Below, in pieces: positions 1 through 64,000 of a stretch of DNA of 64,000 nt (positions within the stretch are counted from its first letter, which is position 1; each line of letters begins with the position of its first letter). The position numbers and the translations under genes are program-made. The notes below the pieces were generated by a model. It searched no databases. It saw nothing but the letters and a program-made list of their open reading frames with translations, and had not been told where the DNA came from. The stretch lies in assembly GCA_963813535.1 (NCBI GenBank), contig CAWEZH010000003.1, positions 768,001 through 832,000 on the forward strand. Reading direction: 5' to 3'. The DNA comes from an uncultured Chloroflexia bacterium. GTDB lineage: Bacteria; Chloroflexota; Limnocylindria; Limnocylindrales; CSP1-4.

Positions 1-716
1 CGCTCCGGACGGCGCAATCGCCCGACGAATGCGCGCCGGTACCAATGCAGGTAGTGCGGCAGCCACTTGCGAAGCCGGAAGTTGCTCTGGCCGGCCGTCC
101 GATCCCGCCAGGTCGTGGGGACCTCGGCCACCGTCCGGCGATCGAGGGTCGCCTTGACGGTCAGCTCGAGAGCCAGCTCGAAACCGGCGGTGCTCTCGAT
201 GACGACCGTGTCGAGGAACCGGCGCGCGTAGAGCTTGAAGTTGTTGGTCGGATCGTGGGTCGGCACGCCGGCGAACCAATGGAGCGTCAGGCCCGCGGTT
301 CGGCTCATGATCCGCTTGAGCAGCGGTCCACCGACCTGTCGGCCCCCGCGCATGTAGCGCGACGCCGCGACGACGTCGGCGCCGTCCCGGGCGAGCCCGA
401 CCATCCGGTCGACGATGGCCGGCTCGTCCGAGCCGTCGGCCATCGTGATGAGCACGTAGTCCCCACGGCCCGCGGCGATGCCCGCCTTCATCGCGTTGAG
501 CACGCCCCGACCCAGGTCGTTGCGGAGGCCGCGGACCTGTGGCAGCTCGGCCGCCAACCTGGCGATGACCGGGACGGTCGGGTCCTCGTCGAAGTCGTAC
601 ACGACGAGGATCTCGTGGGGCGTGGCGATGTCCCGGGCGATCGCCCGGAGCGCCGGCTCGACGGCCTCGCCTTCCTTGAAGACCGGCATGACGATCGAGA
701 GCTCGGGGCCGGTCAT
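1..716 (-). CDS. GT2 polyprenol-phosphate sugar synthase (DPM1/ArnC-like), 3' end runs off the window
   Basis: Not in the ORF track. Manual translation from ATG 716 gives MTGPELSIVMPVFKEGE...VVYDFDEDPT...VLITMADGSD...VVAASRYMRGG...DPTNNFKLY...GFELALEL. ATGA overlap with the upstream methyltransferase. Confidence 0.85.
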   Translation of the reverse strand, partial: MTGPELSIVMPVFKEGEAVEPALRAIARDIATPHEILVVYDFDEDPTVPVIARLAAELPQVRGLRNDLGRGVLNAMKAGIAAGRGDYVLITMADGSDEPAIVDRMVGLARDGADVVAASRYMRGGRQVGGPLLKRIMSRTAGLTLHWFAGVPTHDPTNNFKLYARRFLDTVVIESTAGFELALELTVKATLDRRTVAEVPTTWRDRTAGQSNFRLRKWLPHYLHWYRRAFVGRLRRPE

Positions 717-1372
717 GGCCGGGCCTCGCCCACGAAGAGCGTTTGCCGGCCCAGCAGCCACCAGGCCGGCCGGAACCCGAGGTACGCACGGACCAGGCGC
801 GCGTCGGTCGGGAGCCGACCCTTTGTCGAGTAGGGCAGGAACCGGGTGACGAGCTCGACCGTATGGAGCTGCGCGAGCTCGGCCGCCTCGAGCAGGCTGC
901 GCTCGGTAAGGGCGACCTTGTGGTCGATGAAGTCCCAGTAGCGCGGCCCCACGAGCCGGATGTTGGGCTGCAGGATGATCGCCCGTCCGCCGGGTCGGAG
1001 CAGTTGCCGCGCGACCCGCAGCTGGTCGATGACGGCTTCGCTCGACTCCAGGTGCTCGAGGTAGTTGCTCATGAAGACCGTGCCGAAGTAGCCGTTCGGG
1101 ACCACGTCCGCAAGCGCGAGACCGGAGGACTGCACGAAACGGACGCGTTCGGGCAGAGCGTCCCGCATATCACGGATGTCCGTGGCCCAATGCTCCGAGG
1201 CCTGGGTCCAGCGGATGAAATGTCCGCGGTCGCACCCGATGTCGAGCACCGGAGCGTCGGGGTCGACCCAGCGCTGCAGGTAGCCGACGATCTCGCGCCA
1301 CACCGCGTCCTTGGCGCTGACCTCCCGTTCGTCGAACCGGGAGTCATACAGCTCCGGCAGGAGCCGGCTCAC
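713..1372 (-). CDS. Class I SAM-dependent methyltransferase
   Basis: VLDIGCDRG motif I, SNYLEHL and LLRPGG motifs; overlaps both neighbours. Confidence 0.85.
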   Translation of the reverse strand: MSRLLPELYDSRFDEREVSAKDAVWREIVGYLQRWVDPDAPVLDIGCDRGHFIRWTQASEHWATDIRDMRDALPERVRFVQSSGLALADVVPNGYFGTVFMSNYLEHLESSEAVIDQLRVARQLLRPGGRAIILQPNIRLVGPRYWDFIDHKVALTERSLLEAAELAQLHTVELVTRFLPYSTKGRLPTDARLVRAYLGFRPAWWLLGRQTLFVGEARP

Positions 1373-2391
1373 AGCCGGCCGGCCTCCACCTCACCGCGGA
1401 TCCAGGGGATGACCTCGTCGAGCATCTCGTCGAGCGTGGTCGTGGCCTCGAAGTCCAGCACGTCCCGCGCCTTGCGGACGTCCGGGACGCGCATCTGCAC
1501 GTCGTGATCGAAGGGCGGGTCGGACACGGTCCGGAACTCGCGATCGGGGCCATGGACCTTCCGCCAGATCGCTTCGGCGAGCTCGAGCACGGTCGTCGAC
1601 CGCGCCGTCGACAGGTTCACGTCCTCGTTGACCATCCGGTCCGATTCCAGCGCGAGCCGGATGCCGTGGGCAAGGTCGCCACCGTACGTGTAGTGGCGGA
1701 CCTGCGTCCCGTCGCCCAGGATGTGGAGCGGGTCCTGGCCGCGGAGGACCTTGAGCGCGAGGTCGGGCACCACGTGGGACAGCGCCAGCTTGACGTTGCC
1801 CGACATGACGTCCGTGTCGCGCAGCGCGCGGCGCTCCCCGATGCCGACGCAGTTGAACGGTCGGACGATCGTGTACGGCAGCTGGTATTGCTCCCAGGCT
1901 CCCTTCGCGAAGTACTCGGACGCGAGCTTCTGGAAGCCGTAGGTGGACACCGGCGGGGGCGACGAGAGCTCCGCGCCCTCGGGGGTCGGGAAGACCGTCG
2001 CCGACTCGTACACCATCGATGACGACATCACCACGATCCGCTGCAGGTGGCCGTCCCGATGCGCGGCGATGGCGGCGTCGAACGTCGAGGCGAGGATCCG
2101 CTCGTTTTCGGCGATCAGGTCGTAGGCGAACTCGTGGAAGTAGCTGATCCCGCCGATCATCGCGGCCGACGCGACGACCTGATCGACATCCGCGGCGAGC
2201 TCGCGCATCAGGCGCGCGTCCTTGGCATCACCCTCGACGAAGCGGTAGCACGGGTGGCTGTCGTACGACTTGGCGATGCGGCCGTACTTGGAGAAATCGT
2301 CGAGCCCGACGACGTCGTGACCCGCCTCGAGCAGCTCGGGGACGAGGTAGCCGTTGATGAACCCGGCCGCCCCGGTCACGAGGATCCGCAT
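1369..2391 (-). CDS. NAD-dependent nucleotide-sugar epimerase/dehydratase (extended SDR)
   Basis: Start is MRILVTGAAGFING at 2391, overlapping the upstream stop. SSSMVY, YGFQK (YxxxK) and RPFNCVG motifs. Confidence 0.9.
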   Translation of the reverse strand: MRILVTGAAGFINGYLVPELLEAGHDVVGLDDFSKYGRIAKSYDSHPCYRFVEGDAKDARLMRELAADVDQVVASAAMIGGISYFHEFAYDLIAENERILASTFDAAIAAHRDGHLQRIVVMSSSMVYESATVFPTPEGAELSSPPPVSTYGFQKLASEYFAKGAWEQYQLPYTIVRPFNCVGIGERRALRDTDVMSGNVKLALSHVVPDLALKVLRGQDPLHILGDGTQVRHYTYGGDLAHGIRLALESDRMVNEDVNLSTARSTTVLELAEAIWRKVHGPDREFRTVSDPPFDHDVQMRVPDVRKARDVLDFEATTTLDEMLDEVIPWIRGEVEAGRL

Positions 2392-3596
2392 CAGAGCCGG
2401 ATCCCGCCGCCGAGCACGCCCCACACGTCGACGACGTCCTTGCCGCCGACGTCGAGACCGCGGTACGCCCGATGCGGCGCCCCCAGCACCAGGATGTCGC
2501 TTTCGCCGAGCACGCAGTCGAGCGTCACGAGGCGATCGTCGTCGACGAACGGGTCGGTCCCGAGGACACGGGCGCCGGACCACGACAGCAGCTTGCGCAG
2601 CTTGTACGAGAGCGAGGCACGGGTATCGTCGGACTCCGCCTTGAACGCCATGCCGAGGATCCCGACGGTCTTCCCGTTCAGGCCGCCGTACCGGCGCTCG
2701 AGCGCCGCCACGATGTAGGCCGGCAGGCCCTCGTTGACCTGCATCGCGGCCTGCCCCATCGGGAAGTGGTCGGTCGTGAACGCGGCGAGCTGCATCGCGT
2801 CCTTGAACAGGCAAGGGCCAGCGGCGAAGCCCGGGCCGGGCAGGTCGGCAGCACGCGGATAGTCCTCGCGGATGGCCCGCAGGACGTTCGTGTAATCGAC
2901 CCCCGCCTGGTCGGCGATCATGAAGAACTGGTTCGCCACCGCGAATTTCATATAGCGCCAGGTGTTGGTGAAGAGCTTCGCGAGCTCGGCCTCCTTGGTC
3001 GAGGTGCGGATGGTCTTGGCGACGAGGTGCTGGAACAGGGCGCTCGCCCGTTCTGCCGAACGGTCGTCGTCGGCACCGATGATCTGCGGCAGCGTCCGCA
3101 GCTCCTCCAGGGCGTGGCCCTCGGCGATGCGCTCGGGGCAGAACGCGACGTCCACGGTGCAGCCGGCCTCGGCAAGGTGCTGGGTGACGTAGGCCGTTGT
3201 GCCCGGGTAGACGGTGCTCCGCAGGACGACCAGCGCGCCCTCCCGGAGGTGCGGGGCGATCTGGTTCACGACCTTCTCGAAGACGGTCATCGATGGCCCG
3301 AGGAACTCGTCGACCGGCGTCCCGACCACGACGATGAGGGCGTCGGTCCGCTCGATCATGTCACCCGACGTGCCCAACTCGAGCCGGCCGGTCCGCAGGA
3401 CCGACCGGAGCAGCTCGTCGGCACCGGTCTCGAGGAACGGCATCTCCCCTGCGCCGATCCGGTCGAGCGTCGACTGGTTGGTGTCGTAGACGCCCACGCG
3501 CAGCCCGGCGTCGGCCAGGGTCAGACTCAGGGGCAGCCCGACGTGGCCGCCGCCGCCGAGGACGACGACGTCGAGATCCGTCTGATCGTGGGTCAT
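2391..3596 (-). CDS. Nucleotide-sugar dehydrogenase (UDP-glucose/GDP-mannose/UDP-ManNAc dehydrogenase family)
   Basis: GGGGHVGLP, VGTP, RSTVYPG, CPERIAEG, AELAKLFTN, GPCLFKD and GMAFKAESDDTRAS motifs. Confidence 0.9.
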   Translation of the reverse strand: MTHDQTDLDVVVLGGGGHVGLPLSLTLADAGLRVGVYDTNQSTLDRIGAGEMPFLETGADELLRSVLRTGRLELGTSGDMIERTDALIVVVGTPVDEFLGPSMTVFEKVVNQIAPHLREGALVVLRSTVYPGTTAYVTQHLAEAGCTVDVAFCPERIAEGHALEELRTLPQIIGADDDRSAERASALFQHLVAKTIRTSTKEAELAKLFTNTWRYMKFAVANQFFMIADQAGVDYTNVLRAIREDYPRAADLPGPGFAAGPCLFKDAMQLAAFTTDHFPMGQAAMQVNEGLPAYIVAALERRYGGLNGKTVGILGMAFKAESDDTRASLSYKLRKLLSWSGARVLGTDPFVDDDRLVTLDCVLGESDILVLGAPHRAYRGLDVGGKDVVDVWGVLGGGIRL

Positions 3597-3644
3597 GAAC
3601 GCGAGTCTAGTCGCGCGGTGCGCGACGTCACCGCACCGATGGTC

Positions 3645-5054
3645 CTAGCCGTTCGTGTACACGGCTCCCTCTGCGTCGCGATGCAGCTCACGCCAGCCGG
3701 CCGCGACGAGCCGCTCCGCGAATGCCGTGTCGCGCGCCAGGGTCACCACGAACGCCACGTCCCAGGCCTCGAGCTGGTCATCCCAGTCGCCGACGCCCGC
3801 CGCGACCTCCTCATACCGCTGCCAGATCTCGGGCGTGAAGAGCTCGATCCGGGAATCGACCGCGACCAGCTGGTCCGGGAGGGCGTACTCGAACCACGAC
3901 CCCCACGACTGGGGATTGAAGATCCGGTCGCCTGGGCGGGCCAGGTCGCGAAGCGTCGCCGTCACTCCGGCGGGCGCCGGCGTCACCAGCTCGGCTGGCA
4001 CCCCTGCGCCCGGGACCGGCTGGCGGGCGGACGGTAGTGCGAGGAGGCAGGCGAGGACGAGAACGCCCGCCAAGAGCCCGTTCACCCGGCGCATCGAGAC
4101 GGTCTCGGTGCGTACCCTGGCCACGCCGGGTCGGACCAGCGTCCCGGAGATGGCGGTCACGGCCGCGATCGGCCACCAGGCCACCCCGCGCTGGGCGTAC
4201 ACCCCGATCAGGAAGAAGGCGCCGAGCCAGGCAAGGGTCGGCCAGTCGACGCGCCGACCGGACCGGGCGATCAGCGTCACGATCGCCAGGGCCGATCCGA
4301 AGAAGAGCAGCCCGGGCACGTCCCGGAGCGAGGTCGGTTGCCACTCCGTGATCTGCGAGGTGACCGCAGCGTTGGTCGTCAGCCCGGCCGCATACACCCA
4401 CACGAACGGCCCGAGCGGTGTGAGACACGCGGCGGCTGCGCTGACGATCGTCACGACGAGGGTCTGCCGGGCCACGGGCACGCGGTCGTGAAGGTCCTCG
4501 AGCCATGCGAGGCCGAGCACCAGCGGACCGAGGAAGAACGAGCCGTGGAGGTTGGCCCAGATGGCCACGATGACCGGGGCGAGCCAGAGGCGCTGCGGGT
4601 GGTCGCGGCGATCGACGACGAGCAGCAGCACCGCGACGAAGCACACCATGCCGAGCAGCTGCGGGCGGAGGGCGAGAGCCGGGGCGGCGACCACGAACGC
4701 GATCAGCGACAGGACCGCCGCGGTCCGGATGTCGAGTCCCCGTCGGACGGCGATCAACGCGGTGCCGCCGAAGATCACGCCGACCAGCACCGCGCGGAAC
4801 ACGGCCAGCCCGACCCAACCCCCGACCGACTCCACGAGGCGGAGCACCACCTGGGCACCCCACTGCTGGTCCAGCCACGGCTGCCCCTGCACGGTGAACG
4901 TCCACGTATCCACGGTCGCGATGCGGCCGGTCGCGAGGATCTCGGCGCCGGCCCGCAGCTGGTACGCGAGGTCCACGGTGGAGATCCGAGCGATCAGGGA
5001 GGCGAGGACCGGCAGCAGCACTGCCAGCGCGACCCACAGGCGGGCGAGCGTCAC
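3645..5054 (-). CDS. Multi-pass membrane protein, probable GT-C-fold glycosyltransferase (DLxxxLxxG...WANLHG family)
   Basis: About 11 TM segments; Asp in the first loop (TVDLAYQLRAG), RPQL, WANLHGSF and ITEWQP motifs; C-terminal soluble domain. Paralogue of 12964-14454. Confidence 0.6.
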   Translation of the reverse strand: MTLARLWVALAVLLPVLASLIARISTVDLAYQLRAGAEILATGRIATVDTWTFTVQGQPWLDQQWGAQVVLRLVESVGGWVGLAVFRAVLVGVIFGGTALIAVRRGLDIRTAAVLSLIAFVVAAPALALRPQLLGMVCFVAVLLLVVDRRDHPQRLWLAPVIVAIWANLHGSFFLGPLVLGLAWLEDLHDRVPVARQTLVVTIVSAAAACLTPLGPFVWVYAAGLTTNAAVTSQITEWQPTSLRDVPGLLFFGSALAIVTLIARSGRRVDWPTLAWLGAFFLIGVYAQRGVAWWPIAAVTAISGTLVRPGVARVRTETVSMRRVNGLLAGVLVLACLLALPSARQPVPGAGVPAELVTPAPAGVTATLRDLARPGDRIFNPQSWGSWFEYALPDQLVAVDSRIELFTPEIWQRYEEVAAGVGDWDDQLEAWDVAFVVTLARDTAFAERLVAAGWRELHRDAEGAVYTNG

Positions 5055-5066
5055 GGGCTCCCCGCG

Positions 5067-5903
5067 TCAGCGTCGCTGCATGCGCTCGACGAAGAGCGGC
5101 AGGCCGATGATCATCGCCAGGTTGGCGGGCCACAGCGTGGGGATGGCCAGCGTGGTCCCGACGATGAGGGTCCACCGCCGATCGGTCCGCGCGCCCCACG
5201 CGATCAGGGCGACGGCGGCGACGAGCCGAACGGCAAGGGGGACCGGGAAGAGCGGGTACGGCCACTGCTGGCGGGCATTCCCGACGAGGCTGTCGACCCA
5301 GTCGATCCAGTGGCCCGGCACGATCGCGAACGACACGGCGACGATCAGCGCCGTCGCGCCGAGCGCGATGGCCAGGGATCGCCATTCACGCCGGACGGCG
5401 AACCAGACGAGACCGACGCCGGGCGTCACCTTCGTGAGCAGCACGAATGCCCACGCTGCCGGATGCCGCAGCCCGACGTAGACCGCCGCCGCGAGCAGGA
5501 AGTGGATGTTGCCGACCTCGAGCTCGATCAGCGTGATCGGGATCAGCATCGCGATCAACAGCCAGTGGCGCGTGATGGCCATCAGGGTGACCGCGGTGAG
5601 GACGACCCACGCCGCCCCGAACCACTCGTAGGGCAGGGCCCTGAGCGGGGCGATCAGTTGCAGGAATGCCGGCGAGTAGAGATACGCGTTGGTCTCGCCC
5701 TCGCCGGACACGGCGTAAGGGTCGGCCCAGTCGGCCAGCCAATACGCTCGGGCGTCGTACAGCGGCATCGGTTGTCTCGTGAGGAAGAACACGAGATACG
5801 CGACGCCGAGGCCCAGGAAGATCAGGCGCCAATCCAGCACAGCCCGGACGCGTTCAAGCGTCCAGGCCTGACGCCAGGTGCGCGTTGCCGAGCCGGTCCC
5901 CAC
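5067..5903 (-). CDS. GT87/DUF2029-like membrane glycosyltransferase
   Basis: YDARAYW, YLYSPAF, GNIHFLLA and LLTKVTPG motifs. GTG 5903 chosen because TACCAT lies 7 nt upstream. Confidence 0.75.
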   Translation of the reverse strand: MGTGSATRTWRQAWTLERVRAVLDWRLIFLGLGVAYLVFFLTRQPMPLYDARAYWLADWADPYAVSGEGETNAYLYSPAFLQLIAPLRALPYEWFGAAWVVLTAVTLMAITRHWLLIAMLIPITLIELEVGNIHFLLAAAVYVGLRHPAAWAFVLLTKVTPGVGLVWFAVRREWRSLAIALGATALIVAVSFAIVPGHWIDWVDSLVGNARQQWPYPLFPVPLAVRLVAAVALIAWGARTDRRWTLIVGTTLAIPTLWPANLAMIIGLPLFVERMQRR

Positions 5904-5966
5904 GGCGCGGATGGTAGCGGTCCCTACCAAGGGCCCGCAGTCGCACGATGGTCCCACCCGCCCGGG

Positions 5967-7184
5967 TCAGACCGCGGCGGCGACCTCCGGCAGCGTGGAC
6001 GGCCGGACGACCCGGGCCCCTTCCTCGTAGATCCCCTGCACGGCCTCGACCATCAGGTCGATGCAGAAGCGATCGTGGACCATGTCGTGGCCCGCCCGGC
6101 CGAGGATGTCCGCGAACTGGTGGTCGCGCAGCAGCCGGACGATCGCCACCGCCAACGCGTCGGCGTCGTGCGGCGGCACGAGGAGGCCGTTCACGCCGTC
6201 GGTGATCATCTCCGGGATGCCGCCCACGTTCGAAGCGACCACGGGCCGTGACAGGGCCAGCGCCTCGAGGATCGACAAGCCCTGGGCCTCGCGATACGAC
6301 GGGAGCACCGCGACATCGAGTGCGGCGGTGACGGATGGCACGTCATCGCGCCGGCCGGTGAACACGACGCGGTGCGCGATCCGCAACTCGCGCGTGAGCG
6401 TCTCGAGTGCCTCGCGTCTGGAGCCCTCGCCTACGATCAGCAGGTACGCATCCGGAACGGCGCGGAGCACCTGCGGCCAGGCCTCGAGGAGCGTCGGGTG
6501 GCCCTTCTCGGGCTCCAGGCGAGCCACGACCCCCACGATCTGGGAACCCGGCTCCATGCCGTACTCCTCGGGGAGCGTGCAGCACGGCTCGGTGTGGTCG
6601 TAGCGCGACAGGTCGACGCCGTTGGAGATGCGCCGCACCGGTGCGCCCGTCCGACCTTCCTGAACGAGCTTGTCCTCGATCATGGAGGACACCGCGATGA
6701 GCTGGTCCATCTGCGGTGTGAGCAGCCGCAGCATCTCGCGGTCCTCCTCGGACCGGACGCGACTCGAATGGACCGTCGAGACGATGTAGGGCCGCCGGTG
6801 ACCCGCCTCGGCGAGGCCGATGGCCGCCCGCGTCCCCACCAGCTCGGCGCGGTACATGTGGTTGTGCAGGATGTCGGGCCGGACATCGACGAAGTGGGCG
6901 GCGAGTGCCCCCACCGCGATCGCGTCGTCGGGCTCGTCGATGACCAGGACGTCGAACCCCGCCCGCTGGAGCTTGCGCACCGCGCTGCCCGATGAGAGCG
7001 ACACCACGGACACGTCGAACCGATCGGGGTCCATCCGGCTGACGAGTCCGAAGACGTGCTCCTGCGCGCCGCCGGTGGTGCCGGTCGCCAGCAGCTCCAC
7101 GACGCGGATGCGGTTCGTGCCCGTGGACGTGGGGCGCGGCACCGTCTCGAGGCACGGATCGTGGCGCAGGTGTCCGTTGCCCAT
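5967..7184 (-). CDS. GT4 family glycosyltransferase
   Basis: GGAQEH, ISNGVD, VARLEPEKGH, EAQGLSILEA (EX7E) and SNVGGIPE motifs. Start uncertain. Confidence 0.9.
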   Translation of the reverse strand: MGNGHLRHDPCLETVPRPTSTGTNRIRVVELLATGTTGGAQEHVFGLVSRMDPDRFDVSVVSLSSGSAVRKLQRAGFDVLVIDEPDDAIAVGALAAHFVDVRPDILHNHMYRAELVGTRAAIGLAEAGHRRPYIVSTVHSSRVRSEEDREMLRLLTPQMDQLIAVSSMIEDKLVQEGRTGAPVRRISNGVDLSRYDHTEPCCTLPEEYGMEPGSQIVGVVARLEPEKGHPTLLEAWPQVLRAVPDAYLLIVGEGSRREALETLTRELRIAHRVVFTGRRDDVPSVTAALDVAVLPSYREAQGLSILEALALSRPVVASNVGGIPEMITDGVNGLLVPPHDADALAVAIVRLLRDHQFADILGRAGHDMVHDRFCIDLMVEAVQGIYEEGARVVRPSTLPEVAAAV

Positions 7185-8368
7185 CAGGCCGTCTGCCGGA
7201 GCAGGACGCGCTGGATCGGCTCGTCGACGGCGCCCCATTCGTACTTGTACGGCTCGTTGCCGCGCAGGAAATCCATCCGTCGGATGCCGCGCTCGAGGGC
7301 CCGCCGCACGAAGGCGTAGATCATCAGCACCCCGGGCGACAGGTCGCGTGCATCGGGGTCGATGCCGGCGTTGTAGTACAGGAGATCGGTCTCGGTCTCG
7401 AAGTGGACCCCGGCGGCGATCGGCTTGTCGCCGACGGTCAGGATCGTCAGCCGGAACGGCCCGTCGGGACCGAACAGCTCGAACATCCGTCGGAACAGGA
7501 CGCGACTCTGTTCGCCACCCCGTGTCGATGGGAACAGGCCGCGCTCGCCCCAGCGCTTCTGATGGAGCTCGATGAACAGCTCGAGGTCGGCCTGCGGGTC
7601 GCGCGAGTCGTCGAGCCGGATCTCACCGGTCGACTCGGCTCGGCGGACCTTGCGCCGGATCTCGTGCCGCTCCTTCTTGCCGAGCGTCGACAGGTAGCCC
7701 TCGATATCGACGCCATCGGGGAACGTGACGACCGGACAGACGTCCTCGCGCTCGACGGTCAGCGACCAGCCGTTCGCCACCTCGAGCGATCCGAAGGCGG
7801 CCGCCAGCTGGCCACCGGCCGGGTCCTGGCAGCGCAACCGGCGCAGGTCGACGACGTCCCACTCGCCGCTCGCCATGCTGGCGACATAGCCGGCGACTGC
7901 GCTCGCCACCCCCGGCAAGGACGCCGGCTCGGTCAGGATCGTCGCGTAGTCGGCGTGATACGAGGCACCGAACAGGATCGCCGTCGCTGTCGGCGGAACG
8001 GAGGTGAGCCCGCCGTCCGCCGCGTGGCGCATCGTCGTGTGTGTCGCCGCGTCGGTCGGCTCGACCTCGTGCCGGTGCATCAAGGGGACGATGGCGACGG
8101 GATCGGATCCATCATCGCGGCAGACGACGAGGGTCTCGTCGTGGGCGTTGTCGCCATATGCGTCCCACCACGCCCGCTGGAATGCCCATGACGAGAACGG
8201 CGACGCCGACGGCGTGCCGGCCGCGAGCGCGTCCCAGGCGGAGCGTGGGATCGAGTCGAACGGCCGCCGCTCCGCGTGCAGCGCGATCGTCGATCCGGCC
8301 GAAGGTGTCGGAAGGCCCTCGAGGGGCCCGGGACAGGCGGGCTCCGCGTCGAGCGTGGGAGCGGTCAT
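7184..8368 (-). CDS. CelD/BcsL-like GNAT acyltransferase
   Basis: SPFSSWAF..AWW, YHADY, YLSTLGKKERHEIRRK, LYYNAG, SPGVL and DFLRGNEPYKYEWGA motifs. Confidence 0.85.
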   Translation of the reverse strand: MTAPTLDAEPACPGPLEGLPTPSAGSTIALHAERRPFDSIPRSAWDALAAGTPSASPFSSWAFQRAWWDAYGDNAHDETLVVCRDDGSDPVAIVPLMHRHEVEPTDAATHTTMRHAADGGLTSVPPTATAILFGASYHADYATILTEPASLPGVASAVAGYVASMASGEWDVVDLRRLRCQDPAGGQLAAAFGSLEVANGWSLTVEREDVCPVVTFPDGVDIEGYLSTLGKKERHEIRRKVRRAESTGEIRLDDSRDPQADLELFIELHQKRWGERGLFPSTRGGEQSRVLFRRMFELFGPDGPFRLTILTVGDKPIAAGVHFETETDLLYYNAGIDPDARDLSPGVLMIYAFVRRALERGIRRMDFLRGNEPYKYEWGAVDEPIQRVLLRQTA

Positions 8369-8497
8369 CGGGCCGAGGATAGCATCGGGTGACCGATATG
8401 GTTGCGGGCGCAACGGAGCTGCCTAGTACGTTCGGCGACCACCGGTGGAGCGAAAGGCGGTCGGTGACATCACGCACCGGGCTGCTACGGTCGCGAC

Positions 8498-10639
8498 ATG
8501 GCACGAACCCTCCCGGATCCGCGACGCCCGATCGCCCCATTCGGACCGCTCGCCAGCGCTCCCGTTCGACTCCTGCTGACCAGCGCCACGGTCCTGTTCG
8601 TCGAGCTGCTGCTGATCCGGTGGATCCCGGCGAACGTCCGATACGTGGGGTTCTTCAGCAACTTCCTGTTGATGGCGAGCTTCCTCGGCATCGGCCTTGG
8701 CATCCTGCTCGGCCGGCGCGGCGTCCGTCTGCCGATCTCGCCCTTCCCGATCCTGCTGCTCGTGACGGTCCTGCTCGTGTACGGCGCGCAGCTCAACATC
8801 CAGGCCCGCGACCCGAACGAGTTCTTCTTCGGGCTCGAGCAGTCCTCCAGTGCGGACACCAACTTCATCGTCCTGCCGCTGCTCGTCGTGCTGGTCACGG
8901 CCCTCATCGCGACCCTGGCGCTGCCCCTCGGCCCGCTGTTTCGGGCGATGCCGCCGCTGAAGGCGTACGCGATCGACATCGCCGGCTCGATGCTCGGGAT
9001 CGCGGCGTTCGCGGCACTCGCGTTGCTGGGGACCGACCCCGCCATCTGGTTCGTCGTCACCGGCGTCCTGCTCCTGCTCCTCGCGCTCGGCTCGGGGATC
9101 ACCCCGTGGTCGGCGATCGGGGGTGCCGCGATCGTGGTCGTGATCGCGTCGACGGCGATGGTCGCCGTCGCGTCGGGCGACGTGTGGTCACCGTATTACC
9201 GGGTCTCGGCATGGACGTCCCAGGAGGAGCGGACGTCGCTCGTCGATCCGGCGAGTCGACCGTTCAGCCTGTCGGTCGATGGCATCCCGCACCAGAACAT
9301 CCTCGATGGCGAGGCAGCCTCACGGAGCCAGGTCCACGATCAGGTCTACCGCTGGTTCCCGGAGCGGACGTTCGGCAAGGTCCTGGTGATCGGTGCCGGG
9401 TCGGGCTCGGACGTGGCGCTCGCGCTGGCGCGCGGCGCCGGCCATGTCGACGCGGTGGAGATCGACCCGGGGCTGGCCGCGATCGGCCGTCGGTATCACC
9501 CGGAAAAGGTCTACGACGACCCGCGGGTCACGGTCCACGTCAACGACGGGCGCGCGTTCCTCAACGCCACGACCGAGCGATACGACCTCGTCGTCTACGC
9601 CCTGACCGACTCCCTGACCCTGGCCAGCTCTGCCGCGAATGTCCGCCTGGAGTCATTCCTCTTCACCGAGCAGTCGTTCGCCGCGGCCAGGGATCATCTT
9701 GCGCCGGACGGCCTGTTCATCATGTACAACCTCTACCGCGAGCCATGGATCGTGGCCAAGCTGGACTCGATGCTCGGCACGGTCTTCGGTGACGATCGGA
9801 TGGTCCGGCTCGTCGGCCGCGTCGAGGCCGTGCTCGCCGCAGGGCCTGCGGTCACGGCTCTGGCTGGCGGACCGCCTCCCGGCGATCGCGTGGACGCCGT
9901 CCCGAGCGTCGGCCAGCCGACGCCACAGCACGCCACGGACGACTGGCCGTTCCTGTACCTCCGGACGGCGACGATCGCGCCGTACTACGTCGCGGCGCTC
10001 GTGTTCATCCTGGTCTTCGGTCTCATCGCCGTCCTGACCGCGGCTCGGGTGACGTCGACGCCGATCCGCCGCTTCAGTCCGCACTTCTTCGTGCTCGGCG
10101 TTGCGTTCATGCTGCTCGAGACGAAGAGCCTCGTGTCCTTCAGTCTCCTGTTCGGGACGACGTGGATCGTCAATGCTCTGGCCTTCTTCGCGATCCTGGC
10201 GAGCGTCCTGCTGGCGATCGGCATCAATGCGCGATTCGGGCCGCTGAAGCCCGCGTACCTGTACGCCGGGTTGTTCACGGCGATCGCCCTCGCCTACCTG
10301 TTGCCGCCGGACCGCTTGCTCATCGAGCCCGCCGCACTCCGCTACCTCGTCGCCGGCACCATCGCCTTCGCGCCCGTGTTCTTCGCGAACCTCGTCTTCA
10401 CGCATTCATTCCGTGATACCGAAGCGGCCGACATGGCGTTCGCGTCCAACCTGCTCGGGGCGATGGTGGGTGGCGCCCTGGAGTACGTCGCGCTCGTGAC
10501 CGGCTTCCAGGCCCTCCTGCTCGTCGTGGTGGCGCTGTACGTGTCCGCCTACGTGTTGTCCCATCGCTACCGACTCCTGGCCGACCGCGACCTCGTCTAC
10601 GAGCGACCGGGCGGTCTCGAGAGCGCGCCGAGCGGCTGA
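8498..10639 (+). CDS. Membrane protein with a central spermidine-synthase-like SAM-binding domain
   Basis: N- and C-terminal TM bundles; WSPYYRV, VLVIGAGSGSD, VEID, NDGRAFL and ESFLFT motifs. Confidence 0.75.
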   Translation: MARTLPDPRRPIAPFGPLASAPVRLLLTSATVLFVELLLIRWIPANVRYVGFFSNFLLMASFLGIGLGILLGRRGVRLPISPFPILLLVTVLLVYGAQLNIQARDPNEFFFGLEQSSSADTNFIVLPLLVVLVTALIATLALPLGPLFRAMPPLKAYAIDIAGSMLGIAAFAALALLGTDPAIWFVVTGVLLLLLALGSGITPWSAIGGAAIVVVIASTAMVAVASGDVWSPYYRVSAWTSQEERTSLVDPASRPFSLSVDGIPHQNILDGEAASRSQVHDQVYRWFPERTFGKVLVIGAGSGSDVALALARGAGHVDAVEIDPGLAAIGRRYHPEKVYDDPRVTVHVNDGRAFLNATTERYDLVVYALTDSLTLASSAANVRLESFLFTEQSFAAARDHLAPDGLFIMYNLYREPWIVAKLDSMLGTVFGDDRMVRLVGRVEAVLAAGPAVTALAGGPPPGDRVDAVPSVGQPTPQHATDDWPFLYLRTATIAPYYVAALVFILVFGLIAVLTAARVTSTPIRRFSPHFFVLGVAFMLLETKSLVSFSLLFGTTWIVNALAFFAILASVLLAIGINARFGPLKPAYLYAGLFTAIALAYLLPPDRLLIEPAALRYLVAGTIAFAPVFFANLVFTHSFRDTEAADMAFASNLLGAMVGGALEYVALVTGFQALLLVVVALYVSAYVLSHRYRLLADRDLVYERPGGLESAPSG

Positions 10640-10649
10640 CCGGCGGCGA

Positions 10650-12908
10650 CTACGGCTGCGTCGCGTCCCCGAAGAGACGGCGCAGGAGGAAGTACTCGGG
10701 CCGTGGGCGGTCATCGGTGATCAACGCGCCCGGCCCGACGTACTCGCGAACCGCAGCGCCGGCCAGCCACGTCTGCCGATCGATGACGTCGATCCAGGCG
10801 TCGATGTCGGACGCCGGCGAGTCATACGCCGACGAGATGTCCTCGAGCACCCCCGGGCGAGCCAGGACCGCTCTCGCCACCTCCGGATCGAGCTCGATCG
10901 GCGCGTCGGAGCCCATCATGTAGAAGCCGTAGCCGCCCGCGCCGCGCACGATCAGCACCTCGGGATACACCTCGGCGAAGGTCCGGATGTGCTCCTTGAG
11001 CTCCGACTCCCTGGCCCCGAACGGGACCCATTGCATCATCACGCCGTCCTGGGTGAGGTGGGCGTGCCCGGCCTGGTAATACTCGAGCGACGAGATGACC
11101 GAGGCACCCGAGCTCTCGATCGGTGGCGGCGGGTCGGTCACGATGATGTCGAAGCGCTCCGTCTCGAGCTCCAGGTGGTTGCGACCGTCGGCCACGACCA
11201 GGTGCCCGTCCGGGTCGGCCAGGACGGCCTCGGCGTCCGGGTAGTACCAGCCGAACATCCGCGGCACGGAGGGCACGAGCTCGACCACGTCGGTCCGCAT
11301 GCCGGTGATGAGCGACGACCGGAACGCGGTGCCCATGCCGAACGCGACGACCAACGCCCGGTCGGACTCCGGACGGGCGATGAGCGGCAGGACCGGCATC
11401 AGCTTCGCGTCGACGGTGAGGAGCGTCATCGACGTTCCCGCCACCCACAGCTCCGGCGTTGACGACTTCTGCCCGGCCTGGACCGAGGCGATCTCGTCCT
11501 CGCTCGACGCGAAGATCCGGCCGCCCAGTGACTCGATCAGGGCGACGTTCGGCTGGACGATCGCGCCGGGCCGCGTCGACACGAAGATCGTCACCACGAT
11601 CATGCCGACGGCTGCCGATGACAACCACGCCGATCGTCGGCCGGCGAGGATCGCGAGCACCGCCCCGAGGGCTGCGTTCGTGATCGCCAGCACGATGATG
11701 ATCGCGGGCGACCCGATCGTCGGCATGAGCACGAACGGGATCACGACGCTACCGATGATCGCGCCGCTCGTGTTCGACGCCAGGAGGGCGCCCGATTCCG
11801 ATCCGGCTTCACCGAGCTCGTCGCGGAGCAGCGCCGAGGCCGTCGGGAAGGCGATGCCGAGGATGGTCGCCACCGGCAGCACCACCACGATCGCGGCGAC
11901 GACGAGGGCACGTACGGACGCGACCGGGTCGCCCGGGTCGAGCGGTCGAGGCGAGCTGATGACGGTGAACAGGCCCACGATGGCGAGGGCCGCCACGGCG
12001 ACCTGCGAGAACGCGAGGACCCGCAGCGGACTGCGGATCCGCGGTCGCAGCCAGGTGAACAGGACGGCGCCGATGGCGATCCCCGTGAGGAACAACGCGA
12101 GGACCGCGGTGAAGACGTACGTGTAGCCCCCGGTGCCGGAGGTCAGCAAGCGCGTCCAGGTGACCTGGTAGCCGAGCGAGGTCAGGCCGGACAGGAAGGC
12201 GATCGCGAGCGCCAGGGCGATCGATGGTCGGCGCCCCGGACCGCTCTCGACGGCAGCGGGAGCCGCGGTCGTCCGCCGCTCCGGAGATCCGACCGGGCGG
12301 TCGTCGCGCGCCAGCCACAGGGCGATCAGGCCGGCGATCGCTGAGCATGTCGCGCCGACGAGCAGCGCGCCCGAGAGGCCCAGCAGCTCGATCAGGACGA
12401 GGCCGGCCACGAGCGTGCCCAGCACGGCGCCGATGGTGTTCGCCGAGTACAGCCGCCCAAAGGCCTCGCTCAGGGCCTCGTCGCGGGCGAAATGCCGGAC
12501 GAGCGCCGGGAACGTCGCGCCCATCATCACCGTGGCCGGAGCCAGCGCCAGGACGGCGAGCGCAAGCCGGACGAGGACGAGCATCGGCGTGCCCTCGATC
12601 GACGGATACACGGCGCGATACGCCTCGTGGATCAGCCGGAACGACAGCGGCGTGGCGATGACGACGACGACCAGCAGCAGCTCGAGCACGCCGTACATGC
12701 GAAGCGGTGACCGGACGCGATCGGCGATCCGCCCGCCGAGCACCGCGCCGATCGCCATGCCTCCGAAGAAGCCGGCGAGGATGGCCGACACGGCCTGGGT
12801 CGTGTTGCCGAACACGAGGACGAGCTGGCGGGACCAGACGATCTCGTAGATGAGGCCCGCGGCCCCCGACAGCACGAAGATACCCACGATGGGGGCGGTT
12901 CGGCGCAT
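10650..12908 (-). CDS. Fused MFS-like/spermidine-synthase-like membrane protein
   Basis: SGAAGLIYEIVW duplicated as SGLTSLGYQVTW; LYSANTIGA; C-terminal VVAFGMG, VELV, DGRNHL, DIIVTDPPP and ITDDRP motifs. Confidence 0.8.
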   Translation of the reverse strand: MRRTAPIVGIFVLSGAAGLIYEIVWSRQLVLVFGNTTQAVSAILAGFFGGMAIGAVLGGRIADRVRSPLRMYGVLELLLVVVVIATPLSFRLIHEAYRAVYPSIEGTPMLVLVRLALAVLALAPATVMMGATFPALVRHFARDEALSEAFGRLYSANTIGAVLGTLVAGLVLIELLGLSGALLVGATCSAIAGLIALWLARDDRPVGSPERRTTAAPAAVESGPGRRPSIALALAIAFLSGLTSLGYQVTWTRLLTSGTGGYTYVFTAVLALFLTGIAIGAVLFTWLRPRIRSPLRVLAFSQVAVAALAIVGLFTVISSPRPLDPGDPVASVRALVVAAIVVVLPVATILGIAFPTASALLRDELGEAGSESGALLASNTSGAIIGSVVIPFVLMPTIGSPAIIIVLAITNAALGAVLAILAGRRSAWLSSAAVGMIVVTIFVSTRPGAIVQPNVALIESLGGRIFASSEDEIASVQAGQKSSTPELWVAGTSMTLLTVDAKLMPVLPLIARPESDRALVVAFGMGTAFRSSLITGMRTDVVELVPSVPRMFGWYYPDAEAVLADPDGHLVVADGRNHLELETERFDIIVTDPPPPIESSGASVISSLEYYQAGHAHLTQDGVMMQWVPFGARESELKEHIRTFAEVYPEVLIVRGAGGYGFYMMGSDAPIELDPEVARAVLARPGVLEDISSAYDSPASDIDAWIDVIDRQTWLAGAAVREYVGPGALITDDRPRPEYFLLRRLFGDATQP

Positions 12909-12963
12909 CGGCGCAGTCTCGCATGCCGTCTCGCCAGACGTCGGTTCACCTACCATCGCGGGG

Positions 12964-14454
12964 ATGTCCACCGGGATGTGGCGGCTCCTGAGCGACCGAG
13001 GACCGATGGGCCGGTCGATCTCGGCGGTCATCCTGGCCGGGGCCTGGGTGTCGTCCTGGCGTCCGCAGATCGACGAGGACGCCTGGTGGCATGTCGCCTA
13101 CGGTCGGGTCATCGTCGAGAGCGGAGCGATCCCGCCCGTCGAACGTTTCAGCTGGCTGACCGAGGGCTCGCCACTGTTCCTGCACAGCTGGGCGTGGGAC
13201 GTGCTGCTGTCCTGGGCGGATCGGCTCGGAGGACCGACCGGGATGAGCATCCTCGGCCTGCCGTTCCTGGCCGCCGTGGTCGGGCTGCTGTGGCTGGTCA
13301 TCGGATCGGTGGCGCCGGATATCCCGCCGATCCCGCGCGCGTCGCTGGTGCTCATCGGCATGCTCGCCGGCCTAGGGTTCTGGGGCGCCAGGGGCCTCAC
13401 GCTCGATGTCGTGTTCGTGCTCGCGACCGTCCTCGTCATCTCGACCTACCTCGCGCGGGGCTCGAGGACCGGGCTCTACGTGCTGCCGGTGATCGGCCTG
13501 CTCTGGGCGAACCTCCACGGCAGCGGCGTGCCGGCCCTCGGCGTGTGCCTCGCGACGGCGCTTGTCGCGATCCCGCTCGCGCGACGACTCGGGTCATGGC
13601 CGGATCGATCGGTGGGGCCGCTCGCCGTGGCATCGGGGGTCGCGCTCGCCGCGACCCTCGTCAACCCATACCTGTTCCGCCTCTGGACGTATCCGCTCGA
13701 TCGAGGCGTGGCGAGCGCATTCTCGCCGGCGATCGTCGAGTGGCGACCGCCCGATCTCGCGGCACCGGAGCTGTTCGTCGCCAGGCTGCTCCTCCCGCTC
13801 GCTGTAGTGGTGCTCTGGCGGACGCGTGCGTCGGTGGCGCACCCCTTCGTCATCCTGATGGCGGCGGGCTGGACGTTCGCTGCGCTCGGGGCGGCCCGGT
13901 TCGTCCCGATCGCGGCCGCGATTCTCGTGGTCGTCGTCGCGGCGTCGGCGAGCGCGACCTCGTCCGAGGCCGGCGAGGAGAACGAGGCTGGTTCACAGCC
14001 GGCACCCGGAGGGCTGGCGGTGGCCGTCGTCACGGCAGCGATCGTCGCCGTCCTCGTTGTCATCGGCGCGAGCTACATCACGCCGGCGGCTCAGACGGCC
14101 GCGATCGCCCACCGCGAGCCTGTCGCGGCCGTCGAGGCGCTCCGCGCCGCGAACTGCCCAGGGCGTCTGCTCGCGGCGTACGGCTGGGGCGGCTATGTCA
14201 TCCGTCTCGCCGACCGGCCCGTGGCCGCGTACGGGAACTCGCCCGAACGCGCCCTGACCGAGCAGACCGCGGTAGAGCTCGTGACGAGCGATCCCCGGCC
14301 CTGGCTGGAGGAGCATGCCGTCGATGTCGTGCTGGTCCATGCCGGCGGTCCGCTGTCGCGATGGCTCGACGAGGCGGACGACTGGGACCGGGGCTACGAG
14401 GATGCCCAGGCCACCATCCACGTTCGGGGCGACACCCCCGGCTGCGCGTTCTGA
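12964..14454 (+). CDS. Multi-pass membrane protein, probable GT-C-fold glycosyltransferase (DAWWH...WANLHG family)
   Basis: DEDAWWHVAYG, WANLHGS, IVEWRPP and YGWGGY motifs; paralogue of 3645-5054. Start set by TACCAT-N7-ATG. Confidence 0.6.
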   Translation: MSTGMWRLLSDRGPMGRSISAVILAGAWVSSWRPQIDEDAWWHVAYGRVIVESGAIPPVERFSWLTEGSPLFLHSWAWDVLLSWADRLGGPTGMSILGLPFLAAVVGLLWLVIGSVAPDIPPIPRASLVLIGMLAGLGFWGARGLTLDVVFVLATVLVISTYLARGSRTGLYVLPVIGLLWANLHGSGVPALGVCLATALVAIPLARRLGSWPDRSVGPLAVASGVALAATLVNPYLFRLWTYPLDRGVASAFSPAIVEWRPPDLAAPELFVARLLLPLAVVVLWRTRASVAHPFVILMAAGWTFAALGAARFVPIAAAILVVVVAASASATSSEAGEENEAGSQPAPGGLAVAVVTAAIVAVLVVIGASYITPAAQTAAIAHREPVAAVEALRAANCPGRLLAAYGWGGYVIRLADRPVAAYGNSPERALTEQTAVELVTSDPRPWLEEHAVDVVLVHAGGPLSRWLDEADDWDRGYEDAQATIHVRGDTPGCAF

Positions 14455-14456
14455 GG

Positions 14457-15362
14457 TCAGGCCGGCGCTGCGGCGTCCCTAGCGACGCTCCGCGGTGGGT
14501 TGCGCCACAGGGGCACGAGCGCCACCAGCAGGCTCAATGACGTCACCCAGAACGTCGGGTTGGCGATGATCAGCGCGACCACGAAGAGCGTCTCGCCGAC
14601 CCGCTCGTCCTTCGTCCAGCCGCCCTGTCCACCGGCGTCTGCCGCCCGCCGCGCGACCATCCCGGCGGCCACGATGACGCCGACGGCCACGACTGCGCGA
14701 ACCGCGAACGGGACCGGGATGATGCTCGCGCCCACACCGGCGGCGTCGGCCACGATGACGTCCAGGAACTGGCGCCATGCCTCGGGCGAGATGGCGACGC
14801 TGACGGCGAGCATGGCGAGGCCCAGTCCGCCCATCACGATCGCATCGCGGTAACGCCGCGCGATGAGGAAATACACGAGTCCGAGCGCTGGTGCGCCTTT
14901 GATCGCCGCCGCGACCGCGAGCCACGCCGAGGACCGGCGCAGGCCGAGCACGATCAGCACCGCCAGGACCAGGTGGATGTTGCGGTACCAGAGCTCGACG
15001 GCGACCGGGATGAATGCGACGAGGGCCAGCATCACGAGCGGCTGTCGCCCGGCGAGCCACCACAGGCAGACCAGCAGCAGCGCCGTCCAGGCCGCGACGT
15101 AGACCGCATCGGGGACGAATGCCGTGAACGGCGCGAGCACCTGGGCCAGCGGTGGCGGATAGAAGTAGGCGTACGGCGTGCCCGGCTGCGCGGTCGGGTC
15201 ATACAGGGGCTCGCCGGCCAGCAGGCGCTTCGCGGCCAGCCAGTAGGCGTACTCGTCGGACGGTGTACCCCAGCGGGTCACCGCCACGATGAGCAGCAGG
15301 CAGCCGCCGATGACGGCAAGGACCAGCAACCAGACAGGCGGCCGCGGCGCACGGAGCGTCAT
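14457..15362 (-). CDS. GT87/DUF2029-like membrane glycosyltransferase
   Basis: SDEYAYW, GEPLY, YFYPPPLA, RNIHLVLA and AIKGAP motifs. Start MTLRAPR at 15362. Confidence 0.75.
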   Translation of the reverse strand: MTLRAPRPPVWLLVLAVIGGCLLLIVAVTRWGTPSDEYAYWLAAKRLLAGEPLYDPTAQPGTPYAYFYPPPLAQVLAPFTAFVPDAVYVAAWTALLLVCLWWLAGRQPLVMLALVAFIPVAVELWYRNIHLVLAVLIVLGLRRSSAWLAVAAAIKGAPALGLVYFLIARRYRDAIVMGGLGLAMLAVSVAISPEAWRQFLDVIVADAAGVGASIIPVPFAVRAVVAVGVIVAAGMVARRAADAGGQGGWTKDERVGETLFVVALIIANPTFWVTSLSLLVALVPLWRNPPRSVARDAAAPA

Positions 15363-15370
15363 GCCGTCGC

Positions 15371-16606
15371 TCACAGGTTGTACGCCCAGTACACGCCGAT
15401 CGCCATGACCGCGATCCCGAATGCGATCAGGATCTTCCAGCCCCAGCCGATCCCGCCCCGCGCCACCGCCGCCAGGCCGCACAGCGCGATGACGAACGGC
15501 ACCGAATCGAGGAAGTAGCGGTACCCGTACTGGAGCCAGCCGCCGCCGTAGTAGAGGAGCGTCGGGACCAGGACGAGGACCGCGGCGGCGGCCAGGAGCC
15601 AGGACTGCGGGCGTCGCCGATCCGCACGGAGCGCGAAGAGCAAGCCCGGGCTGGTGATGAGCACCGACATGCCGAGGCCGTCCGGCCGCAGGAACGGCCA
15701 GCCGGCGATGACGCGCGGGACATGCAGCAGGAAGTAGTCGATGTTCATCGGGATGTGGCGGATCGAGAAGAGCCCGATGTCCCGCTGCCGGGCCAGCCAC
15801 TCTGGCAGCGTCGCCAGCGCATACCCGGATTCCAGTGGACTGCCGAAGCGCACGTGGTTGTAGGCGAAGAAGAAGAGGATCGAGGGCGCGACGCCGGCCG
15901 CCAGCTCCAGCCAGGGTCGCCACGGGATGACGTTCCGCGCTCGCTCGACATAGGCGCCTGCCTGCGTCGCCTCCGACCAGCGAACCGGTCGCTCAGCGAA
16001 CCAGCCCAGCCATATCGCGTAGACCGGGATCGCGAACGCGACCGGGGCGCGCGTCAGGAAGGCCGCGCCGGCACACAGTCCGATGAGCCACGCCCGTTGC
16101 CGACCGAAGAGCTCGAGAAGGCACACGAAGGTGAGGATGGTCGCGATGAGCTGACCGGTGTGCCAGACGCCGCCACGCGTCGTGACCCACAGGATCTGCG
16201 TCGAGAACCCGAACAGCGCGGTCAGCCAGGCCCGATCGGTCAGTCGAGCGACGCCGACCCGACCGAGCGTCCACCAGCACATCCCGACCGAGATGGCGGC
16301 AAGCAGCGCGTTGACGCCGGATTCGACCTGGTCCGCCCGGAGGGGACCCAGGACGGCGACGAGGGGCATGAGCACGATCGCCGGGAATGGGGCGAAGGGG
16401 ACGTAATAGCGGCCGTCGACGGGGATGACGTCGTTCGGGCCCAACGGGAATGTCAGCCACGTCCGACCGTGGAGGAAGGCGTCGGCCAGGAAGAAGAAGT
16501 CGCCGCGCCCGGCGTCGAACTGCCGGTTCGCCAGCCAGTACAGGACGGCGGCGACGCCGACGAGTCCCAGGCCGATCAGCGTCGGTCGGTCAGGTCGACC
16601 CCTCAC
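15371..16606 (-). CDS. Multi-pass membrane protein, probable GT-C-fold glycosyltransferase
   Basis: GDFFFLADAFLHG, YYVPFAPFPA, AFLTR, YNHVRFGSPLESGY and QYGYRYFLD motifs. Confidence 0.6.
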   Translation of the reverse strand: MRGRPDRPTLIGLGLVGVAAVLYWLANRQFDAGRGDFFFLADAFLHGRTWLTFPLGPNDVIPVDGRYYVPFAPFPAIVLMPLVAVLGPLRADQVESGVNALLAAISVGMCWWTLGRVGVARLTDRAWLTALFGFSTQILWVTTRGGVWHTGQLIATILTFVCLLELFGRQRAWLIGLCAGAAFLTRAPVAFAIPVYAIWLGWFAERPVRWSEATQAGAYVERARNVIPWRPWLELAAGVAPSILFFFAYNHVRFGSPLESGYALATLPEWLARQRDIGLFSIRHIPMNIDYFLLHVPRVIAGWPFLRPDGLGMSVLITSPGLLFALRADRRRPQSWLLAAAAVLVLVPTLLYYGGGWLQYGYRYFLDSVPFVIALCGLAAVARGGIGWGWKILIAFGIAVMAIGVYWAYNL

Positions 16607-17704
16607 CTCGCGAGCGCCTCACCGATGCTCTGGCGGGGATCCCTGGCCGCGTGGCCGACGAGGAACACCACGACCAGCGTGAGCCAGAAGATCGCCGGGA
16701 TAGAGGAACGCGGGCGTGATCCCCACGAGGGGCCACGCCGTGGCGAGCGGGATCGCGATCGCCCACCACCGACCGGCGGACAGCAGGTACGCGACGGGTA
16801 GCAACAGGAGCATCGCGTAGTGGTCCCACAGGATCGGTGACACCAACTGGCTGACCACGACGGCGACCATGTACGACGCTTCGTCGGTCGCCAGGCGGAT
16901 GGCGGCGACGAGGGCGACCCCGGCCGCGATGGTGCTCGCGAGCTGGATCGGGCCGGCCAGCTCGGCGGAGATGCCCGCAGCGAACGCGACGGCGCCCGGC
17001 GTCAGGTTGTGTTCGGTCCGGATCGGGTCGCTCACCGTGCGGATCAGGGTCAGGAAATCGGCCCAGGCCGTGGGGCCCGCGATCACGGTCGCGATCAGCG
17101 CGAGCGCGACGAGCGTGACGCCACCCGCCACGACTGCGCGGAAACGCGAGGTCAACAGGGCCCAGACAAGGAGGATGCCCGGCTGGATCTTGATCGCGGC
17201 GCCGAGCGCAGCGGCGACGCCGAACGCGATCGGCCGATCCAGCCAGCGCCAGCCGAGCGCGAAGAGGCAGAAGAGCACGGGCCCGACCTGCCCCAGCTTC
17301 ACCGCGTACACGAACGGGAACGACCAGCCCGCCAGGAGGATCGTCCACCAGCGGACCGCCATCGATACCGGCATCGCGGCCACGCCGACGATGAACGCCG
17401 CGATCGAGATGGCGATCCACGCCCACGTCGCGGTCGACGCACTCAGGAACCCGAACGGCAGCAGCAGAGGCGCGAACGTGGGCGGGTAGTAGAACAGTCC
17501 GAAGCCACCCGTCTCCGTGTACGACATGTCGTACAGCGGCTGACCCGTCAGCAGCCGCTCCGCGGCCTGGTGGTAGGCGAGGAAGTCATAGCCGAGCGTG
17601 TCGCCCGCGACCGCCAGGGTCGCGCCGAGGCCGGCAACGAAGGAGAGGATGGCCACGACGGGCAGGGCAGCCCGTGCGAGGCGACTGATGGCCTGGCGGT
17701 CCAT
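16603..17704 (-). pseudogene. GT87-like glycosyltransferase with a +1 frameshift near the C-terminus (real lesion or assembly error)
   Basis: GYDFLAY, FYYPPTFA, GQV, IKIQPG and SPILWDHY motifs. Removing one G at 16697-16699 restores a final TM helix (YPAIFWLTLVVVFLVG) and a stop overlapping the next GTG. Confidence 0.75.
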
Positions 17705-18501
17705 CACGCACGTTCGGCGGCGCGGCGGCGACTGCCTCGGTGCAGGAAGGGGATACGGAACAGGTCCCAGGCCACGCGCAGCGCAAGCGCCGGCCGCGCC
17801 CGCATCCTCGATCCGCGCTTGTCGAACCAGCGGATCGGCACGATCGCCAGCCGATACCCGCGTCGACGCGCGAGATAGATCAGCTCGACGTCGAACACGA
17901 TGCTCGTGACGCGCTGGCGCTCGAACAGGTCCCGGGCGACGTCGCGGGTGAACCCCTTGAAGCCGCACTGCGTGTCCTGCACTGGGCCGACGACCCAGAG
18001 CGACGCCAGCAGGTGGAACGCCTTCCCGAGGAGTCGTCGATAGCCGGGCTGCGATGCGCGCATGTCGGAGCCATCGGCCTGGATCCGCGACCCAAGGGCG
18101 ACGTCGTGGTCGCCGAGCGCGGCCACGAGGAGCGGGATCTGGTCCGGCGGCGTCGCCATGTCGGCATCGGCGAAGAGCACGAGGTCACCCTCTGCGGCGA
18201 GCATCCCCGCCCGGACCGCCGCGCCCTTGCCACCGTGGGGCACGCGTAGCACATGCAGCCGGACGCCGGGTACGGAGCCGGCGGCCTCCGGGCGGCTCTG
18301 GACCTTGGCGACCGTGTCGTCCGTGCTGCCGTCGTCGACGACAAGGACATCGATCGACCCGGGCAGAGCTGCAGCGCCGGGCGCGCCGTCGCGGCCGTGC
18401 TGATCGCGCCGCGCGAGATACCCGAACAGCTCGTCGAGCGCCGGACCGATCCGGTCACCCTCATCGAACGCCGGCAGGATGAGGGTCAGGCCGGTCGTCA
18501 C
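17704..18501 (-). CDS. GT2 dolichyl/polyprenyl-phosphate beta-glucosyltransferase-like (ALG5-like)
   Basis: ILPAFDE, VVDDGSTD, GKGAAVRAGM, FADADMAT, DTQCGFKGF and FDVELI motifs. Confidence 0.88.
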   Translation of the reverse strand: MTTGLTLILPAFDEGDRIGPALDELFGYLARRDQHGRDGAPGAAALPGSIDVLVVDDGSTDDTVAKVQSRPEAAGSVPGVRLHVLRVPHGGKGAAVRAGMLAAEGDLVLFADADMATPPDQIPLLVAALGDHDVALGSRIQADGSDMRASQPGYRRLLGKAFHLLASLWVVGPVQDTQCGFKGFTRDVARDLFERQRVTSIVFDVELIYLARRRGYRLAIVPIRWFDKRGSRMRARPALALRVAWDLFRIPFLHRGSRRRAAERA

Positions 18502-19661
18502 GGCACCCAGTACCCGCCGAACGACAGGACCGCGATGATCGCGAACAAGCCGACCGAGACCATCGGCCAACCTCGCCGTATCGCGATCGATCGTCGGTTG
18601 GCCAGGATCCAGAACAGCGGGAAGCCAGCCATCGTGATCCGCCCGACCGCCTCGAGCGACCCGCTCGAGAGCTCGGCGGCGATGAACAGCACCGGCACAA
18701 GCGCGTACTCGATCGGTATGCGGTCGGTGCGGACGAACACGAGCAGGAAGACCGTGGCGAGCAGCGTCAGCAGCAACGCACCCTGATACGGGCTGAAGCC
18801 GGTCGCGATGGTCTTGCCCGGTTCAGCGCTCCCGATACCGGTGCGCCCCCACGCCTGCTGCGCGTCCAGGAATGCCGTCGTGCTGCCGGTGACGGTCGCG
18901 ATGTAGCCGAGGAAGGCGAGCGCCGCCAGCGGCCCCAGCGCGAGCCACAGCATCGATGGCTTCGGCCGCCAGCCGTCCTGTCGCAGCATCAGGATCGCGA
19001 GCGGGATGATCAGCGCCGCGCCCTGTAGTCGACACGCGACGGTCAGCGCGAAGAACACCCCGGCCCAGGCCCGGTGACCGCGCTCCGCCGCCAGGAAGGT
19101 CGCGAGCATCACCAGGAGGAAGAGACTTTCCGTGTAGGCCATCGCGAACGCCGACGCGAACGGATAGATGACCAGGAGACCGGCCGCCAGCGTCGCCCGG
19201 CGCCGTCCGATATAGCGGGTCCCGAGACGGACCATCAGGCCCATGGCGAGGAGGAACGCGACGTTCGAGACGATGACCGCCACGACCCCGGCGTATGCCG
19301 GGAATGGCGCTGACAGAAGCGCGATCAACGCCGGGTAGAGCGGCGGGAAGGCCACGTTCGTATAGGCACCCGCGACCGGCGCGGCCTGGTACCCGTCCGC
19401 GACGATGCCGAGGTAGTACCAGCCGTCCCAGCTCGTCAGGCTGCGCAGGATGGGGCCGTCGGCTCCCGGCGTGAGGGCCGGGTTGCGGGGGATGAGGTAC
19501 TCGGCCACGACTGCGGCCGCCACGATGACGATCCGCGACGCGATGAAGATCGCGATCAGTCCGGCGTCCAGCCGGAAGTCGGCGGCGAGGGCGCGTCCGG
19601 CCGCGCGCCATCGATCCAGGAGCGGGACGGACGCGGCCGCCGCGATCGTCGGGCTCGACAT
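18498..19661 (-). CDS. PIG-V-like (GT76/Mannosyl_trans2) membrane mannosyltransferase
   Basis: SWDGWYYLGIVADGY, AFPPLYP, AYTESLFL and FLDAQQAWGR motifs. Confidence 0.8.
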   Translation of the reverse strand: MSSPTIAAAASVPLLDRWRAAGRALAADFRLDAGLIAIFIASRIVIVAAAVVAEYLIPRNPALTPGADGPILRSLTSWDGWYYLGIVADGYQAAPVAGAYTNVAFPPLYPALIALLSAPFPAYAGVVAVIVSNVAFLLAMGLMVRLGTRYIGRRRATLAAGLLVIYPFASAFAMAYTESLFLLVMLATFLAAERGHRAWAGVFFALTVACRLQGAALIIPLAILMLRQDGWRPKPSMLWLALGPLAALAFLGYIATVTGSTTAFLDAQQAWGRTGIGSAEPGKTIATGFSPYQGALLLTLLATVFLLVFVRTDRIPIEYALVPVLFIAAELSSGSLEAVGRITMAGFPLFWILANRRSIAIRRGWPMVSVGLFAIIAVLSFGGYWVP

Positions 19662-19775
19662 CTGGGGCAGTCTACGCGGTGCGGCACCGGTGCCCGGATG
19701 CACCGAAGGTCATGGGGTTCCGTGGGACCGGCAGCGCGTGGATGGGCTTGTGCTGTCGGCGTACGCTCCAGCGCG

Positions 19776-20492
19776 ATGGAGTCCGTCCCCACTGTCGCAC
19801 ACACGCCCGTCCTGAGCCGCGTCGCTCGCATCCCGTCGTACGTCCGCGCGATGGTCAGGATGCTGCGGCCGAGTTTCATCACCTTCTTCGGGGTCTGGAT
19901 GCGGCACGCCCGACAGACGCGTGGGTGGCTCAGGATCCCGGATGGCTACCTGCTCTACAGGCTTGCCCGAGACGCGACGTCAAGCGGCGACATCGTCGAG
20001 ATCGGATCTGCATGGGGCAGATCGACCATCTGCCTCGCGGCCGGTTCGCGATCCGTGGACGGAGGTCCGGTCATCGCGATCGACCCCCACACCGGCGACA
20101 CGTGGTTCCTCGAAGAGTCGGGTCTGGATCGGATCGACTCGTTCACGGAGTTCAGCTCCAACATCGCTCGAGCCGGGCTGTCTGACTGGGTCGCCCCGAT
20201 GGTGATGACCTCGGAGGCGGCCGCAGCCGAGTTCCCGGACCGGCCGATCCGACTCCTGTTCATCGACGGTCTCCACACGCTCGAAGGCGTCGAGCAGGAC
20301 ATCGACGACTGGGTTCCGCGCGTCGCTGCAGGTGGCGTCATCGCCTTCGACGACTACGACAACGTGGCCGACGGCGTGGGCGTGCGCGAGGCAGTCGATC
20401 GGCTGCTGGCGTCGGGCTTGGTCGATCCGCACCTGCGTCGGGCGTTCAACCTCGTGTGGACGTATCGCCTGCCCGGACCCGCTAGCGCGTAG
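19776..20492 (+). CDS. Class I SAM methyltransferase (Methyltransf_24-like)
   Basis: IVEIGSAWGRST, AIDPH, LLFIDGLH and GGVIAFDDY motifs. Confidence 0.85.
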   Translation: MESVPTVAHTPVLSRVARIPSYVRAMVRMLRPSFITFFGVWMRHARQTRGWLRIPDGYLLYRLARDATSSGDIVEIGSAWGRSTICLAAGSRSVDGGPVIAIDPHTGDTWFLEESGLDRIDSFTEFSSNIARAGLSDWVAPMVMTSEAAAAEFPDRPIRLLFIDGLHTLEGVEQDIDDWVPRVAAGGVIAFDDYDNVADGVGVREAVDRLLASGLVDPHLRRAFNLVWTYRLPGPASA

Positions 20493-21957
20493 TGGGTGGC
20501 GGGTCCCGCAGGCCGCGCACGGCTGCGGGCAGGGTGCCTTCCAGCCAGACGAGAACCACCATCAACGCCAACAGGCCCATCCGCGACCAGAGCGGTGGTT
20601 CCCAGGCGACAGCGCTGCCGATCGCCAGCGCGAATGTCGCCACGACGATCGCGTAGACCCCGGCACCGAGACCCGGGGGTCGGGGATGCCGGCGTGCGAA
20701 CGCGGCTGCTGCCGCCGCGGCGACGACCTGGCCCATCAGCATCGCTCCAGCCGTCCCGGCAGATCCGTAGGACTGCACCAGGACGAGGTTGGCCACGATC
20801 GCGACGGCGACACCGACGATCGCCGACCATGCGAGCTGGGTCGTGGCGCGAGCCATCGCGATCGGCAGGGTGCTCACGACGTAGAGGCACGCGCCAAGCG
20901 TGGCACCGAGCGCGAGTGCGGCCGCGTGACCAGCCGGTGCGTAGCGGCTTCCACCGATCAGGGCGACGATCTCCGGCAGGAACGCCAGGAGCACGACGAC
21001 AACGAGCGCGATCGCCACGACGATCCGACGTCCCTCGCGAGCGAGCTGCGCCAGCGTCGCGGTCGACGTTCCGAGCCGGTATGCATGCGGCTGCCAGGCC
21101 AGTTGGGTCGCGGCGACGAACAGGCCGGCAAGGGATGCGATCCGGATGCCGATGGACAGGAAGCCTGCCTCGTCGGCGCCACCGACCCCGAGCAGGACGG
21201 ACCGGTTGAAGAAGTCCCCAATGAGCACCGCCGCGACCGCTGGGGCCAGGGGTAGGCCCAGGGCAAGCAATCTCGAGACGGCATCCGTCGACGGCCGGGC
21301 CGAGATCGCGGGACGGACCAGCGCGAGGCCGATGATCGTCGCCAGGCCCCAGCTGATGGCGAGTGCCAGCATCACTGCGGTCGCGTCCTGCCGCCACACG
21401 AGCAGCAATCCGATCGCGATCACGGCGTTCAGGATCAGCGCGGCGCCCTCAAGCAGCCCATAGGCGCGCGCGCGACCCAGCGTCCGGAGCGTCGTCAGCA
21501 CCGCAGCGTGCAGGAGACCGACCAACATGACGACGCCGACCAACGACACGGCCAGCGTGTAGTCGGCCGAGCCGAACAGGGCTGCACTGATGGAGCTCGC
21601 CCCGATGATCAGGAGGATGGCCACGGGTGTCGCGACCGCAGCGATGAACGCGACCCAGCTGCCCAACAATCGCTGCCGGTCCCGAGGCGAGTCGGCATCG
21701 AAGTACAGCCGGGTCACGGCCACGTCGGTCCCGAGCATGAATGCGGCGAGTCCTGCGCTGATGAGGGCGTTCAGGACGTCGAGTCGGCCGAATTCGGCAG
21801 GACTCAGCAGGCGAGCGAAGATCGGAAGCGAGATGAGCGCGACAGCCTTCCCGGCGATCGTCCCCGTGGCGAACCAGACCGTGTCGCGCGAGAGACTCCG
21901 ACCCGCCGGTGGCCGCAATACGCCTTCCTGCACGGGTATGTCGATACCGGGATCCAC
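20482..21957 (-). CDS. Wzx-type oligosaccharide flippase
   Basis: LPIFARLLSPAEFG motif, about 12-14 TM segments, LLALGLPL and AWQP. Start uncertain. Confidence 0.8.
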   Translation of the reverse strand: MDPGIDIPVQEGVLRPPAGRSLSRDTVWFATGTIAGKAVALISLPIFARLLSPAEFGRLDVLNALISAGLAAFMLGTDVAVTRLYFDADSPRDRQRLLGSWVAFIAAVATPVAILLIIGASSISAALFGSADYTLAVSLVGVVMLVGLLHAAVLTTLRTLGRARAYGLLEGAALILNAVIAIGLLLVWRQDATAVMLALAISWGLATIIGLALVRPAISARPSTDAVSRLLALGLPLAPAVAAVLIGDFFNRSVLLGVGGADEAGFLSIGIRIASLAGLFVAATQLAWQPHAYRLGTSTATLAQLAREGRRIVVAIALVVVVLLAFLPEIVALIGGSRYAPAGHAAALALGATLGACLYVVSTLPIAMARATTQLAWSAIVGVAVAIVANLVLVQSYGSAGTAGAMLMGQVVAAAAAAAFARRHPRPPGLGAGVYAIVVATFALAIGSAVAWEPPLWSRMGLLALMVVLVWLEGTLPAAVRGLRDPPPTTR

Positions 21958-22066
21958 GTGGGAATGATGGTCCTCGCGCCTGGGTCCGGTACGGCCCCGA
22001 TGTACCTCGCGGCGGGGGACTCCCAGCCGCGTGGTCGAGCGGCAGCCAAAAGCGTTCAATGTCCCC

Positions 22067-23039
22067 GTGACTAGGATCGATGTCATCGTTCCGCTGCGCG
22101 ACGCCGCGGCGATGCTGCCCGGATGCCTCGACGCCATCCAGGAGCAGTCGCTGCCACCCGGGCGAATCCATCTCGTCGTCGGGCCATCGAGCGATGCCAC
22201 ACCGGCCATCGCGCGCGCTGCGTGGTCCCGCGACCCACGGGTGCTCGTGAGCGAGAACCCGGCCGGTGACCGGGGCTCCGCGCTGAACGTCGCGCTCGAC
22301 CTCCTGGACCCCGAGACCGACGCGGTCGCGATGGTCGATGCGCAGTCCCGCCTTGCGCCGGACTATCTCGAGCGAAGCGCCGCGATCCTCGACCAGACCG
22401 GCGCGGCCGTGGTCGGTGGGCCGATGCGGCCGGTCGGGATGAGCGTGATCGGACGGGCCATCGCCGCCGCCCTCGGATCGCGCGTCGGCGTGGGCGACTC
22501 GGCCTTCCACTTCGACGGGCGCTCGAGCGATGTGGACTCCGTCTACCTTGGTGTCTATCGCCGAACCGTCCTCGATGCGGTCGGCCGGTACGACCCGAGG
22601 TCTGCTGCGCACCGAGGATGACGACATGAATGCGCGCATCCGCGCCACGGGCGGCCGGATCCGCCTGGATCCATCGATCCGCTCGACATACCTCGGCCGC
22701 CAGACGCTGGCCGCCCTCTTCCGCCAATACCACGGCTACGGCTACTGGAAGGTCGCGCTGGCGGCGAAGCGACCCGATGCGATCAGGTGGCGCCATCTCG
22801 CGCCGGCGGCATTCGTCGCCGCGCTGGTCATCGCCGCCATCGTGTCACTGGCGTGGTGGCCGCCGGCACTGCCGGCCCTCGTCGGCCTCTACCTGGCGAC
22901 GCTTCTCGTGGTCGGACTCACGACGACGGACACGCCATTCGTCTCGCGAGTCGTGTTCCCGTTCGCGGTCGCGACGATGCACCTCGGGTACGGCGTCGGA
23001 TCGTGGCAGGCCATCCTCCAGGGCCGGTGGCGCGGGTGA
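22067..23039 (+). pseudogene. GT2 glycosyltransferase (succinoglycan ExoA-like) split by a +1 frameshift
   Basis: ORF 22031-22621 (IDVIVP, MVDAQ, VVGG, VDSVYLGVY) and ORF 22530-23039 (LLRTEDDDMNARIR, RQYHGYGYW) join as YDPGLLRTED if A22598 is removed. Confidence 0.8.
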
Positions 23040-23719
23040 CCGAGGAGCAGCGCATCCGCGACGTCTATCGCTCGTATGAGACCGAGAGACGCGATCGACT
23101 GTGGGACCTGCGTAACCGCGGCTTCGCGCGACTCAGCCAGGACCGTGACATCCGGATCCGGGACCTGGTGGCACGGAGCCTGCCCGGTTCCGGTGGAGCG
23201 CTGCTCGACGTCGGCTGCGGCGATGGCTCACTGATCGCGTCGATCTGCGGCCGATGGCCGGATGTCACGTGCACGGGACTCGACCTGCAGCCCGAACGGA
23301 TCGATGAAGCCCGCGCGACGGTGCCCGACGCGACGTTCGTCGTCGGTTCGGCCGACGCGCTGCCATTCGGCGACGCCGCGTTCGACGTGGTCACCGCCAT
23401 CACCCTGATGAGCTCCCTTCCGAGCGACACGATGGAGGTCGACGCTGCCGAAGAGATCGCCCGGGTCATCCGGCCCGGTGGCTGGCTGATCTGGTTCGAC
23501 CTGCGCTACGACAACCCGACGAATCCAGCTGTCCATGGGATCGACACTCGACGCCTGGATCGGCTGTTCCCCGAATGGACCAAGGAGCTGCGCTCGTCCA
23601 CGGTGATCCCGCCGATCGCCAGGAGACTCGGACCGACGACCCCGGTCCTCTACCCCATCCTTGAGGCGATCCCACCACTGCGCTCACACCTCGTCGGCCG
23701 ACTTCGATGCCCTACCTGA
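23036..23719 (+). CDS. Class I SAM methyltransferase
   Basis: [20 protein letters not shown] and ARVIRPGG motifs; GTGA overlap with the upstream gene. Confidence 0.85.
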
Positions 23720-24351
23720 TCCAGCGCGCGATCGCGCTCGTCGGACTGATCCTTCTGGGACCGCTGATCCTCGCGCTGGGTCTGGCCGTGAGGATGTCCT
23801 CGCGTGGGCCGGCCTTCCATCGTGCGACCCGCGTGCGTCCGGGCGGCACGTTCACGCTCTTCAAGCTGCGAACGATGCGGGTCGGAGCGGTCGGTTCCGG
23901 TCCTGGCATCACGGCGACTGGCGACCCACGCGTGACACGGCTGGGTCGTCGTCTGCGGAGGACCAAGCTCGACGAGCTGCCGCAGCTGTGGAACGTGGTC
24001 CGCGGCGACATGGCGCTCGTGGGACCGCGGCCCGAGGACCCACGCTACGTCGACCTGGCGGATCCCCTCCATGCCACGGTCTTCGGGGCGCTGCCGGGCA
24101 TCACCGGCCCGACCGCCATCGAATATCGATACGAGGAAACGGTCCTGGCCGATGCCGCCCGGGCGATCGCGAACGGCGACGGCCGTGATCGTCCGACCGA
24201 CGCGGACCTCGACCGCGCGTATCGCGAGGTCATCCTGCCCGCGAAACTGCGGATCGACGCCGGCTACCTCAGCTCGCGGTCGTTCCGTGGAGACCTGCGG
24301 GTGCTGTTGGCGACGGTTGCACCGGGCGCGTCCGCGCCAGCCACGCGATGA
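23707..24351 (+). CDS. Bacterial sugar transferase (PglC/WbaP-type phosphoglycosyl transferase)
   Basis: [38 protein letters not shown] and PGITG motifs. Confidence 0.92.
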
Positions 24352-25099
24352 GCGGGATGGCGATGAACGGGATGTCCTGCACGCTGTAGTCCAACCCCGG
24401 GAAGGACCCGACGTTGTTGCGAAGCGCGGCGATGTAGTCGAGCAGCATCGGCAACGAGACGACGGCAAGTGCCATGGCAACGACCCACCAACCGCGTGAC
24501 CGGATGTCGAAGAGCGCCAATGGCGCGAGCGAGGGCTTGATCAGGATCAGCGCGCCGGGCCATCGGTAGCGGAGTGCCAGCGCCAGGAAGGCCGCTATCC
24601 ACATGCCGGTATTGCCCCAGACGATGATGCTCTGGGTCCGTGGCCACCACAGCATCAATGCGAGGAACGGCCACACCCACAGGGCAGGGCGCCAGCGGAC
24701 GACGAAGAACGCGATCGTCCCGAGCGGGATCGCCCACCACAGGACGGCCGGCAACCAGACGAACGGCAGGAAGAGGAAGAGCGCGGCCGGCGGATAGAGC
24801 GTATCCACGTTGATCGCGGCTTCGTAGGGACCGGCGAGCTGATGGGCGGCATAGAACTCGCCGCTCGTCAGCCAGCGGTTGGCGACCATCAGGAAGAAGT
24901 CGAGGTCGGCCCCCCATGCGTCGACGATCAGGGGCCATGCGTCGATCCACGAGCGGATCGCCGCGTACAGGACCACGACCGTCGCGGCCAGCACGATCGC
25001 CCGAAAGACCGGTCCGCGCGTCGACAACGGCTGCGGACCGACCCATGTCGATCGCGGCCTTCGCCACGGAAGCGCCCCGAGCGGGCGGCCGACGTGCAT
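24269..25099 (-). CDS. GT87-like membrane glycosyltransferase
   Basis: GADLDFF, LYPPAALFLF, WGNTGMWIA and LIKPSLA motifs. Start uncertain (ATG 25099 or TTG 25027). Confidence 0.65.
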   Translation of the reverse strand: MHVGRPLGALPWRRPRSTWVGPQPLSTRGPVFRAIVLAATVVVLYAAIRSWIDAWPLIVDAWGADLDFFLMVANRWLTSGEFYAAHQLAGPYEAAINVDTLYPPAALFLFLPFVWLPAVLWWAIPLGTIAFFVVRWRPALWVWPFLALMLWWPRTQSIIVWGNTGMWIAAFLALALRYRWPGALILIKPSLAPLALFDIRSRGWWVVAMALAVVSLPMLLDYIAALRNNVGSFPGLDYSVQDIPFIAIPLIAWLARTRPVQPSPTAPAGLHGTTAS

Positions 25100-25256
25100 C
25101 TCCACCCCCAGTCCTGCGGGCCCTCGACAACGCCATTCCACAGCGCTCGACTGACCGCCAAGGTAGCAGGGCCTCCCGATGGCCGACCACGGCCCGTCGG
25201 TGGCATGACCTTCGGGCAGGTGCTTCGACGCAACGGTCGCCCCTAGACTGGCCGCC

Positions 25257-27221
25257 ATGCCCGCGCTGGGCGGCGTTCGCGGCCGTCACCTGTTCGTCAT
25301 CGACCTCATCGTCATCGGGCTCTCGATCGTGGGCTCGATGGTGCTGCGATTTGATTCGCTGCGGTTCGCCGAAGAGGCGCTCATCTATTTCCCCGCGGCG
25401 CTCTTCCCGTTCGTCGTGCGACCGCCGATCAACGTCATCGGCGGGCTCTATGCGCGAGCGTGGGCCTACGCCAGCGTCGGTGAGCTGTTCCGCGTGGCAG
25501 TCGTCGTCCTGGCGGGCTCGATCGCCGGGATCGTCTTCTTCTACGGCGTCCTCGTCCCGCTCGGCGTGCCGGGCACGACGACCCCCCTCGGTCATTTCCC
25601 ACGCTCGTTCTTCATCCTCGAGGGCCTGCTCACCCTGGCCGGGATGGGTGGCGCGCGGTTCCTGGTCCGGGCATCGACGGAGTGGAAGGGCTGGCGGCCC
25701 GGTGATCCCGATCGGCGCCGCAGGAAGGCCGACGCCGGGGCGGTCGGACCGATGCCCACGCTCGTCTACGGTGCGGGTGACATCGGCGCGACCGTCCTGC
25801 GAACGGTCGCCGCCGCGAGCGACGGGCTGGGCATGCGCATCGTCGGTCTGCTCGATGACGACGCGCGCAAGCGGAATCAGATCCTCCGCGGACAGAAGGT
25901 GCTCGGCTCACTCGACGACCTCGCCGAGGTCGCGCGAGTCACCGGCGCACGGCGGCTCCTGATCGCCATCCCATCGGCATCAGGTGACGTCGTGCGGCGC
26001 GCCGTGCGCGACGCGACGGAGCTCGGGCTCGAGACCCGGACGGTCCCGTCGCTCGATGAGCTCGTGTCGGGTCGGCTGGGCGCCGCGGCGATCCGCGAGG
26101 TCCAGGTCGACGACCTGCTGCGACGCGAGCCTGTCGTCATCGATGAACCGGGCCTTCGTGACCTCGTCCACGGCGAGACCGTGCTGGTGACCGGCGCGGG
26201 TGGATCGATCGGTTCGGAGCTCGCCCGGCAGGTGTACGACCTCGACCCCGCGGCGCTGATCCTGCTCGACCGCGCCGAGGGACCGCTCTATGACATCGAC
26301 CGCGAGCTGATCCTGCTCGGGGAGCGCGATTCGGGCACCGCCGCCCGTGGCGGACAGGACCGCGCCCGACTGGAGACGCGCCTCGCGAACGTGGCATCGC
26401 TCGACGTGATGCGCAGGGTCATCGCGGACGATCGGCCGGTCATGGTCCTGCACGCCGCGGCGTACAAGCACGTGCCGATGATGGAGCACCACCCAGCCGA
26501 CGCCGTGTACACGAACGTCGGGGGTACGCTCGCGGCGCTCCGCGCCTCACTCGACGGCGGGGTCGAGCGCTTCGTCCTCGTCTCGACCGACAAGGCGGTG
26601 GAGCCGTCCTCGGTGATGGGTGCGACGAAGCGGCTGGCCGAGGTCGCCGTCGCTGCGGCAGCTCGCCAGTCGGGTCGACGCTTCGTGTCGGTCCGGTTCG
26701 GGAACGTCCTCGGGTCGTCGGGCAGCGTCGTCCCGCTGTTCCAGCGCCAACTTCGCGAAGGCGTGCCGCTGACCATCACCGACGCCGAGATGACTCGCTA
26801 TTTCATGACCATCCCGGAGGCGTCCCGGCTGATCCTCCAGGCGTCGCTGTTCGGCGGCGCCGGGGACCTGTTCGTGCTCGACATGGGCGAACCGGTCCGG
26901 ATCGTCGACCTGGCGCGAGACCTTGCCCGGCTCGCGGGCCGCGATCCCGACTCGGTCCCGTTCCGCTATATCGGCCTGCGGCCGGGCGAGAAGCTCCACG
27001 AGTCGCTCTTCTACGACGTCGAGGCGATCGAAGCCACCGCCCATCCCAAGGTGCTCCGGGTCCGCCGTGCCGACGACGTCGCCATCGACCCAGCCGTGGT
27101 GTTCGGCGCGCTCGACGAACTGGTGGCGATCGGGGCGAGCGGCGATCATGCGGCCAGCCGAGCGGCGCTCCAGGACGCCCTCGCCCGCCTCGACCCGGCT
27201 CCCGCGCGGGCGACCGCGTGA
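25257..27221 (+). CDS. Membrane-anchored UDP-GlcNAc 4,6-dehydratase (PglF/CapD family)
   Basis: N-terminal TMs; YGAG, VTGAGGSIGSEL, HAAAYKHVP, STDKAV, MGATKR, RFGNVLGSSGSV and GLRPGEKLHE motifs. Confidence 0.93.
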   Translation: MPALGGVRGRHLFVIDLIVIGLSIVGSMVLRFDSLRFAEEALIYFPAALFPFVVRPPINVIGGLYARAWAYASVGELFRVAVVVLAGSIAGIVFFYGVLVPLGVPGTTTPLGHFPRSFFILEGLLTLAGMGGARFLVRASTEWKGWRPGDPDRRRRKADAGAVGPMPTLVYGAGDIGATVLRTVAAASDGLGMRIVGLLDDDARKRNQILRGQKVLGSLDDLAEVARVTGARRLLIAIPSASGDVVRRAVRDATELGLETRTVPSLDELVSGRLGAAAIREVQVDDLLRREPVVIDEPGLRDLVHGETVLVTGAGGSIGSELARQVYDLDPAALILLDRAEGPLYDIDRELILLGERDSGTAARGGQDRARLETRLANVASLDVMRRVIADDRPVMVLHAAAYKHVPMMEHHPADAVYTNVGGTLAALRASLDGGVERFVLVSTDKAVEPSSVMGATKRLAEVAVAAAARQSGRRFVSVRFGNVLGSSGSVVPLFQRQLREGVPLTITDAEMTRYFMTIPEASRLILQASLFGGAGDLFVLDMGEPVRIVDLARDLARLAGRDPDSVPFRYIGLRPGEKLHESLFYDVEAIEATAHPKVLRVRRADDVAIDPAVVFGALDELVAIGASGDHAASRAALQDALARLDPAPARATA

Positions 27222-28438
27222 GCGACGACCGGATCCCGTTCCACCGACCCAGCCTCGGCGGCGCGGAGCGCGACGCCGCGATCGAGGTCCTCGACTCTGG
27301 CTGGCTGACGACGGGCGCGCGCGCTGCGGCCTTCGAGGAGGCCTTCGCAACATTCGTCGGTGTCGAGCATGCCGTCGCCGTGAACAGCGCCACCGCCGCG
27401 TTGCACCTGGCCCTCGAAGGGCTCGGGATCGGCGAAGGCGACGAGGTGATCGTGCCGACGTACACGTTCGCGGCGTCTGCCGAAGTGGCGCTCTACCTGC
27501 GCGCGACCCCGGTCTTGGTCGACGTGGATCCGCGCACCGCCAACGTGACGGCGTCGGCCGTGCAGGACGCGATCACCGACGAGACCGGCGCGATCGAGGT
27601 CGTCCACATCGGCGGCCTGCCCGCGGACCTTCGCGGCGTCCTGGACGTGGCAGACGACATCCCGATCGTCGAGGACACGGCCCACGCGTTTCCCTCGGCG
27701 ATCGCCGCGTTCGACGGACGCTTCGCGGGGACGATCGGCCGCGCCGGGGCGTTCAGCTTCTATGCCACCAAGACGATCACGACCGGCGAAGGCGGGATGC
27801 TGGCCACCGACGACGCCGCGCTGGCCGATCGAGCACGCACGATGCGACTCCACGGCATCGGCCGCGATGCGTGGAAGCGGTACACGGCGTCTGGCTCGTG
27901 GTACTACGAGATCGAGGCACCGGGCTTCAAGGACAACCTCACCGATATCGCGGCCGCGATCGGGCTGGTCCAGCTCGACCGCGCTGCAGAGCTCCGCGCC
28001 AGTCGAGCGACGATCGCGCGCGCATACCTCGAGGGTCTCGCGCCGCTCGCCGATGCCGGCCGATTGATGCTCCCCGCTGGAGCCGACGATCCCGCGCACG
28101 CCTGGCACCTCTTCGTCATCCGTCTCGGACCTGAGGCGCATGGTGACGGCGCTGTCGATACGGACCTGCCAGGTGTCGCTGGTCTGCCCACCCCGCTCCA
28201 GGGAACCGCGTCACGCCGGGCACGCGCGATCGATGCGCTCGGAGCGGCGGGCATCGGGGTCAGCGTCCACTTCATCCCGCTCCACCTCCACCCGCTGTAT
28301 CAGCGGATGGGGTACCGGCCGGGCCAGTTCCCGCATGCCGAGGCGGCCTACGCCGGGGCGATCAGCCTGCCGATCTGGCCCGGTATGACGGAGACGCAGA
28401 TCGAACGGGTCGTCGCGGCGGTGACGGCGGCGGTCTGA
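27218..28438 (+). CDS. DegT/DnrJ/EryC1/StrS sugar aminotransferase (PglE-like)
   Basis: SGWLTTG, NSATAALHL, EDTAHA, FSFYATKTITTGEGG and ISLPIWP motifs. Confidence 0.93.
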   Translation: MSDDRIPFHRPSLGGAERDAAIEVLDSGWLTTGARAAAFEEAFATFVGVEHAVAVNSATAALHLALEGLGIGEGDEVIVPTYTFAASAEVALYLRATPVLVDVDPRTANVTASAVQDAITDETGAIEVVHIGGLPADLRGVLDVADDIPIVEDTAHAFPSAIAAFDGRFAGTIGRAGAFSFYATKTITTGEGGMLATDDAALADRARTMRLHGIGRDAWKRYTASGSWYYEIEAPGFKDNLTDIAAAIGLVQLDRAAELRASRATIARAYLEGLAPLADAGRLMLPAGADDPAHAWHLFVIRLGPEAHGDGAVDTDLPGVAGLPTPLQGTASRRARAIDALGAAGIGVSVHFIPLHLHPLYQRMGYRPGQFPHAEAAYAGAISLPIWPGMTETQIERVVAAVTAAV

Positions 28439-28447
28439 TCGGCCCCG

Positions 28448-30682
28448 CTACGGCTTCGGTCGGAACACCGGCTCGATCGTGATGAACCCACTCAGGTACG
28501 GCCGTTTCGGCCCGTTGCGACCGGCCGAAGCCTGTGGCCAGCGGGGCAGGCGCACCGAGTAATCGGCGTCGATCCGGCCGTCGGTGACGAGCTCCATCGG
28601 GACGGTCGGCACGTTGAACGTCAGCGGCACCGATACGGCGCTGACCGCGTCGAGGAGCGGCTGCGATCCGATCTCGAACCCGAGCTGCCACAGCACGAAC
28701 TGGACGCCGAGCGAGTCAGGTGCTGCCCGAAGGATCGACATGGCGGTGTCGAGGTCGACCTCCGTCCCGGTCGCAGCGGCGTCGAGCAGGATGAGGGCGT
28801 CGGCCTCAGGGCCGGCGGGTATGCGGGATCGCTGGGCCGCCGCGTCGTCGGACCGTCCGGCGAGGATGGCGACGGCCGCCGCCGTCACGGGGTCCGCCTC
28901 ACCGATCCGCGGGATCGCGTTCGCCTGCGCTGCGGCCCACGTCGCCTCGTCGAAGAGCGCGCTCGGGCGCTCCGAGAACACGAGCGTCGGGACCTGGACC
29001 ATCGCATCGGCGAGCGCCTGTGCTGCGGTCGCTGCATCGGACTCGAAGCGCTGCGCGGCCAGGTTCACGCTGGCGGTGGCGTCGTACGGGCCAGAGGCGT
29101 CGGCTCGTGCCCACAGGGCCTCGGGCTCGGAGGCCAGGGCGGCCCGCTGCGCGATCACGAACGTGAACGGCTCGGCCCTGTCCATCGCTTCCAGCGACGC
29201 CGCGGCCCCGGCATCATCGCCGAGCGACCGTCGGGCGAGGGCCTGCCCGAGTCGATACGCGGGCAGGTCGTGGAGCGCCACCGCGGCGTCGAAGTCCCGC
29301 GCCGCGGCGCTCGGATCGCCTCGGTCGAGTGCCTGGTTCCCGGCGGCCGCGTAGACCATCCCGGTGTCGATCGGCACGAGCAGGGCAGCCCCGACCAGCA
29401 CGAGTGCGCCGGCCACGGCGGTGACGGCCGTCGGTCGACGGCTTGCCGGCGCTCCCTCGGGTAATCCCGCCGCAAGCTCGAGCCGGGCGACGAGGTGCAG
29501 GACGAGCAGGACGACCGCAGGGAGGTGGAATTGGGTGTCCACGATCGAGTGCACGCCGACGGCCACCAGGCTCGCCGTCACCACGATGGCAAGCCGACGA
29601 TCGGCGGCAGGACGGTCGACCCCCAGAGCCCTCCAGGCGATCCGGGCGATCGTCGCGATCAGCCACGCGGCGGCCAGCGCACCGATGAGTCCGGCGTCCG
29701 TGAGGACCTGCAGGATGCTGTTGTGGCTCGTTGCGAGCACCGCAAGGTTGTCATCCGAGATGGGCGTGGATGCGCGGAGCCCCGGCCATGCCCCCGGCCC
29801 GACACCGACGAGTGGCGAGCTGGTGAACATCGACCAGGCGGCCGACCACAGCTCGAGCCGACCGGCATCGCCGCTGAGCATCCGCTCGACGACGAGCGGT
29901 AGCAGCACGACCCCGAGCACGACCGCACCGATCGCGACGACGCGGCGCGACGTCGTGGACAGGACGGCCCGCACCGAGAGCCCGCTCGACCGCCAGACGA
30001 GCAGCAGCGCGACCGCCGTGCCGGCCGCCGCCCCGAGCCATGCCCCGCGTGAGCCGGTCACGAGCATCGCGAACGCGGCGAGCGCTGCGAGCCCGAGCGT
30101 GAACCCTCGAGAGTGCCAGCGCACCCACGCCAGCCAGATCGCGATCGGAGCGAGGAGCTCGAGGTACAGGGCCACGGCGTTGACGGTCCCGACAGTCAGG
30201 CCAACGTCGCCGGGTCGGAGCGGTGGGATCGATGGCCCGGCGATCGACCACCACGAGATCCACTGTGTCAGCGCCTGGATGAGGTACGCGACGATGAAGA
30301 CCGACGTCGCCAGGATGATCAGCCAGTCGACGCGCGGCCGTAGTCGCTCGTCCGCAAGCGCGGCCCGGACGACGAAGTAGGCCGGAGCGCTGATGAGCAG
30401 CAGCGCGAGCGCCTCGAGGCTGGCCGCCTGCCGTTGGCTCGTGACCGTCGCGATCGCCGTGACCGCGACCCATGCTGCGCCGGGCAGGAGCAGCGGCGAG
30501 CGGACGTCCAGGCGACCGCGCAGCGCGACGATCCCGCCACAGATGACGACGCCGAGAACGAGGACCTGGTTGAGGATCCTCGACTGGGGCGAGGCGAGGA
30601 AATTCGACGCTCCGCTGAAGAACGTCAGGTCGACGAAGAGGAGGGCGACGACGAGCCAGATGACCGTGTCGCGGGCTCTCAC
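28448..30682 (-). CDS. O-antigen ligase/O-oligosaccharyltransferase-like protein with a C-terminal helical (TPR-like) domain
   Basis: TGSRGAWLG, GRLELWSAA, PLVGVGPG and SHNSILQVL Wzy_C-type motifs. Confidence 0.8.
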   Translation of the reverse strand: MRARDTVIWLVVALLFVDLTFFSGASNFLASPQSRILNQVLVLGVVICGGIVALRGRLDVRSPLLLPGAAWVAVTAIATVTSQRQAASLEALALLLISAPAYFVVRAALADERLRPRVDWLIILATSVFIVAYLIQALTQWISWWSIAGPSIPPLRPGDVGLTVGTVNAVALYLELLAPIAIWLAWVRWHSRGFTLGLAALAAFAMLVTGSRGAWLGAAAGTAVALLLVWRSSGLSVRAVLSTTSRRVVAIGAVVLGVVLLPLVVERMLSGDAGRLELWSAAWSMFTSSPLVGVGPGAWPGLRASTPISDDNLAVLATSHNSILQVLTDAGLIGALAAAWLIATIARIAWRALGVDRPAADRRLAIVVTASLVAVGVHSIVDTQFHLPAVVLLVLHLVARLELAAGLPEGAPASRRPTAVTAVAGALVLVGAALLVPIDTGMVYAAAGNQALDRGDPSAAARDFDAAVALHDLPAYRLGQALARRSLGDDAGAAASLEAMDRAEPFTFVIAQRAALASEPEALWARADASGPYDATASVNLAAQRFESDAATAAQALADAMVQVPTLVFSERPSALFDEATWAAAQANAIPRIGEADPVTAAAVAILAGRSDDAAAQRSRIPAGPEADALILLDAAATGTEVDLDTAMSILRAAPDSLGVQFVLWQLGFEIGSQPLLDAVSAVSVPLTFNVPTVPMELVTDGRIDADYSVRLPRWPQASAGRNGPKRPYLSGFITIEPVFRPKP

Positions 30683-30987
30683 GGTCCCATCCTAGTCGGC
30701 GGCCGGGGTAGGACCCCGGCCACTAGCGGCGGGCGCGTTGGAGTGGTCGTTCGACCTGGGCGCGGAAGCGACGGACGGCTCGCTCGTGACGGATGAGCCA
30801 CCACGTGGCGTACCCGACGACGATCGTCGAGCTCGCTACGGCGGCTGCGGTGAGGCCTTCCATGGGGTCCGAGTCTCGGCTTCGGGGCAGGTCGCGTCGA
30901 GGCGCCAGAAGGGCTATCCGGGGGTTTCCCGATAGCCCGTTCGTACCGGTCGGAGGGACCAGGACCCGGTGCTACGCTGCACCGGCC

Positions 30988-32559
30988 GTGCGTATCCCGT
31001 TCGTCCTATACGCGCTTGCCCTGGTCGCGCGGGTCGTGCTCATCTGGCACTTCCCCGACCCGGCGTATCCCAATTCGTTCTACTACGTGGACGTCGCCCG
31101 GAACCTCGCCGACGGTCGTGGATTCACGACCGACCTGATCTGGATCTTCCCCGAGGTCGGCGGAACGATCCCGGCCGACCCGACCCTGCCGATCCCCTCG
31201 AATGCCCATTGGATGCCACTGGCGTCGCTGGTCCAGGTCCCGTTCATCGCCGTGCTCGGTCCGACGGCGTGGGCATCGGCGCTGCCGTTCGCCCTGTTCG
31301 GCTCCCTGGCCGCACCCCTCACCTGGGCGATGGCCCGCGATGCCGGCGCGTCGCGCATGGTCGCGCTCGGTGCCGGCGTCCTCGTCGCGATCCCCGTCAT
31401 GTCGGTCGTGTACATGGTCCAGCCGGACAACTTCTCCCTCTATCAGCCGCTCGTCCTGGCGGCCCTCTGGATGGGTGCCCGCGGGCTGAAGGGCTCCCCA
31501 CGTGCCTTCGCGGCGGCAGGCCTCCTGGCAGGCCTCGCGACCCTGTCGCGGAACGACGGGCTGCTCGTGCTCGTCGCCCTCGGGCTCGCATTCCTGTGGG
31601 ACCGCTGGCGCCGGAAAGCGATCCCGTGGTCGGCGGCGGTGGCGTGCGTCGGGCTCTTCGTGCTCGTCATGGCGCCGTGGTGGCTGCGCCAGCTCGCGGT
31701 CTTCGGATCCCTCTCCCCGTCGACCGCGTCCGGCAAGGTCCTGTTCATCCGCGATATCGGCGAATGGAACAGCATCACCACGCCCGCGACACTGGAGCAC
31801 CTCCTGGGCATGGGCGTCGGGCCGCTCCTCGCCACGCGCATCGCCGGGCTCCTGTCGGCGATCACCATCTACTCGGTCCTGGTGGGTGGAGTCGTGCTCG
31901 TGCCGTTCATGCTCATCGGGGCCTGGGCACGCCGGCGATCCCTCGACTTCGGTCCGTTCTTCCTGTATGCGGGCCTGCTCTTCGCGTTCTCGGCCCTGGT
32001 GAGCGCCATCCACGTGCCGGGCGGGACCTTCATCCATTCGGCGGTGGCGCTCGCCCCGTACTCGTACGTCCTCGCCCTCGAGGGGATCGGCGTCGGTGTC
32101 GCCTGGGTCGCCGCGCGACGGCCATCGTGGGACGCTGCGGCGGCGACCCGCGCCTTCACCGGCGCAGCGGTGGTGTTCGCCGCCGGGGCGGCGGTCGTCG
32201 GGTCCCTGTTCGTGCACGGGGTGTGGTCCGCCGGTCGGGCCAAGTTCCAGCAGGTCGCCACGGCGCTCGATGCGGCGAGCGCGCCGGCCACGGACCGGGT
32301 GATGTCGATCGACGCCGCGGGCACGAAGTACTGGACCGGCCGTGGCGGCGTGGTGCTGGTCAACGACCCGCTCGAGACGGTCAACGACGTCGCCGACGCC
32401 TACGACATCGATTGGCTGGTGCTCGACCGTGAGGAGAGCGTGAAGCCGATGGCCCCGGTCCTCGACGGCACCGCCCGACCGATTTGGCTCGGCGACCCGA
32501 TCCTGACCGTAGGCAATCCGCTGCAGCTCGCGGTCTACCCGGTCGAGGTGGCGCCGTGA
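30988..32559 (+). CDS. GT39/ArnT-like membrane glycosyltransferase
   Basis: YYVDVARNLADGRG, HWMPL, GLATLSRNDG and PWWLRQLAVFG motifs. Start GTG 30988. Confidence 0.75.
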   Translation: MRIPFVLYALALVARVVLIWHFPDPAYPNSFYYVDVARNLADGRGFTTDLIWIFPEVGGTIPADPTLPIPSNAHWMPLASLVQVPFIAVLGPTAWASALPFALFGSLAAPLTWAMARDAGASRMVALGAGVLVAIPVMSVVYMVQPDNFSLYQPLVLAALWMGARGLKGSPRAFAAAGLLAGLATLSRNDGLLVLVALGLAFLWDRWRRKAIPWSAAVACVGLFVLVMAPWWLRQLAVFGSLSPSTASGKVLFIRDIGEWNSITTPATLEHLLGMGVGPLLATRIAGLLSAITIYSVLVGGVVLVPFMLIGAWARRRSLDFGPFFLYAGLLFAFSALVSAIHVPGGTFIHSAVALAPYSYVLALEGIGVGVAWVAARRPSWDAAAATRAFTGAAVVFAAGAAVVGSLFVHGVWSAGRAKFQQVATALDAASAPATDRVMSIDAAGTKYWTGRGGVVLVNDPLETVNDVADAYDIDWLVLDREESVKPMAPVLDGTARPIWLGDPILTVGNPLQLAVYPVEVAP

Positions 32560-34193
32560 ACCGCGGCGCGTGGCTGTCGGCGCTCGGCATCTTCGGCGTC
32601 GCCCTGCTCGCGCGTGCCATCTTCGCCGGTCAGGTCGTCTTCCCCAAGCCGGAGGACACGGCCTACTACGTCGGCGTCGCGCGGAACCTCGTCGAGGGAC
32701 GCGGGCTGGTGTCGGACGCGCTGTGGAGCTATGCGACGCCGCCGCTGGTCTTCCCGCGACCGGCGTTCGAGGTGTGGTTGCCACTCCCCACCTTCGTGGC
32801 CGCGATCCCGATGCTGCTCCTCGGCCCGACCCTGGGTGCCGCGCAGGTGATGAGCGTGCTCGTCGGGGCGATCGTGCCCGTCCTCGCGTGGCGGCTCGCC
32901 GCCGATGTCGCCGAGGAGCGGAGCATGTCCCCGGTCGGCGCCCGGACGCTGGCACTCGGGACCGGCCTCACCTCGGCCGTCTACCTGCCGCTCGTCCTTC
33001 ACTCGGCGCTCCCGGACTCCACGATGCTCTTCGCGGCTCTCGCTCTCGGCGCGTGCCTGCTCATGGCCCGGGTGCTGGCGGACCCACGCCAGGGCCGTCT
33101 GGCCGACGCACGTCTGCTCGGGATCGGCGTCCTCCTGGGGCTGGCCGCGTTGACCCGCAACGAGGCCGCGTGGCTCGCGCTCACCTGGGTCGGCCTCGTC
33201 GCGGTGGCACGGGATGTCGATCGGGCGACGAAGGTGCGGATCATCGGCGTGGTCGGGATCGTCGCGGCGCTGGTGTTCGCGCCATGGGCGCTCCGCAACT
33301 GGTCGGCCTTCGGCAGCCCGCTACCCGGGCAGGCCGTGACCAACGCCTTCTCCGTCACCGGCTTCGACATCTTCGCCTGGAACGACCCACCCACGTTGGC
33401 TCGCTACCTGGCGGTCGGGCCGGCGCGGCTCATCGAGATGCGTGTCGAGGGCCTCGCCCACAACCTGTTCAACGTCCTGGTGCTGCCCGGTTTTCCCCTG
33501 TCGGCGATCGGCCTCCTTGCGCTGCCATGGACGGCACGCGGCCGAGCCGTCAGGCCGGTCCTCGTGGTCAGCGTCATCACCTTCCTCGTGACGAGCCTGG
33601 TGTTCCCCGTGGCGACGACCTGGGGCACGTTCCTGCATGCCGCAGGACCCGCACAGGTGCTCATCGTCCTGTCGGCCTTGCTGGCGCTCGACGGACTGCT
33701 GGCCGCGGTCGGACGACGGCTTGGCTGGACGAAGGATGTCAGCTGGCTCGGCGCGACGATGGGTGTCGCCTCGAGCGTGCTGTTCTCGGTCGTGCTGCTG
33801 ACCGGTTTCGCCACCGGGTCGCACGAGACCGCGCGTCTGTACGACGAGCTGGCGACGCGCATGTCCGCCGTCGACCGCTCCCTCGCCACACCGGGCATCC
33901 GCCTTATGAGCAACTTCCCGATCTGGGTCGCCGAGACGCAGCGCGCCTCGACGCTCGCGTTGCCGGACGAGCCACCCGAGGATGTCCTCGACCTGGCGGC
34001 CACATTCCCCGGGACCAGATACCTCATCCTGACCAGCCCGGAATCCACCCACTGGCCAGGGGACCTCGCGACCACCCAGACAGGCGCGGAATGCTTCGCG
34101 CCGATCGACCTCGGGCCGTATGCCGGCACCGGCCAGGATCCGCTGCGGTCGACGACCGTCTACGAGATCGGCTGCCCTGGAGTCACCCAGTGA
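32556..34193 (+). CDS. GT39/ArnT-like membrane glycosyltransferase (tandem paralogue of the upstream gene)
   Basis: EDTAYYVGVARNLVEGRG, WLPL, GLAALTRNE and PWALRNWSAFGSP motifs; GTGA overlap. Confidence 0.75.
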   Translation: MNRGAWLSALGIFGVALLARAIFAGQVVFPKPEDTAYYVGVARNLVEGRGLVSDALWSYATPPLVFPRPAFEVWLPLPTFVAAIPMLLLGPTLGAAQVMSVLVGAIVPVLAWRLAADVAEERSMSPVGARTLALGTGLTSAVYLPLVLHSALPDSTMLFAALALGACLLMARVLADPRQGRLADARLLGIGVLLGLAALTRNEAAWLALTWVGLVAVARDVDRATKVRIIGVVGIVAALVFAPWALRNWSAFGSPLPGQAVTNAFSVTGFDIFAWNDPPTLARYLAVGPARLIEMRVEGLAHNLFNVLVLPGFPLSAIGLLALPWTARGRAVRPVLVVSVITFLVTSLVFPVATTWGTFLHAAGPAQVLIVLSALLALDGLLAAVGRRLGWTKDVSWLGATMGVASSVLFSVVLLTGFATGSHETARLYDELATRMSAVDRSLATPGIRLMSNFPIWVAETQRASTLALPDEPPEDVLDLAATFPGTRYLILTSPESTHWPGDLATTQTGAECFAPIDLGPYAGTGQDPLRSTTVYEIGCPGVTQ

Positions 34194-34888
34194 ACGATGC
34201 CCATGCTCCGCAACCGATGGATGCCGCCCCGGTCGTGCTTGAAGCACTCGACGCCGAGCGAGCTCGCATCGGGCGCGAGATCCACGACGGACCCGCACAG
34301 GTGCTGACCAATGCCCTCTTCGAGGTCGACGACATCGAGCGGCTGGTCGAACGCGATCCCGCCGCGGCGCTGGTCAGCCTGCGCCAGTTGCGAGCGATGC
34401 TGCGGCGCGAGCTCGCCAACGTCCGTGAGTTCATCTCGGAGCTCCGACCGCCGACCGTCGACGCCGGCGGCCTCGACGATGCGTTGACCGACGCCGTCGA
34501 TGGATTCCGGACGGCGACGCGGCTCGCCGCCATCACTGATCTTCGCGGTCCGAGCGGTCAGCTCGACGACCGCCAACGGACCGTGGCCCTCCGAGTCGCC
34601 CAGGAGGCATTACAGAATGTCCGCAAGCACGCCCAGGCATCCACCGTCGTGGTGAGCACGGACGTGACCGGCGATGAATGGACCCTCGAGATCCGTGACG
34701 ACGGTCACGGATTCGACATGGGTACGGTGGCGGCCCGCGGCCGTCGGAACTTCGGCATGCAAGTGATGCATGAAAGAGCCGAGCAGATCGGCGCCCGCTT
34801 CGACGTACGATCTCGACAGGACGGCGGTACCGTGGTCCGACTCGCGATCCCGACGGGCGCCCCAACGGGAGCAAAGGAGAACGGATGA
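34190..34888 (+). CDS. HisKA_3 histidine kinase without a sensor domain
   Basis: ERARIGREIHDGPAQ H-box, QEALQNVRKHA N-box, RDDGHGF G1 and FGMQVMHERA; only about 232 aa. Confidence 0.88.
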   Translation: MNDAHAPQPMDAAPVVLEALDAERARIGREIHDGPAQVLTNALFEVDDIERLVERDPAAALVSLRQLRAMLRRELANVREFISELRPPTVDAGGLDDALTDAVDGFRTATRLAAITDLRGPSGQLDDRQRTVALRVAQEALQNVRKHAQASTVVVSTDVTGDEWTLEIRDDGHGFDMGTVAARGRRNFGMQVMHERAEQIGARFDVRSRQDGGTVVRLAIPTGAPTGAKENG

Positions 34889-35631
34889 CTGCGATGGAAT
34901 ACGGCGGACCGGAACGGCGTCGGGGTGGTCCCGATCGTCGAGACGCGGGTGAGACGACCCGCATCCTCATCGTCGACGATCACGCGCTGTTCCGAGTCGG
35001 GATCGCCAACATCCTCTCGCGCGAACCAGACCTCGAGGTCGTCGGCGAGGCCGAGGATTCCCGGAGCGCGGTCGACCGCGCCCTGGAGACCTCGCCCGAC
35101 ATCATCCTGATGGATCTGTCGTTGCCGTCACCCGGCGGCATCGAGACCACTCAGCGCATCAAGCGCGAGCTGCCCGCGACCGGGATCATCGTGCTCGCCG
35201 TCAACGAGGACGAGGATTCGCTGTTCGACGCGATCAAGGCCGGTGCCGCGGCATTCATCCTCAAGGACGTGGGTCCGGACGATCTCGTCACGATCATCCG
35301 CCGTGTCGCCGATGGTGAGTTCCTCATCAACGACAAGGTCTTCTCGAAGCCGGCGGTCGCCACGCGCGTGCTCAAGGAGTTCCGCGAGCTGGCGGTCTAC
35401 GGCCAGGAGGCCGCGCCCATCTTCGCCCCGCTGTCACCGCGCGAGGTCGAGATCCTCGACAACATCGCGCAGGGCATGACCAACAAGCAGGTCGCCTATG
35501 CCCTCACGATCAGCGAGCAGACGGTCAAGAACCATATGAGCTCGATCCTTCGCAAGCTGTCGGTGAACGACCGCACGCAGGCCGTGGTGTACGCGATGCG
35601 CCAGGGCTGGATCCGGATGCCCGAGGACTGA
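34885..35631 (+). CDS. NarL/LuxR (DegU-like) response regulator with an Arg-rich N-terminal extension
   Basis: ILIVDDH, IILMD, FILKD and LSPREVEIL...TNKQVA...SEQTVKNH motifs; AAAGGAG Shine-Dalgarno before ATG 34885. Confidence 0.93.
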   Translation: MTAMEYGGPERRRGGPDRRDAGETTRILIVDDHALFRVGIANILSREPDLEVVGEAEDSRSAVDRALETSPDIILMDLSLPSPGGIETTQRIKRELPATGIIVLAVNEDEDSLFDAIKAGAAAFILKDVGPDDLVTIIRRVADGEFLINDKVFSKPAVATRVLKEFRELAVYGQEAAPIFAPLSPREVEILDNIAQGMTNKQVAYALTISEQTVKNHMSSILRKLSVNDRTQAVVYAMRQGWIRMPED

Positions 35632-36806
35632 TGGTGACCGACCCCGCGATCCCGCCGACCTCGACCGTCGAGGCGTTATCGGCGCGGCTCGCGGACGACC
35701 TCGGCACGATCGACAAGGAGCTCGACGAGATCGATCTCCTGATCTCGCAGGCCAGGACCGAGGCGGGCCGGCACGAGACCCGTCGGTCGACCGCCGAGGA
35801 GAAGCTCGCTTCGCTGCCCGAGAGCGCCGACGTCCGGGATCGACTCGAACAGACGACCAACCTGGTCGCGCTGACGAAGCGAGCCGCGCTGATGGAGACG
35901 CAGGTCGAGGTGCTCGAGGGGAAGCGACGATCGATCGGTCGCTACCGCGATGCCATCGCTGCGTACATCGATGCCCTGGCCGGCGTCGACCCGAACGCGA
36001 CGGAGGGTGAAGGCGACCAGCCGATGCCGCCGGCGGTCGCCCGGCTGCTCATGAGCGCCCAGGAGGACCTCCGGCGCGAGATCGCGCGTGAGATGCACGA
36101 CGGCCCGGCCCAGAGCCTGACCAACATCGTGCTCCAGGCGCAGATCGTCGAGCGCCTGATGGCGACGGATCCGGACGGTGCCGCCACCGAGGTGCACCAG
36201 CTCGTGGCCATGGTCCAGCAGACGCTGGAGGCCACCAAGACGTTCATCTTCGATGTCCGGCCGATGGTGCTCGACGACCTCGGTCTGGTGCCGACCCTCC
36301 GACGGGCCACGCGCGAGCGCAGCCGACGCGCCGAGGTGCCGGTCGAGTTCGAGTCGATGGGTCAGGACCGCCGGCTGCCGATGGACCTCGAGAGTGGCCT
36401 GTTCCGGATGCTCGACGAGGCGCTGGCGGCATTCCTCGCCGGCGACCCGGACCAGGTGTCGCTCAAGCTGGACTGGGGCGATCGACTGACGGCCGACGTC
36501 GTTGCGACCCGTGCGGTCGCTGCCGCGGAGGCGCGGTCCGACGTGGAGATCCCGAGCGAAGAAGGTGACGAGAACCTGCCGCCCGCGCTGGCTGCCCTCG
36601 TCGAGGAGCGGCGTGCCGCCAAGCGCAAGGCGGCCGAAGCGGCCGTTCGCGCGGCGGTCGTGGCGCTGCCGCCCACGACGTGGCGGGAGATCCAGGATCG
36701 AGCCGTGTCGGTCGGTGTCGAGGCGGAGCTCCGAGCCGACGGCAGCCACCTGCACCTCGAGACCGAACTGCCCGCGCTGGACAGCGCGGTGTCCGGGACG
36801 TCGTGA
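35631..36806 (+). CDS. DegS-like coiled-coil HisKA_3 protein with a degenerate ATPase domain
   Basis: N-terminal coiled coil and RREIAREMHDGPAQ H-box; the N-box Asn and DxGxG motif are absent. Confidence 0.75.
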   Translation: MVTDPAIPPTSTVEALSARLADDLGTIDKELDEIDLLISQARTEAGRHETRRSTAEEKLASLPESADVRDRLEQTTNLVALTKRAALMETQVEVLEGKRRSIGRYRDAIAAYIDALAGVDPNATEGEGDQPMPPAVARLLMSAQEDLRREIAREMHDGPAQSLTNIVLQAQIVERLMATDPDGAATEVHQLVAMVQQTLEATKTFIFDVRPMVLDDLGLVPTLRRATRERSRRAEVPVEFESMGQDRRLPMDLESGLFRMLDEALAAFLAGDPDQVSLKLDWGDRLTADVVATRAVAAAEARSDVEIPSEEGDENLPPALAALVEERRAAKRKAAEAAVRAAVVALPPTTWREIQDRAVSVGVEAELRADGSHLHLETELPALDSAVSGTS

Positions 36807-36961
36807 CCGCGTTCGCGCGCGGGCAAGGCCTCGTCGAGTACGGGCTGATCCTGGCCATCACCGCGGTGCTCACGACCGTGTGGCTCGTGGTGTTCGGCGG
36901 GACCGTGTCGGACGCGCTCACGGCGATCGGGATCGCCATCGACCGGGCGACCGGGGGCTGA
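36803..36961 (+). CDS. flp: Divergent Flp-family pilin (minor pilin candidate)
   Basis: VTAFARG/QGLVEYGLILA plus a hydrophobic helix; GTGA overlap with the upstream stop. Confidence 0.75.
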   Translation: MTAFARGQGLVEYGLILAITAVLTTVWLVVFGGTVSDALTAIGIAIDRATGG

Positions 36962-37086
36962 AGGGAGTACCGGTGCGTTCAGACGACCGGCGGTACCATC
37001 GTCTCAGTATCCGGGCGTGGGGTGCCTACATATATTGGCGCAGCCCTCGATCTGAGGGTGAGTACTCATCCAGGAGGCACCTACGA

Positions 37087-37257
37087 ATGGCGCTCTTCAA
37101 CTCGTTCCTCGCCACGCTTCGCCGTGACGAGGAGGGCCAGGGTCTCGCGGAGTACGCGCTGATCCTCGCACTCATCGCGATCATCGCGATCATCGCGCTG
37201 ATCTTCCTGGGCAACCAGGTCAGCACCATCCTGAGCACGGTCGGCAGCTCGGTCTAA
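37087..37257 (+). CDS. flp: Flp type IVb/c pilin, copy A (56 aa)
   Basis: AGGAGG SD; MALFNSFLATLRRDEEG/QGLAEYALILALIAIIAIIALIFLGNQVSTILSTVGSSV. Confidence 0.95.
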   Translation: MALFNSFLATLRRDEEGQGLAEYALILALIAIIAIIALIFLGNQVSTILSTVGSSV

Positions 37258-37278
37258 GACCTCGCTTCGACAACGCAG

Positions 37279-37314
37279 GACCGCCGGTCATGAGACCGGC
37301 GGTCTTTCGTTTTT
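37279..37314 (+). terminator. Intrinsic terminator after flp A
   Basis: GACCGCCGGTC-atga-GACCGGCGGTC followed by TTTCGTTTTT. Confidence 0.88.
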
Positions 37315-37345
37315 CCGGCGCGTCCGTCTAGGTAGATGTGACCGT

Positions 37346-37374
37346 TTGACAGGACGCATCACCGCCCGTACGGT
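37346..37374 (+). promoter_or_regulatory. Sigma70-type promoter for flp B
   Basis: TTGACA-N17-TACGGT. Confidence 0.75.
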
Positions 37375-37427
37375 GGCCGCCGCCTCCACGACAGGAGGTT
37401 CTCGAGAAAGGAGCACCCGGAACTCGA

Positions 37428-37598
37428 ATGAGGCAGTTTCTCGGACTTATCGATCCATCCCGCCGCGACGAGGAGGGCCAGGGTCTCGCGGAGTACGCGC
37501 TGATCCTCGCACTCATCGCGATCATCGCGATCATCGCGCTCATCTTCCTGGGCAACCAGGTCAGCACCATCCTGAGCACGGTCGGCAGCTCGGTCTAG
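37428..37598 (+). CDS. flp: Flp pilin, copy B (56 aa; missed by the ORF track)
   Basis: MRQFLGLIDPSRRDEEG/QGLAEYALILALIAIIAIIALIFLGNQVSTILSTVGSSV; mature part identical to copy A. Confidence 0.93.
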   Translation: MRQFLGLIDPSRRDEEGQGLAEYALILALIAIIAIIALIFLGNQVSTILSTVGSSV

Positions 37599-37617
37599 AG
37601 CCCCCATCGACAGACTT

Positions 37618-37653
37618 GACCGCCGGCCCTGCGGGGACCGGCGGTCGATGTTT
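37618..37653 (+). terminator. Hairpin or terminator after flp B
   Basis: GACCGCCGG...CCGGCGGTC followed by GATGTTT; related to the flp A hairpin. Confidence 0.65.
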
Positions 37654-37682
37654 ACGGATGCACCAGCGTCTGCACCAAATCG

Positions 37683-37711
37683 TTGACACTGGGGTAGTAC
37701 CACCGTACCGT
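37683..37711 (+). promoter_or_regulatory. Sigma70-type promoter for flp C
   Basis: TTGACA-N17-TACCGT. Confidence 0.75.
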
Positions 37712-37763
37712 GACCCAGCCCTCGCCCAATGAGGAGCCACGAAGGAAAGGGGGATCCGGCACA

Positions 37764-37934
37764 TTGACAGTTCTCAACGCTCTTATCGATACATTCCGGC
37801 GTGACGAAGACGGCCAGGGTCTTGCGGAGTACGCGCTGATCCTCGCACTCATCGCGATCATCGCCATCATCGCGCTCATCTTCCTGGGCAACCAGGTCAG
37901 CACGATCCTGAGCACGGTCGGCCGCTCGGTCTGA
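37764..37934 (+). CDS. flp: Flp pilin, copy C (56 aa, TTG start)
   Basis: Purine-rich SD; (M)TVLNALIDTFRRDEDG/QGLAEYALILALIAIIAIIALIFLGNQVSTILSTVGRSV. Confidence 0.93.
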   Translation: MTVLNALIDTFRRDEDGQGLAEYALILALIAIIAIIALIFLGNQVSTILSTVGRSV

Positions 37935-37956
37935 TACGCGGACCCGAAACGGTCGA

Positions 37957-37990
37957 GACCGCTGCCACCCACAAGGGGGCAGCGGTCTTT
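37957..37990 (+). terminator. Intrinsic terminator after flp C
   Basis: GACCGCTGCC...GGCAGCGGTC followed by TTT. Confidence 0.75.
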
Positions 37991-38049
37991 CATGTAGGGT
38001 GAGCTCCACTGGCGGTGCCTCGGCGCCGCCAACGGGACCATCGGCTCAA

Positions 38050-38077
38050 TTGACTTGGCACCGTCCGCCCATACGGT
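38050..38077 (+). promoter_or_regulatory. Sigma70-type promoter for flp D
   Basis: TTGACT-N16-TACGGT. Confidence 0.6.
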
Positions 38078-38110
38078 TGTGACATGTCTTCGGAAAGGAG
38101 GTGAATCGAT

Positions 38111-38287
38111 ATGGGGGCTCGTCGTGTCGTGTCCTACCTGGGGCGGCTCCGAGGGGACGAGATCGGTCAAGGCCTAGCTGAATACGCTCTGATCCTGGCA
38201 CTCATCGCGATCCTTGCAATCATCAGCCTCATCTTCCTCGGCAACCAGATCAGCGACAAACTCAGCGTCGTTGGTAACGCGGTCTGA
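38111..38287 (+). CDS. flp: Flp pilin, copy D (58 aa, divergent; missed by the ORF track)
   Basis: AAAGGAGGTG SD; MGARRVVSYLGRLRGDEIG/QGLAEYALILALIAILAIISLIFLGNQISDKLSVVGNAV. Confidence 0.92.
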   Translation: MGARRVVSYLGRLRGDEIGQGLAEYALILALIAILAIISLIFLGNQISDKLSVVGNAV

Positions 38288-38307
38288 TCGACCTTCTCGG
38301 CAACGTC

Positions 38308-38346
38308 AAAACGGCCCATCGGACATCGGGTCCGGCGGGCCGTTTT
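38308..38346 (+). terminator. Intrinsic terminator after flp D
   Basis: AAAACGGCCC...GGGCCGTTTT. Confidence 0.75.
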
Positions 38347-38496
38347 CCCGTCTCCGGACCTTGCAGCGAACCTTGCAGCGTGCGTGGCTTCCTGCCGATT
38401 CCTGCCAGAGGGTCCTAGCCCATTGGTATAGTCGCGCGCCCTGAGGCCTTTGCTACAGTGGTGCCACCTGTCACACCACGTCTCGGGGAGATTCTC

Positions 38497-39378
38497 TTGA
38501 AGCGCTCTAATCGATTGGTCCTGCTCATCGGGGTCTTCCTGGCGATCGTCGCGTTCGTCGCGGTGCTCGTCCTACGGCCTGCGACACCGCAAGAGACTGC
38601 CGAACTAACGGAGCCAACCGTCGTGGCCGCGGTCGACATCCCGCTCGGCGCCGCCATCACGGCCGACCAGGTCAAGACTGTCGACCTGCCCATCACCAGC
38701 CGAAATGAGACCGCGTTCAACGATGTATCGCAGGTCCTCGGCAGGCGTGTCCGTCAGGCCGTCGTCACCGACGCCCAGCTCGACGCCGCCACGTTCGGCG
38801 AGGAGGGCGGCGGCACGATCCTCAATATCGACGTCCCCGCCGGGAAGCGCGCGATCACGGTCCAGGTCGACCAGGTGACCGGTGTCGGCACCGTCATCAA
38901 AACGGGCGACTACGTGGACATGGTGGTCGGTATCCGCGCCGACAAGTTCCCCGTCATCACGACCAATCCCGCCGACGACTCGTTCACCGTCGTCGCCGGC
39001 CTGAACGGCACCAGCGTCAAGCTGCTCCTCCAGGGCATGCAGGTCCTGGGCACGCTGCTCCCACCCCCGACGACCACGACCGCTGAAGGCACGCCCGATC
39101 AGCCCGGGACGGCCCTGACCGGCCAGCAGGAGATCGTCGCCCTCGCCGTGGACGCCCAGCAGGCCGAGGTCATCAAGTTCGCCCAGATGGACGGCGAGAT
39201 CAGCCTCATCCTGCGCTCACCCGACGACTTCACCGACCCGGTCTCGGGTCAGCCCATCGAGCCGCCGCCGCTGCCTGATGCGACGACGGGCATCATCCTC
39301 AAGTCGCTCGTCGACCGCTACGGCGTCCTTCCGCCGGAGCTCATCGAGACGGTCCTGCCGTCGCAGGCCCGGCGCTAA
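38497..39378 (+). CDS. cpaB: Flp pilus assembly protein CpaB/RcpC
   Basis: N-terminal TM, SAF domain (VVAAVDIPLG), VPAGKRAITV, GDYVD and QQAEVI motifs. TTG start after GGGGAG. Confidence 0.9.
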   Translation: MKRSNRLVLLIGVFLAIVAFVAVLVLRPATPQETAELTEPTVVAAVDIPLGAAITADQVKTVDLPITSRNETAFNDVSQVLGRRVRQAVVTDAQLDAATFGEEGGGTILNIDVPAGKRAITVQVDQVTGVGTVIKTGDYVDMVVGIRADKFPVITTNPADDSFTVVAGLNGTSVKLLLQGMQVLGTLLPPPTTTTAEGTPDQPGTALTGQQEIVALAVDAQQAEVIKFAQMDGEISLILRSPDDFTDPVSGQPIEPPPLPDATTGIILKSLVDRYGVLPPELIETVLPSQARR

Positions 39379-39501
39379 CCAAGAGACCCATCCGGCATCG
39401 AGCCGGTGACCATGACCCAGCGCGACGGGCGCGATGGACCGACCGGTCCCCGCGCCCGTCGAGCGTCAACCGAAACGTAAGGACGAGAGCCAGACCCTCA
39501 G

Positions 39502-40770
39502 ATGGCCGACCAGATCCGTGTCCTGATCGTCGACGATATCCCGGAGACGCGCGACCACCTCTCGAAGCTCCTGGGCTTCGAGGGCGACATCGATGTCGTC
39601 GGTGCCGCCGCGTCCGGGACCGAAGCACTCACGCTCGCGACATCGCTCACGCCGGACATCGTCCTGATGGACATCAACATGCCGGACATGGACGGAATCG
39701 CCACGACCGAGGAGATGGCCCGCGCCGTCCCGACGGCGTCGGTGATCATGATGTCGGTCCAGGGCGAGGCGGATTACCTCCGCCGCTCGATGCTCGCCGG
39801 CGCGCGCGAGTTCCTCGTCAAGCCGTTCAGCAGCGATGAGCTGACCGCATCGATCCGTCAGGTCTACTCCCGCGAGCGCGAGAAGATGTCGCGCATGGCG
39901 ATCGTCGCCGCGGAAGCCAGCCACGGAGCCGGCGGGACCAGCCTGACCCCGAGCGGGGACCCCGGCCAGGTCGTGGCGGTCTTCAGCCCCAAGGGTGGCG
40001 TCGGTCGGACGACCCTCGCCGTCAACCTCGCGGTCGCCGCGGCGACCGAGTTCGGCAAGAAGGTCGTGCTCGTCGACGGCTCGTTCCAGTTCGGCGACGT
40101 CGGCGTCCTGCTGAACCTCAATCCCAAGAACAAGTCCATCGCCGACCTCGCCCCCGAGCTCGAGCAGCCCGGTCACGAGGTCGAGTCGATCGATACCTTC
40201 GTGATCAACCACTCCGCAGGCATCCGGGTGCTGCTCGCCCCGCCGAGCCCGGAGATGGCCGAGCTGATCACCCCGGTCGGGATCAGGCGCGTGATCGACG
40301 CCCTGCGCCTGACGCACGAGCTGGTCGTGGTCGACTGCACGTCGTTCTTCAACGACACGACGCTGGCGATCCTCGACTCGGCCGATACGATCCTGACGCT
40401 GCTCAGCCTCGAGATCACAAGCATCAAGAACATGCGTCTGTTCCTCGAGGTGTCGGAGCAGCTCGGTTGGGAGGGCGGCAAGATCCGTCTCGTGCTCAAC
40501 CGCGCCGACTCGGCGCTCGGGATCCGTGTCGCGGACGTCGAGCATTCGATCGGCCGGAAGGTCGATGAGACCATCGTCAGCGACGGTCGCACGGTGGTCT
40601 ATGCGCTCAACCGCGGCGTACCGTTCTTCCTCAGTAATCGGGAGGCGCAGGTCTCCCAGGACATCCTCCGGCTGGCACGCTCCATCGTCGGCGAGCGGGT
40701 GCAGGTCGCACCCACGACCGAGGACCCGCGCAAGGCCACGCAGAAGAAGTCGTTGTTCGCATGGCGCTGA
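39502..40770 (+). CDS. cpaE: CpaE/TadZ: receiver domain plus MinD-like ATPase
   Basis: VLIVDD...LMDINMP...VKP receiver; SPKGGVGRTT deviant Walker A; FGDV and VLNR motifs. Confidence 0.9.
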   Translation: MADQIRVLIVDDIPETRDHLSKLLGFEGDIDVVGAAASGTEALTLATSLTPDIVLMDINMPDMDGIATTEEMARAVPTASVIMMSVQGEADYLRRSMLAGAREFLVKPFSSDELTASIRQVYSREREKMSRMAIVAAEASHGAGGTSLTPSGDPGQVVAVFSPKGGVGRTTLAVNLAVAAATEFGKKVVLVDGSFQFGDVGVLLNLNPKNKSIADLAPELEQPGHEVESIDTFVINHSAGIRVLLAPPSPEMAELITPVGIRRVIDALRLTHELVVVDCTSFFNDTTLAILDSADTILTLLSLEITSIKNMRLFLEVSEQLGWEGGKIRLVLNRADSALGIRVADVEHSIGRKVDETIVSDGRTVVYALNRGVPFFLSNREAQVSQDILRLARSIVGERVQVAPTTEDPRKATQKKSLFAWR

Positions 40771-40828
40771 TCGTCGTGACCGATCAGGCCGTCCAGTCCG
40801 GCCCTCGGGGCAAGAAGGGGTGTAGATC

Positions 40829-42238
40829 ATGTCCCTGTTGAAGCGGATCGAGAGTGCTCGACCCGGTAGCGCCGGAGAGGCGCCCGCGGGTGGGGCTCCG
40901 GTCTCGAACGTACCGGCTCCAGTCGGTGGGCCGCCATCGATGCCGACGACGCCGCGTCTCCAGACGCAGGCGCCCGTCCGGGAGTCGTTCCGGGACGTGA
41001 AGTTCCGGATCCAGAACCGGGTCATCCAGGACCTGGATCCGAAGCTCGACCTGTCCAACCAGGTCGAGGTCCGTCGCCAGATCGAAGAGATCTTCGGCAA
41101 GGTCATCGACGAGGAAGGCCTCGCGCTGACCCGTGCCGAGCGCGTGCGGATGCTCGAGCAGATCACGGACGAGATCATCGGTCTCGGCCCGCTCGAGCCG
41201 CTCCTGCGCGACGAGTCGATCACGGAAGTCATGGTCAACGGGCCCCGCCAGGTCTATATCGAACGATCCGGCAAGCTCGAGCTGACCAACGTCGTCTTCC
41301 AGAACGACGACCACGTCATGCGCATCATCGACCGCATCATCGCCCCGATCGGCCGCCGCGTTGACGAGTCGTCGCCCATGGTCGACGCCCGCCTGACCGA
41401 CGGCTCGCGCGTGAATGCCATCATCCCGCCGCTGTCCCTCGTCGGACCGGTGATCACGATCCGGAAGTTCTCGGCGTCCCCCTTCACCGTCGACGACCTC
41501 GTCCGGTTCGGCACCGCGACCGCAGACATGTTCGACTTCCTGCGGGCATGCGTGGAGGCACGGCTGAACATCTTCGTCTCCGGTGGCACGGGCTCCGGCA
41601 AGACCACGACCCTGAACGTCCTCTCATCGTTCATCCCGAACGACGAGCGGATCGTCACGATCGAGGACGCCGCCGAGCTGCAGCTCCGCCAGGAGCACGT
41701 CGTGACGCTCGAGTCGCGACCACCCAACATCGAGGGCAAGGGCGCCATCCCGATCCGGGAGCTGGTGCGCAACGCCCTCCGGATGCGGCCCGATCGCATC
41801 ATCGTCGGCGAGTGCCGGTCGGGCGAAGCGCTCGACATGCTCCAGGCCATGAACACCGGCCACGACGGCTCGATGTCGACCGGCCACGCCAACTCGCCAC
41901 GCGACATGCTTGCCCGTCTCGAGACGATGGTCCTGATGGCCGGCGTCGACCTGCCGCTGCGGGCCATCCGCGAGCAGGTCGCGTCCGCGGTCGACCTCAT
42001 CGTCCAGCAGAGCCGGCTCAAGGACGGGACGCGCAAGATCGTCAACATCACCGAGGTCCAGGGCATGGAAGGCGATGTCATCGTCATGCAGGACGTCTTC
42101 GTCTTCGAGCAGACCGGCGTCGTCGAGGGCAAGATCCAGGGACGCCTCAAGCCGACCGGGATCCGGCCCAAGTTCGTCGAGAAGTTCGAAGTCATGGGCA
42201 TCAACCTGCCGCCCGGACTCTTCGGCTTCACCTACTAG
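40829..42238 (+). CDS. cpaF: Tad assembly ATPase CpaF/TadA
   Basis: GLGPLEPLL, DESSPMVDARL, GGTGSGKTT, LRMRPDRIIVGE and AMNTGHDGS motifs. Confidence 0.96.
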   Translation: MSLLKRIESARPGSAGEAPAGGAPVSNVPAPVGGPPSMPTTPRLQTQAPVRESFRDVKFRIQNRVIQDLDPKLDLSNQVEVRRQIEEIFGKVIDEEGLALTRAERVRMLEQITDEIIGLGPLEPLLRDESITEVMVNGPRQVYIERSGKLELTNVVFQNDDHVMRIIDRIIAPIGRRVDESSPMVDARLTDGSRVNAIIPPLSLVGPVITIRKFSASPFTVDDLVRFGTATADMFDFLRACVEARLNIFVSGGTGSGKTTTLNVLSSFIPNDERIVTIEDAAELQLRQEHVVTLESRPPNIEGKGAIPIRELVRNALRMRPDRIIVGECRSGEALDMLQAMNTGHDGSMSTGHANSPRDMLARLETMVLMAGVDLPLRAIREQVASAVDLIVQQSRLKDGTRKIVNITEVQGMEGDVIVMQDVFVFEQTGVVEGKIQGRLKPTGIRPKFVEKFEVMGINLPPGLFGFTY

Positions 42239-42249
42239 GGGGTTAGCTC

Positions 42250-43266
42250 GTGGATGCGTTCACGCTCGCCGTCGCTGCCGTCGCGGCCCTCGCGGTCATC
42301 CTGATCGCGTTCGGCGTCGCGGGCTCCGGCAGTTCCGGCATCTCGGACCGCCTCGAGCGCTACGCGTCCGGTCGCGGCGACGGCGCCAAGGCGACGGCGG
42401 CAGCCAGCCAGGGTCCGATCAGCGATCTCATCGCCCAAAGCCAGGCACTCGCCAACCTGAACAAGGTCGTCGAGGGTCGGGACTTCGGTGCGAACCTCTC
42501 GCGCGAGCTCGCGCGGGCGGACCTGCGGCTCAAGCCGTCCGAGTACCTCTTCATCTGGCTCGGCTCGATCGTCGGCGTCCCCGTGGGGATGTTCATCTTC
42601 GGGTTCTTCCTGCCGGCCCTCCAATCGCCGATCGCCCTGCTCGTCGGTGCACTCATCGGCTTCATGCTTCCGAGGTTCTGGCTCAATCGCCGCAAGAACG
42701 GCCGCCTCAATGCCTTCAACAAGCAGCTGCCGGACACTATCACCCTGATCGCGAACGCACTGCGCGCCGGCTCCTCGTTCCTCCAGGCCATCGAGCTCGT
42801 CGTGCGTGAGTCGCGTCCGCCGATCTCGACCGAGTTCAGCCGCGTCATCCGCGAGGTCAACCTCGGCCTGCCGTTCGAGCAGGCACTCGAGAACATGGTC
42901 CGGCGCGTCCGGTCCGACGACCTCGAGCTGATGGCCACGGCGATCTCGATCCAGCACCAGGTCGGCGGCAACCTCGCCGAGATCCTGGACTCGATCGCCT
43001 ACACCATCCGCGAGCGGATCCGCATCAAGGGCGAGATCCGCACGTTGACGGCGCAGCAGCGCCTGTCGGGCTACGTCGTCGGCTTCCTGCCGATCGGCCT
43101 GGCCGGGTTCCTGTTCATCGCAGCCCCCGGGTTCATGGACCCGATGTTCTTCAATCCCCCGGGTATCGCCGGCCTGCCGGCCGGCGTGATCATCCTGTTG
43201 TTCGGCGGGATCATGATGTTCATCGGCTTCATGCTCATCCGGAAGATCGTGGATATCGAGGTCTAG
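42250..43266 (+). CDS. tadB: TadB (T2SS F family)
   Basis: QLPDTITLIANALRAG and QVGGNLAEILD motifs. Confidence 0.92.
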   Translation: MDAFTLAVAAVAALAVILIAFGVAGSGSSGISDRLERYASGRGDGAKATAAASQGPISDLIAQSQALANLNKVVEGRDFGANLSRELARADLRLKPSEYLFIWLGSIVGVPVGMFIFGFFLPALQSPIALLVGALIGFMLPRFWLNRRKNGRLNAFNKQLPDTITLIANALRAGSSFLQAIELVVRESRPPISTEFSRVIREVNLGLPFEQALENMVRRVRSDDLELMATAISIQHQVGGNLAEILDSIAYTIRERIRIKGEIRTLTAQQRLSGYVVGFLPIGLAGFLFIAAPGFMDPMFFNPPGIAGLPAGVIILLFGGIMMFIGFMLIRKIVDIEV

Positions 43267-43269
43267 TCG

Positions 43270-44208
43270 ATGAGCGACATGTTGCCCATCATCGTCGCCG
43301 CGCTCGCCGCGGGATCCATCCTGCTCATCGTCATCGGACTCGCGGGCGGCTCGAACGTCGACCCGGTCCAGGCCAGGCTCACGCAGCTCGGGACGATGCA
43401 GGCCAAGAACCTCGAGGAGCTCGAGCTCCAGCAGCCGTTCATCGAGCGGACGCTGCGCCCCCTCGTCGCCAGTCTTTCGGGCCGGATGTCACGAGCAGCG
43501 TCGTCCTCGTTCACCGAGCGAACGGAGAAGCGGCTCGCCCTTGCCGGCAATCCCGGCGACCTCAGGGTGTCCGACTGGCTCGGCGTCAAGGCGATCGGCG
43601 CGATCGTCATGGGCGTCCTGTTCGCCTTCCTGTTCGGGGTGCTCGGCATCCTCGGCTTCCCGTTCCCGATCGGGTTCGGGCTCGGGATCCTCGGCGCCGT
43701 CCTCGGCTACATCCTGCCCGAGTTCTGGCTCGGCGGGCGCGTCAAGAAGCGCCAAAAGGCCATCCTCCTGATGATCCCGGACACGCTGGACCTCCTCACC
43801 ATCTCCGTGCGGGCTGGTCTCGGCTTCGACGCTGCCCTCGCCAAGGTCGTGGAGAAGCTCAAGGGTCCGTTGTCGGACGAATTCCGGCGAGCCCTCGCAG
43901 AGGTCCGCGTCGGCAAGGCGCGCCGGGACGCGCTGCGCGACATCGTGCCGCGCACCGAGGTCGGGCCGCTGACCAACTTCATCGGCGCCATCATCCAGGC
44001 CGAGCAGCTCGGCGTGTCGGTGTCGAAGGTCCTGCAGGTCCAGTCCGAGCAGCTACGCATCGAGCGCCGCCAGCGTGCAGAGGAACAGGCCGCGAAGGCA
44101 CCGATCAAGATGCTCTTCCCTCTCGTCGGATGCATCTTCCCGTCGCTGTTCATCGTCATCCTGGGCCCGGCCATCATCCTCATCGTCCAGAACCTGGGCG
44201 GCACCTAA
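43270..44208 (+). CDS. tadC: TadC (T2SS F family)
   Basis: PDTLDLLTISVRAGLGFD and AAKAPIKMLFPLV..IFP motifs. Confidence 0.92.
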   Translation: MSDMLPIIVAALAAGSILLIVIGLAGGSNVDPVQARLTQLGTMQAKNLEELELQQPFIERTLRPLVASLSGRMSRAASSSFTERTEKRLALAGNPGDLRVSDWLGVKAIGAIVMGVLFAFLFGVLGILGFPFPIGFGLGILGAVLGYILPEFWLGGRVKKRQKAILLMIPDTLDLLTISVRAGLGFDAALAKVVEKLKGPLSDEFRRALAEVRVGKARRDALRDIVPRTEVGPLTNFIGAIIQAEQLGVSVSKVLQVQSEQLRIERRQRAEEQAAKAPIKMLFPLVGCIFPSLFIVILGPAIILIVQNLGGT

Positions 44209-44217
44209 CCCCGCGCG

Positions 44218-44580
44218 GTGACGGCCGCCCGAAACCACACCCGATCGAGCGACCTCGCCAGTGATGTCGAGGTCGCCGACTCGTTGTGGGGCAAGTTCAT
44301 GGGCCTCATGGGCCGTAAGCCCCTGCCGGCCGGCGCCGGGTTGTGGCTGCCCGATTCGAACGGGATCCACATGATGTTCATGCGCTTCCCCATCGACGCG
44401 GTCTTCGTCGGTCGACCCGACGAACGTGGGGCTCGCCCGGTCGTGAGCGTGCATCGCGCCTTGCGGACGTGGACCGGGCTGGTGCCATTCGTGCGCGGGG
44501 CGCACGGGGTGCTGGAGCTGCCGATCGGCGCCATCGACGCCTCAGCGACGCAGGTCGGAGACCTGATCCAGATCGCGTAG
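44218..44580 (+). CDS. DUF192 family protein
   Basis: VADSLWGKFMGLMGR, IHMMFMRFPIDAVF and VLELP motifs. Confidence 0.85.
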   Translation: MTAARNHTRSSDLASDVEVADSLWGKFMGLMGRKPLPAGAGLWLPDSNGIHMMFMRFPIDAVFVGRPDERGARPVVSVHRALRTWTGLVPFVRGAHGVLELPIGAIDASATQVGDLIQIA

Positions 44581-44661
44581 CGCGGTGGTGGCAGTGCGGC
44601 CTAAGCCTGGGTAGAGCTCCCGATATCTCCGCGTCGAGTCCTCCGTTGCATCCTCCCCCAC

Positions 44662-45348
44662 ATGACGACCATCGTGTCCGCCGTGCGGGCGGCCGCCGGT
44701 CGCGCGCTCGACATCGCGCTCCCGGCATCGTGCGTCGGCTGTGGCGTCGAAGGTCCGGCCATGTGCGGGAACTGTGTCGTCGCACTCGATTCGCGCCTCA
44801 CGAGCCCGGCCGGCGTCCCGATCGGGCTCCCCGGTGACCTGCCGGAGCCGCTGCTCCAGCTCGAGTGGGCTGCGCCGTTCCACGGCGTCACCCGTGCTGC
44901 GCTCCACGCCATCAAATACGGCGGGGAGCAACGCCTCGCGGAGCCTCTCGGTCAGGCTGTCGCCCGGCGATGGGCCATCGCCGGCGTCGGGGCGGACCTG
45001 ATCGCTCATGTGCCGGTCCACGTCGATCGCGCCCGCGAGCGCGGATACGACCAGGCGGAGCTGATCGCGCGTCATGCCGCGACCGCCCTTGGGCTCCCGC
45101 GTGCCGGGCTCCTCCGACGGTCCCGCGCGACGATCGCCCAGTTCGACCTGGACCGACGCGACCGGGCACGCAACGTCCGGGATGCATTCGTGCTCGATCC
45201 ACGGTCGGCGGTCGACATCCGGGGCCGTTGGGTGCTGCTGATCGACGATGTGGTCACGACCGGCGCGACCCTCGCCGCGTGCGCCGCGACCCTCCACGAC
45301 GCAGGGGTGCTCGGCGTGTCGGCGATCACCGTTGCCCGGGAACGCTGA
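44662..45348 (+). CDS. comF: ComF family competence protein (zinc ribbon plus PRTase fold)
   Basis: CVGC..CGNC, RERGYDQA and LLIDDVVTTGATL motifs. Confidence 0.9.
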   Translation: MTTIVSAVRAAAGRALDIALPASCVGCGVEGPAMCGNCVVALDSRLTSPAGVPIGLPGDLPEPLLQLEWAAPFHGVTRAALHAIKYGGEQRLAEPLGQAVARRWAIAGVGADLIAHVPVHVDRARERGYDQAELIARHAATALGLPRAGLLRRSRATIAQFDLDRRDRARNVRDAFVLDPRSAVDIRGRWVLLIDDVVTTGATLAACAATLHDAGVLGVSAITVARER

Positions 45349-45411
45349 CCGAAGCACCCGGGTAGCCCGCGGCTATACTCGGACGACGACCCGATAGCCC
45401 GGAGGTGCGGC

Positions 45412-46008
45412 ATGCGGACGATCGTGAAGGGCAAGAACGTCGAGGTCCCCGACCGAGTCCGCACCTACACCGAACGCAAACTCCATCGTCTCGAGCGACT
45501 GCTCGACGATCGGACCGATGCGATCGTCGAGTTCTCGAACGAGATGCATCGCAGCGCGTCCGATGCGCATATCGCCGAAGTCACGCTCGTCATAGACGGG
45601 CGCACGCTGCGCAGCCACGCGGTCGGCATCAGCTATCAGGCTGCCCTCGACGACGTCGTCGACAAGGTCGAGCGCCAGGCGGTCGACTACAAGGAGAAGC
45701 CGCGGCTCCGAGCCCGACCCGAAGAGGAGAAGCGGATCCTCCGCGACATCGCGGACGGAACGGCCGATCGAGGTCACGAGCGGCGGATCGTGAAGACGAA
45801 GCGGTTTGCGATCGAGCCCATGTTCGAGGAGGATGCGGTCGCCGCGATGGAGGAGCTGGGTCACCAGTTCTACGTGTTCGTCAATGCGGAGACCGAGCGC
45901 GTCGCGATCCTGTATGCCCGCGACGACGGCGATCTCGGCGTGATCGAGCCGATCGTCGGCGGCGAATACACCACGGGGCACGACAAGAGCAACGGCCGGC
46001 GGCGCTGA
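45412..46008 (+). CDS. hpf: Long ribosome hibernation promoting factor (HPF/RaiA)
   Basis: IVKGKNVEV, KVERQ..YKEK, IVKTKRF and MEELGHQFYVF motifs; TATACT -10 at 45374 and GGAGG SD. Confidence 0.93.
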   Translation: MRTIVKGKNVEVPDRVRTYTERKLHRLERLLDDRTDAIVEFSNEMHRSASDAHIAEVTLVIDGRTLRSHAVGISYQAALDDVVDKVERQAVDYKEKPRLRARPEEEKRILRDIADGTADRGHERRIVKTKRFAIEPMFEEDAVAAMEELGHQFYVFVNAETERVAILYARDDGDLGVIEPIVGGEYTTGHDKSNGRRR

Positions 46009-46015
46009 CCGCTGG

Positions 46016-46966
46016 ATGTTGCCCGACGGTCGACGCCTCGGCGCGCACCTGCCGCTTGCGCCGGGGATGGTCAAGGCGATCGAGCGCGCCCACCTGATCG
46101 GGGCAAGCGCGATCCAGGTCTTCGCGGACAACCCCACGGCCTGGCGCCGGCGTCGTGAGCCATCGCCCAAGCTCGCGACGTTCCGGGAACGGTCAGCTGA
46201 GTTCGATATCCGGCCGGTGGCGATCCACGCCTCGTACCTGGTCAACCTGCCCGGTCCGGACGATGTCACCTTCGAGCGGTCGGTGACGATGCTGGCCGCC
46301 GAGCTCGACACGGCCCCGACGTTCGGGGCTCGGTTCGTGAACGTCCACATCGGATCGCATCGGGGCTCGGGCGTCGGGGTCGGCGTCGCCCGGCTCGTCG
46401 AGGGCATCGCGCAGGTGCTCGCGCGCTCGGACGCATCGTCGGCGGGGACGACGATCGTCCTCGAGAACTCGGCGGGTGGTGGTGGCGGCCTCGGCACGAA
46501 CCTCGACGAGCTCGTCACGATCGCGGACCGCCTCGATCGGCGGGGCGTCGACCGCGGACGCGTCGGGTTCTGCATCGACCTCGCCCACGCTTGGGGAGCC
46601 GGCATCGACGTCGGCGATCCAGCGGTCGTGGACGGGTTCCTCGCCGGCTTCGATCGGCACATCGGCCTCGATCGTCTGGCGCTGGTCCACCTCAACGACA
46701 CGCGGTCGGCGTTCGCGTCGCGCACGGACCGGCATGAGCACCTCGGGGCGGGTCGGATCCCGGTCGCCGGGCTGCAGCACGTGCTGCGCCACCCGCTGCT
46801 CACGCGTGCGACGTACATCCTCGAGACGCCCGGGATGGATACCGGCTACGACGCGGTGAACATGGAACGCGCACGCCAGCTGTGGGCCGGCGAGGAGCTG
46901 CCGGAGCTCCCGGACGATGCCTTCGAGCTGGCGGGAAGCGCACGTAGGCGGATGGCATCCGGATGA
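46016..46966 (+). CDS. nfo: Endonuclease IV
   Basis: LGAH, QVFADNP, HASYLVNL, VHIGS, LENSAG, CIDLAH, HLND...DRHEHLG and LETP motifs. Confidence 0.92.
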   Translation: MLPDGRRLGAHLPLAPGMVKAIERAHLIGASAIQVFADNPTAWRRRREPSPKLATFRERSAEFDIRPVAIHASYLVNLPGPDDVTFERSVTMLAAELDTAPTFGARFVNVHIGSHRGSGVGVGVARLVEGIAQVLARSDASSAGTTIVLENSAGGGGGLGTNLDELVTIADRLDRRGVDRGRVGFCIDLAHAWGAGIDVGDPAVVDGFLAGFDRHIGLDRLALVHLNDTRSAFASRTDRHEHLGAGRIPVAGLQHVLRHPLLTRATYILETPGMDTGYDAVNMERARQLWAGEELPELPDDAFELAGSARRRMASG

Positions 46967-48540
46967 CGTCCGAGCGGCTGGCGACGCTGGACCGCGTCGC
47001 GCTCCCCGCCCTACTGCTGCTGGCCGCGCTGCTCCGACTCCCCGACCTGGCGACGCGCGGCACCTGGGACGGGGATCAGGGTCACGACATGCTGGTGCTG
47101 CGGTCGCTCGTGCGGGACGGGGTGCTGCCGCTCCTCGGACCGCCGACGTCGATCGGGGATGTCCACCACGGCGCCTGGTACTACTACCTCCTGTCGCCGG
47201 CGGCGGCCCTGACGGGCGGCGATTCGCCGCTGGCGGTGGTGGCGCTGATCGCCCTTGCCGGGATCGCCGCGGTCGGCGTCGTGTGGTGGCTGGCACGCTC
47301 GATCGGCGGCCCTGTCGCAGGCGCGGTCGCGGGGCTCCTGATGGCGACGTCGGCCGCGGCCATCGATGAATCGACCTTCATCTGGAACCCGAACCTCATC
47401 GCCCTCTCGAGCGCCGTGGCGCTGGCTGCCGCCTGGCGAGCGTGGTCGGGCGGCGATCGAGGGTGGTGGCTCGTCGCTGCGCTCGGGACCGCGGTCACCA
47501 TGCAATGTCACGTCCTCGGCGTCGCGCTGCTCCCGATCGTCGGCGTCCCCTTCCTGCTCGACTGGCGTCGCCGGCCGCTCGGTGCGGTACCTGTCGGCGT
47601 CCTGGCGATCGTCGTCGCGGCCTACCTGCCGCTCGCGATCAACGAGCTGACCACGGGCTTCTCGGAGGTCCGGGCAGCCACGGACTACATCGCTTCGGGT
47701 CGATCGGAGACCGAGGCGGCGATCCCGGTCCGGTTCGGCATCATCGTGTTGCGTGTCGTCGGCTGGCCGCTCACCGGACTCATCACCGACGGGTTCGTCG
47801 CCGGGGCGGCCGCGACCGTCGGTGTCGTCGCGATCGTCGCATGGCGATGGCGCTCCACCGATGACTCGGAGCGATCCGTGGTCCGCTGGTTCGGCCTCGG
47901 ACTCCTCTGGTCGGCGGCGTTCCTGACGATCGCCGCACCGAGCCTGTCGACGGTCGTCCGTGGTCTGCCGAACGACCACTACCACGCATTCGCCGACCCG
48001 ATGGTGTTCGTGCTCGTGGGGCTTGGGGCCGCTGCATCGGTCCGGCAGCTTCGCGCGCCGCTCGGCTGGGCGTTGGCGGGCACCGCGGTGATCGCCCTCG
48101 TCGCGTGGAACGCGACGCACCTCCCGCCGGCCGTCCACCCCGATGGCGGCTTCCCGGCGGGCGATCTGGCGGCAGTACAGGTCGATCGGGCTCTGACCGA
48201 GGCCGGCATCGATCGAGGCGGTGTGGTCGAGGTGCGCTCGCTGCCCGAGTTCAAGTCGCCCGAGGCGATGGTCTACCCGCTGGCGCGGAAGGGACGGCCG
48301 TATGTGGCGACGCTTCCAGCCGGCACACCCGCGCTCGGTTCCGCCAACCCGTCGAGTGAGATCGTCGGTGTGACCGTGCTGTGCGACCAGCTTTTCCACG
48401 AGGCCATCGGCGCCGACTGCGGGGGGCCCGCCGAGGATGCAGAGGCGCGCGACCAGGGTCTGCCGGCCGGAGCGCTCCTGGACCGCTTCGAGGCGGCACC
48501 CGGCCGGTGGGTGTCGGTCTATGCCGCGGCGGGTGTCTGA
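46963..48540 (+). CDS. GT39/ArnT-like membrane glycosyltransferase
   Basis: WDGDQGHD, PLLGPPTS, YYYLL and FIWNPN motifs; multiple TM segments. Confidence 0.7.
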   Translation: MTSERLATLDRVALPALLLLAALLRLPDLATRGTWDGDQGHDMLVLRSLVRDGVLPLLGPPTSIGDVHHGAWYYYLLSPAAALTGGDSPLAVVALIALAGIAAVGVVWWLARSIGGPVAGAVAGLLMATSAAAIDESTFIWNPNLIALSSAVALAAAWRAWSGGDRGWWLVAALGTAVTMQCHVLGVALLPIVGVPFLLDWRRRPLGAVPVGVLAIVVAAYLPLAINELTTGFSEVRAATDYIASGRSETEAAIPVRFGIIVLRVVGWPLTGLITDGFVAGAAATVGVVAIVAWRWRSTDDSERSVVRWFGLGLLWSAAFLTIAAPSLSTVVRGLPNDHYHAFADPMVFVLVGLGAAASVRQLRAPLGWALAGTAVIALVAWNATHLPPAVHPDGGFPAGDLAAVQVDRALTEAGIDRGGVVEVRSLPEFKSPEAMVYPLARKGRPYVATLPAGTPALGSANPSSEIVGVTVLCDQLFHEAIGADCGGPAEDAEARDQGLPAGALLDRFEAAPGRWVSVYAAAGV

Positions 48541-48561
48541 CAGCGGATCCGCGCCGGACGT

Positions 48562-48594
48562 GCGAACGCCGGCGCCCCAGACGCCGGCGTTCGC
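48562..48594. terminator. 13-bp hairpin between convergent genes
   Basis: GCGAACGCCGGCG-ccccaga-CGCCGGCGTTCGC; no U-tract. Confidence 0.6.
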
Positions 48595-48647
48595 TGTCCC
48601 CGAGACCCGGACGGTGGAGGGCGATCCGGGTCGTGCCCTGGAATGCT

Positions 48648-49208
48648 CTAGAAGCGGCCGGGGTTCCGGCCAGAACCTCGTGTCACGGATCGGACGGTGC
48701 TGACAGCCGTCACCCCGACCTGACCGGTCGGGCCGAGGCCGCCGACGCGCGCGGACATCGGGCGACCGCCCATCGCCGAGCCCATGGGTCGATCTGATCG
48801 TTCGCTCCGCTCGTTGGAGCTCGTGCCGGTGGAGCCGCCGCCCGGGAAGGCGCGGCCGAAGCGGCGCATGCGCACCGCCAGGTAGTACTCCATGATCTGG
48901 CGGACCTGCGGCTCGGAGAGCAGGTCGTCCGCGCGGAGCGCGTACTCGACGCGAGCCGTGGGGTTCGTCGCGCCCGCGGCGACGAGGCCGAGGTATTGGG
49001 GGGTATCGGCGTCATCGCGCAACTCGCGCAGACCACGGGCGAGCTTGGTCGCCGTCCCGAGGGACGGCATCCGGTCACCCCGGATCAAGCGCGAGATCGT
49101 CGAGTGATCGACCCCGGACTGTTGGGCCAACTGCCGCTGCGACATCTTCTTGGCCTTGAGCTGCGCTTGTAGCCATTCGTTGAACGCTCGGCCGTTCTGA
49201 GTGGTCAT
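48648..49208 (-). CDS. XRE-family HTH regulator with a low-complexity C-terminal tail
   Basis: MSQRQLAQQSGVDHSTISRLIRGDRMPS HTH; GGAG SD. Confidence 0.85.
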   Translation of the reverse strand: MTTQNGRAFNEWLQAQLKAKKMSQRQLAQQSGVDHSTISRLIRGDRMPSLGTATKLARGLRELRDDADTPQYLGLVAAGATNPTARVEYALRADDLLSEPQVRQIMEYYLAVRMRRFGRAFPGGGSTGTSSNERSERSDRPMGSAMGGRPMSARVGGLGPTGQVGVTAVSTVRSVTRGSGRNPGRF

Positions 49209-49530
49209 GCTGCCTGGGCGCTCCTACGGGCGTGCCGCGTGCGGTCGAACCCCGCCTGTCCGGTGCCTCGATGCCTCGATGATGCTGAGGGCGCCCTCGT
49301 GCCTGTATCACCCGTTCGTACGGGTGGAACGTGCACGCACGCAACGCAGGAGCGGACGGGAGTGGTGGGGTCGACCCCGGTCGGATGGGGTCGTACGGCG
49401 ACCATCGGGTAGGACCAAAGTACCCCGCCGATCGAACGGCCAGTTCGAAGGCCTCGAGAAGGGGTATTTCGACGGCCTTTCGGGCGCTCGTTGCGGGTCA
49501 TGAGGTACCCGGGCCGGAACGCGGCACCGG

Positions 49531-50745
49531 TCACGCCGGCGTGGATGCTCGGGATGCGGCTTCGGCCTGGTCGATCCGACCGAGACCGCGCGGCTTTGAG
49601 GACAACAGGTACGCGATCGACCCGAACACGATGACCGAGAACACGCTGATGACCCGATCGAGCAGCGCGATCGCGGTCGCTTCGGGCAGCGGCACCCCGT
49701 ACCCGACGTGCAGCACGCCAACGACACCCGCCTCGACGATGCCGAGACCGGCAGGGCTCAACGGGACCGCCGTGAGCAGGGAGCCGATGAGCGCCACGAA
49801 CACGGCACCCGACAATCCGAGCGAGACGTCCTCGAAGCCGAGGGCCTGGATGACGAAGAACAGCCGGAGGCCCTCGGTCATCCAGATCAGCACGGTCAGC
49901 AGACCGAGCTTGGGCAGATGTCGCGTGACGAGGGCCCCGAACACGCCTTCCTCGAACCGGTCGTACAGCTCGAGGATCTGGTGGGGCAGCGGTAGCGCGA
50001 CGATGATCTGACGCCCGAAGTTGCGCATCGTCAGCAGCGCGAAGGCGAGGACGGCGACGACGACCACGCCGATGCCGAACACGATCTGGATGGCCGGCGG
50101 GAGGCCGCTCCGGAAGCTCCAATAGCCGGCGGCCAGCCCGAGGGTGGCGATCGCGAACAGGTCCAGGATCCGCTCGATGAAGACCGTGCCGAGCGTCCGC
50201 GACATCGACGCGGTGCTGTTGATCTTCAGCAGGTACGCCCGGTAGACGTCGCCGAGCTTCGCCGGCACGACGCAATTCACCAGCCAGGACAGGAAGATGA
50301 TCTCGGTCGAGTCCTTGGTCGAGATCCGTACCCCGGTGCCGCGGAGGAGCGTCGCCCAGCGAAGACCCCGAAGCGGGAACCCGGCATAGAACACGAGCAC
50401 CGCCGCGAGCACCAGCCAGCCGTTCGCGGCGAGGATCAGGCTCGGGACCTTGGAAAGCTGCCCGCCATTGAGCATGACGAACGCCGTGATCACGACGACC
50501 GGGACGGCGATCGACAGGATCGTCCGGGGCTGGCGCAGCCGGCGTCCGATCGACATCCCCTGCGCGGCGAGCTCGGCCTCGGTGGACGGGGAAGCCGTGT
50601 CGGGGCCGGGTCGCGTCGCCGCGACGACACCGCCGGCGACGGCGGTCCTGGGATCGATCGCGGGGGTGGCCTCCATCGGGGCCGACAGTACGGTTTCGTC
50701 GGTCCCACCAGCCATCGGTCGATGGTCCTGCCGCGGGTCGGTCAT
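49531..50745 (-). CDS. Lysylphosphatidylglycerol-synthase TM (UPF0104/AglD-like flippase) protein
   Basis: RGLRW, NCVVPAKLGDVYRAY, ERILD, PAGLGIVE and DRVIS motifs. Confidence 0.85.
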   Translation of the reverse strand: MTDPRQDHRPMAGGTDETVLSAPMEATPAIDPRTAVAGGVVAATRPGPDTASPSTEAELAAQGMSIGRRLRQPRTILSIAVPVVVITAFVMLNGGQLSKVPSLILAANGWLVLAAVLVFYAGFPLRGLRWATLLRGTGVRISTKDSTEIIFLSWLVNCVVPAKLGDVYRAYLLKINSTASMSRTLGTVFIERILDLFAIATLGLAAGYWSFRSGLPPAIQIVFGIGVVVVAVLAFALLTMRNFGRQIIVALPLPHQILELYDRFEEGVFGALVTRHLPKLGLLTVLIWMTEGLRLFFVIQALGFEDVSLGLSGAVFVALIGSLLTAVPLSPAGLGIVEAGVVGVLHVGYGVPLPEATAIALLDRVISVFSVIVFGSIAYLLSSKPRGLGRIDQAEAASRASTPA

Positions 50746-51452
50746 GCTCCGACGGGGGGCCGGCTCCGACCGTTGCCCCGAGCTCGTTGGACCCCCTTGG
50801 CGAGCGGCGTCCAGAGCCGGACCGCATAGCTCGCGCGGCCCGTGACCAAGGCGGCGGTCGGGAGCGCGGCGAGCAGTCCGGCCGGTGTCGACGGGTCGCC
50901 GTCGAGGACCGTATACGCCACCCCGACCTCGATGATCGTGTGCGCATCCGACACGGCGACACCGGGCTGGCCATGCTCGTGCGCCGCCGCGGCAGCCTGC
51001 TCGTTGCCGCTGCCCAGGAGCCGCGCGTTGTGAACCTCGATCCAGTCGACGAGCGGGATCAGCGACAGCAACGCGGCATCGCGCAGCAGTGAGCCTCGCA
51101 ACCTGTCGAACGGATGCGGCATGCCGACCAGACCGCCCTGGGCCCGGACCGACGAGATGGCGTCGGCGGCGGACAGGTCGGAGTCGATCGGTCGCTCGAT
51201 GAACGCGGCGATCAGGTCGCCTGCACGAGTCCGGACCTCCTGACCGACGATCACGCTCAGTCCGTCGGGCGCCGCATCGCGTGCGCGCAGGGCGCCGTCG
51301 ATCCGATCGTGGTCGGTGATCGCCAGGTGGGTCAGCCCACGATCCGACGCGGCACGGACGACCTTGGCCGGATCCGACAGGCTGTCGAACGATGCCGACG
51401 TATGGCAGTGGAGGTCGACGAAGGACTTGGTGGTGGCACCCTGAGCGTTCAT
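50742..51452 (-). CDS. PHP-domain metallophosphoesterase
   Basis: DLHCHT, AITDHD, PHPFD, EVHNAR and SDAH motifs. Confidence 0.9.
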   Translation of the reverse strand: MNAQGATTKSFVDLHCHTSASFDSLSDPAKVVRAASDRGLTHLAITDHDRIDGALRARDAAPDGLSVIVGQEVRTRAGDLIAAFIERPIDSDLSAADAISSVRAQGGLVGMPHPFDRLRGSLLRDAALLSLIPLVDWIEVHNARLLGSGNEQAAAAAHEHGQPGVAVSDAHTIIEVGVAYTVLDGDPSTPAGLLAALPTAALVTGRASYAVRLWTPLAKGVQRARGNGRSRPPVGA

Positions 51453-51510
51453 GCTGCTGTTCGCCCTCCGAGGTCCGAGGCGGAGCTCCGCGACGCCATC
51501 GGCCCGAGGA

Positions 51511-52509
51511 TTAGATCTGCTGCACCAGGGACTTCTTGAAGAAGTCGAAATGCTCGAGGGCGAGGCCCGTTCCGAGCGCGACGCAGTCGAGGGAGTTCTC
51601 GGCCACGTGGCACGGCACCCCGGTCACCTGGGTGAGCAGCTTGTCGATGTTGCGCAGCAGCGCCCCGCCGCCGGACATGACCATGCCCTTGTCGATGATG
51701 TCCGACGACAGCTCGGGCGGCGTCTGCTCGAGGACGGAGCGAACCGCTGCGACAAGCTGCTGGAGGGGCTGCTCGATCGCCTCCATCACCTCCGAGGACG
51801 TGATGGGGATCGTGCGGGGCAGGCCGGCGATCAGGTCGCGACCGCGGACCTCCATCGTCAGCTCACGCTCGAGCGGGAGCGCGGTGCCGATCTGCATCTT
51901 GACCTCTTCGGCCGTCCGCTCGCCGATCATGAGGTTGTACTTCTTCCGGATGTAGGTCGCGATCGCCTCGTCGAACTTGTTGCCACCGACCCGCAGCGAG
52001 TGCGACACGACGATGCCGCCGAGGGCGATGACGGCGATCTCGCTGGTCCCACCGCCGATGTCGATGATCATGTTCCCCGACGGACCGCTGATCGGGACGT
52101 TCGCCCCGATGGCCGCCGCGAGGGGTTCCTCGATGAGGTAGGCGTCCTTGGCGCCGGCCTTGAGCGCCGCGTCACGGACCGCACGCTTCTCGACCGACGT
52201 GACGCCGGCGGGCACGCTGATCATGACCTCGGGCCGGTTGAACCCGATCCGCCCGCGGGTCGCCTTGGCGATGAAGAACCGGAGCATCGCCTCGGTGATG
52301 ACGTAGTCGGCGATGACGCCATCCTTCATCGGGCGGATGGCCTGGATGTTGCCCGGCGTGCGGCCGATCATCTCGCGCGCCTCTTCGCCCACCGCGACGA
52401 TCCGGTTGTCGTCGGACACGGCCACGACCGAGGGCTCGGTGATGACGATGCCTTTGCCCTTGACGTACACGAGCACGTTGGCCGTGCCGAGGTCGATTCC
52501 GATCTTCAT
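51511..52509 (-). CDS. mreB: Rod-shape determining protein MreB/Mbl
   Basis: [25 protein letters not shown] and GGGALL motifs. Confidence 0.95.
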
Positions 52510-53852
52510 GAGGAGGTGGTGCCGTTCCCTTCCGCGAGGCGCTCGATCCTGGCCCCGAGTTCCAGGAACTTCCCTTCGATGTTCTCATAGCCCCGGTGAA
52601 CGTGGTGAGCACCGTGGATCGTCGTCTCCCCATCGGCCGCCAGCGCAGCAAGGATCAGCGACGCGCCCGCGCGCAAGTCGCCGATCTCCACCTCCGCGCC
52701 GTGGAGCGGTGCGCGACCCGTGATGACCGCGTGATGGGGATCCACGAGGTCCACCTGGGCACCCATCCGTCGAAGCTCCGACAACCAGTCGAGCCGGTCC
52801 TCGAAGATGGTCTCGTGGACGTGCGACGTGCCCCGCGCCTGCGACAGGAGGACCGAGGTCGGCGGTTGCAGGTCGGTCGCAAGTCCCGGGTAGGCACCGG
52901 TCTCGATGTCGACCGCCTGGAAACCGGGGTCGCCCAGGGCCGACCCATCGACGTCGATCGTGTCGGTCCCGCAGGTGACATCGACGCCGGCCTTCGTGAC
53001 GGCGTCGATGAAGGTGCCGAGGTGATCGCACGGCGCACCCGTCAGCGTGATCCGGCCGCCCGTCACGGCCCCGGCGATCACGAACGTCCCAGCTTCGATC
53101 CGGTCGGGGATCACCCGGTGGCTCGCGCCGCGCAGACGCCGCTTGCCGTGGACTTCGATGGTGTCGGGGTCCGTTCGGGCGATCTCGGCGCCCATCTTCT
53201 GGAGGAAGGCGATCAGGTCGTCGACCTCCGGCTCCTGTGCGGCCGGGCGGATCGTGGTGTGGCCGTCGGCGAGCGTCGCCGCGAGCATCGCATTCTCGGT
53301 CCCCATCACCGACACGAACGGGAAGCGGACCTCCGCGCCGCGTAGCCGACCCGGCGCCGTGGCGAAGTAGTAGCCGTTGCGGTAGTCGATCTCGGCGCCG
53401 AGGGCGCGCATCGCGTCGACATGCAGGTTCACCGGCCTGCGCCCGATGCGGTCGCCGCCCGGGTTGCTGATGATCACCCGGCCGAACCGCGCCAGGAGCG
53501 GGCCGAGGAGCATGAACGAGGCCCGCATCTTGGCCGCAGCTTCGAGCGGCACGAACTGCCATTCGACGTCGCCCGCCGCGACCTCGTAGGTGTTCTCCTC
53601 GGGATGATCGACCACGACCCCGAGCTCGATGAGCGTCTGGGCCATGACCCGGACATCCTCGATCTCGGGAACGTTGGTGATGCGGCAGCGTTCGCCCGTC
53701 AGCGTCGCCGCGGCGAGCATCTTCAGCGCGGCGTTCTTGGCGCCGCTGATCGCGACCGAGCCGGACAGCGGCCGCCCGCCCTCGATACGGAAGACCTCCC
53801 GCGTCACAGGCTCAGGAACGTACTCCCAGTGGAACGGCCGCGCGTCAGCCAC
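52506..53852 (-). CDS. murA: UDP-N-acetylglucosamine 1-carboxyvinyltransferase
   Basis: [36 protein letters not shown] and RGYE motifs. Start 53852 or 53807. Confidence 0.95.
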
Positions 53853-53867
53853 GGGTCCGCCCCATGG

Positions 53868-53942
53868 GATCGCCGCGAGGTCGCGCCCACTGCCCGATCG
53901 CCGAAAGGTCGCGCCGTACTGCCTTGATCGCCGCAAGGTCGG
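53868..53942. repeat. Three tandem 28-30 bp repeats (core GATCGCCGNRAGGTCG) upstream of murA
   Basis: Units start at 53868, 53896 and 53926. Confidence 0.85.
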
Positions 53943-54064
53943 CTCATGGCAAGGCGCGGCCGAGCATCGCCCGCGAGCGCACTCTGATGTGCGTGAGCGG
54001 GCGAGCGCAGGCCGCAACGCGGCCAGGAGTCGGCCTGGCGGCGATCCGACCTGATCGCCACGAC

Positions 54065-54492
54065 CTATCCTCGATGACGGGGGCCTTCACGGTGACGACG
54101 TTCCGCAACGCGGATGCGAAGGAGCGCCTGCTGGAGGGCGGCCCGGGCAGCCGCCAGGTCGACACCCTCGTGGTAGCCCGATTCCAGCGCTCGCTCGGCC
54201 TCGCGGCGTGCCTCCTGGGCCTTCTCGAGGTCGATCTCGCTGGCCATGTCGGCCGTCTCGGCGAGGACGACGACCTTGTCCGGTCGGACCTGCAGGAACC
54301 CGCCGACGACGGCGAACGACTCCTCGACGCCATCCTTCCGGAACCGCAGCTCACCGACACCGAGCGTCGAGACGAGCGGCGCGTGATGCGGCAGGACCCC
54401 GAGCTCCCCCTCGGCGCCGGGCACCTGGACCGAGTCGACGGTGTCCGAGTAGACGCGTCGCTCGGGGGTGACGATCTCGAGGTGGAGAGGCA

Positions 54493-54493
<1 letters not shown>
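54065..54493 (-). CDS. atpC: ATP synthase F1 epsilon
   Basis: LEIVTPER, GELGVLPHHAP and GGFLQV motifs. Confidence 0.96.
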
Positions 54494-56786
<2,293 letters not shown>

Positions 56787-56830
56787 CGGAGGTCAGCAGC
56801 CGCCCTGTTCGGCCCGGCCGCACGCAGTCG

Positions 56831-58552
<1,722 letters not shown>

Positions 58553-58564
58553 GGTGCGGGTCTC

Positions 58565-59110
58565 CTAGAAGGCGCCCGAGGCGAGCTGATTCCGTAGCCG
58601 CTCGAGGCGACCCCGGACGCTCCCATCGATCATGCGGTCGCCTACCCTCACGACGAGGCCGCCCAGCAGGCTGGGGTCGACATCGACGTCGAGGGCGATG
58701 CGGCCGCCGGTGGACTCTTCGAGCCGCGCGGTCAACTCCCGGACCTCGTCCGGGGTGAGCTCCATCGCGGACGTCGCGGTGGCGTGGGTGATGCCCTGGC
58801 GCTGGTCGTCGAGCCGACGGAACTCGGCTGCGACGCGGGGCAGCTCCTCGATCCGGCCCCGCCGGAGGAGCAGCCGGATGAGGTTGAGGACCGGTTCGGC
58901 GACGCGCGTGCCGAGCATGTCGGCGAGCGCCGCAGCACGACGCTCCACCGGGATCGCCGGGTTGGCGAGCACCGTGAGCGCGCGCTGGTCACCGGCGACC
59001 GTGGCGGCGAGTTCGAGCTCGCTCCGCCACTGCTCGAGCGTGTCGTCACGCATGCCGACCTGGAAGGCCGCTTCGGCGTAGCGTCGCGCAGCAGAGTCCC
59101 GGCGGGCCAT
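58565..59110 (-). CDS. atpH: ATP synthase F1 delta
   Basis: ARRYAEA and VDPSLLGGLVVRVGDRMIDGS motifs. Confidence 0.96.
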   Translation of the reverse strand: MARRDSAARRYAEAAFQVGMRDDTLEQWRSELELAATVAGDQRALTVLANPAIPVERRAAALADMLGTRVAEPVLNLIRLLLRRGRIEELPRVAAEFRRLDDQRQGITHATATSAMELTPDEVRELTARLEESTGGRIALDVDVDPSLLGGLVVRVGDRMIDGSVRGRLERLRNQLASGAF

Positions 59111-59682
59111 CAGTTCTTCGAGTCGAGGTCGACCGTGGACGACAGGAACTCTTGGACGAGCTTCCGCTGACGCTCGCCGGTCATCGACTCACCGACGACG
59201 CGACTCGCGGCCGCCAGCGCGAGGTCGGCGACCTCACCCCGGAGCTCTGCGATCGCCCGCTGCTTCTCGGCCTCGATGTCGCTCATCGCGCGCTCACGCA
59301 TCCGCTCGAGCTCTTCGCGCGTGGCGGCGATGTCCGCCTCGCGGGTCTCCTGCGACACGCGCTGGGCGCGAGCCAGGATCTCGCTGGACTCCCTGCGGGC
59401 TTCGGCGAGCGTTTCGATGCGCTCCGCCTCGGCGTTCTCGCGATCACGACGAGCCTGTTCAGCGTCCTTGAGCCCCTGCTCGATCCGATCGCGCCGATCA
59501 TCGAGCATCTTCGAGACGGGCTTGAACGCGAACGTCCAGATGAGAACGAAGAAGACGACGAAGTTCAGCGCTCCGACGATCACCCAGAACAGGTTGACCT
59601 GGAACGGCGCGGCAGCACCCTCCTCCGCGGTCAGCTGGGCGACCGCGCGACCGATCTCGGACGCGACGGCGAGGACATCCAC
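59110..59682 (-). CDS. atpF: ATP synthase Fo subunit b
   Basis: Single TM followed by KPVSKMLDDRR and a coiled coil. Confidence 0.94.
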   Translation of the reverse strand: MDVLAVASEIGRAVAQLTAEEGAAAPFQVNLFWVIVGALNFVVFFVLIWTFAFKPVSKMLDDRRDRIEQGLKDAEQARRDRENAEAERIETLAEARRESSEILARAQRVSQETREADIAATREELERMRERAMSDIEAEKQRAIAELRGEVADLALAAASRVVGESMTGERQRKLVQEFLSSTVDLDSKN

Positions 59683-59706
59683 GATGGTCTCTCCCTGCCG
59701 GAAGGG

Positions 59707-59925
59707 CTAGGCGGGCTGGATGAAGATCGCCAGCAGGCCGACCACGATGGCGAGCACGCCAAGGCCTTCGGCGAACGCCGCGAGGATGATCGCGATGCCG
59801 CGGATCTGGCCGGCGGCGTCCGGGTTGCGACCGATCGCCTGGGCGGAGAGACCGCCGATGATGCCGACCCCGATGCCGGGGCCGATCACCCCGAGGGCGG
59901 CGAGTCCGGCGCCGAAGTACTCCAT
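59707..59925 (-). CDS. atpE: ATP synthase Fo subunit c (probably H+-type)
   Basis: GxGxGxG, GRNP loop and AFAEG; lacks the Q...ES/T Na+ signature. Confidence 0.96.
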   Translation of the reverse strand: MEYFGAGLAALGVIGPGIGVGIIGGLSAQAIGRNPDAAGQIRGIAIILAAFAEGLGVLAIVVGLLAIFIQPA

Positions 59926-59995
59926 ATCGTGACTTCCTCCTACTGCCCGGCCCTATCGACCGGGAACGTTGTTGGGACCGTTGGTGGTAGGCCCA

Positions 59996-61015
59996 TCAGT
60001 GGGCTGGTTGGAGCTGGTGGCCCTGGCCATCGCCGGCGTCGAGCGCCTCCTCGGCGACATGACCCTCCTCGTGCTCGTGGCTCTCGATCGCCAGAGTGAT
60101 GAAGATGAGCGTCAGGACGGAGAAGATCAAAGCCTGGATGGCATTGAGCATGACTTCCAGGCCGAGCAGCGCCACGGGGATGAAGGCGATCGTCAGCGCG
60201 GTGATCACCCCGAGCGCGACCTCGCCACCGTAGATGTTGCCGAAGAGTCGCATCGACAGCGTCACGGGCTTGACGAACTCGAGCATCAGCTCGACCAGAC
60301 CGACGAACAGGGCGATCACCCCGGCCGCGACACCGTTGCGGAACTCGTAGAGCGGGAAGAACTTGCCCAGATAGCCGCGAACGCCCAGCCGGCGGAACCC
60401 CTGGAACTCGAAGTACAGGAAGCTCACGAGCGCCAGTCCGATCGTGATGTTCACGTCGCTCGTCGGGGCACGAAGCTGCGGGATCCTGCCGACCGGCGGC
60501 ACGAGACCGCTCCAGTTCGAGAACAGGATGAGGATGAAGAAGGCGATGAAGAGCGGGACGTAGGGGCGGGCCGCCGGCCCGGCGATGCTGACCCCGAAGT
60601 CGCCGAGGGACTCGTACAGGAATTCGAACGCGTTCTGCGCCTTGCCGGGCAGCAGCTGGCGACCGCGGGTCATGAGGATGACCACGACGAGCACGATGGC
60701 CATGACGATCCACATCGTGAGGATCGTGGAACTGATGCTCGGCGTGAACGTCACGAGCTCATCGGCCGGGGCCTGCGGGCCGATCACGGCGTGCGGTGCG
60801 GGGAGCTCGAGAGTGCCGTTGATGAAGCAGACCGGGAATGCGCACGGGTCACCCGGCGACCCTCCGTGCGGGTCGAAGGGCGGCACGAGGATGAACGCGA
60901 CGATGTTCCCGATGATCACCAGGCCGATGAGCAGGAACCAACGTGAGGACAGCCCGCGCCCTCGCGGCGTCGGCTGGGCCTCAGGGTCCCGGGGGTCGAC
61001 CCGCTCGCTCGACAA
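59996..61015 (-). CDS. atpB: ATP synthase Fo subunit a
   Basis: PGKAQNAFE, APTSDVN, LSMRLFGN and IQALIF motifs. TTG start after GGAGG. Confidence 0.95.
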   Translation of the reverse strand: MSSERVDPRDPEAQPTPRGRGLSSRWFLLIGLVIIGNIVAFILVPPFDPHGGSPGDPCAFPVCFINGTLELPAPHAVIGPQAPADELVTFTPSISSTILTMWIVMAIVLVVVILMTRGRQLLPGKAQNAFEFLYESLGDFGVSIAGPAARPYVPLFIAFFILILFSNWSGLVPPVGRIPQLRAPTSDVNITIGLALVSFLYFEFQGFRRLGVRGYLGKFFPLYEFRNGVAAGVIALFVGLVELMLEFVKPVTLSMRLFGNIYGGEVALGVITALTIAFIPVALLGLEVMLNAIQALIFSVLTLIFITLAIESHEHEEGHVAEEALDAGDGQGHQLQPAH

Positions 61016-61090
61016 ACGTCCTCCGCTCCACACACAGGAGCGCGGCGTTCCGCCGCGCTCGCTTCCTGCCTTCGGTCGGCCAGCCCGACC

Positions 61091-61312
61091 TCATTCTGTC
61101 GACTTGAGGAACCTCATGACCAGTCTGTAGATCGTCACTGCGCCGGCTCCGGCGCCGACGAAGAAACCGATGAGTACGAAGATCGGGATCGTCCCGAGTC
61201 GCGTATCGGCCCAGTAGCCGATCCCCACGCCCACCAGCGTCGTCACCAGGAGTGAGAGGCCGATCTCCGAGAAGAGGATCGCGTAGGCCCCGCCACGGCC
61301 GGGCTCGATCAT
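61091..61312 (-). CDS. AtpZ/AtpI-family small membrane protein
   Basis: GVGIGYWADTRLGTIPIF motif, two TMs, first gene of the atp operon. Confidence 0.85.
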   Translation of the reverse strand: MIEPGRGGAYAILFSEIGLSLLVTTLVGVGIGYWADTRLGTIPIFVLIGFFVGAGAGAVTIYRLVMRFLKSTE

Positions 61313-61372
61313 GGACGACCTGTCAAGGCAGCGGAAGTGTAGCAGCTGCGCGCCGCGGACTGCCAACGCCGG

Positions 61373-61933
61373 TCAGTTCGGCGCGACCTCGACTGAGACC
61401 GTTGGGCTCGGCGACGGCGACGGGCTCGCGACGGCCGGGACGCCGGTCGCCGACAGGACGCCGGCACGTTCGCGCGGCCAGATCCCCACGACGATCCCGA
61501 GCACGACGGCCAGGCCCAGCCCGGCTGCGAGCAGCTCGACCGACACGGTGGAGCGGGTCGGGAGGGCGGCAGGTGTCACGCTCGGCACGGGTGCCCCGGC
61601 GACGACGATCCGCTTGGGCGCCATCGCGATCGGCGGCCCACCGAGGACCTCGCGGACCACCTCTGCCCTCGCAGCGGCGGCGCGCTCGTCGATGATCCGC
61701 CGCTCCTCACGGGTCAGCGTCGAGATGCCCAGCCAGGATCGGAGTGAGTAGGCGGCGACCGACCGGTCGATGACGTCCAATGCCGGGCCCAGTGGTCCCC
61801 TTCGATCCGCGTCCGCGCCACGGTAGCGGCCGGCCTTGCGGTCGGCGTATGCACCGGTGCGCTGGGCGACCGTGGACGCCAGGAGCAGGGCCGCGATGGC
61901 GATGAAGATGACGACAGGTGGATCGATGCGCAT
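61373..61933 (-). CDS. Hypothetical membrane protein with a Pro/Ser/Thr-rich tail
   Basis: Two hydrophobic segments and an SPSPSPSPT tail; fills the gap between the wecA-like gene and atpZ. Confidence 0.6.
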   Translation of the reverse strand: MRIDPPVVIFIAIAALLLASTVAQRTGAYADRKAGRYRGADADRRGPLGPALDVIDRSVAAYSLRSWLGISTLTREERRIIDERAAAARAEVVREVLGGPPIAMAPKRIVVAGAPVPSVTPAALPTRSTVSVELLAAGLGLAVVLGIVVGIWPRERAGVLSATGVPAVASPSPSPSPTVSVEVAPN

Positions 61934-62031
61934 CGCCCGGCGGATGCTAGCACCGGTCCGTTCTGCTGCAGACCCCTCCGCACCGCACGTGTTGCGTGCG
62001 CGCCACGGCTCGCGGACCGAATCCGCGCCGG

Positions 62032-63177
62032 TCAGTGCTCATGGTCGTCCTCCATCGCGTCCGCCGTCTCGTCCTCCTTCTCGTACGACTCCGCTTCGAG
62101 CTCCTCCGGTCGGTCGAAGGCGCCGCGCGTGGGGCCGAACAGGACGAGACCGGCCACGATGAACAGGCTGAGGAATGCGTAGGCCTGCGTGACCTCCTGC
62201 ACGAGCAGGGCCAGGATCCCGAGGCCGGCGCACACCGCGTAGATGAACAGGACGGTGTTCCGATGGGACAGCCCGAGGTCGAGGAGCCGGTGGTGGATGT
62301 GGGACCGATCGGGTGTGAACGGCGAGCGTCGCTGTGACAGCCGACCGACGATGATCCAGAACGTGTCGATGATCGGGACGCCCAGAACCAGCAACGCGAC
62401 CGCCACCTTGGCGTTCCCGAGGATCGAGAGGATCGCCAGCGTATAGCCGACGAACTGGACGCCGGTCGTGCCGCTGAAGATCTTGGCCGGATAGAAGTTC
62501 CAGCGCAGGAACCCCAGGAGGGCGCCGGCCAGCGCGAAGCACAGGACCGCGATGAGCGGCTGACTCACCTGCGTCGTGAGGCTGATGACTCCGAGCGTGA
62601 CCGAGGCGATCAGGGCGACGCCGGTGCTCAACCCGTCAAGACCGTCGATCCAGTTGATGCTGTTGATCATCCCGACGATCCAGAACACCGTGACGCCGGT
62701 CGCGAAGGGCTCCACGAAGCGGATGACGCCGGGACCGAAGGGGTTGTTGATCAGGACGATGCCGATACCCAGCACCGATGCCCCCAACGCGAGCAGGACC
62801 TGGCCGAGGAGCTGCCACCGGGCGCGCAGGTCGTAGAGGTCGTCCAGCGCACCGATCAGCGCGGCGACGGCACCGCCTGCGAACAGCGCCACGAGGTCGC
62901 CGAGCGCGATGTTCAGTGGCATCGGGACCCAGCCGGCCATCTCGTTCAGGAACGCGAACGGGACCGCCACGACCAGGAATGCGACCGCGATCGCGACCCC
63001 GCCGGCCCGTGGCACCGGACGGGTGTTCACGCGACGGGCGTTCGGGCGGTCGACGATCCCGTAGCGGCGGACGGTCCGCCGCACCACCGGCGTGAGCAAT
63101 AGGGCGATCGTCGCGGTCAGCAGGAAGACCACGATGATCGGGCCGAGGCTGTCCGCGGCCCCTTCGATGAACGTCAC
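62032..63177 (-). CDS. WecA/TagO (MraY-family) undecaprenyl-phosphate GlcNAc-1-P transferase
   Basis: VPRAGG, GALDD, NSINWIDGLDGL, FLRWNFYPAKIF and DRSHIHHRL motifs. Confidence 0.9.
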   Translation of the reverse strand: MTFIEGAADSLGPIIVVFLLTATIALLLTPVVRRTVRRYGIVDRPNARRVNTRPVPRAGGVAIAVAFLVVAVPFAFLNEMAGWVPMPLNIALGDLVALFAGGAVAALIGALDDLYDLRARWQLLGQVLLALGASVLGIGIVLINNPFGPGVIRFVEPFATGVTVFWIVGMINSINWIDGLDGLSTGVALIASVTLGVISLTTQVSQPLIAVLCFALAGALLGFLRWNFYPAKIFSGTTGVQFVGYTLAILSILGNAKVAVALLVLGVPIIDTFWIIVGRLSQRRSPFTPDRSHIHHRLLDLGLSHRNTVLFIYAVCAGLGILALLVQEVTQAYAFLSLFIVAGLVLFGPTRGAFDRPEELEAESYEKEDETADAMEDDHEH

Positions 63178-63223
63178 GTCGGCGTCGCGACGGTCCGCGG
63201 CGCGTCGATCCGGGGCGCCTCGA

Positions 63224-64000
63224 TCACGCGGCCGGCAGCCCCGGTACCGGGAACCGTGCGACGATCTCCGCGACCTCGCCGGCGAGCCGGCGCTGGACGG
63301 CCTCGTCCTCGCGCGAGCGGATGGCCTCGATGATGATCCGGCCGACGCTGCGCATCTCGTCCTCGCCGAACCCACGGGACGTGGTGGCCGGCGTGCCCAG
63401 CCGGATGCCGGATGCCGTGTTGGGCGGCAGCGGATCGAACGGGATGCCGTTCTTGTTCACCGTGATGCCGATCTCGTCGAGGAGATGCTCGGCCTCCTTG
63501 CCGGTCACGCCGAGGGGCGTCACGTCCACGAGCATCAGGTGGTTGTCGGTGCCGCCCGAGACGACCCGGGCTCCCTCGCCGGCGAGTGTCTCGGCCAGCA
63601 CGGCGGCGTTCCGGATGGTCCGGCGCTGGTCCTCGCGGAACGGTTCCTCGGCAGCCAGCTTGAAGGCGACGGCCTTGCCGGCGATCACCTGCATGAGGGG
63701 ACCGCCCTGGACACCCGGGAACACGGTCTTATCGATGGCCGCCCCCAGCGATCCCTTGAGCGCCGGGAAATCGGTCGCGTCGACGCTGTCCGGAAGCTCG
63801 GTCCGGGCGAAGATCATCCCGCCGCGCGGCCCCCGGAGCGTCTTGTGGGTGGTCGTCGTGACGATGTCTGCGTGGGGGAACGGGCTCGGGTGGACGCCCG
63901 CAGCGACCAGCCCGGCGATGTGGGCCATGTCGACGAACAGGAGTGCCCCGACGCCGTGCGCGATGGCCGCCATCCGCTCGAAATCCCAGAGCCGCGGGTA
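63224..64000 (-). CDS. glyA: Serine hydroxymethyltransferase, 5' end outside the window
   Basis: [28 protein letters not shown] and SGIRLGTPA motifs. Confidence 0.97.

Follow-up and report, generated by a model that had tools for sequence, protein, structure and literature searches.

The window analysed here, a stretch of 64,000 nucleotides whose positions serve as coordinates throughout, derives from the 3.28-Mb, 69% G+C genome of an uncultured Chloroflexota bacterium of the class Limnocylindria, an abundant and uncultured class of soil and freshwater. On its plus strand, to which all features described below belong, a gene for a polytopic membrane glycosyltransferase-like protein of the GT-C type (32484..34193), with a hydrophobic-rich translation, a weak match to the NCBIfam LA_3751/LA_3752 glycosyltransferase (E 7e-5) and no match in Pfam, is followed by a soluble histidine kinase (34217..34888, start codon ATG at 34217), in which the Pfam domains HisKA_3 (52.3 bits) and HATPase_c (46 bits) occupy the C-terminal part of a long open frame. 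Next come the response regulator P0001 of 248 amino acids (34885..35631) and a kinase-like pseudokinase (35631..36806) composed of a coiled-coil N-terminus and HisKA_3 as the only Pfam match (56.2 bits); no ATPase domain was detected by Pfam in this protein and its NCBIfam matches end at about residue 268. The GTG start codon of a first, divergent Flp-like pilin (36803..36961; translation ...GQGLVEYGLILAI...), the first copy of the repeat family D2, overlaps the pseudokinase stop codon (GTGA). Four more tandem Flp pilin genes at approximately 37087-37257 (start calculated from the ORF translation), 37428-37598, 37710-37934 and 38111-38287 are recognized by a G/QGLAEYALIL motif in their ORF translations, by a weak Pfam Flp_Fap match (E 6e-4) and by the repeat families D1 and D2, with hairpins between the genes and a terminator-like hairpin at 37277-37306. 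The subsequent genes encode CpaB (38458-39378; Pfam RcpC/SAF), a receiver-CpaE/TadZ protein (39502-40770; Response_reg and AAA_31), the CpaF ATPase (40829-42238; T2SSE), TadB (42250-43266; T2SSF) and TadC (43270-44208; T2SSF), so that pilins and machinery (38458..44208) together constitute a Tad/Flp locus. The preliminary description of this DNA had positioned the regulator directly upstream of such a locus; the Tad locus does follow, but the pseudokinase gene intervenes. The regulator would be co-transcribed with the soluble HisKA_3 kinase, with the kinase-dead paralogue and with the first Flp pilin and, because of this arrangement, most likely controls expression of the flp/tad pilus.

Conservation of this gene neighbourhood was assessed at 70 loci. 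In 69 of them a relative of the kinase lies upstream of the regulator match, at a distance of approximately 0.5-0.8 kb; L017 gave no match, and the kinase is the sole neighbour found at nearly all loci compared. Relatives of the GT-C-like gene (tblastn, 25-61% identity) precede the regulator at 21 of 30 loci of the family designated f1 and 9 of 20 loci of the family f4, and CpaF is found downstream of the regulator in all 20 f4 loci. The pairing of a soluble HisKA_3 kinase and a regulator of the NarL family is equally realized in DegS-DegU of Bacillus subtilis, while PprA-PprB of Pseudomonas aeruginosa is likewise a two-component system inside a flp-tad locus; unlike these two systems, the one described here has an additional paralogue that is kinase-dead, is translationally coupled to a pilin gene and bears an arginine-rich tail on its regulator.

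The ATG of the regulator (34885) overlaps the TGA of the upstream kinase gene by only 4 nt (ATGA) and is preceded at a distance of 5 nt by a Shine-Dalgarno sequence, AAGGAG (34874..34879), as read directly from the DNA. Pfam matches above the respective cut-offs to a receiver domain (Response_reg, PF00072; residues 27-139, 34963..35301; 87.6 bits) and a GerE/LuxR helix-turn-helix (PF00196; residues 182-237, 35428..35595; 79 bits) establish the domain make-up of the NarL/FixJ family, bearing out the initial assignment as a NarL/LuxR-type response regulator with an arginine-rich motif between Shine-Dalgarno sequence and receiver. The best NCBIfam match, to NarL, reaches 164.9 bits with a cut-off of 250, and no match at the equivalog level is obtained. 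In the AlphaFold2 (AF2) model the mean pLDDT is 82.6, with values below 50 in the linker residues 172-180. The receiver possesses D31, D32, D77 and K127 together with Ala105 at the position usually occupied by Thr/Ser, and the gene product is proposed to be a phosphorylatable NarL/FixJ response regulator. Column counts over the 70 loci retrieve the four residues in all 30 f1 loci and Ala105 in 27 of these; f4 regulators have Gly, Thr or Glu at position 32, and regulators of the families f3 and f5 have Glu at position 77 in 18 of 20 cases.

The receiver is preceded by an N-terminal tail (residues 1-23, MTAMEYGGPERRRGGPDRRDAGE; 34885..34953) predicted to be disordered, with pLDDT values below 50 at residues 1-3 and 5-18; positions 34885-34944 translate into MTAMEYGGPERRRGGPDRRD. 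The tail harbours the motif Y6-G-G-P-E-R-R-R-G-G-P-D-R-R19 (34900..34941), of which the segment E10-R19, generalized as [DE]RR-x-G-x(1-2)-[DE]RR and referred to as the core below, is more widely conserved; it consists of two acid-Arg-Arg units with a short linker containing Gly between them. Five arginines occur within ten residues; residues 6-23 carry a net charge of only about +1. The tandem does not represent a chance pattern: six-frame scanning of the whole 3.28-Mb genome with the regular expression GP[DE][RK]R.{0,12}GP[DE][RK]R gave one occurrence, in the regulator gene; the single unit [YFW].GP[DE][RK]R occurs four times, once in the regulator and three times in Arg-rich stretches which resemble non-coding frames, as judged from the printed sequences and not from computed composition. 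A relaxed motif gave 30 six-frame matches, with coding composition downstream in the regulator gene only. By both the strict and the relaxed scans, the tail is found on no other real protein in this genome. Another relaxed-motif match falls in an FtsX-type permease (L191), within its cytoplasmic tail at the C-terminus, and was judged unrelated.

Among P0001 and its 120 best database matches (89-98% identity, n=121), the sequence Y.GP[DE]RRRGGPDRR is retained exactly in 114 proteins and the core in 120, with E10 and D17 conserved as strongly as the motif arginines, while residues 1-4 and 20-22 of the tail vary; after DRR, a glycine at +3 is found in 111 and a glutamate at +4 in 104 of the 121 homologues. 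At every motif arginine all four CGN codons are used among 34 distinct DNA versions, a set picked by regular expression and hence informative on synonymous turnover and not on amino-acid invariance. Since the motif is exact in 114/121 proteins while its flanks vary and its codons turn over, the tail is, by the pattern of substitutions, under protein-level selection. A cause at the RNA or DNA level was rejected, as synonymous sites turn over freely and the gene overlap extends over 4 nt only.

Beyond the near homologues, the core is N-terminal in 21/30 f1 loci and 20/20 f4 loci, and the conservation in orthologues, which the preliminary description had singled out for checking, therefore holds in two families. 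Nine f1 loci out of 30 have lost the second [DE]RR unit, namely L028 and eight that read Y.GP[ED]RRR[PL]G...R, and the unit also decays in the close database representatives P0124, P0159 and P0133; the tandem is thus not indispensable. The Y-x-G-P part is confined to one family, with 0/20 f4 loci displaying it. Scanning of GTDB species genomes for GP[DE]RR-xx-GP[DE]RR gave at least 120 stretches, of which 80 loci were read: 12 are regulator orthologues, one of them (L095) frame-broken after the motif, and 68 are not, most of the latter with wrong-frame codon composition. Pfam analysis of 40 non-orthologue ORFs of at least 120 aa recovered only KARI_C, TadE, weak MreB, WH3_Lhr, YceG and Meth_synt_2, and the motif never fell inside a matched domain; no c-di-GMP-related domain context was seen among the non-orthologue matches listed.

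The core is not restricted to the N-terminus. While 38 of 40 f3/f5 orthologues have the motif at neither end, in the remaining two (L064 and L211) the core follows ...RQGWI at the C-terminal end. Among the 120 closest homologues that the database holds for the L211 protein, 13 possess a C-terminal core with unrelated linkers and none an N-terminal core. The C-terminal tails lie immediately behind the final helix of the DNA-binding domain, contain no Y-x-G-P and mostly have x4 spacing between the Arg pairs, as have the f4 tails, with x5 in f1. In a quick maximum likelihood tree, f1 and f4 form a clade (SH-aLRT 100) in which 18/18 rows have the N-terminal core or a partial form of it, and the 17 rows that have a C-terminal tail, the full core in 11 and a looser form in 6, all fall into one subclade of the other clade (SH-aLRT 91, 23 rows). 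The location of the core at the N-terminus in two families and at the C-terminus in a subclade of a third points to a portable linear module, and its C-terminal reappearance on the same orthologue is new here.

To our knowledge, the sole short linear peptide able to bind c-di-GMP alone is the ARR of the Cle proteins, which, when described, was almost confined to Alphaproteobacteria and CheY-like motor regulators. The Cle motif has been defined as a tandem [Y/F]XGP[D/E][R/K]R (Nesper 2017; PMC5677366), as the preliminary description had correctly stated, and the Cle determinant subsequently, by experiment, as DRR-x11-(R/K)RxxD together with a Tyr that stacks (Hee 2020; PMC7382256). According to these two papers, the ARR is a graftable unfolded peptide that folds upon binding, and 294 of 302 ARR proteins belong to Alphaproteobacteria (PMC5677366; PMC7382256). 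In the binding data of the second paper, the CleD peptide with Y163A has a Kd of 4,365 nM versus 177 nM, single-residue loop deletions lead to 338-1,948 nM, a 2-11 fold increase in Kd, and half-peptides show no binding (PMC7382256).

The tail of P0001 resembles this peptide in part. Its first repeat, YGGPERR, fits every specified position of [Y/F]XGP[D/E][R/K]R, and the second, RGGPDRR, every one except the aromatic position. When the 26-aa tail was compared by phmmer with 177,635 PDB sequences, the sole match was CleD (6sft_A) with a non-significant E = 1.1 (12.8 bits), the alignment of AMEYGGPERRRGG with AVAYVGPDRRRFN running via Y-x-G-P-[DE]-R-R-R. Y6-G-G-P-E10-R11-R12 aligns with CleD Y150-R156, the first unit as a whole is the same as CleD Y150-R157, and a second unit G-P-x-R-R is present. 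In both cases a short Arg-rich peptide lies beside a receiver domain, unfolded on its own in Cle and predicted disordered here, and in both the module can be moved, in Cle by grafting and here by occurrence of the core at both termini. On the other hand, the Arg pairs are separated by x5 (E10R11R12-x5-R18R19) instead of x11; a second stacking aromatic is lacking, with Arg13 at the place of CleD Tyr163 and none of the 121 homologues having an aromatic residue between its Arg pairs; and Asp17 replaces CleD Arg167. The RxxD turn (CleD R169...D172) has no counterpart, R19 being followed by D20-A-G-E23 with the acid after the second RR at +1 and +4 and not at +3, and helix alpha-4 of P0001 (residues 110-119, DSLFDAIKAG) contains none of the arginine present in Cle receivers. 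Furthermore, the tail precedes the receiver, or follows the helix-turn-helix, in a DNA-binding NarL-type regulator of Chloroflexota (Limnocylindria), whereas in Cle it is C-terminal to the receiver in a single-domain CheY of Alphaproteobacteria. Of the originally suggested Cle-like tandem, the fit of the first repeat and a partial resemblance to CleD thus persist, but the determinant DRR-x11-(R/K)RxxD does not apply. As a binder of c-di-GMP, the tail would be a compressed variant of an Arg-rich c-di-GMP peptide and not a member of the Cle ARR family.

In the genome, 20 GGDEF and 4 EAL matches were obtained, genes for which the preliminary description had suggested a check, and no PilZ match. 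Among 151 sampled Limnocylindria genomes GGDEF is found in 145 and PilZ in 15; a genome has 7-22 GGDEF matches in the family to which the regulator belongs and 4-22 across families having any. With many GGDEF proteins and rare PilZ in the class, most c-di-GMP receptors of the lineage are still to be identified. Motif presence does not track the presence of diguanylate cyclases, as in f3, where the motif is mostly absent, GGDEF was found in 49/49 sampled genomes. A PilZ-type motif consists of RRxxxR followed by a PilZ barrel with [D/N]xSxxG; this reading was rejected, as neither P0001 nor the genome has a PilZ domain and the Arg spacing here is RRxxxxR. Read as a PilZ-like RRxxxR or as an I-site RxxD, the core agrees in some variants only (f4 with Arg at position 4), and both readings were dropped. 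When residues 1-145, in two copies, were co-folded with four c-di-GMP, the score was 0.02 against a mark of 0.42; it does not cover the ligands and speaks neither for binding nor against it.

Our best guess, a tentative one drawn from sequence comparison, is that the tail constitutes an Arg-rich receptor of a new kind, with c-di-GMP or a different guanine nucleotide as its ligand. The disordered 23-residue tail would act as an autonomous portable linear module with affinity for a second messenger based on guanine, most probably c-di-GMP, each [DE]RR gripping guanines like D154-R155-R156 of CleD, with Asp on N1 and Arg on the Hoogsteen edges. The conserved acids beside the Arg pairs suggest that base recognition fits better than plain backbone binding, judging from the contacts given in PMC7382256. 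The peptide might fold around an intercalated c-di-GMP dimer, or the two tails of a regulator dimer might share the ligand as in BldD, and ligand binding would in either case add a second input to phosphorylation. Protein-level selection, the core in f1 and f4, its portability, the likewise graftable and unfolded Cle ARR, CleD as the only PDB match, the predicted disorder, the uniqueness of the motif in the genome and the many GGDEF and rare PilZ proteins speak for this reading. The unmatched Cle determinant, the lack of an alpha-4 Arg, the losses of the second unit, the absence of the motif from 38/40 f3/f5 orthologues in spite of GGDEF genes in all sampled f3 genomes and the E = 1.1 of the PDB match count against it.

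Among the alternatives, the tail may be a short linear motif that docks onto another protein, for instance the kinase, the pseudokinase, RNA polymerase, CpaE/TadZ or CpaF, without involvement of a small ligand, which we regard as unlikely and still deserving serious consideration. Disorder, shortness, strong conservation and occurrence at either terminus are features that linear motifs typically show, docking by salt bridges would agree with the mixed acid/base pattern and a HisKA_3 kinase accompanies the regulator at 69/70 loci. However, the motif is kept in f4, where a separate downstream pseudokinase gene is missing, and in L064, where no Tad genes occur within the 9 kb read downstream, while the kinase also resides beside the 38 f3/f5 orthologues without motif, so that no partner co-varies with the motif. 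Improbable is a role as a flexible nucleic-acid-binding arm through which the LuxR-type helix-turn-helix would gain further contacts to DNA or RNA. Disordered basic arms are common on transcription factors, and five Arg in ten residues and the position directly behind the last DNA-binding-domain helix in the sister subclade agree with this possibility; E10 and D17 being conserved like the arginines, the low net charge and the attachment of the f1/f4 tail to the receiver, a whole domain and a low-confidence linker away from the helix-turn-helix, do not. That the tail represents a genuine Cle-type ARR, sharing both homology and binding mode with the alphaproteobacterial motif, as had been proposed at first, is very improbable: the exact match of the first repeat and CleD as the only PDB match are outweighed by differences in spacing, second aromatic, RxxD, alpha-4 Arg, position versus the receiver and taxonomic range, and by the absence of Y-x-G-P from f4 and the C-terminal versions. 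Least credible and disfavoured is a functionless, neutral low-complexity by-product of high G+C, as, even though DNA of 69% G+C often gives strings rich in Arg, Gly and Pro and 68 of the 80 pattern-scan loci read were not orthologues, most of these 68 looking like wrong-frame strings, the motif is exact in 114/121 homologues with synonymous turnover, unique in the genome and recurs as the core at the other terminus in a second clade.

The guanine-nucleotide receptor favoured here would join other transcription factors that respond to c-di-GMP while differing from them in its binding element. The motif of VpsT, W[F/L/M][T/S]R, is absent from P0001, in which the only Trp is part of GWIR. The bipartite RXD-X8-RXXD motif of BldD is situated in a folded C-terminal domain and shares with the tail the combination of acid and Arg on a transcription factor, but differs in residue order (DRR here versus RXD/RXXD) and spacing. 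In Streptomyces, tetrameric c-di-GMP dimerises BldD (PMC4151990), a possible model for dimerisation by two tails. LuxR/NarL-type regulators that sense c-di-GMP, with a receiver, a LuxR-type helix-turn-helix and a c-di-GMP-responsive output, are represented by VpsT of Vibrio cholerae and DevR/DosR of Mycobacterium smegmatis, and DevR combines c-di-GMP with phosphorylation by its kinase (PMC12564702). The combination of a NarL/LuxR regulator with c-di-GMP, which the preliminary description did not know to be described, is already known; according to a table in that review, VpsT binds via its REC and HTH domains and DevR via its C-terminal domain, neither by a terminal Arg-rich peptide (PMC12564702), and only the tail-based route would be new. 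A literature search found no description of this tail.

Taken to its full extent, the sequence comparison might be read such that [DE]RR-x-G-x(1-2)-[DE]RR represents a new class of portable c-di-GMP/guanine-nucleotide receptors gained at opposite termini by two branches of a regulator family, and that by gluing or refolding regulator dimers c-di-GMP switches the Flp/Tad pilus genes together with phosphorylation or, in lineages with a pseudo-receiver, instead of it, a scheme that is possible but doubtful as a whole. Even if the core binds no nucleotide, its presence at opposite ends of orthologues marks a strongly selected linear motif. If the scheme is true, the nine-residue core could be employed as a minimal tag or sensor, the range of known mechanisms by which cells read c-di-GMP would grow and c-di-GMP would be linked to Tad pilus transcription through a two-component system. 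Equally, the core would then be one of the missing effectors, and the first candidate, in a class with many diguanylate cyclases and almost no PilZ.

The arginine-rich tail of the pilus-linked NarL-type regulator studied here (P0001) is a real element, unique in its genome and under selection at the level of the protein. The gene (34885-35631, plus strand) encodes 248 residues with the N-terminus MTAMEYGGPERRRGGPDRRDAGETTRILIVDDH, and its ATG overlaps the stop codon of the upstream gene as ATGA, 5 nt behind the Shine-Dalgarno sequence AAGGAG (34874-34879, plus strand). Position, sequence and Shine-Dalgarno site had been given correctly in the preliminary description. The NarL/LuxR-type assignment made there is equally borne out by Pfam, in which residues 27-139 score as a receiver domain and residues 182-237 as a GerE/LuxR helix-turn-helix. 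Since the top NCBIfam model, NarL, has a cut-off of 250 bits and reaches only 164.9, P0001 is a generic NarL/FixJ-family regulator, the equivalog of no named one. In an AlphaFold2 model based on a 94-row alignment, receiver and helix-turn-helix are confident (mean pLDDT 82.6) and residues 1-3 and 5-18 lie below a pLDDT of 50; the tail is predicted by this model to be disordered.

The regulator heads a Tad pilus locus, although not, as had been proposed, directly, with a pseudokinase gene (35631-36806; coiled coil and HisKA_3, no detectable ATPase domain) intervening. Upstream lies the gene of a sensor-less kinase with HisKA_3 and HATPase_c domains (34217-34888). A block of envelope-sugar genes (25257-34193) runs into this two-component operon. 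It comprises Polysacc_synt_2, a DegT aminotransferase, Wzy_C (minus strand), PMT_2 and a polytopic glycosyltransferase-like gene (32484-34193), two GT-C-like membrane glycosyltransferases among them, and co-regulated glycosylation of the pilin or the surface is a possibility. On the other side, the stop codon of the pseudokinase gene overlaps the GTG start of a divergent Flp-like pilin (36803-36961) as GTGA at 36803, and this pilin is therefore translationally coupled to the signalling operon. It belongs to an array of five tandem Flp pilin genes (36803-38287), the four others of which share 70-88% DNA identity over 164 nt, with interspersed hairpins such as those at 37277-37306 and 38298-38356. 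According to Pfam, CpaB, CpaE/TadZ, CpaF, TadB and TadC follow in this order, and the CpaE/TadZ homologue (39502-40770) carries a full-scoring receiver (Response_reg, 97 bits) ahead of its ParA/MinD-like ATPase, through which the pilus machine itself may take phosphorylation input too.

Scanning of the source genome (3.28 Mb, 69% G+C, 92.9% complete) in six frames for the tandem GP[DE][RK]R.{0,12}GP[DE][RK]R returned the P0001 gene as single match. The looser [DE]RR.G.{1,2}[DE]RR matched 30 times, with coding codon composition downstream at the P0001 gene only; the sole other coding-frame occurrence among the matches is at the C-terminal end of an FtsX-type permease of about 1040 residues (L191, G000:C3:957683-960821), which reads ...GERRGGRADRRAG... 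and was judged to be a positive-inside cytoplasmic tail. In a genome-wide pattern scan, a contig of Methylobacterium indicum (L075) displayed GPERRQDGPDRR in open-frame sequence upstream of a TadE-like domain, a chance-looking match that is probably an untranslated leader.

Among P0001 and its best 120 database homologues (89-98% identity), the exact Y.GP[DE]RRRGGPDRR is kept in 114 of 121 and the core [DE]RR-x-G-x(1-2)-[DE]RR in 120 of 121 sequences, with variable residues 1-4 and 20-22 on either side; DRR is followed by x-x-G in 111/121 and then by E in 104/121. Every arginine of the motif is encoded by all four CGN codons across 34 distinct DNA versions. As these versions were chosen by regular expression, synonymous turnover alone counts as evidence, and this turnover shows selection on the protein, not on the RNA.

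In a sample of 151 genomes of Limnocylindria, the Chloroflexota class to which the source organism belongs, seven of them unpublished and used in tallies only, with no sequence taken from them (G067, G087, G091, G096, G106, G112 and G123), the regulator has a relative (E <= 1e-40) in 44/44 genomes of the own family (f1), 45/50 of f4, 48/49 of f3 and the single genome of f5, and in 0/6 of f2, the genomes of which span 1.0-1.4 Mb. The motif was compared at 70 loci (30 of f1, 20 of f4, 20 of f3/f5). Y-x-G-x-[DE]-R-R is present at all 30 f1 loci and the exact 14-residue motif at 16; eight have lost the second unit, reading Y.GP[ED]RRR[PL]G...R, and at one (L028) the motif is shortened. At 20/20 f4 loci ERR[RQKT]G[GAR]DRR is found 15-40 residues from the start, with Y-x-G-P and the second proline at none, and Tad genes follow directly downstream, with CpaF at all 20. 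CpaF was not found in the stretches covered at the 20 f3/f5 loci, three of which end at contig ends. The conservation among orthologues that the preliminary description had named as a check thus holds in two families, with both [DE]RR units, and so the core, at 21/30 f1 and 20/20 f4 loci, but not in f3/f5, where the N-terminal motif occurs at 0/20. Among the best 150 database representatives, seven, all orthologue-like, carry the core; at the clade's margin, the representatives P0124, P0159, P0133, P0129, P0131 and P0140 have lost the motif.

The conserved core is portable between the two protein termini. Two f3 proteins, both from genus g19, lack the motif at the N-terminus and extend beyond the usual C-terminus ...RQGWI, ending in ...GAERRTGADRRQTAR (L064, genome G052) and ...GNERRSGEDRRQEEG (L211, genome G040); these are the only two of 40 f3/f5 loci with a C-terminal core. 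Among the nearest 120 database homologues of the L211 protein, 13 bear a C-terminal [DE]RR-x-G-x(1-2)-[DE]RR extension (P0275-P0282, P0284, P0287, P0289, P0324 and P0373) on otherwise unrelated linkers, P0289 having three [DE]RR units with the core spacing between the last two only; about 15 more display a looser tail, E[RK][RK]-VPAxP-ER[KR], and none of the 120 has the N-terminal motif. In a quick maximum-likelihood tree of 52 rows (SH-aLRT support only, midpoint root, seven rows left out including all five intended outgroups), f1 and f4 form one clade (SH-aLRT 100) with the N-terminal motif in 18/18 rows, three partial, and the f3-like sequences the other (SH-aLRT 100), within which the rows with a tail at the C-terminus, 17 in all, fall into one subclade of 23 rows (SH-aLRT 91). 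The same nine-residue core therefore occurs at opposite termini of one orthogroup. Its recurrence at the other protein end is a new finding, is how an autonomous, portable linear module behaves and speaks against any role that depends on the N-terminus itself.

Receiver residues vary in step with the motif. Positions 31 and 127 are Asp and Lys throughout; f1 has Asp at 32, Asp at the phospho-acceptor position 77 and Ala at 105 (27/30), f4 has Gly, Thr or Glu at 32, Asp at 77 and Ala at 105, and f3/f5 have mostly Ala or Ser at 32, Glu at 77 (18/20) and Thr at 105. The f3/f5 orthologues L051-L070 with Glu as phospho-acceptor (18/20) equally lack the second Asp of the acidic pocket and are likely phosphorylation-independent pseudo-receivers, still flanked by kinase and pseudokinase genes.

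The preliminary description had likened the tail to the c-di-GMP-binding arginine-rich peptide (ARR) found in Cle proteins, which are CheY-like. In the portions consulted of Nesper et al. 2017 (PMC5677366), the ARR is defined as tandem [Y/F]XGP[D/E][R/K]R C-terminal to CheY-like receivers, is reported from 302 proteins, 294 of them alphaproteobacterial, and acts with a contributing arginine of helix alpha-4. The corresponding portions of Hee et al. 2020 (PMC7382256), who solved the peptide complex, reduce the determinant to DRR-x11-(R/K)RxxD, with D154, R155, R156, Y163, R168, R169 and D172 contacting the ligand, Y163 stacking on guanine, and R157, G165 and R167 mattering too; the N-terminal hairpin that contains Y150 can be dispensed with, the Kd rises from 177 nM to 338-1,948 nM on single deletions in the loop, and half-peptides show weak binding or none. 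The resemblance stands for Y6-R13, which keep Y150-x-G-P-D-R-R-R, and for G15-R19, which keep G-P-x-R-R, and fails for the x11 loop, of which six residues including Y163 are absent, and for RxxD, the acids after the second arginine pair being at +1 and +4, not +3; moreover, Asp occupies the position of R167 and helix 110-119 has no arginine. With the 26-residue tail as query, phmmer matched a single entry among all PDB sequences, the CleD peptide 6sft_A, and this match is not significant (E = 1.1). The tail is not a member of the Cle ARR. However, its conserved acid-Arg-Arg unit, present twice, is the guanine-gripping unit of the c-di-GMP-binding peptide CSP1, and by analogy the tail may work like an ARR.

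The source genome has 20 GGDEF and 4 EAL matches, confirming the expectation of such genes, and no PilZ match. GGDEF is found in 145/151 genomes of the class, the six without it all being f2, and PilZ in 15/151 (0/6 in f2), the unpublished G087 among the 15; the lineage therefore makes c-di-GMP, mostly without the canonical receptor. Since GGDEF occurs in 49/49 f3 genomes, the regulator of which is mostly without the motif, cyclase presence does not discriminate for the motif. We tentatively propose c-di-GMP, or a guanine nucleotide related to it, as the ligand of the tail, the binding of which would add a second input to phosphorylation. That it is instead a protein-docking linear motif is possible, if rather improbable, and an arm for nucleic acids is unlikely. 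A true Cle ARR is, given the loop and the RxxD, very improbable, and neutral low complexity is hardly credible beside the selection on the protein.

In the part consulted of a review (PMC12564702), VpsT is a REC-HTH c-di-GMP sensor (Kd 3.2 uM) and the NarL-type DevR binds c-di-GMP via its C-terminal domain, with c-di-GMP stimulating its phosphorylation by DevS; regulators of this type that sense c-di-GMP are therefore known, and to combine the signal with phosphorylation in one of them is not new in itself. In full-text searches of the literature outside subscription journals, no paper was found on a tail of the P0001 type or on c-di-GMP in Limnocylindria. An arginine-rich terminal peptide as the route of c-di-GMP into such a regulator would be new.
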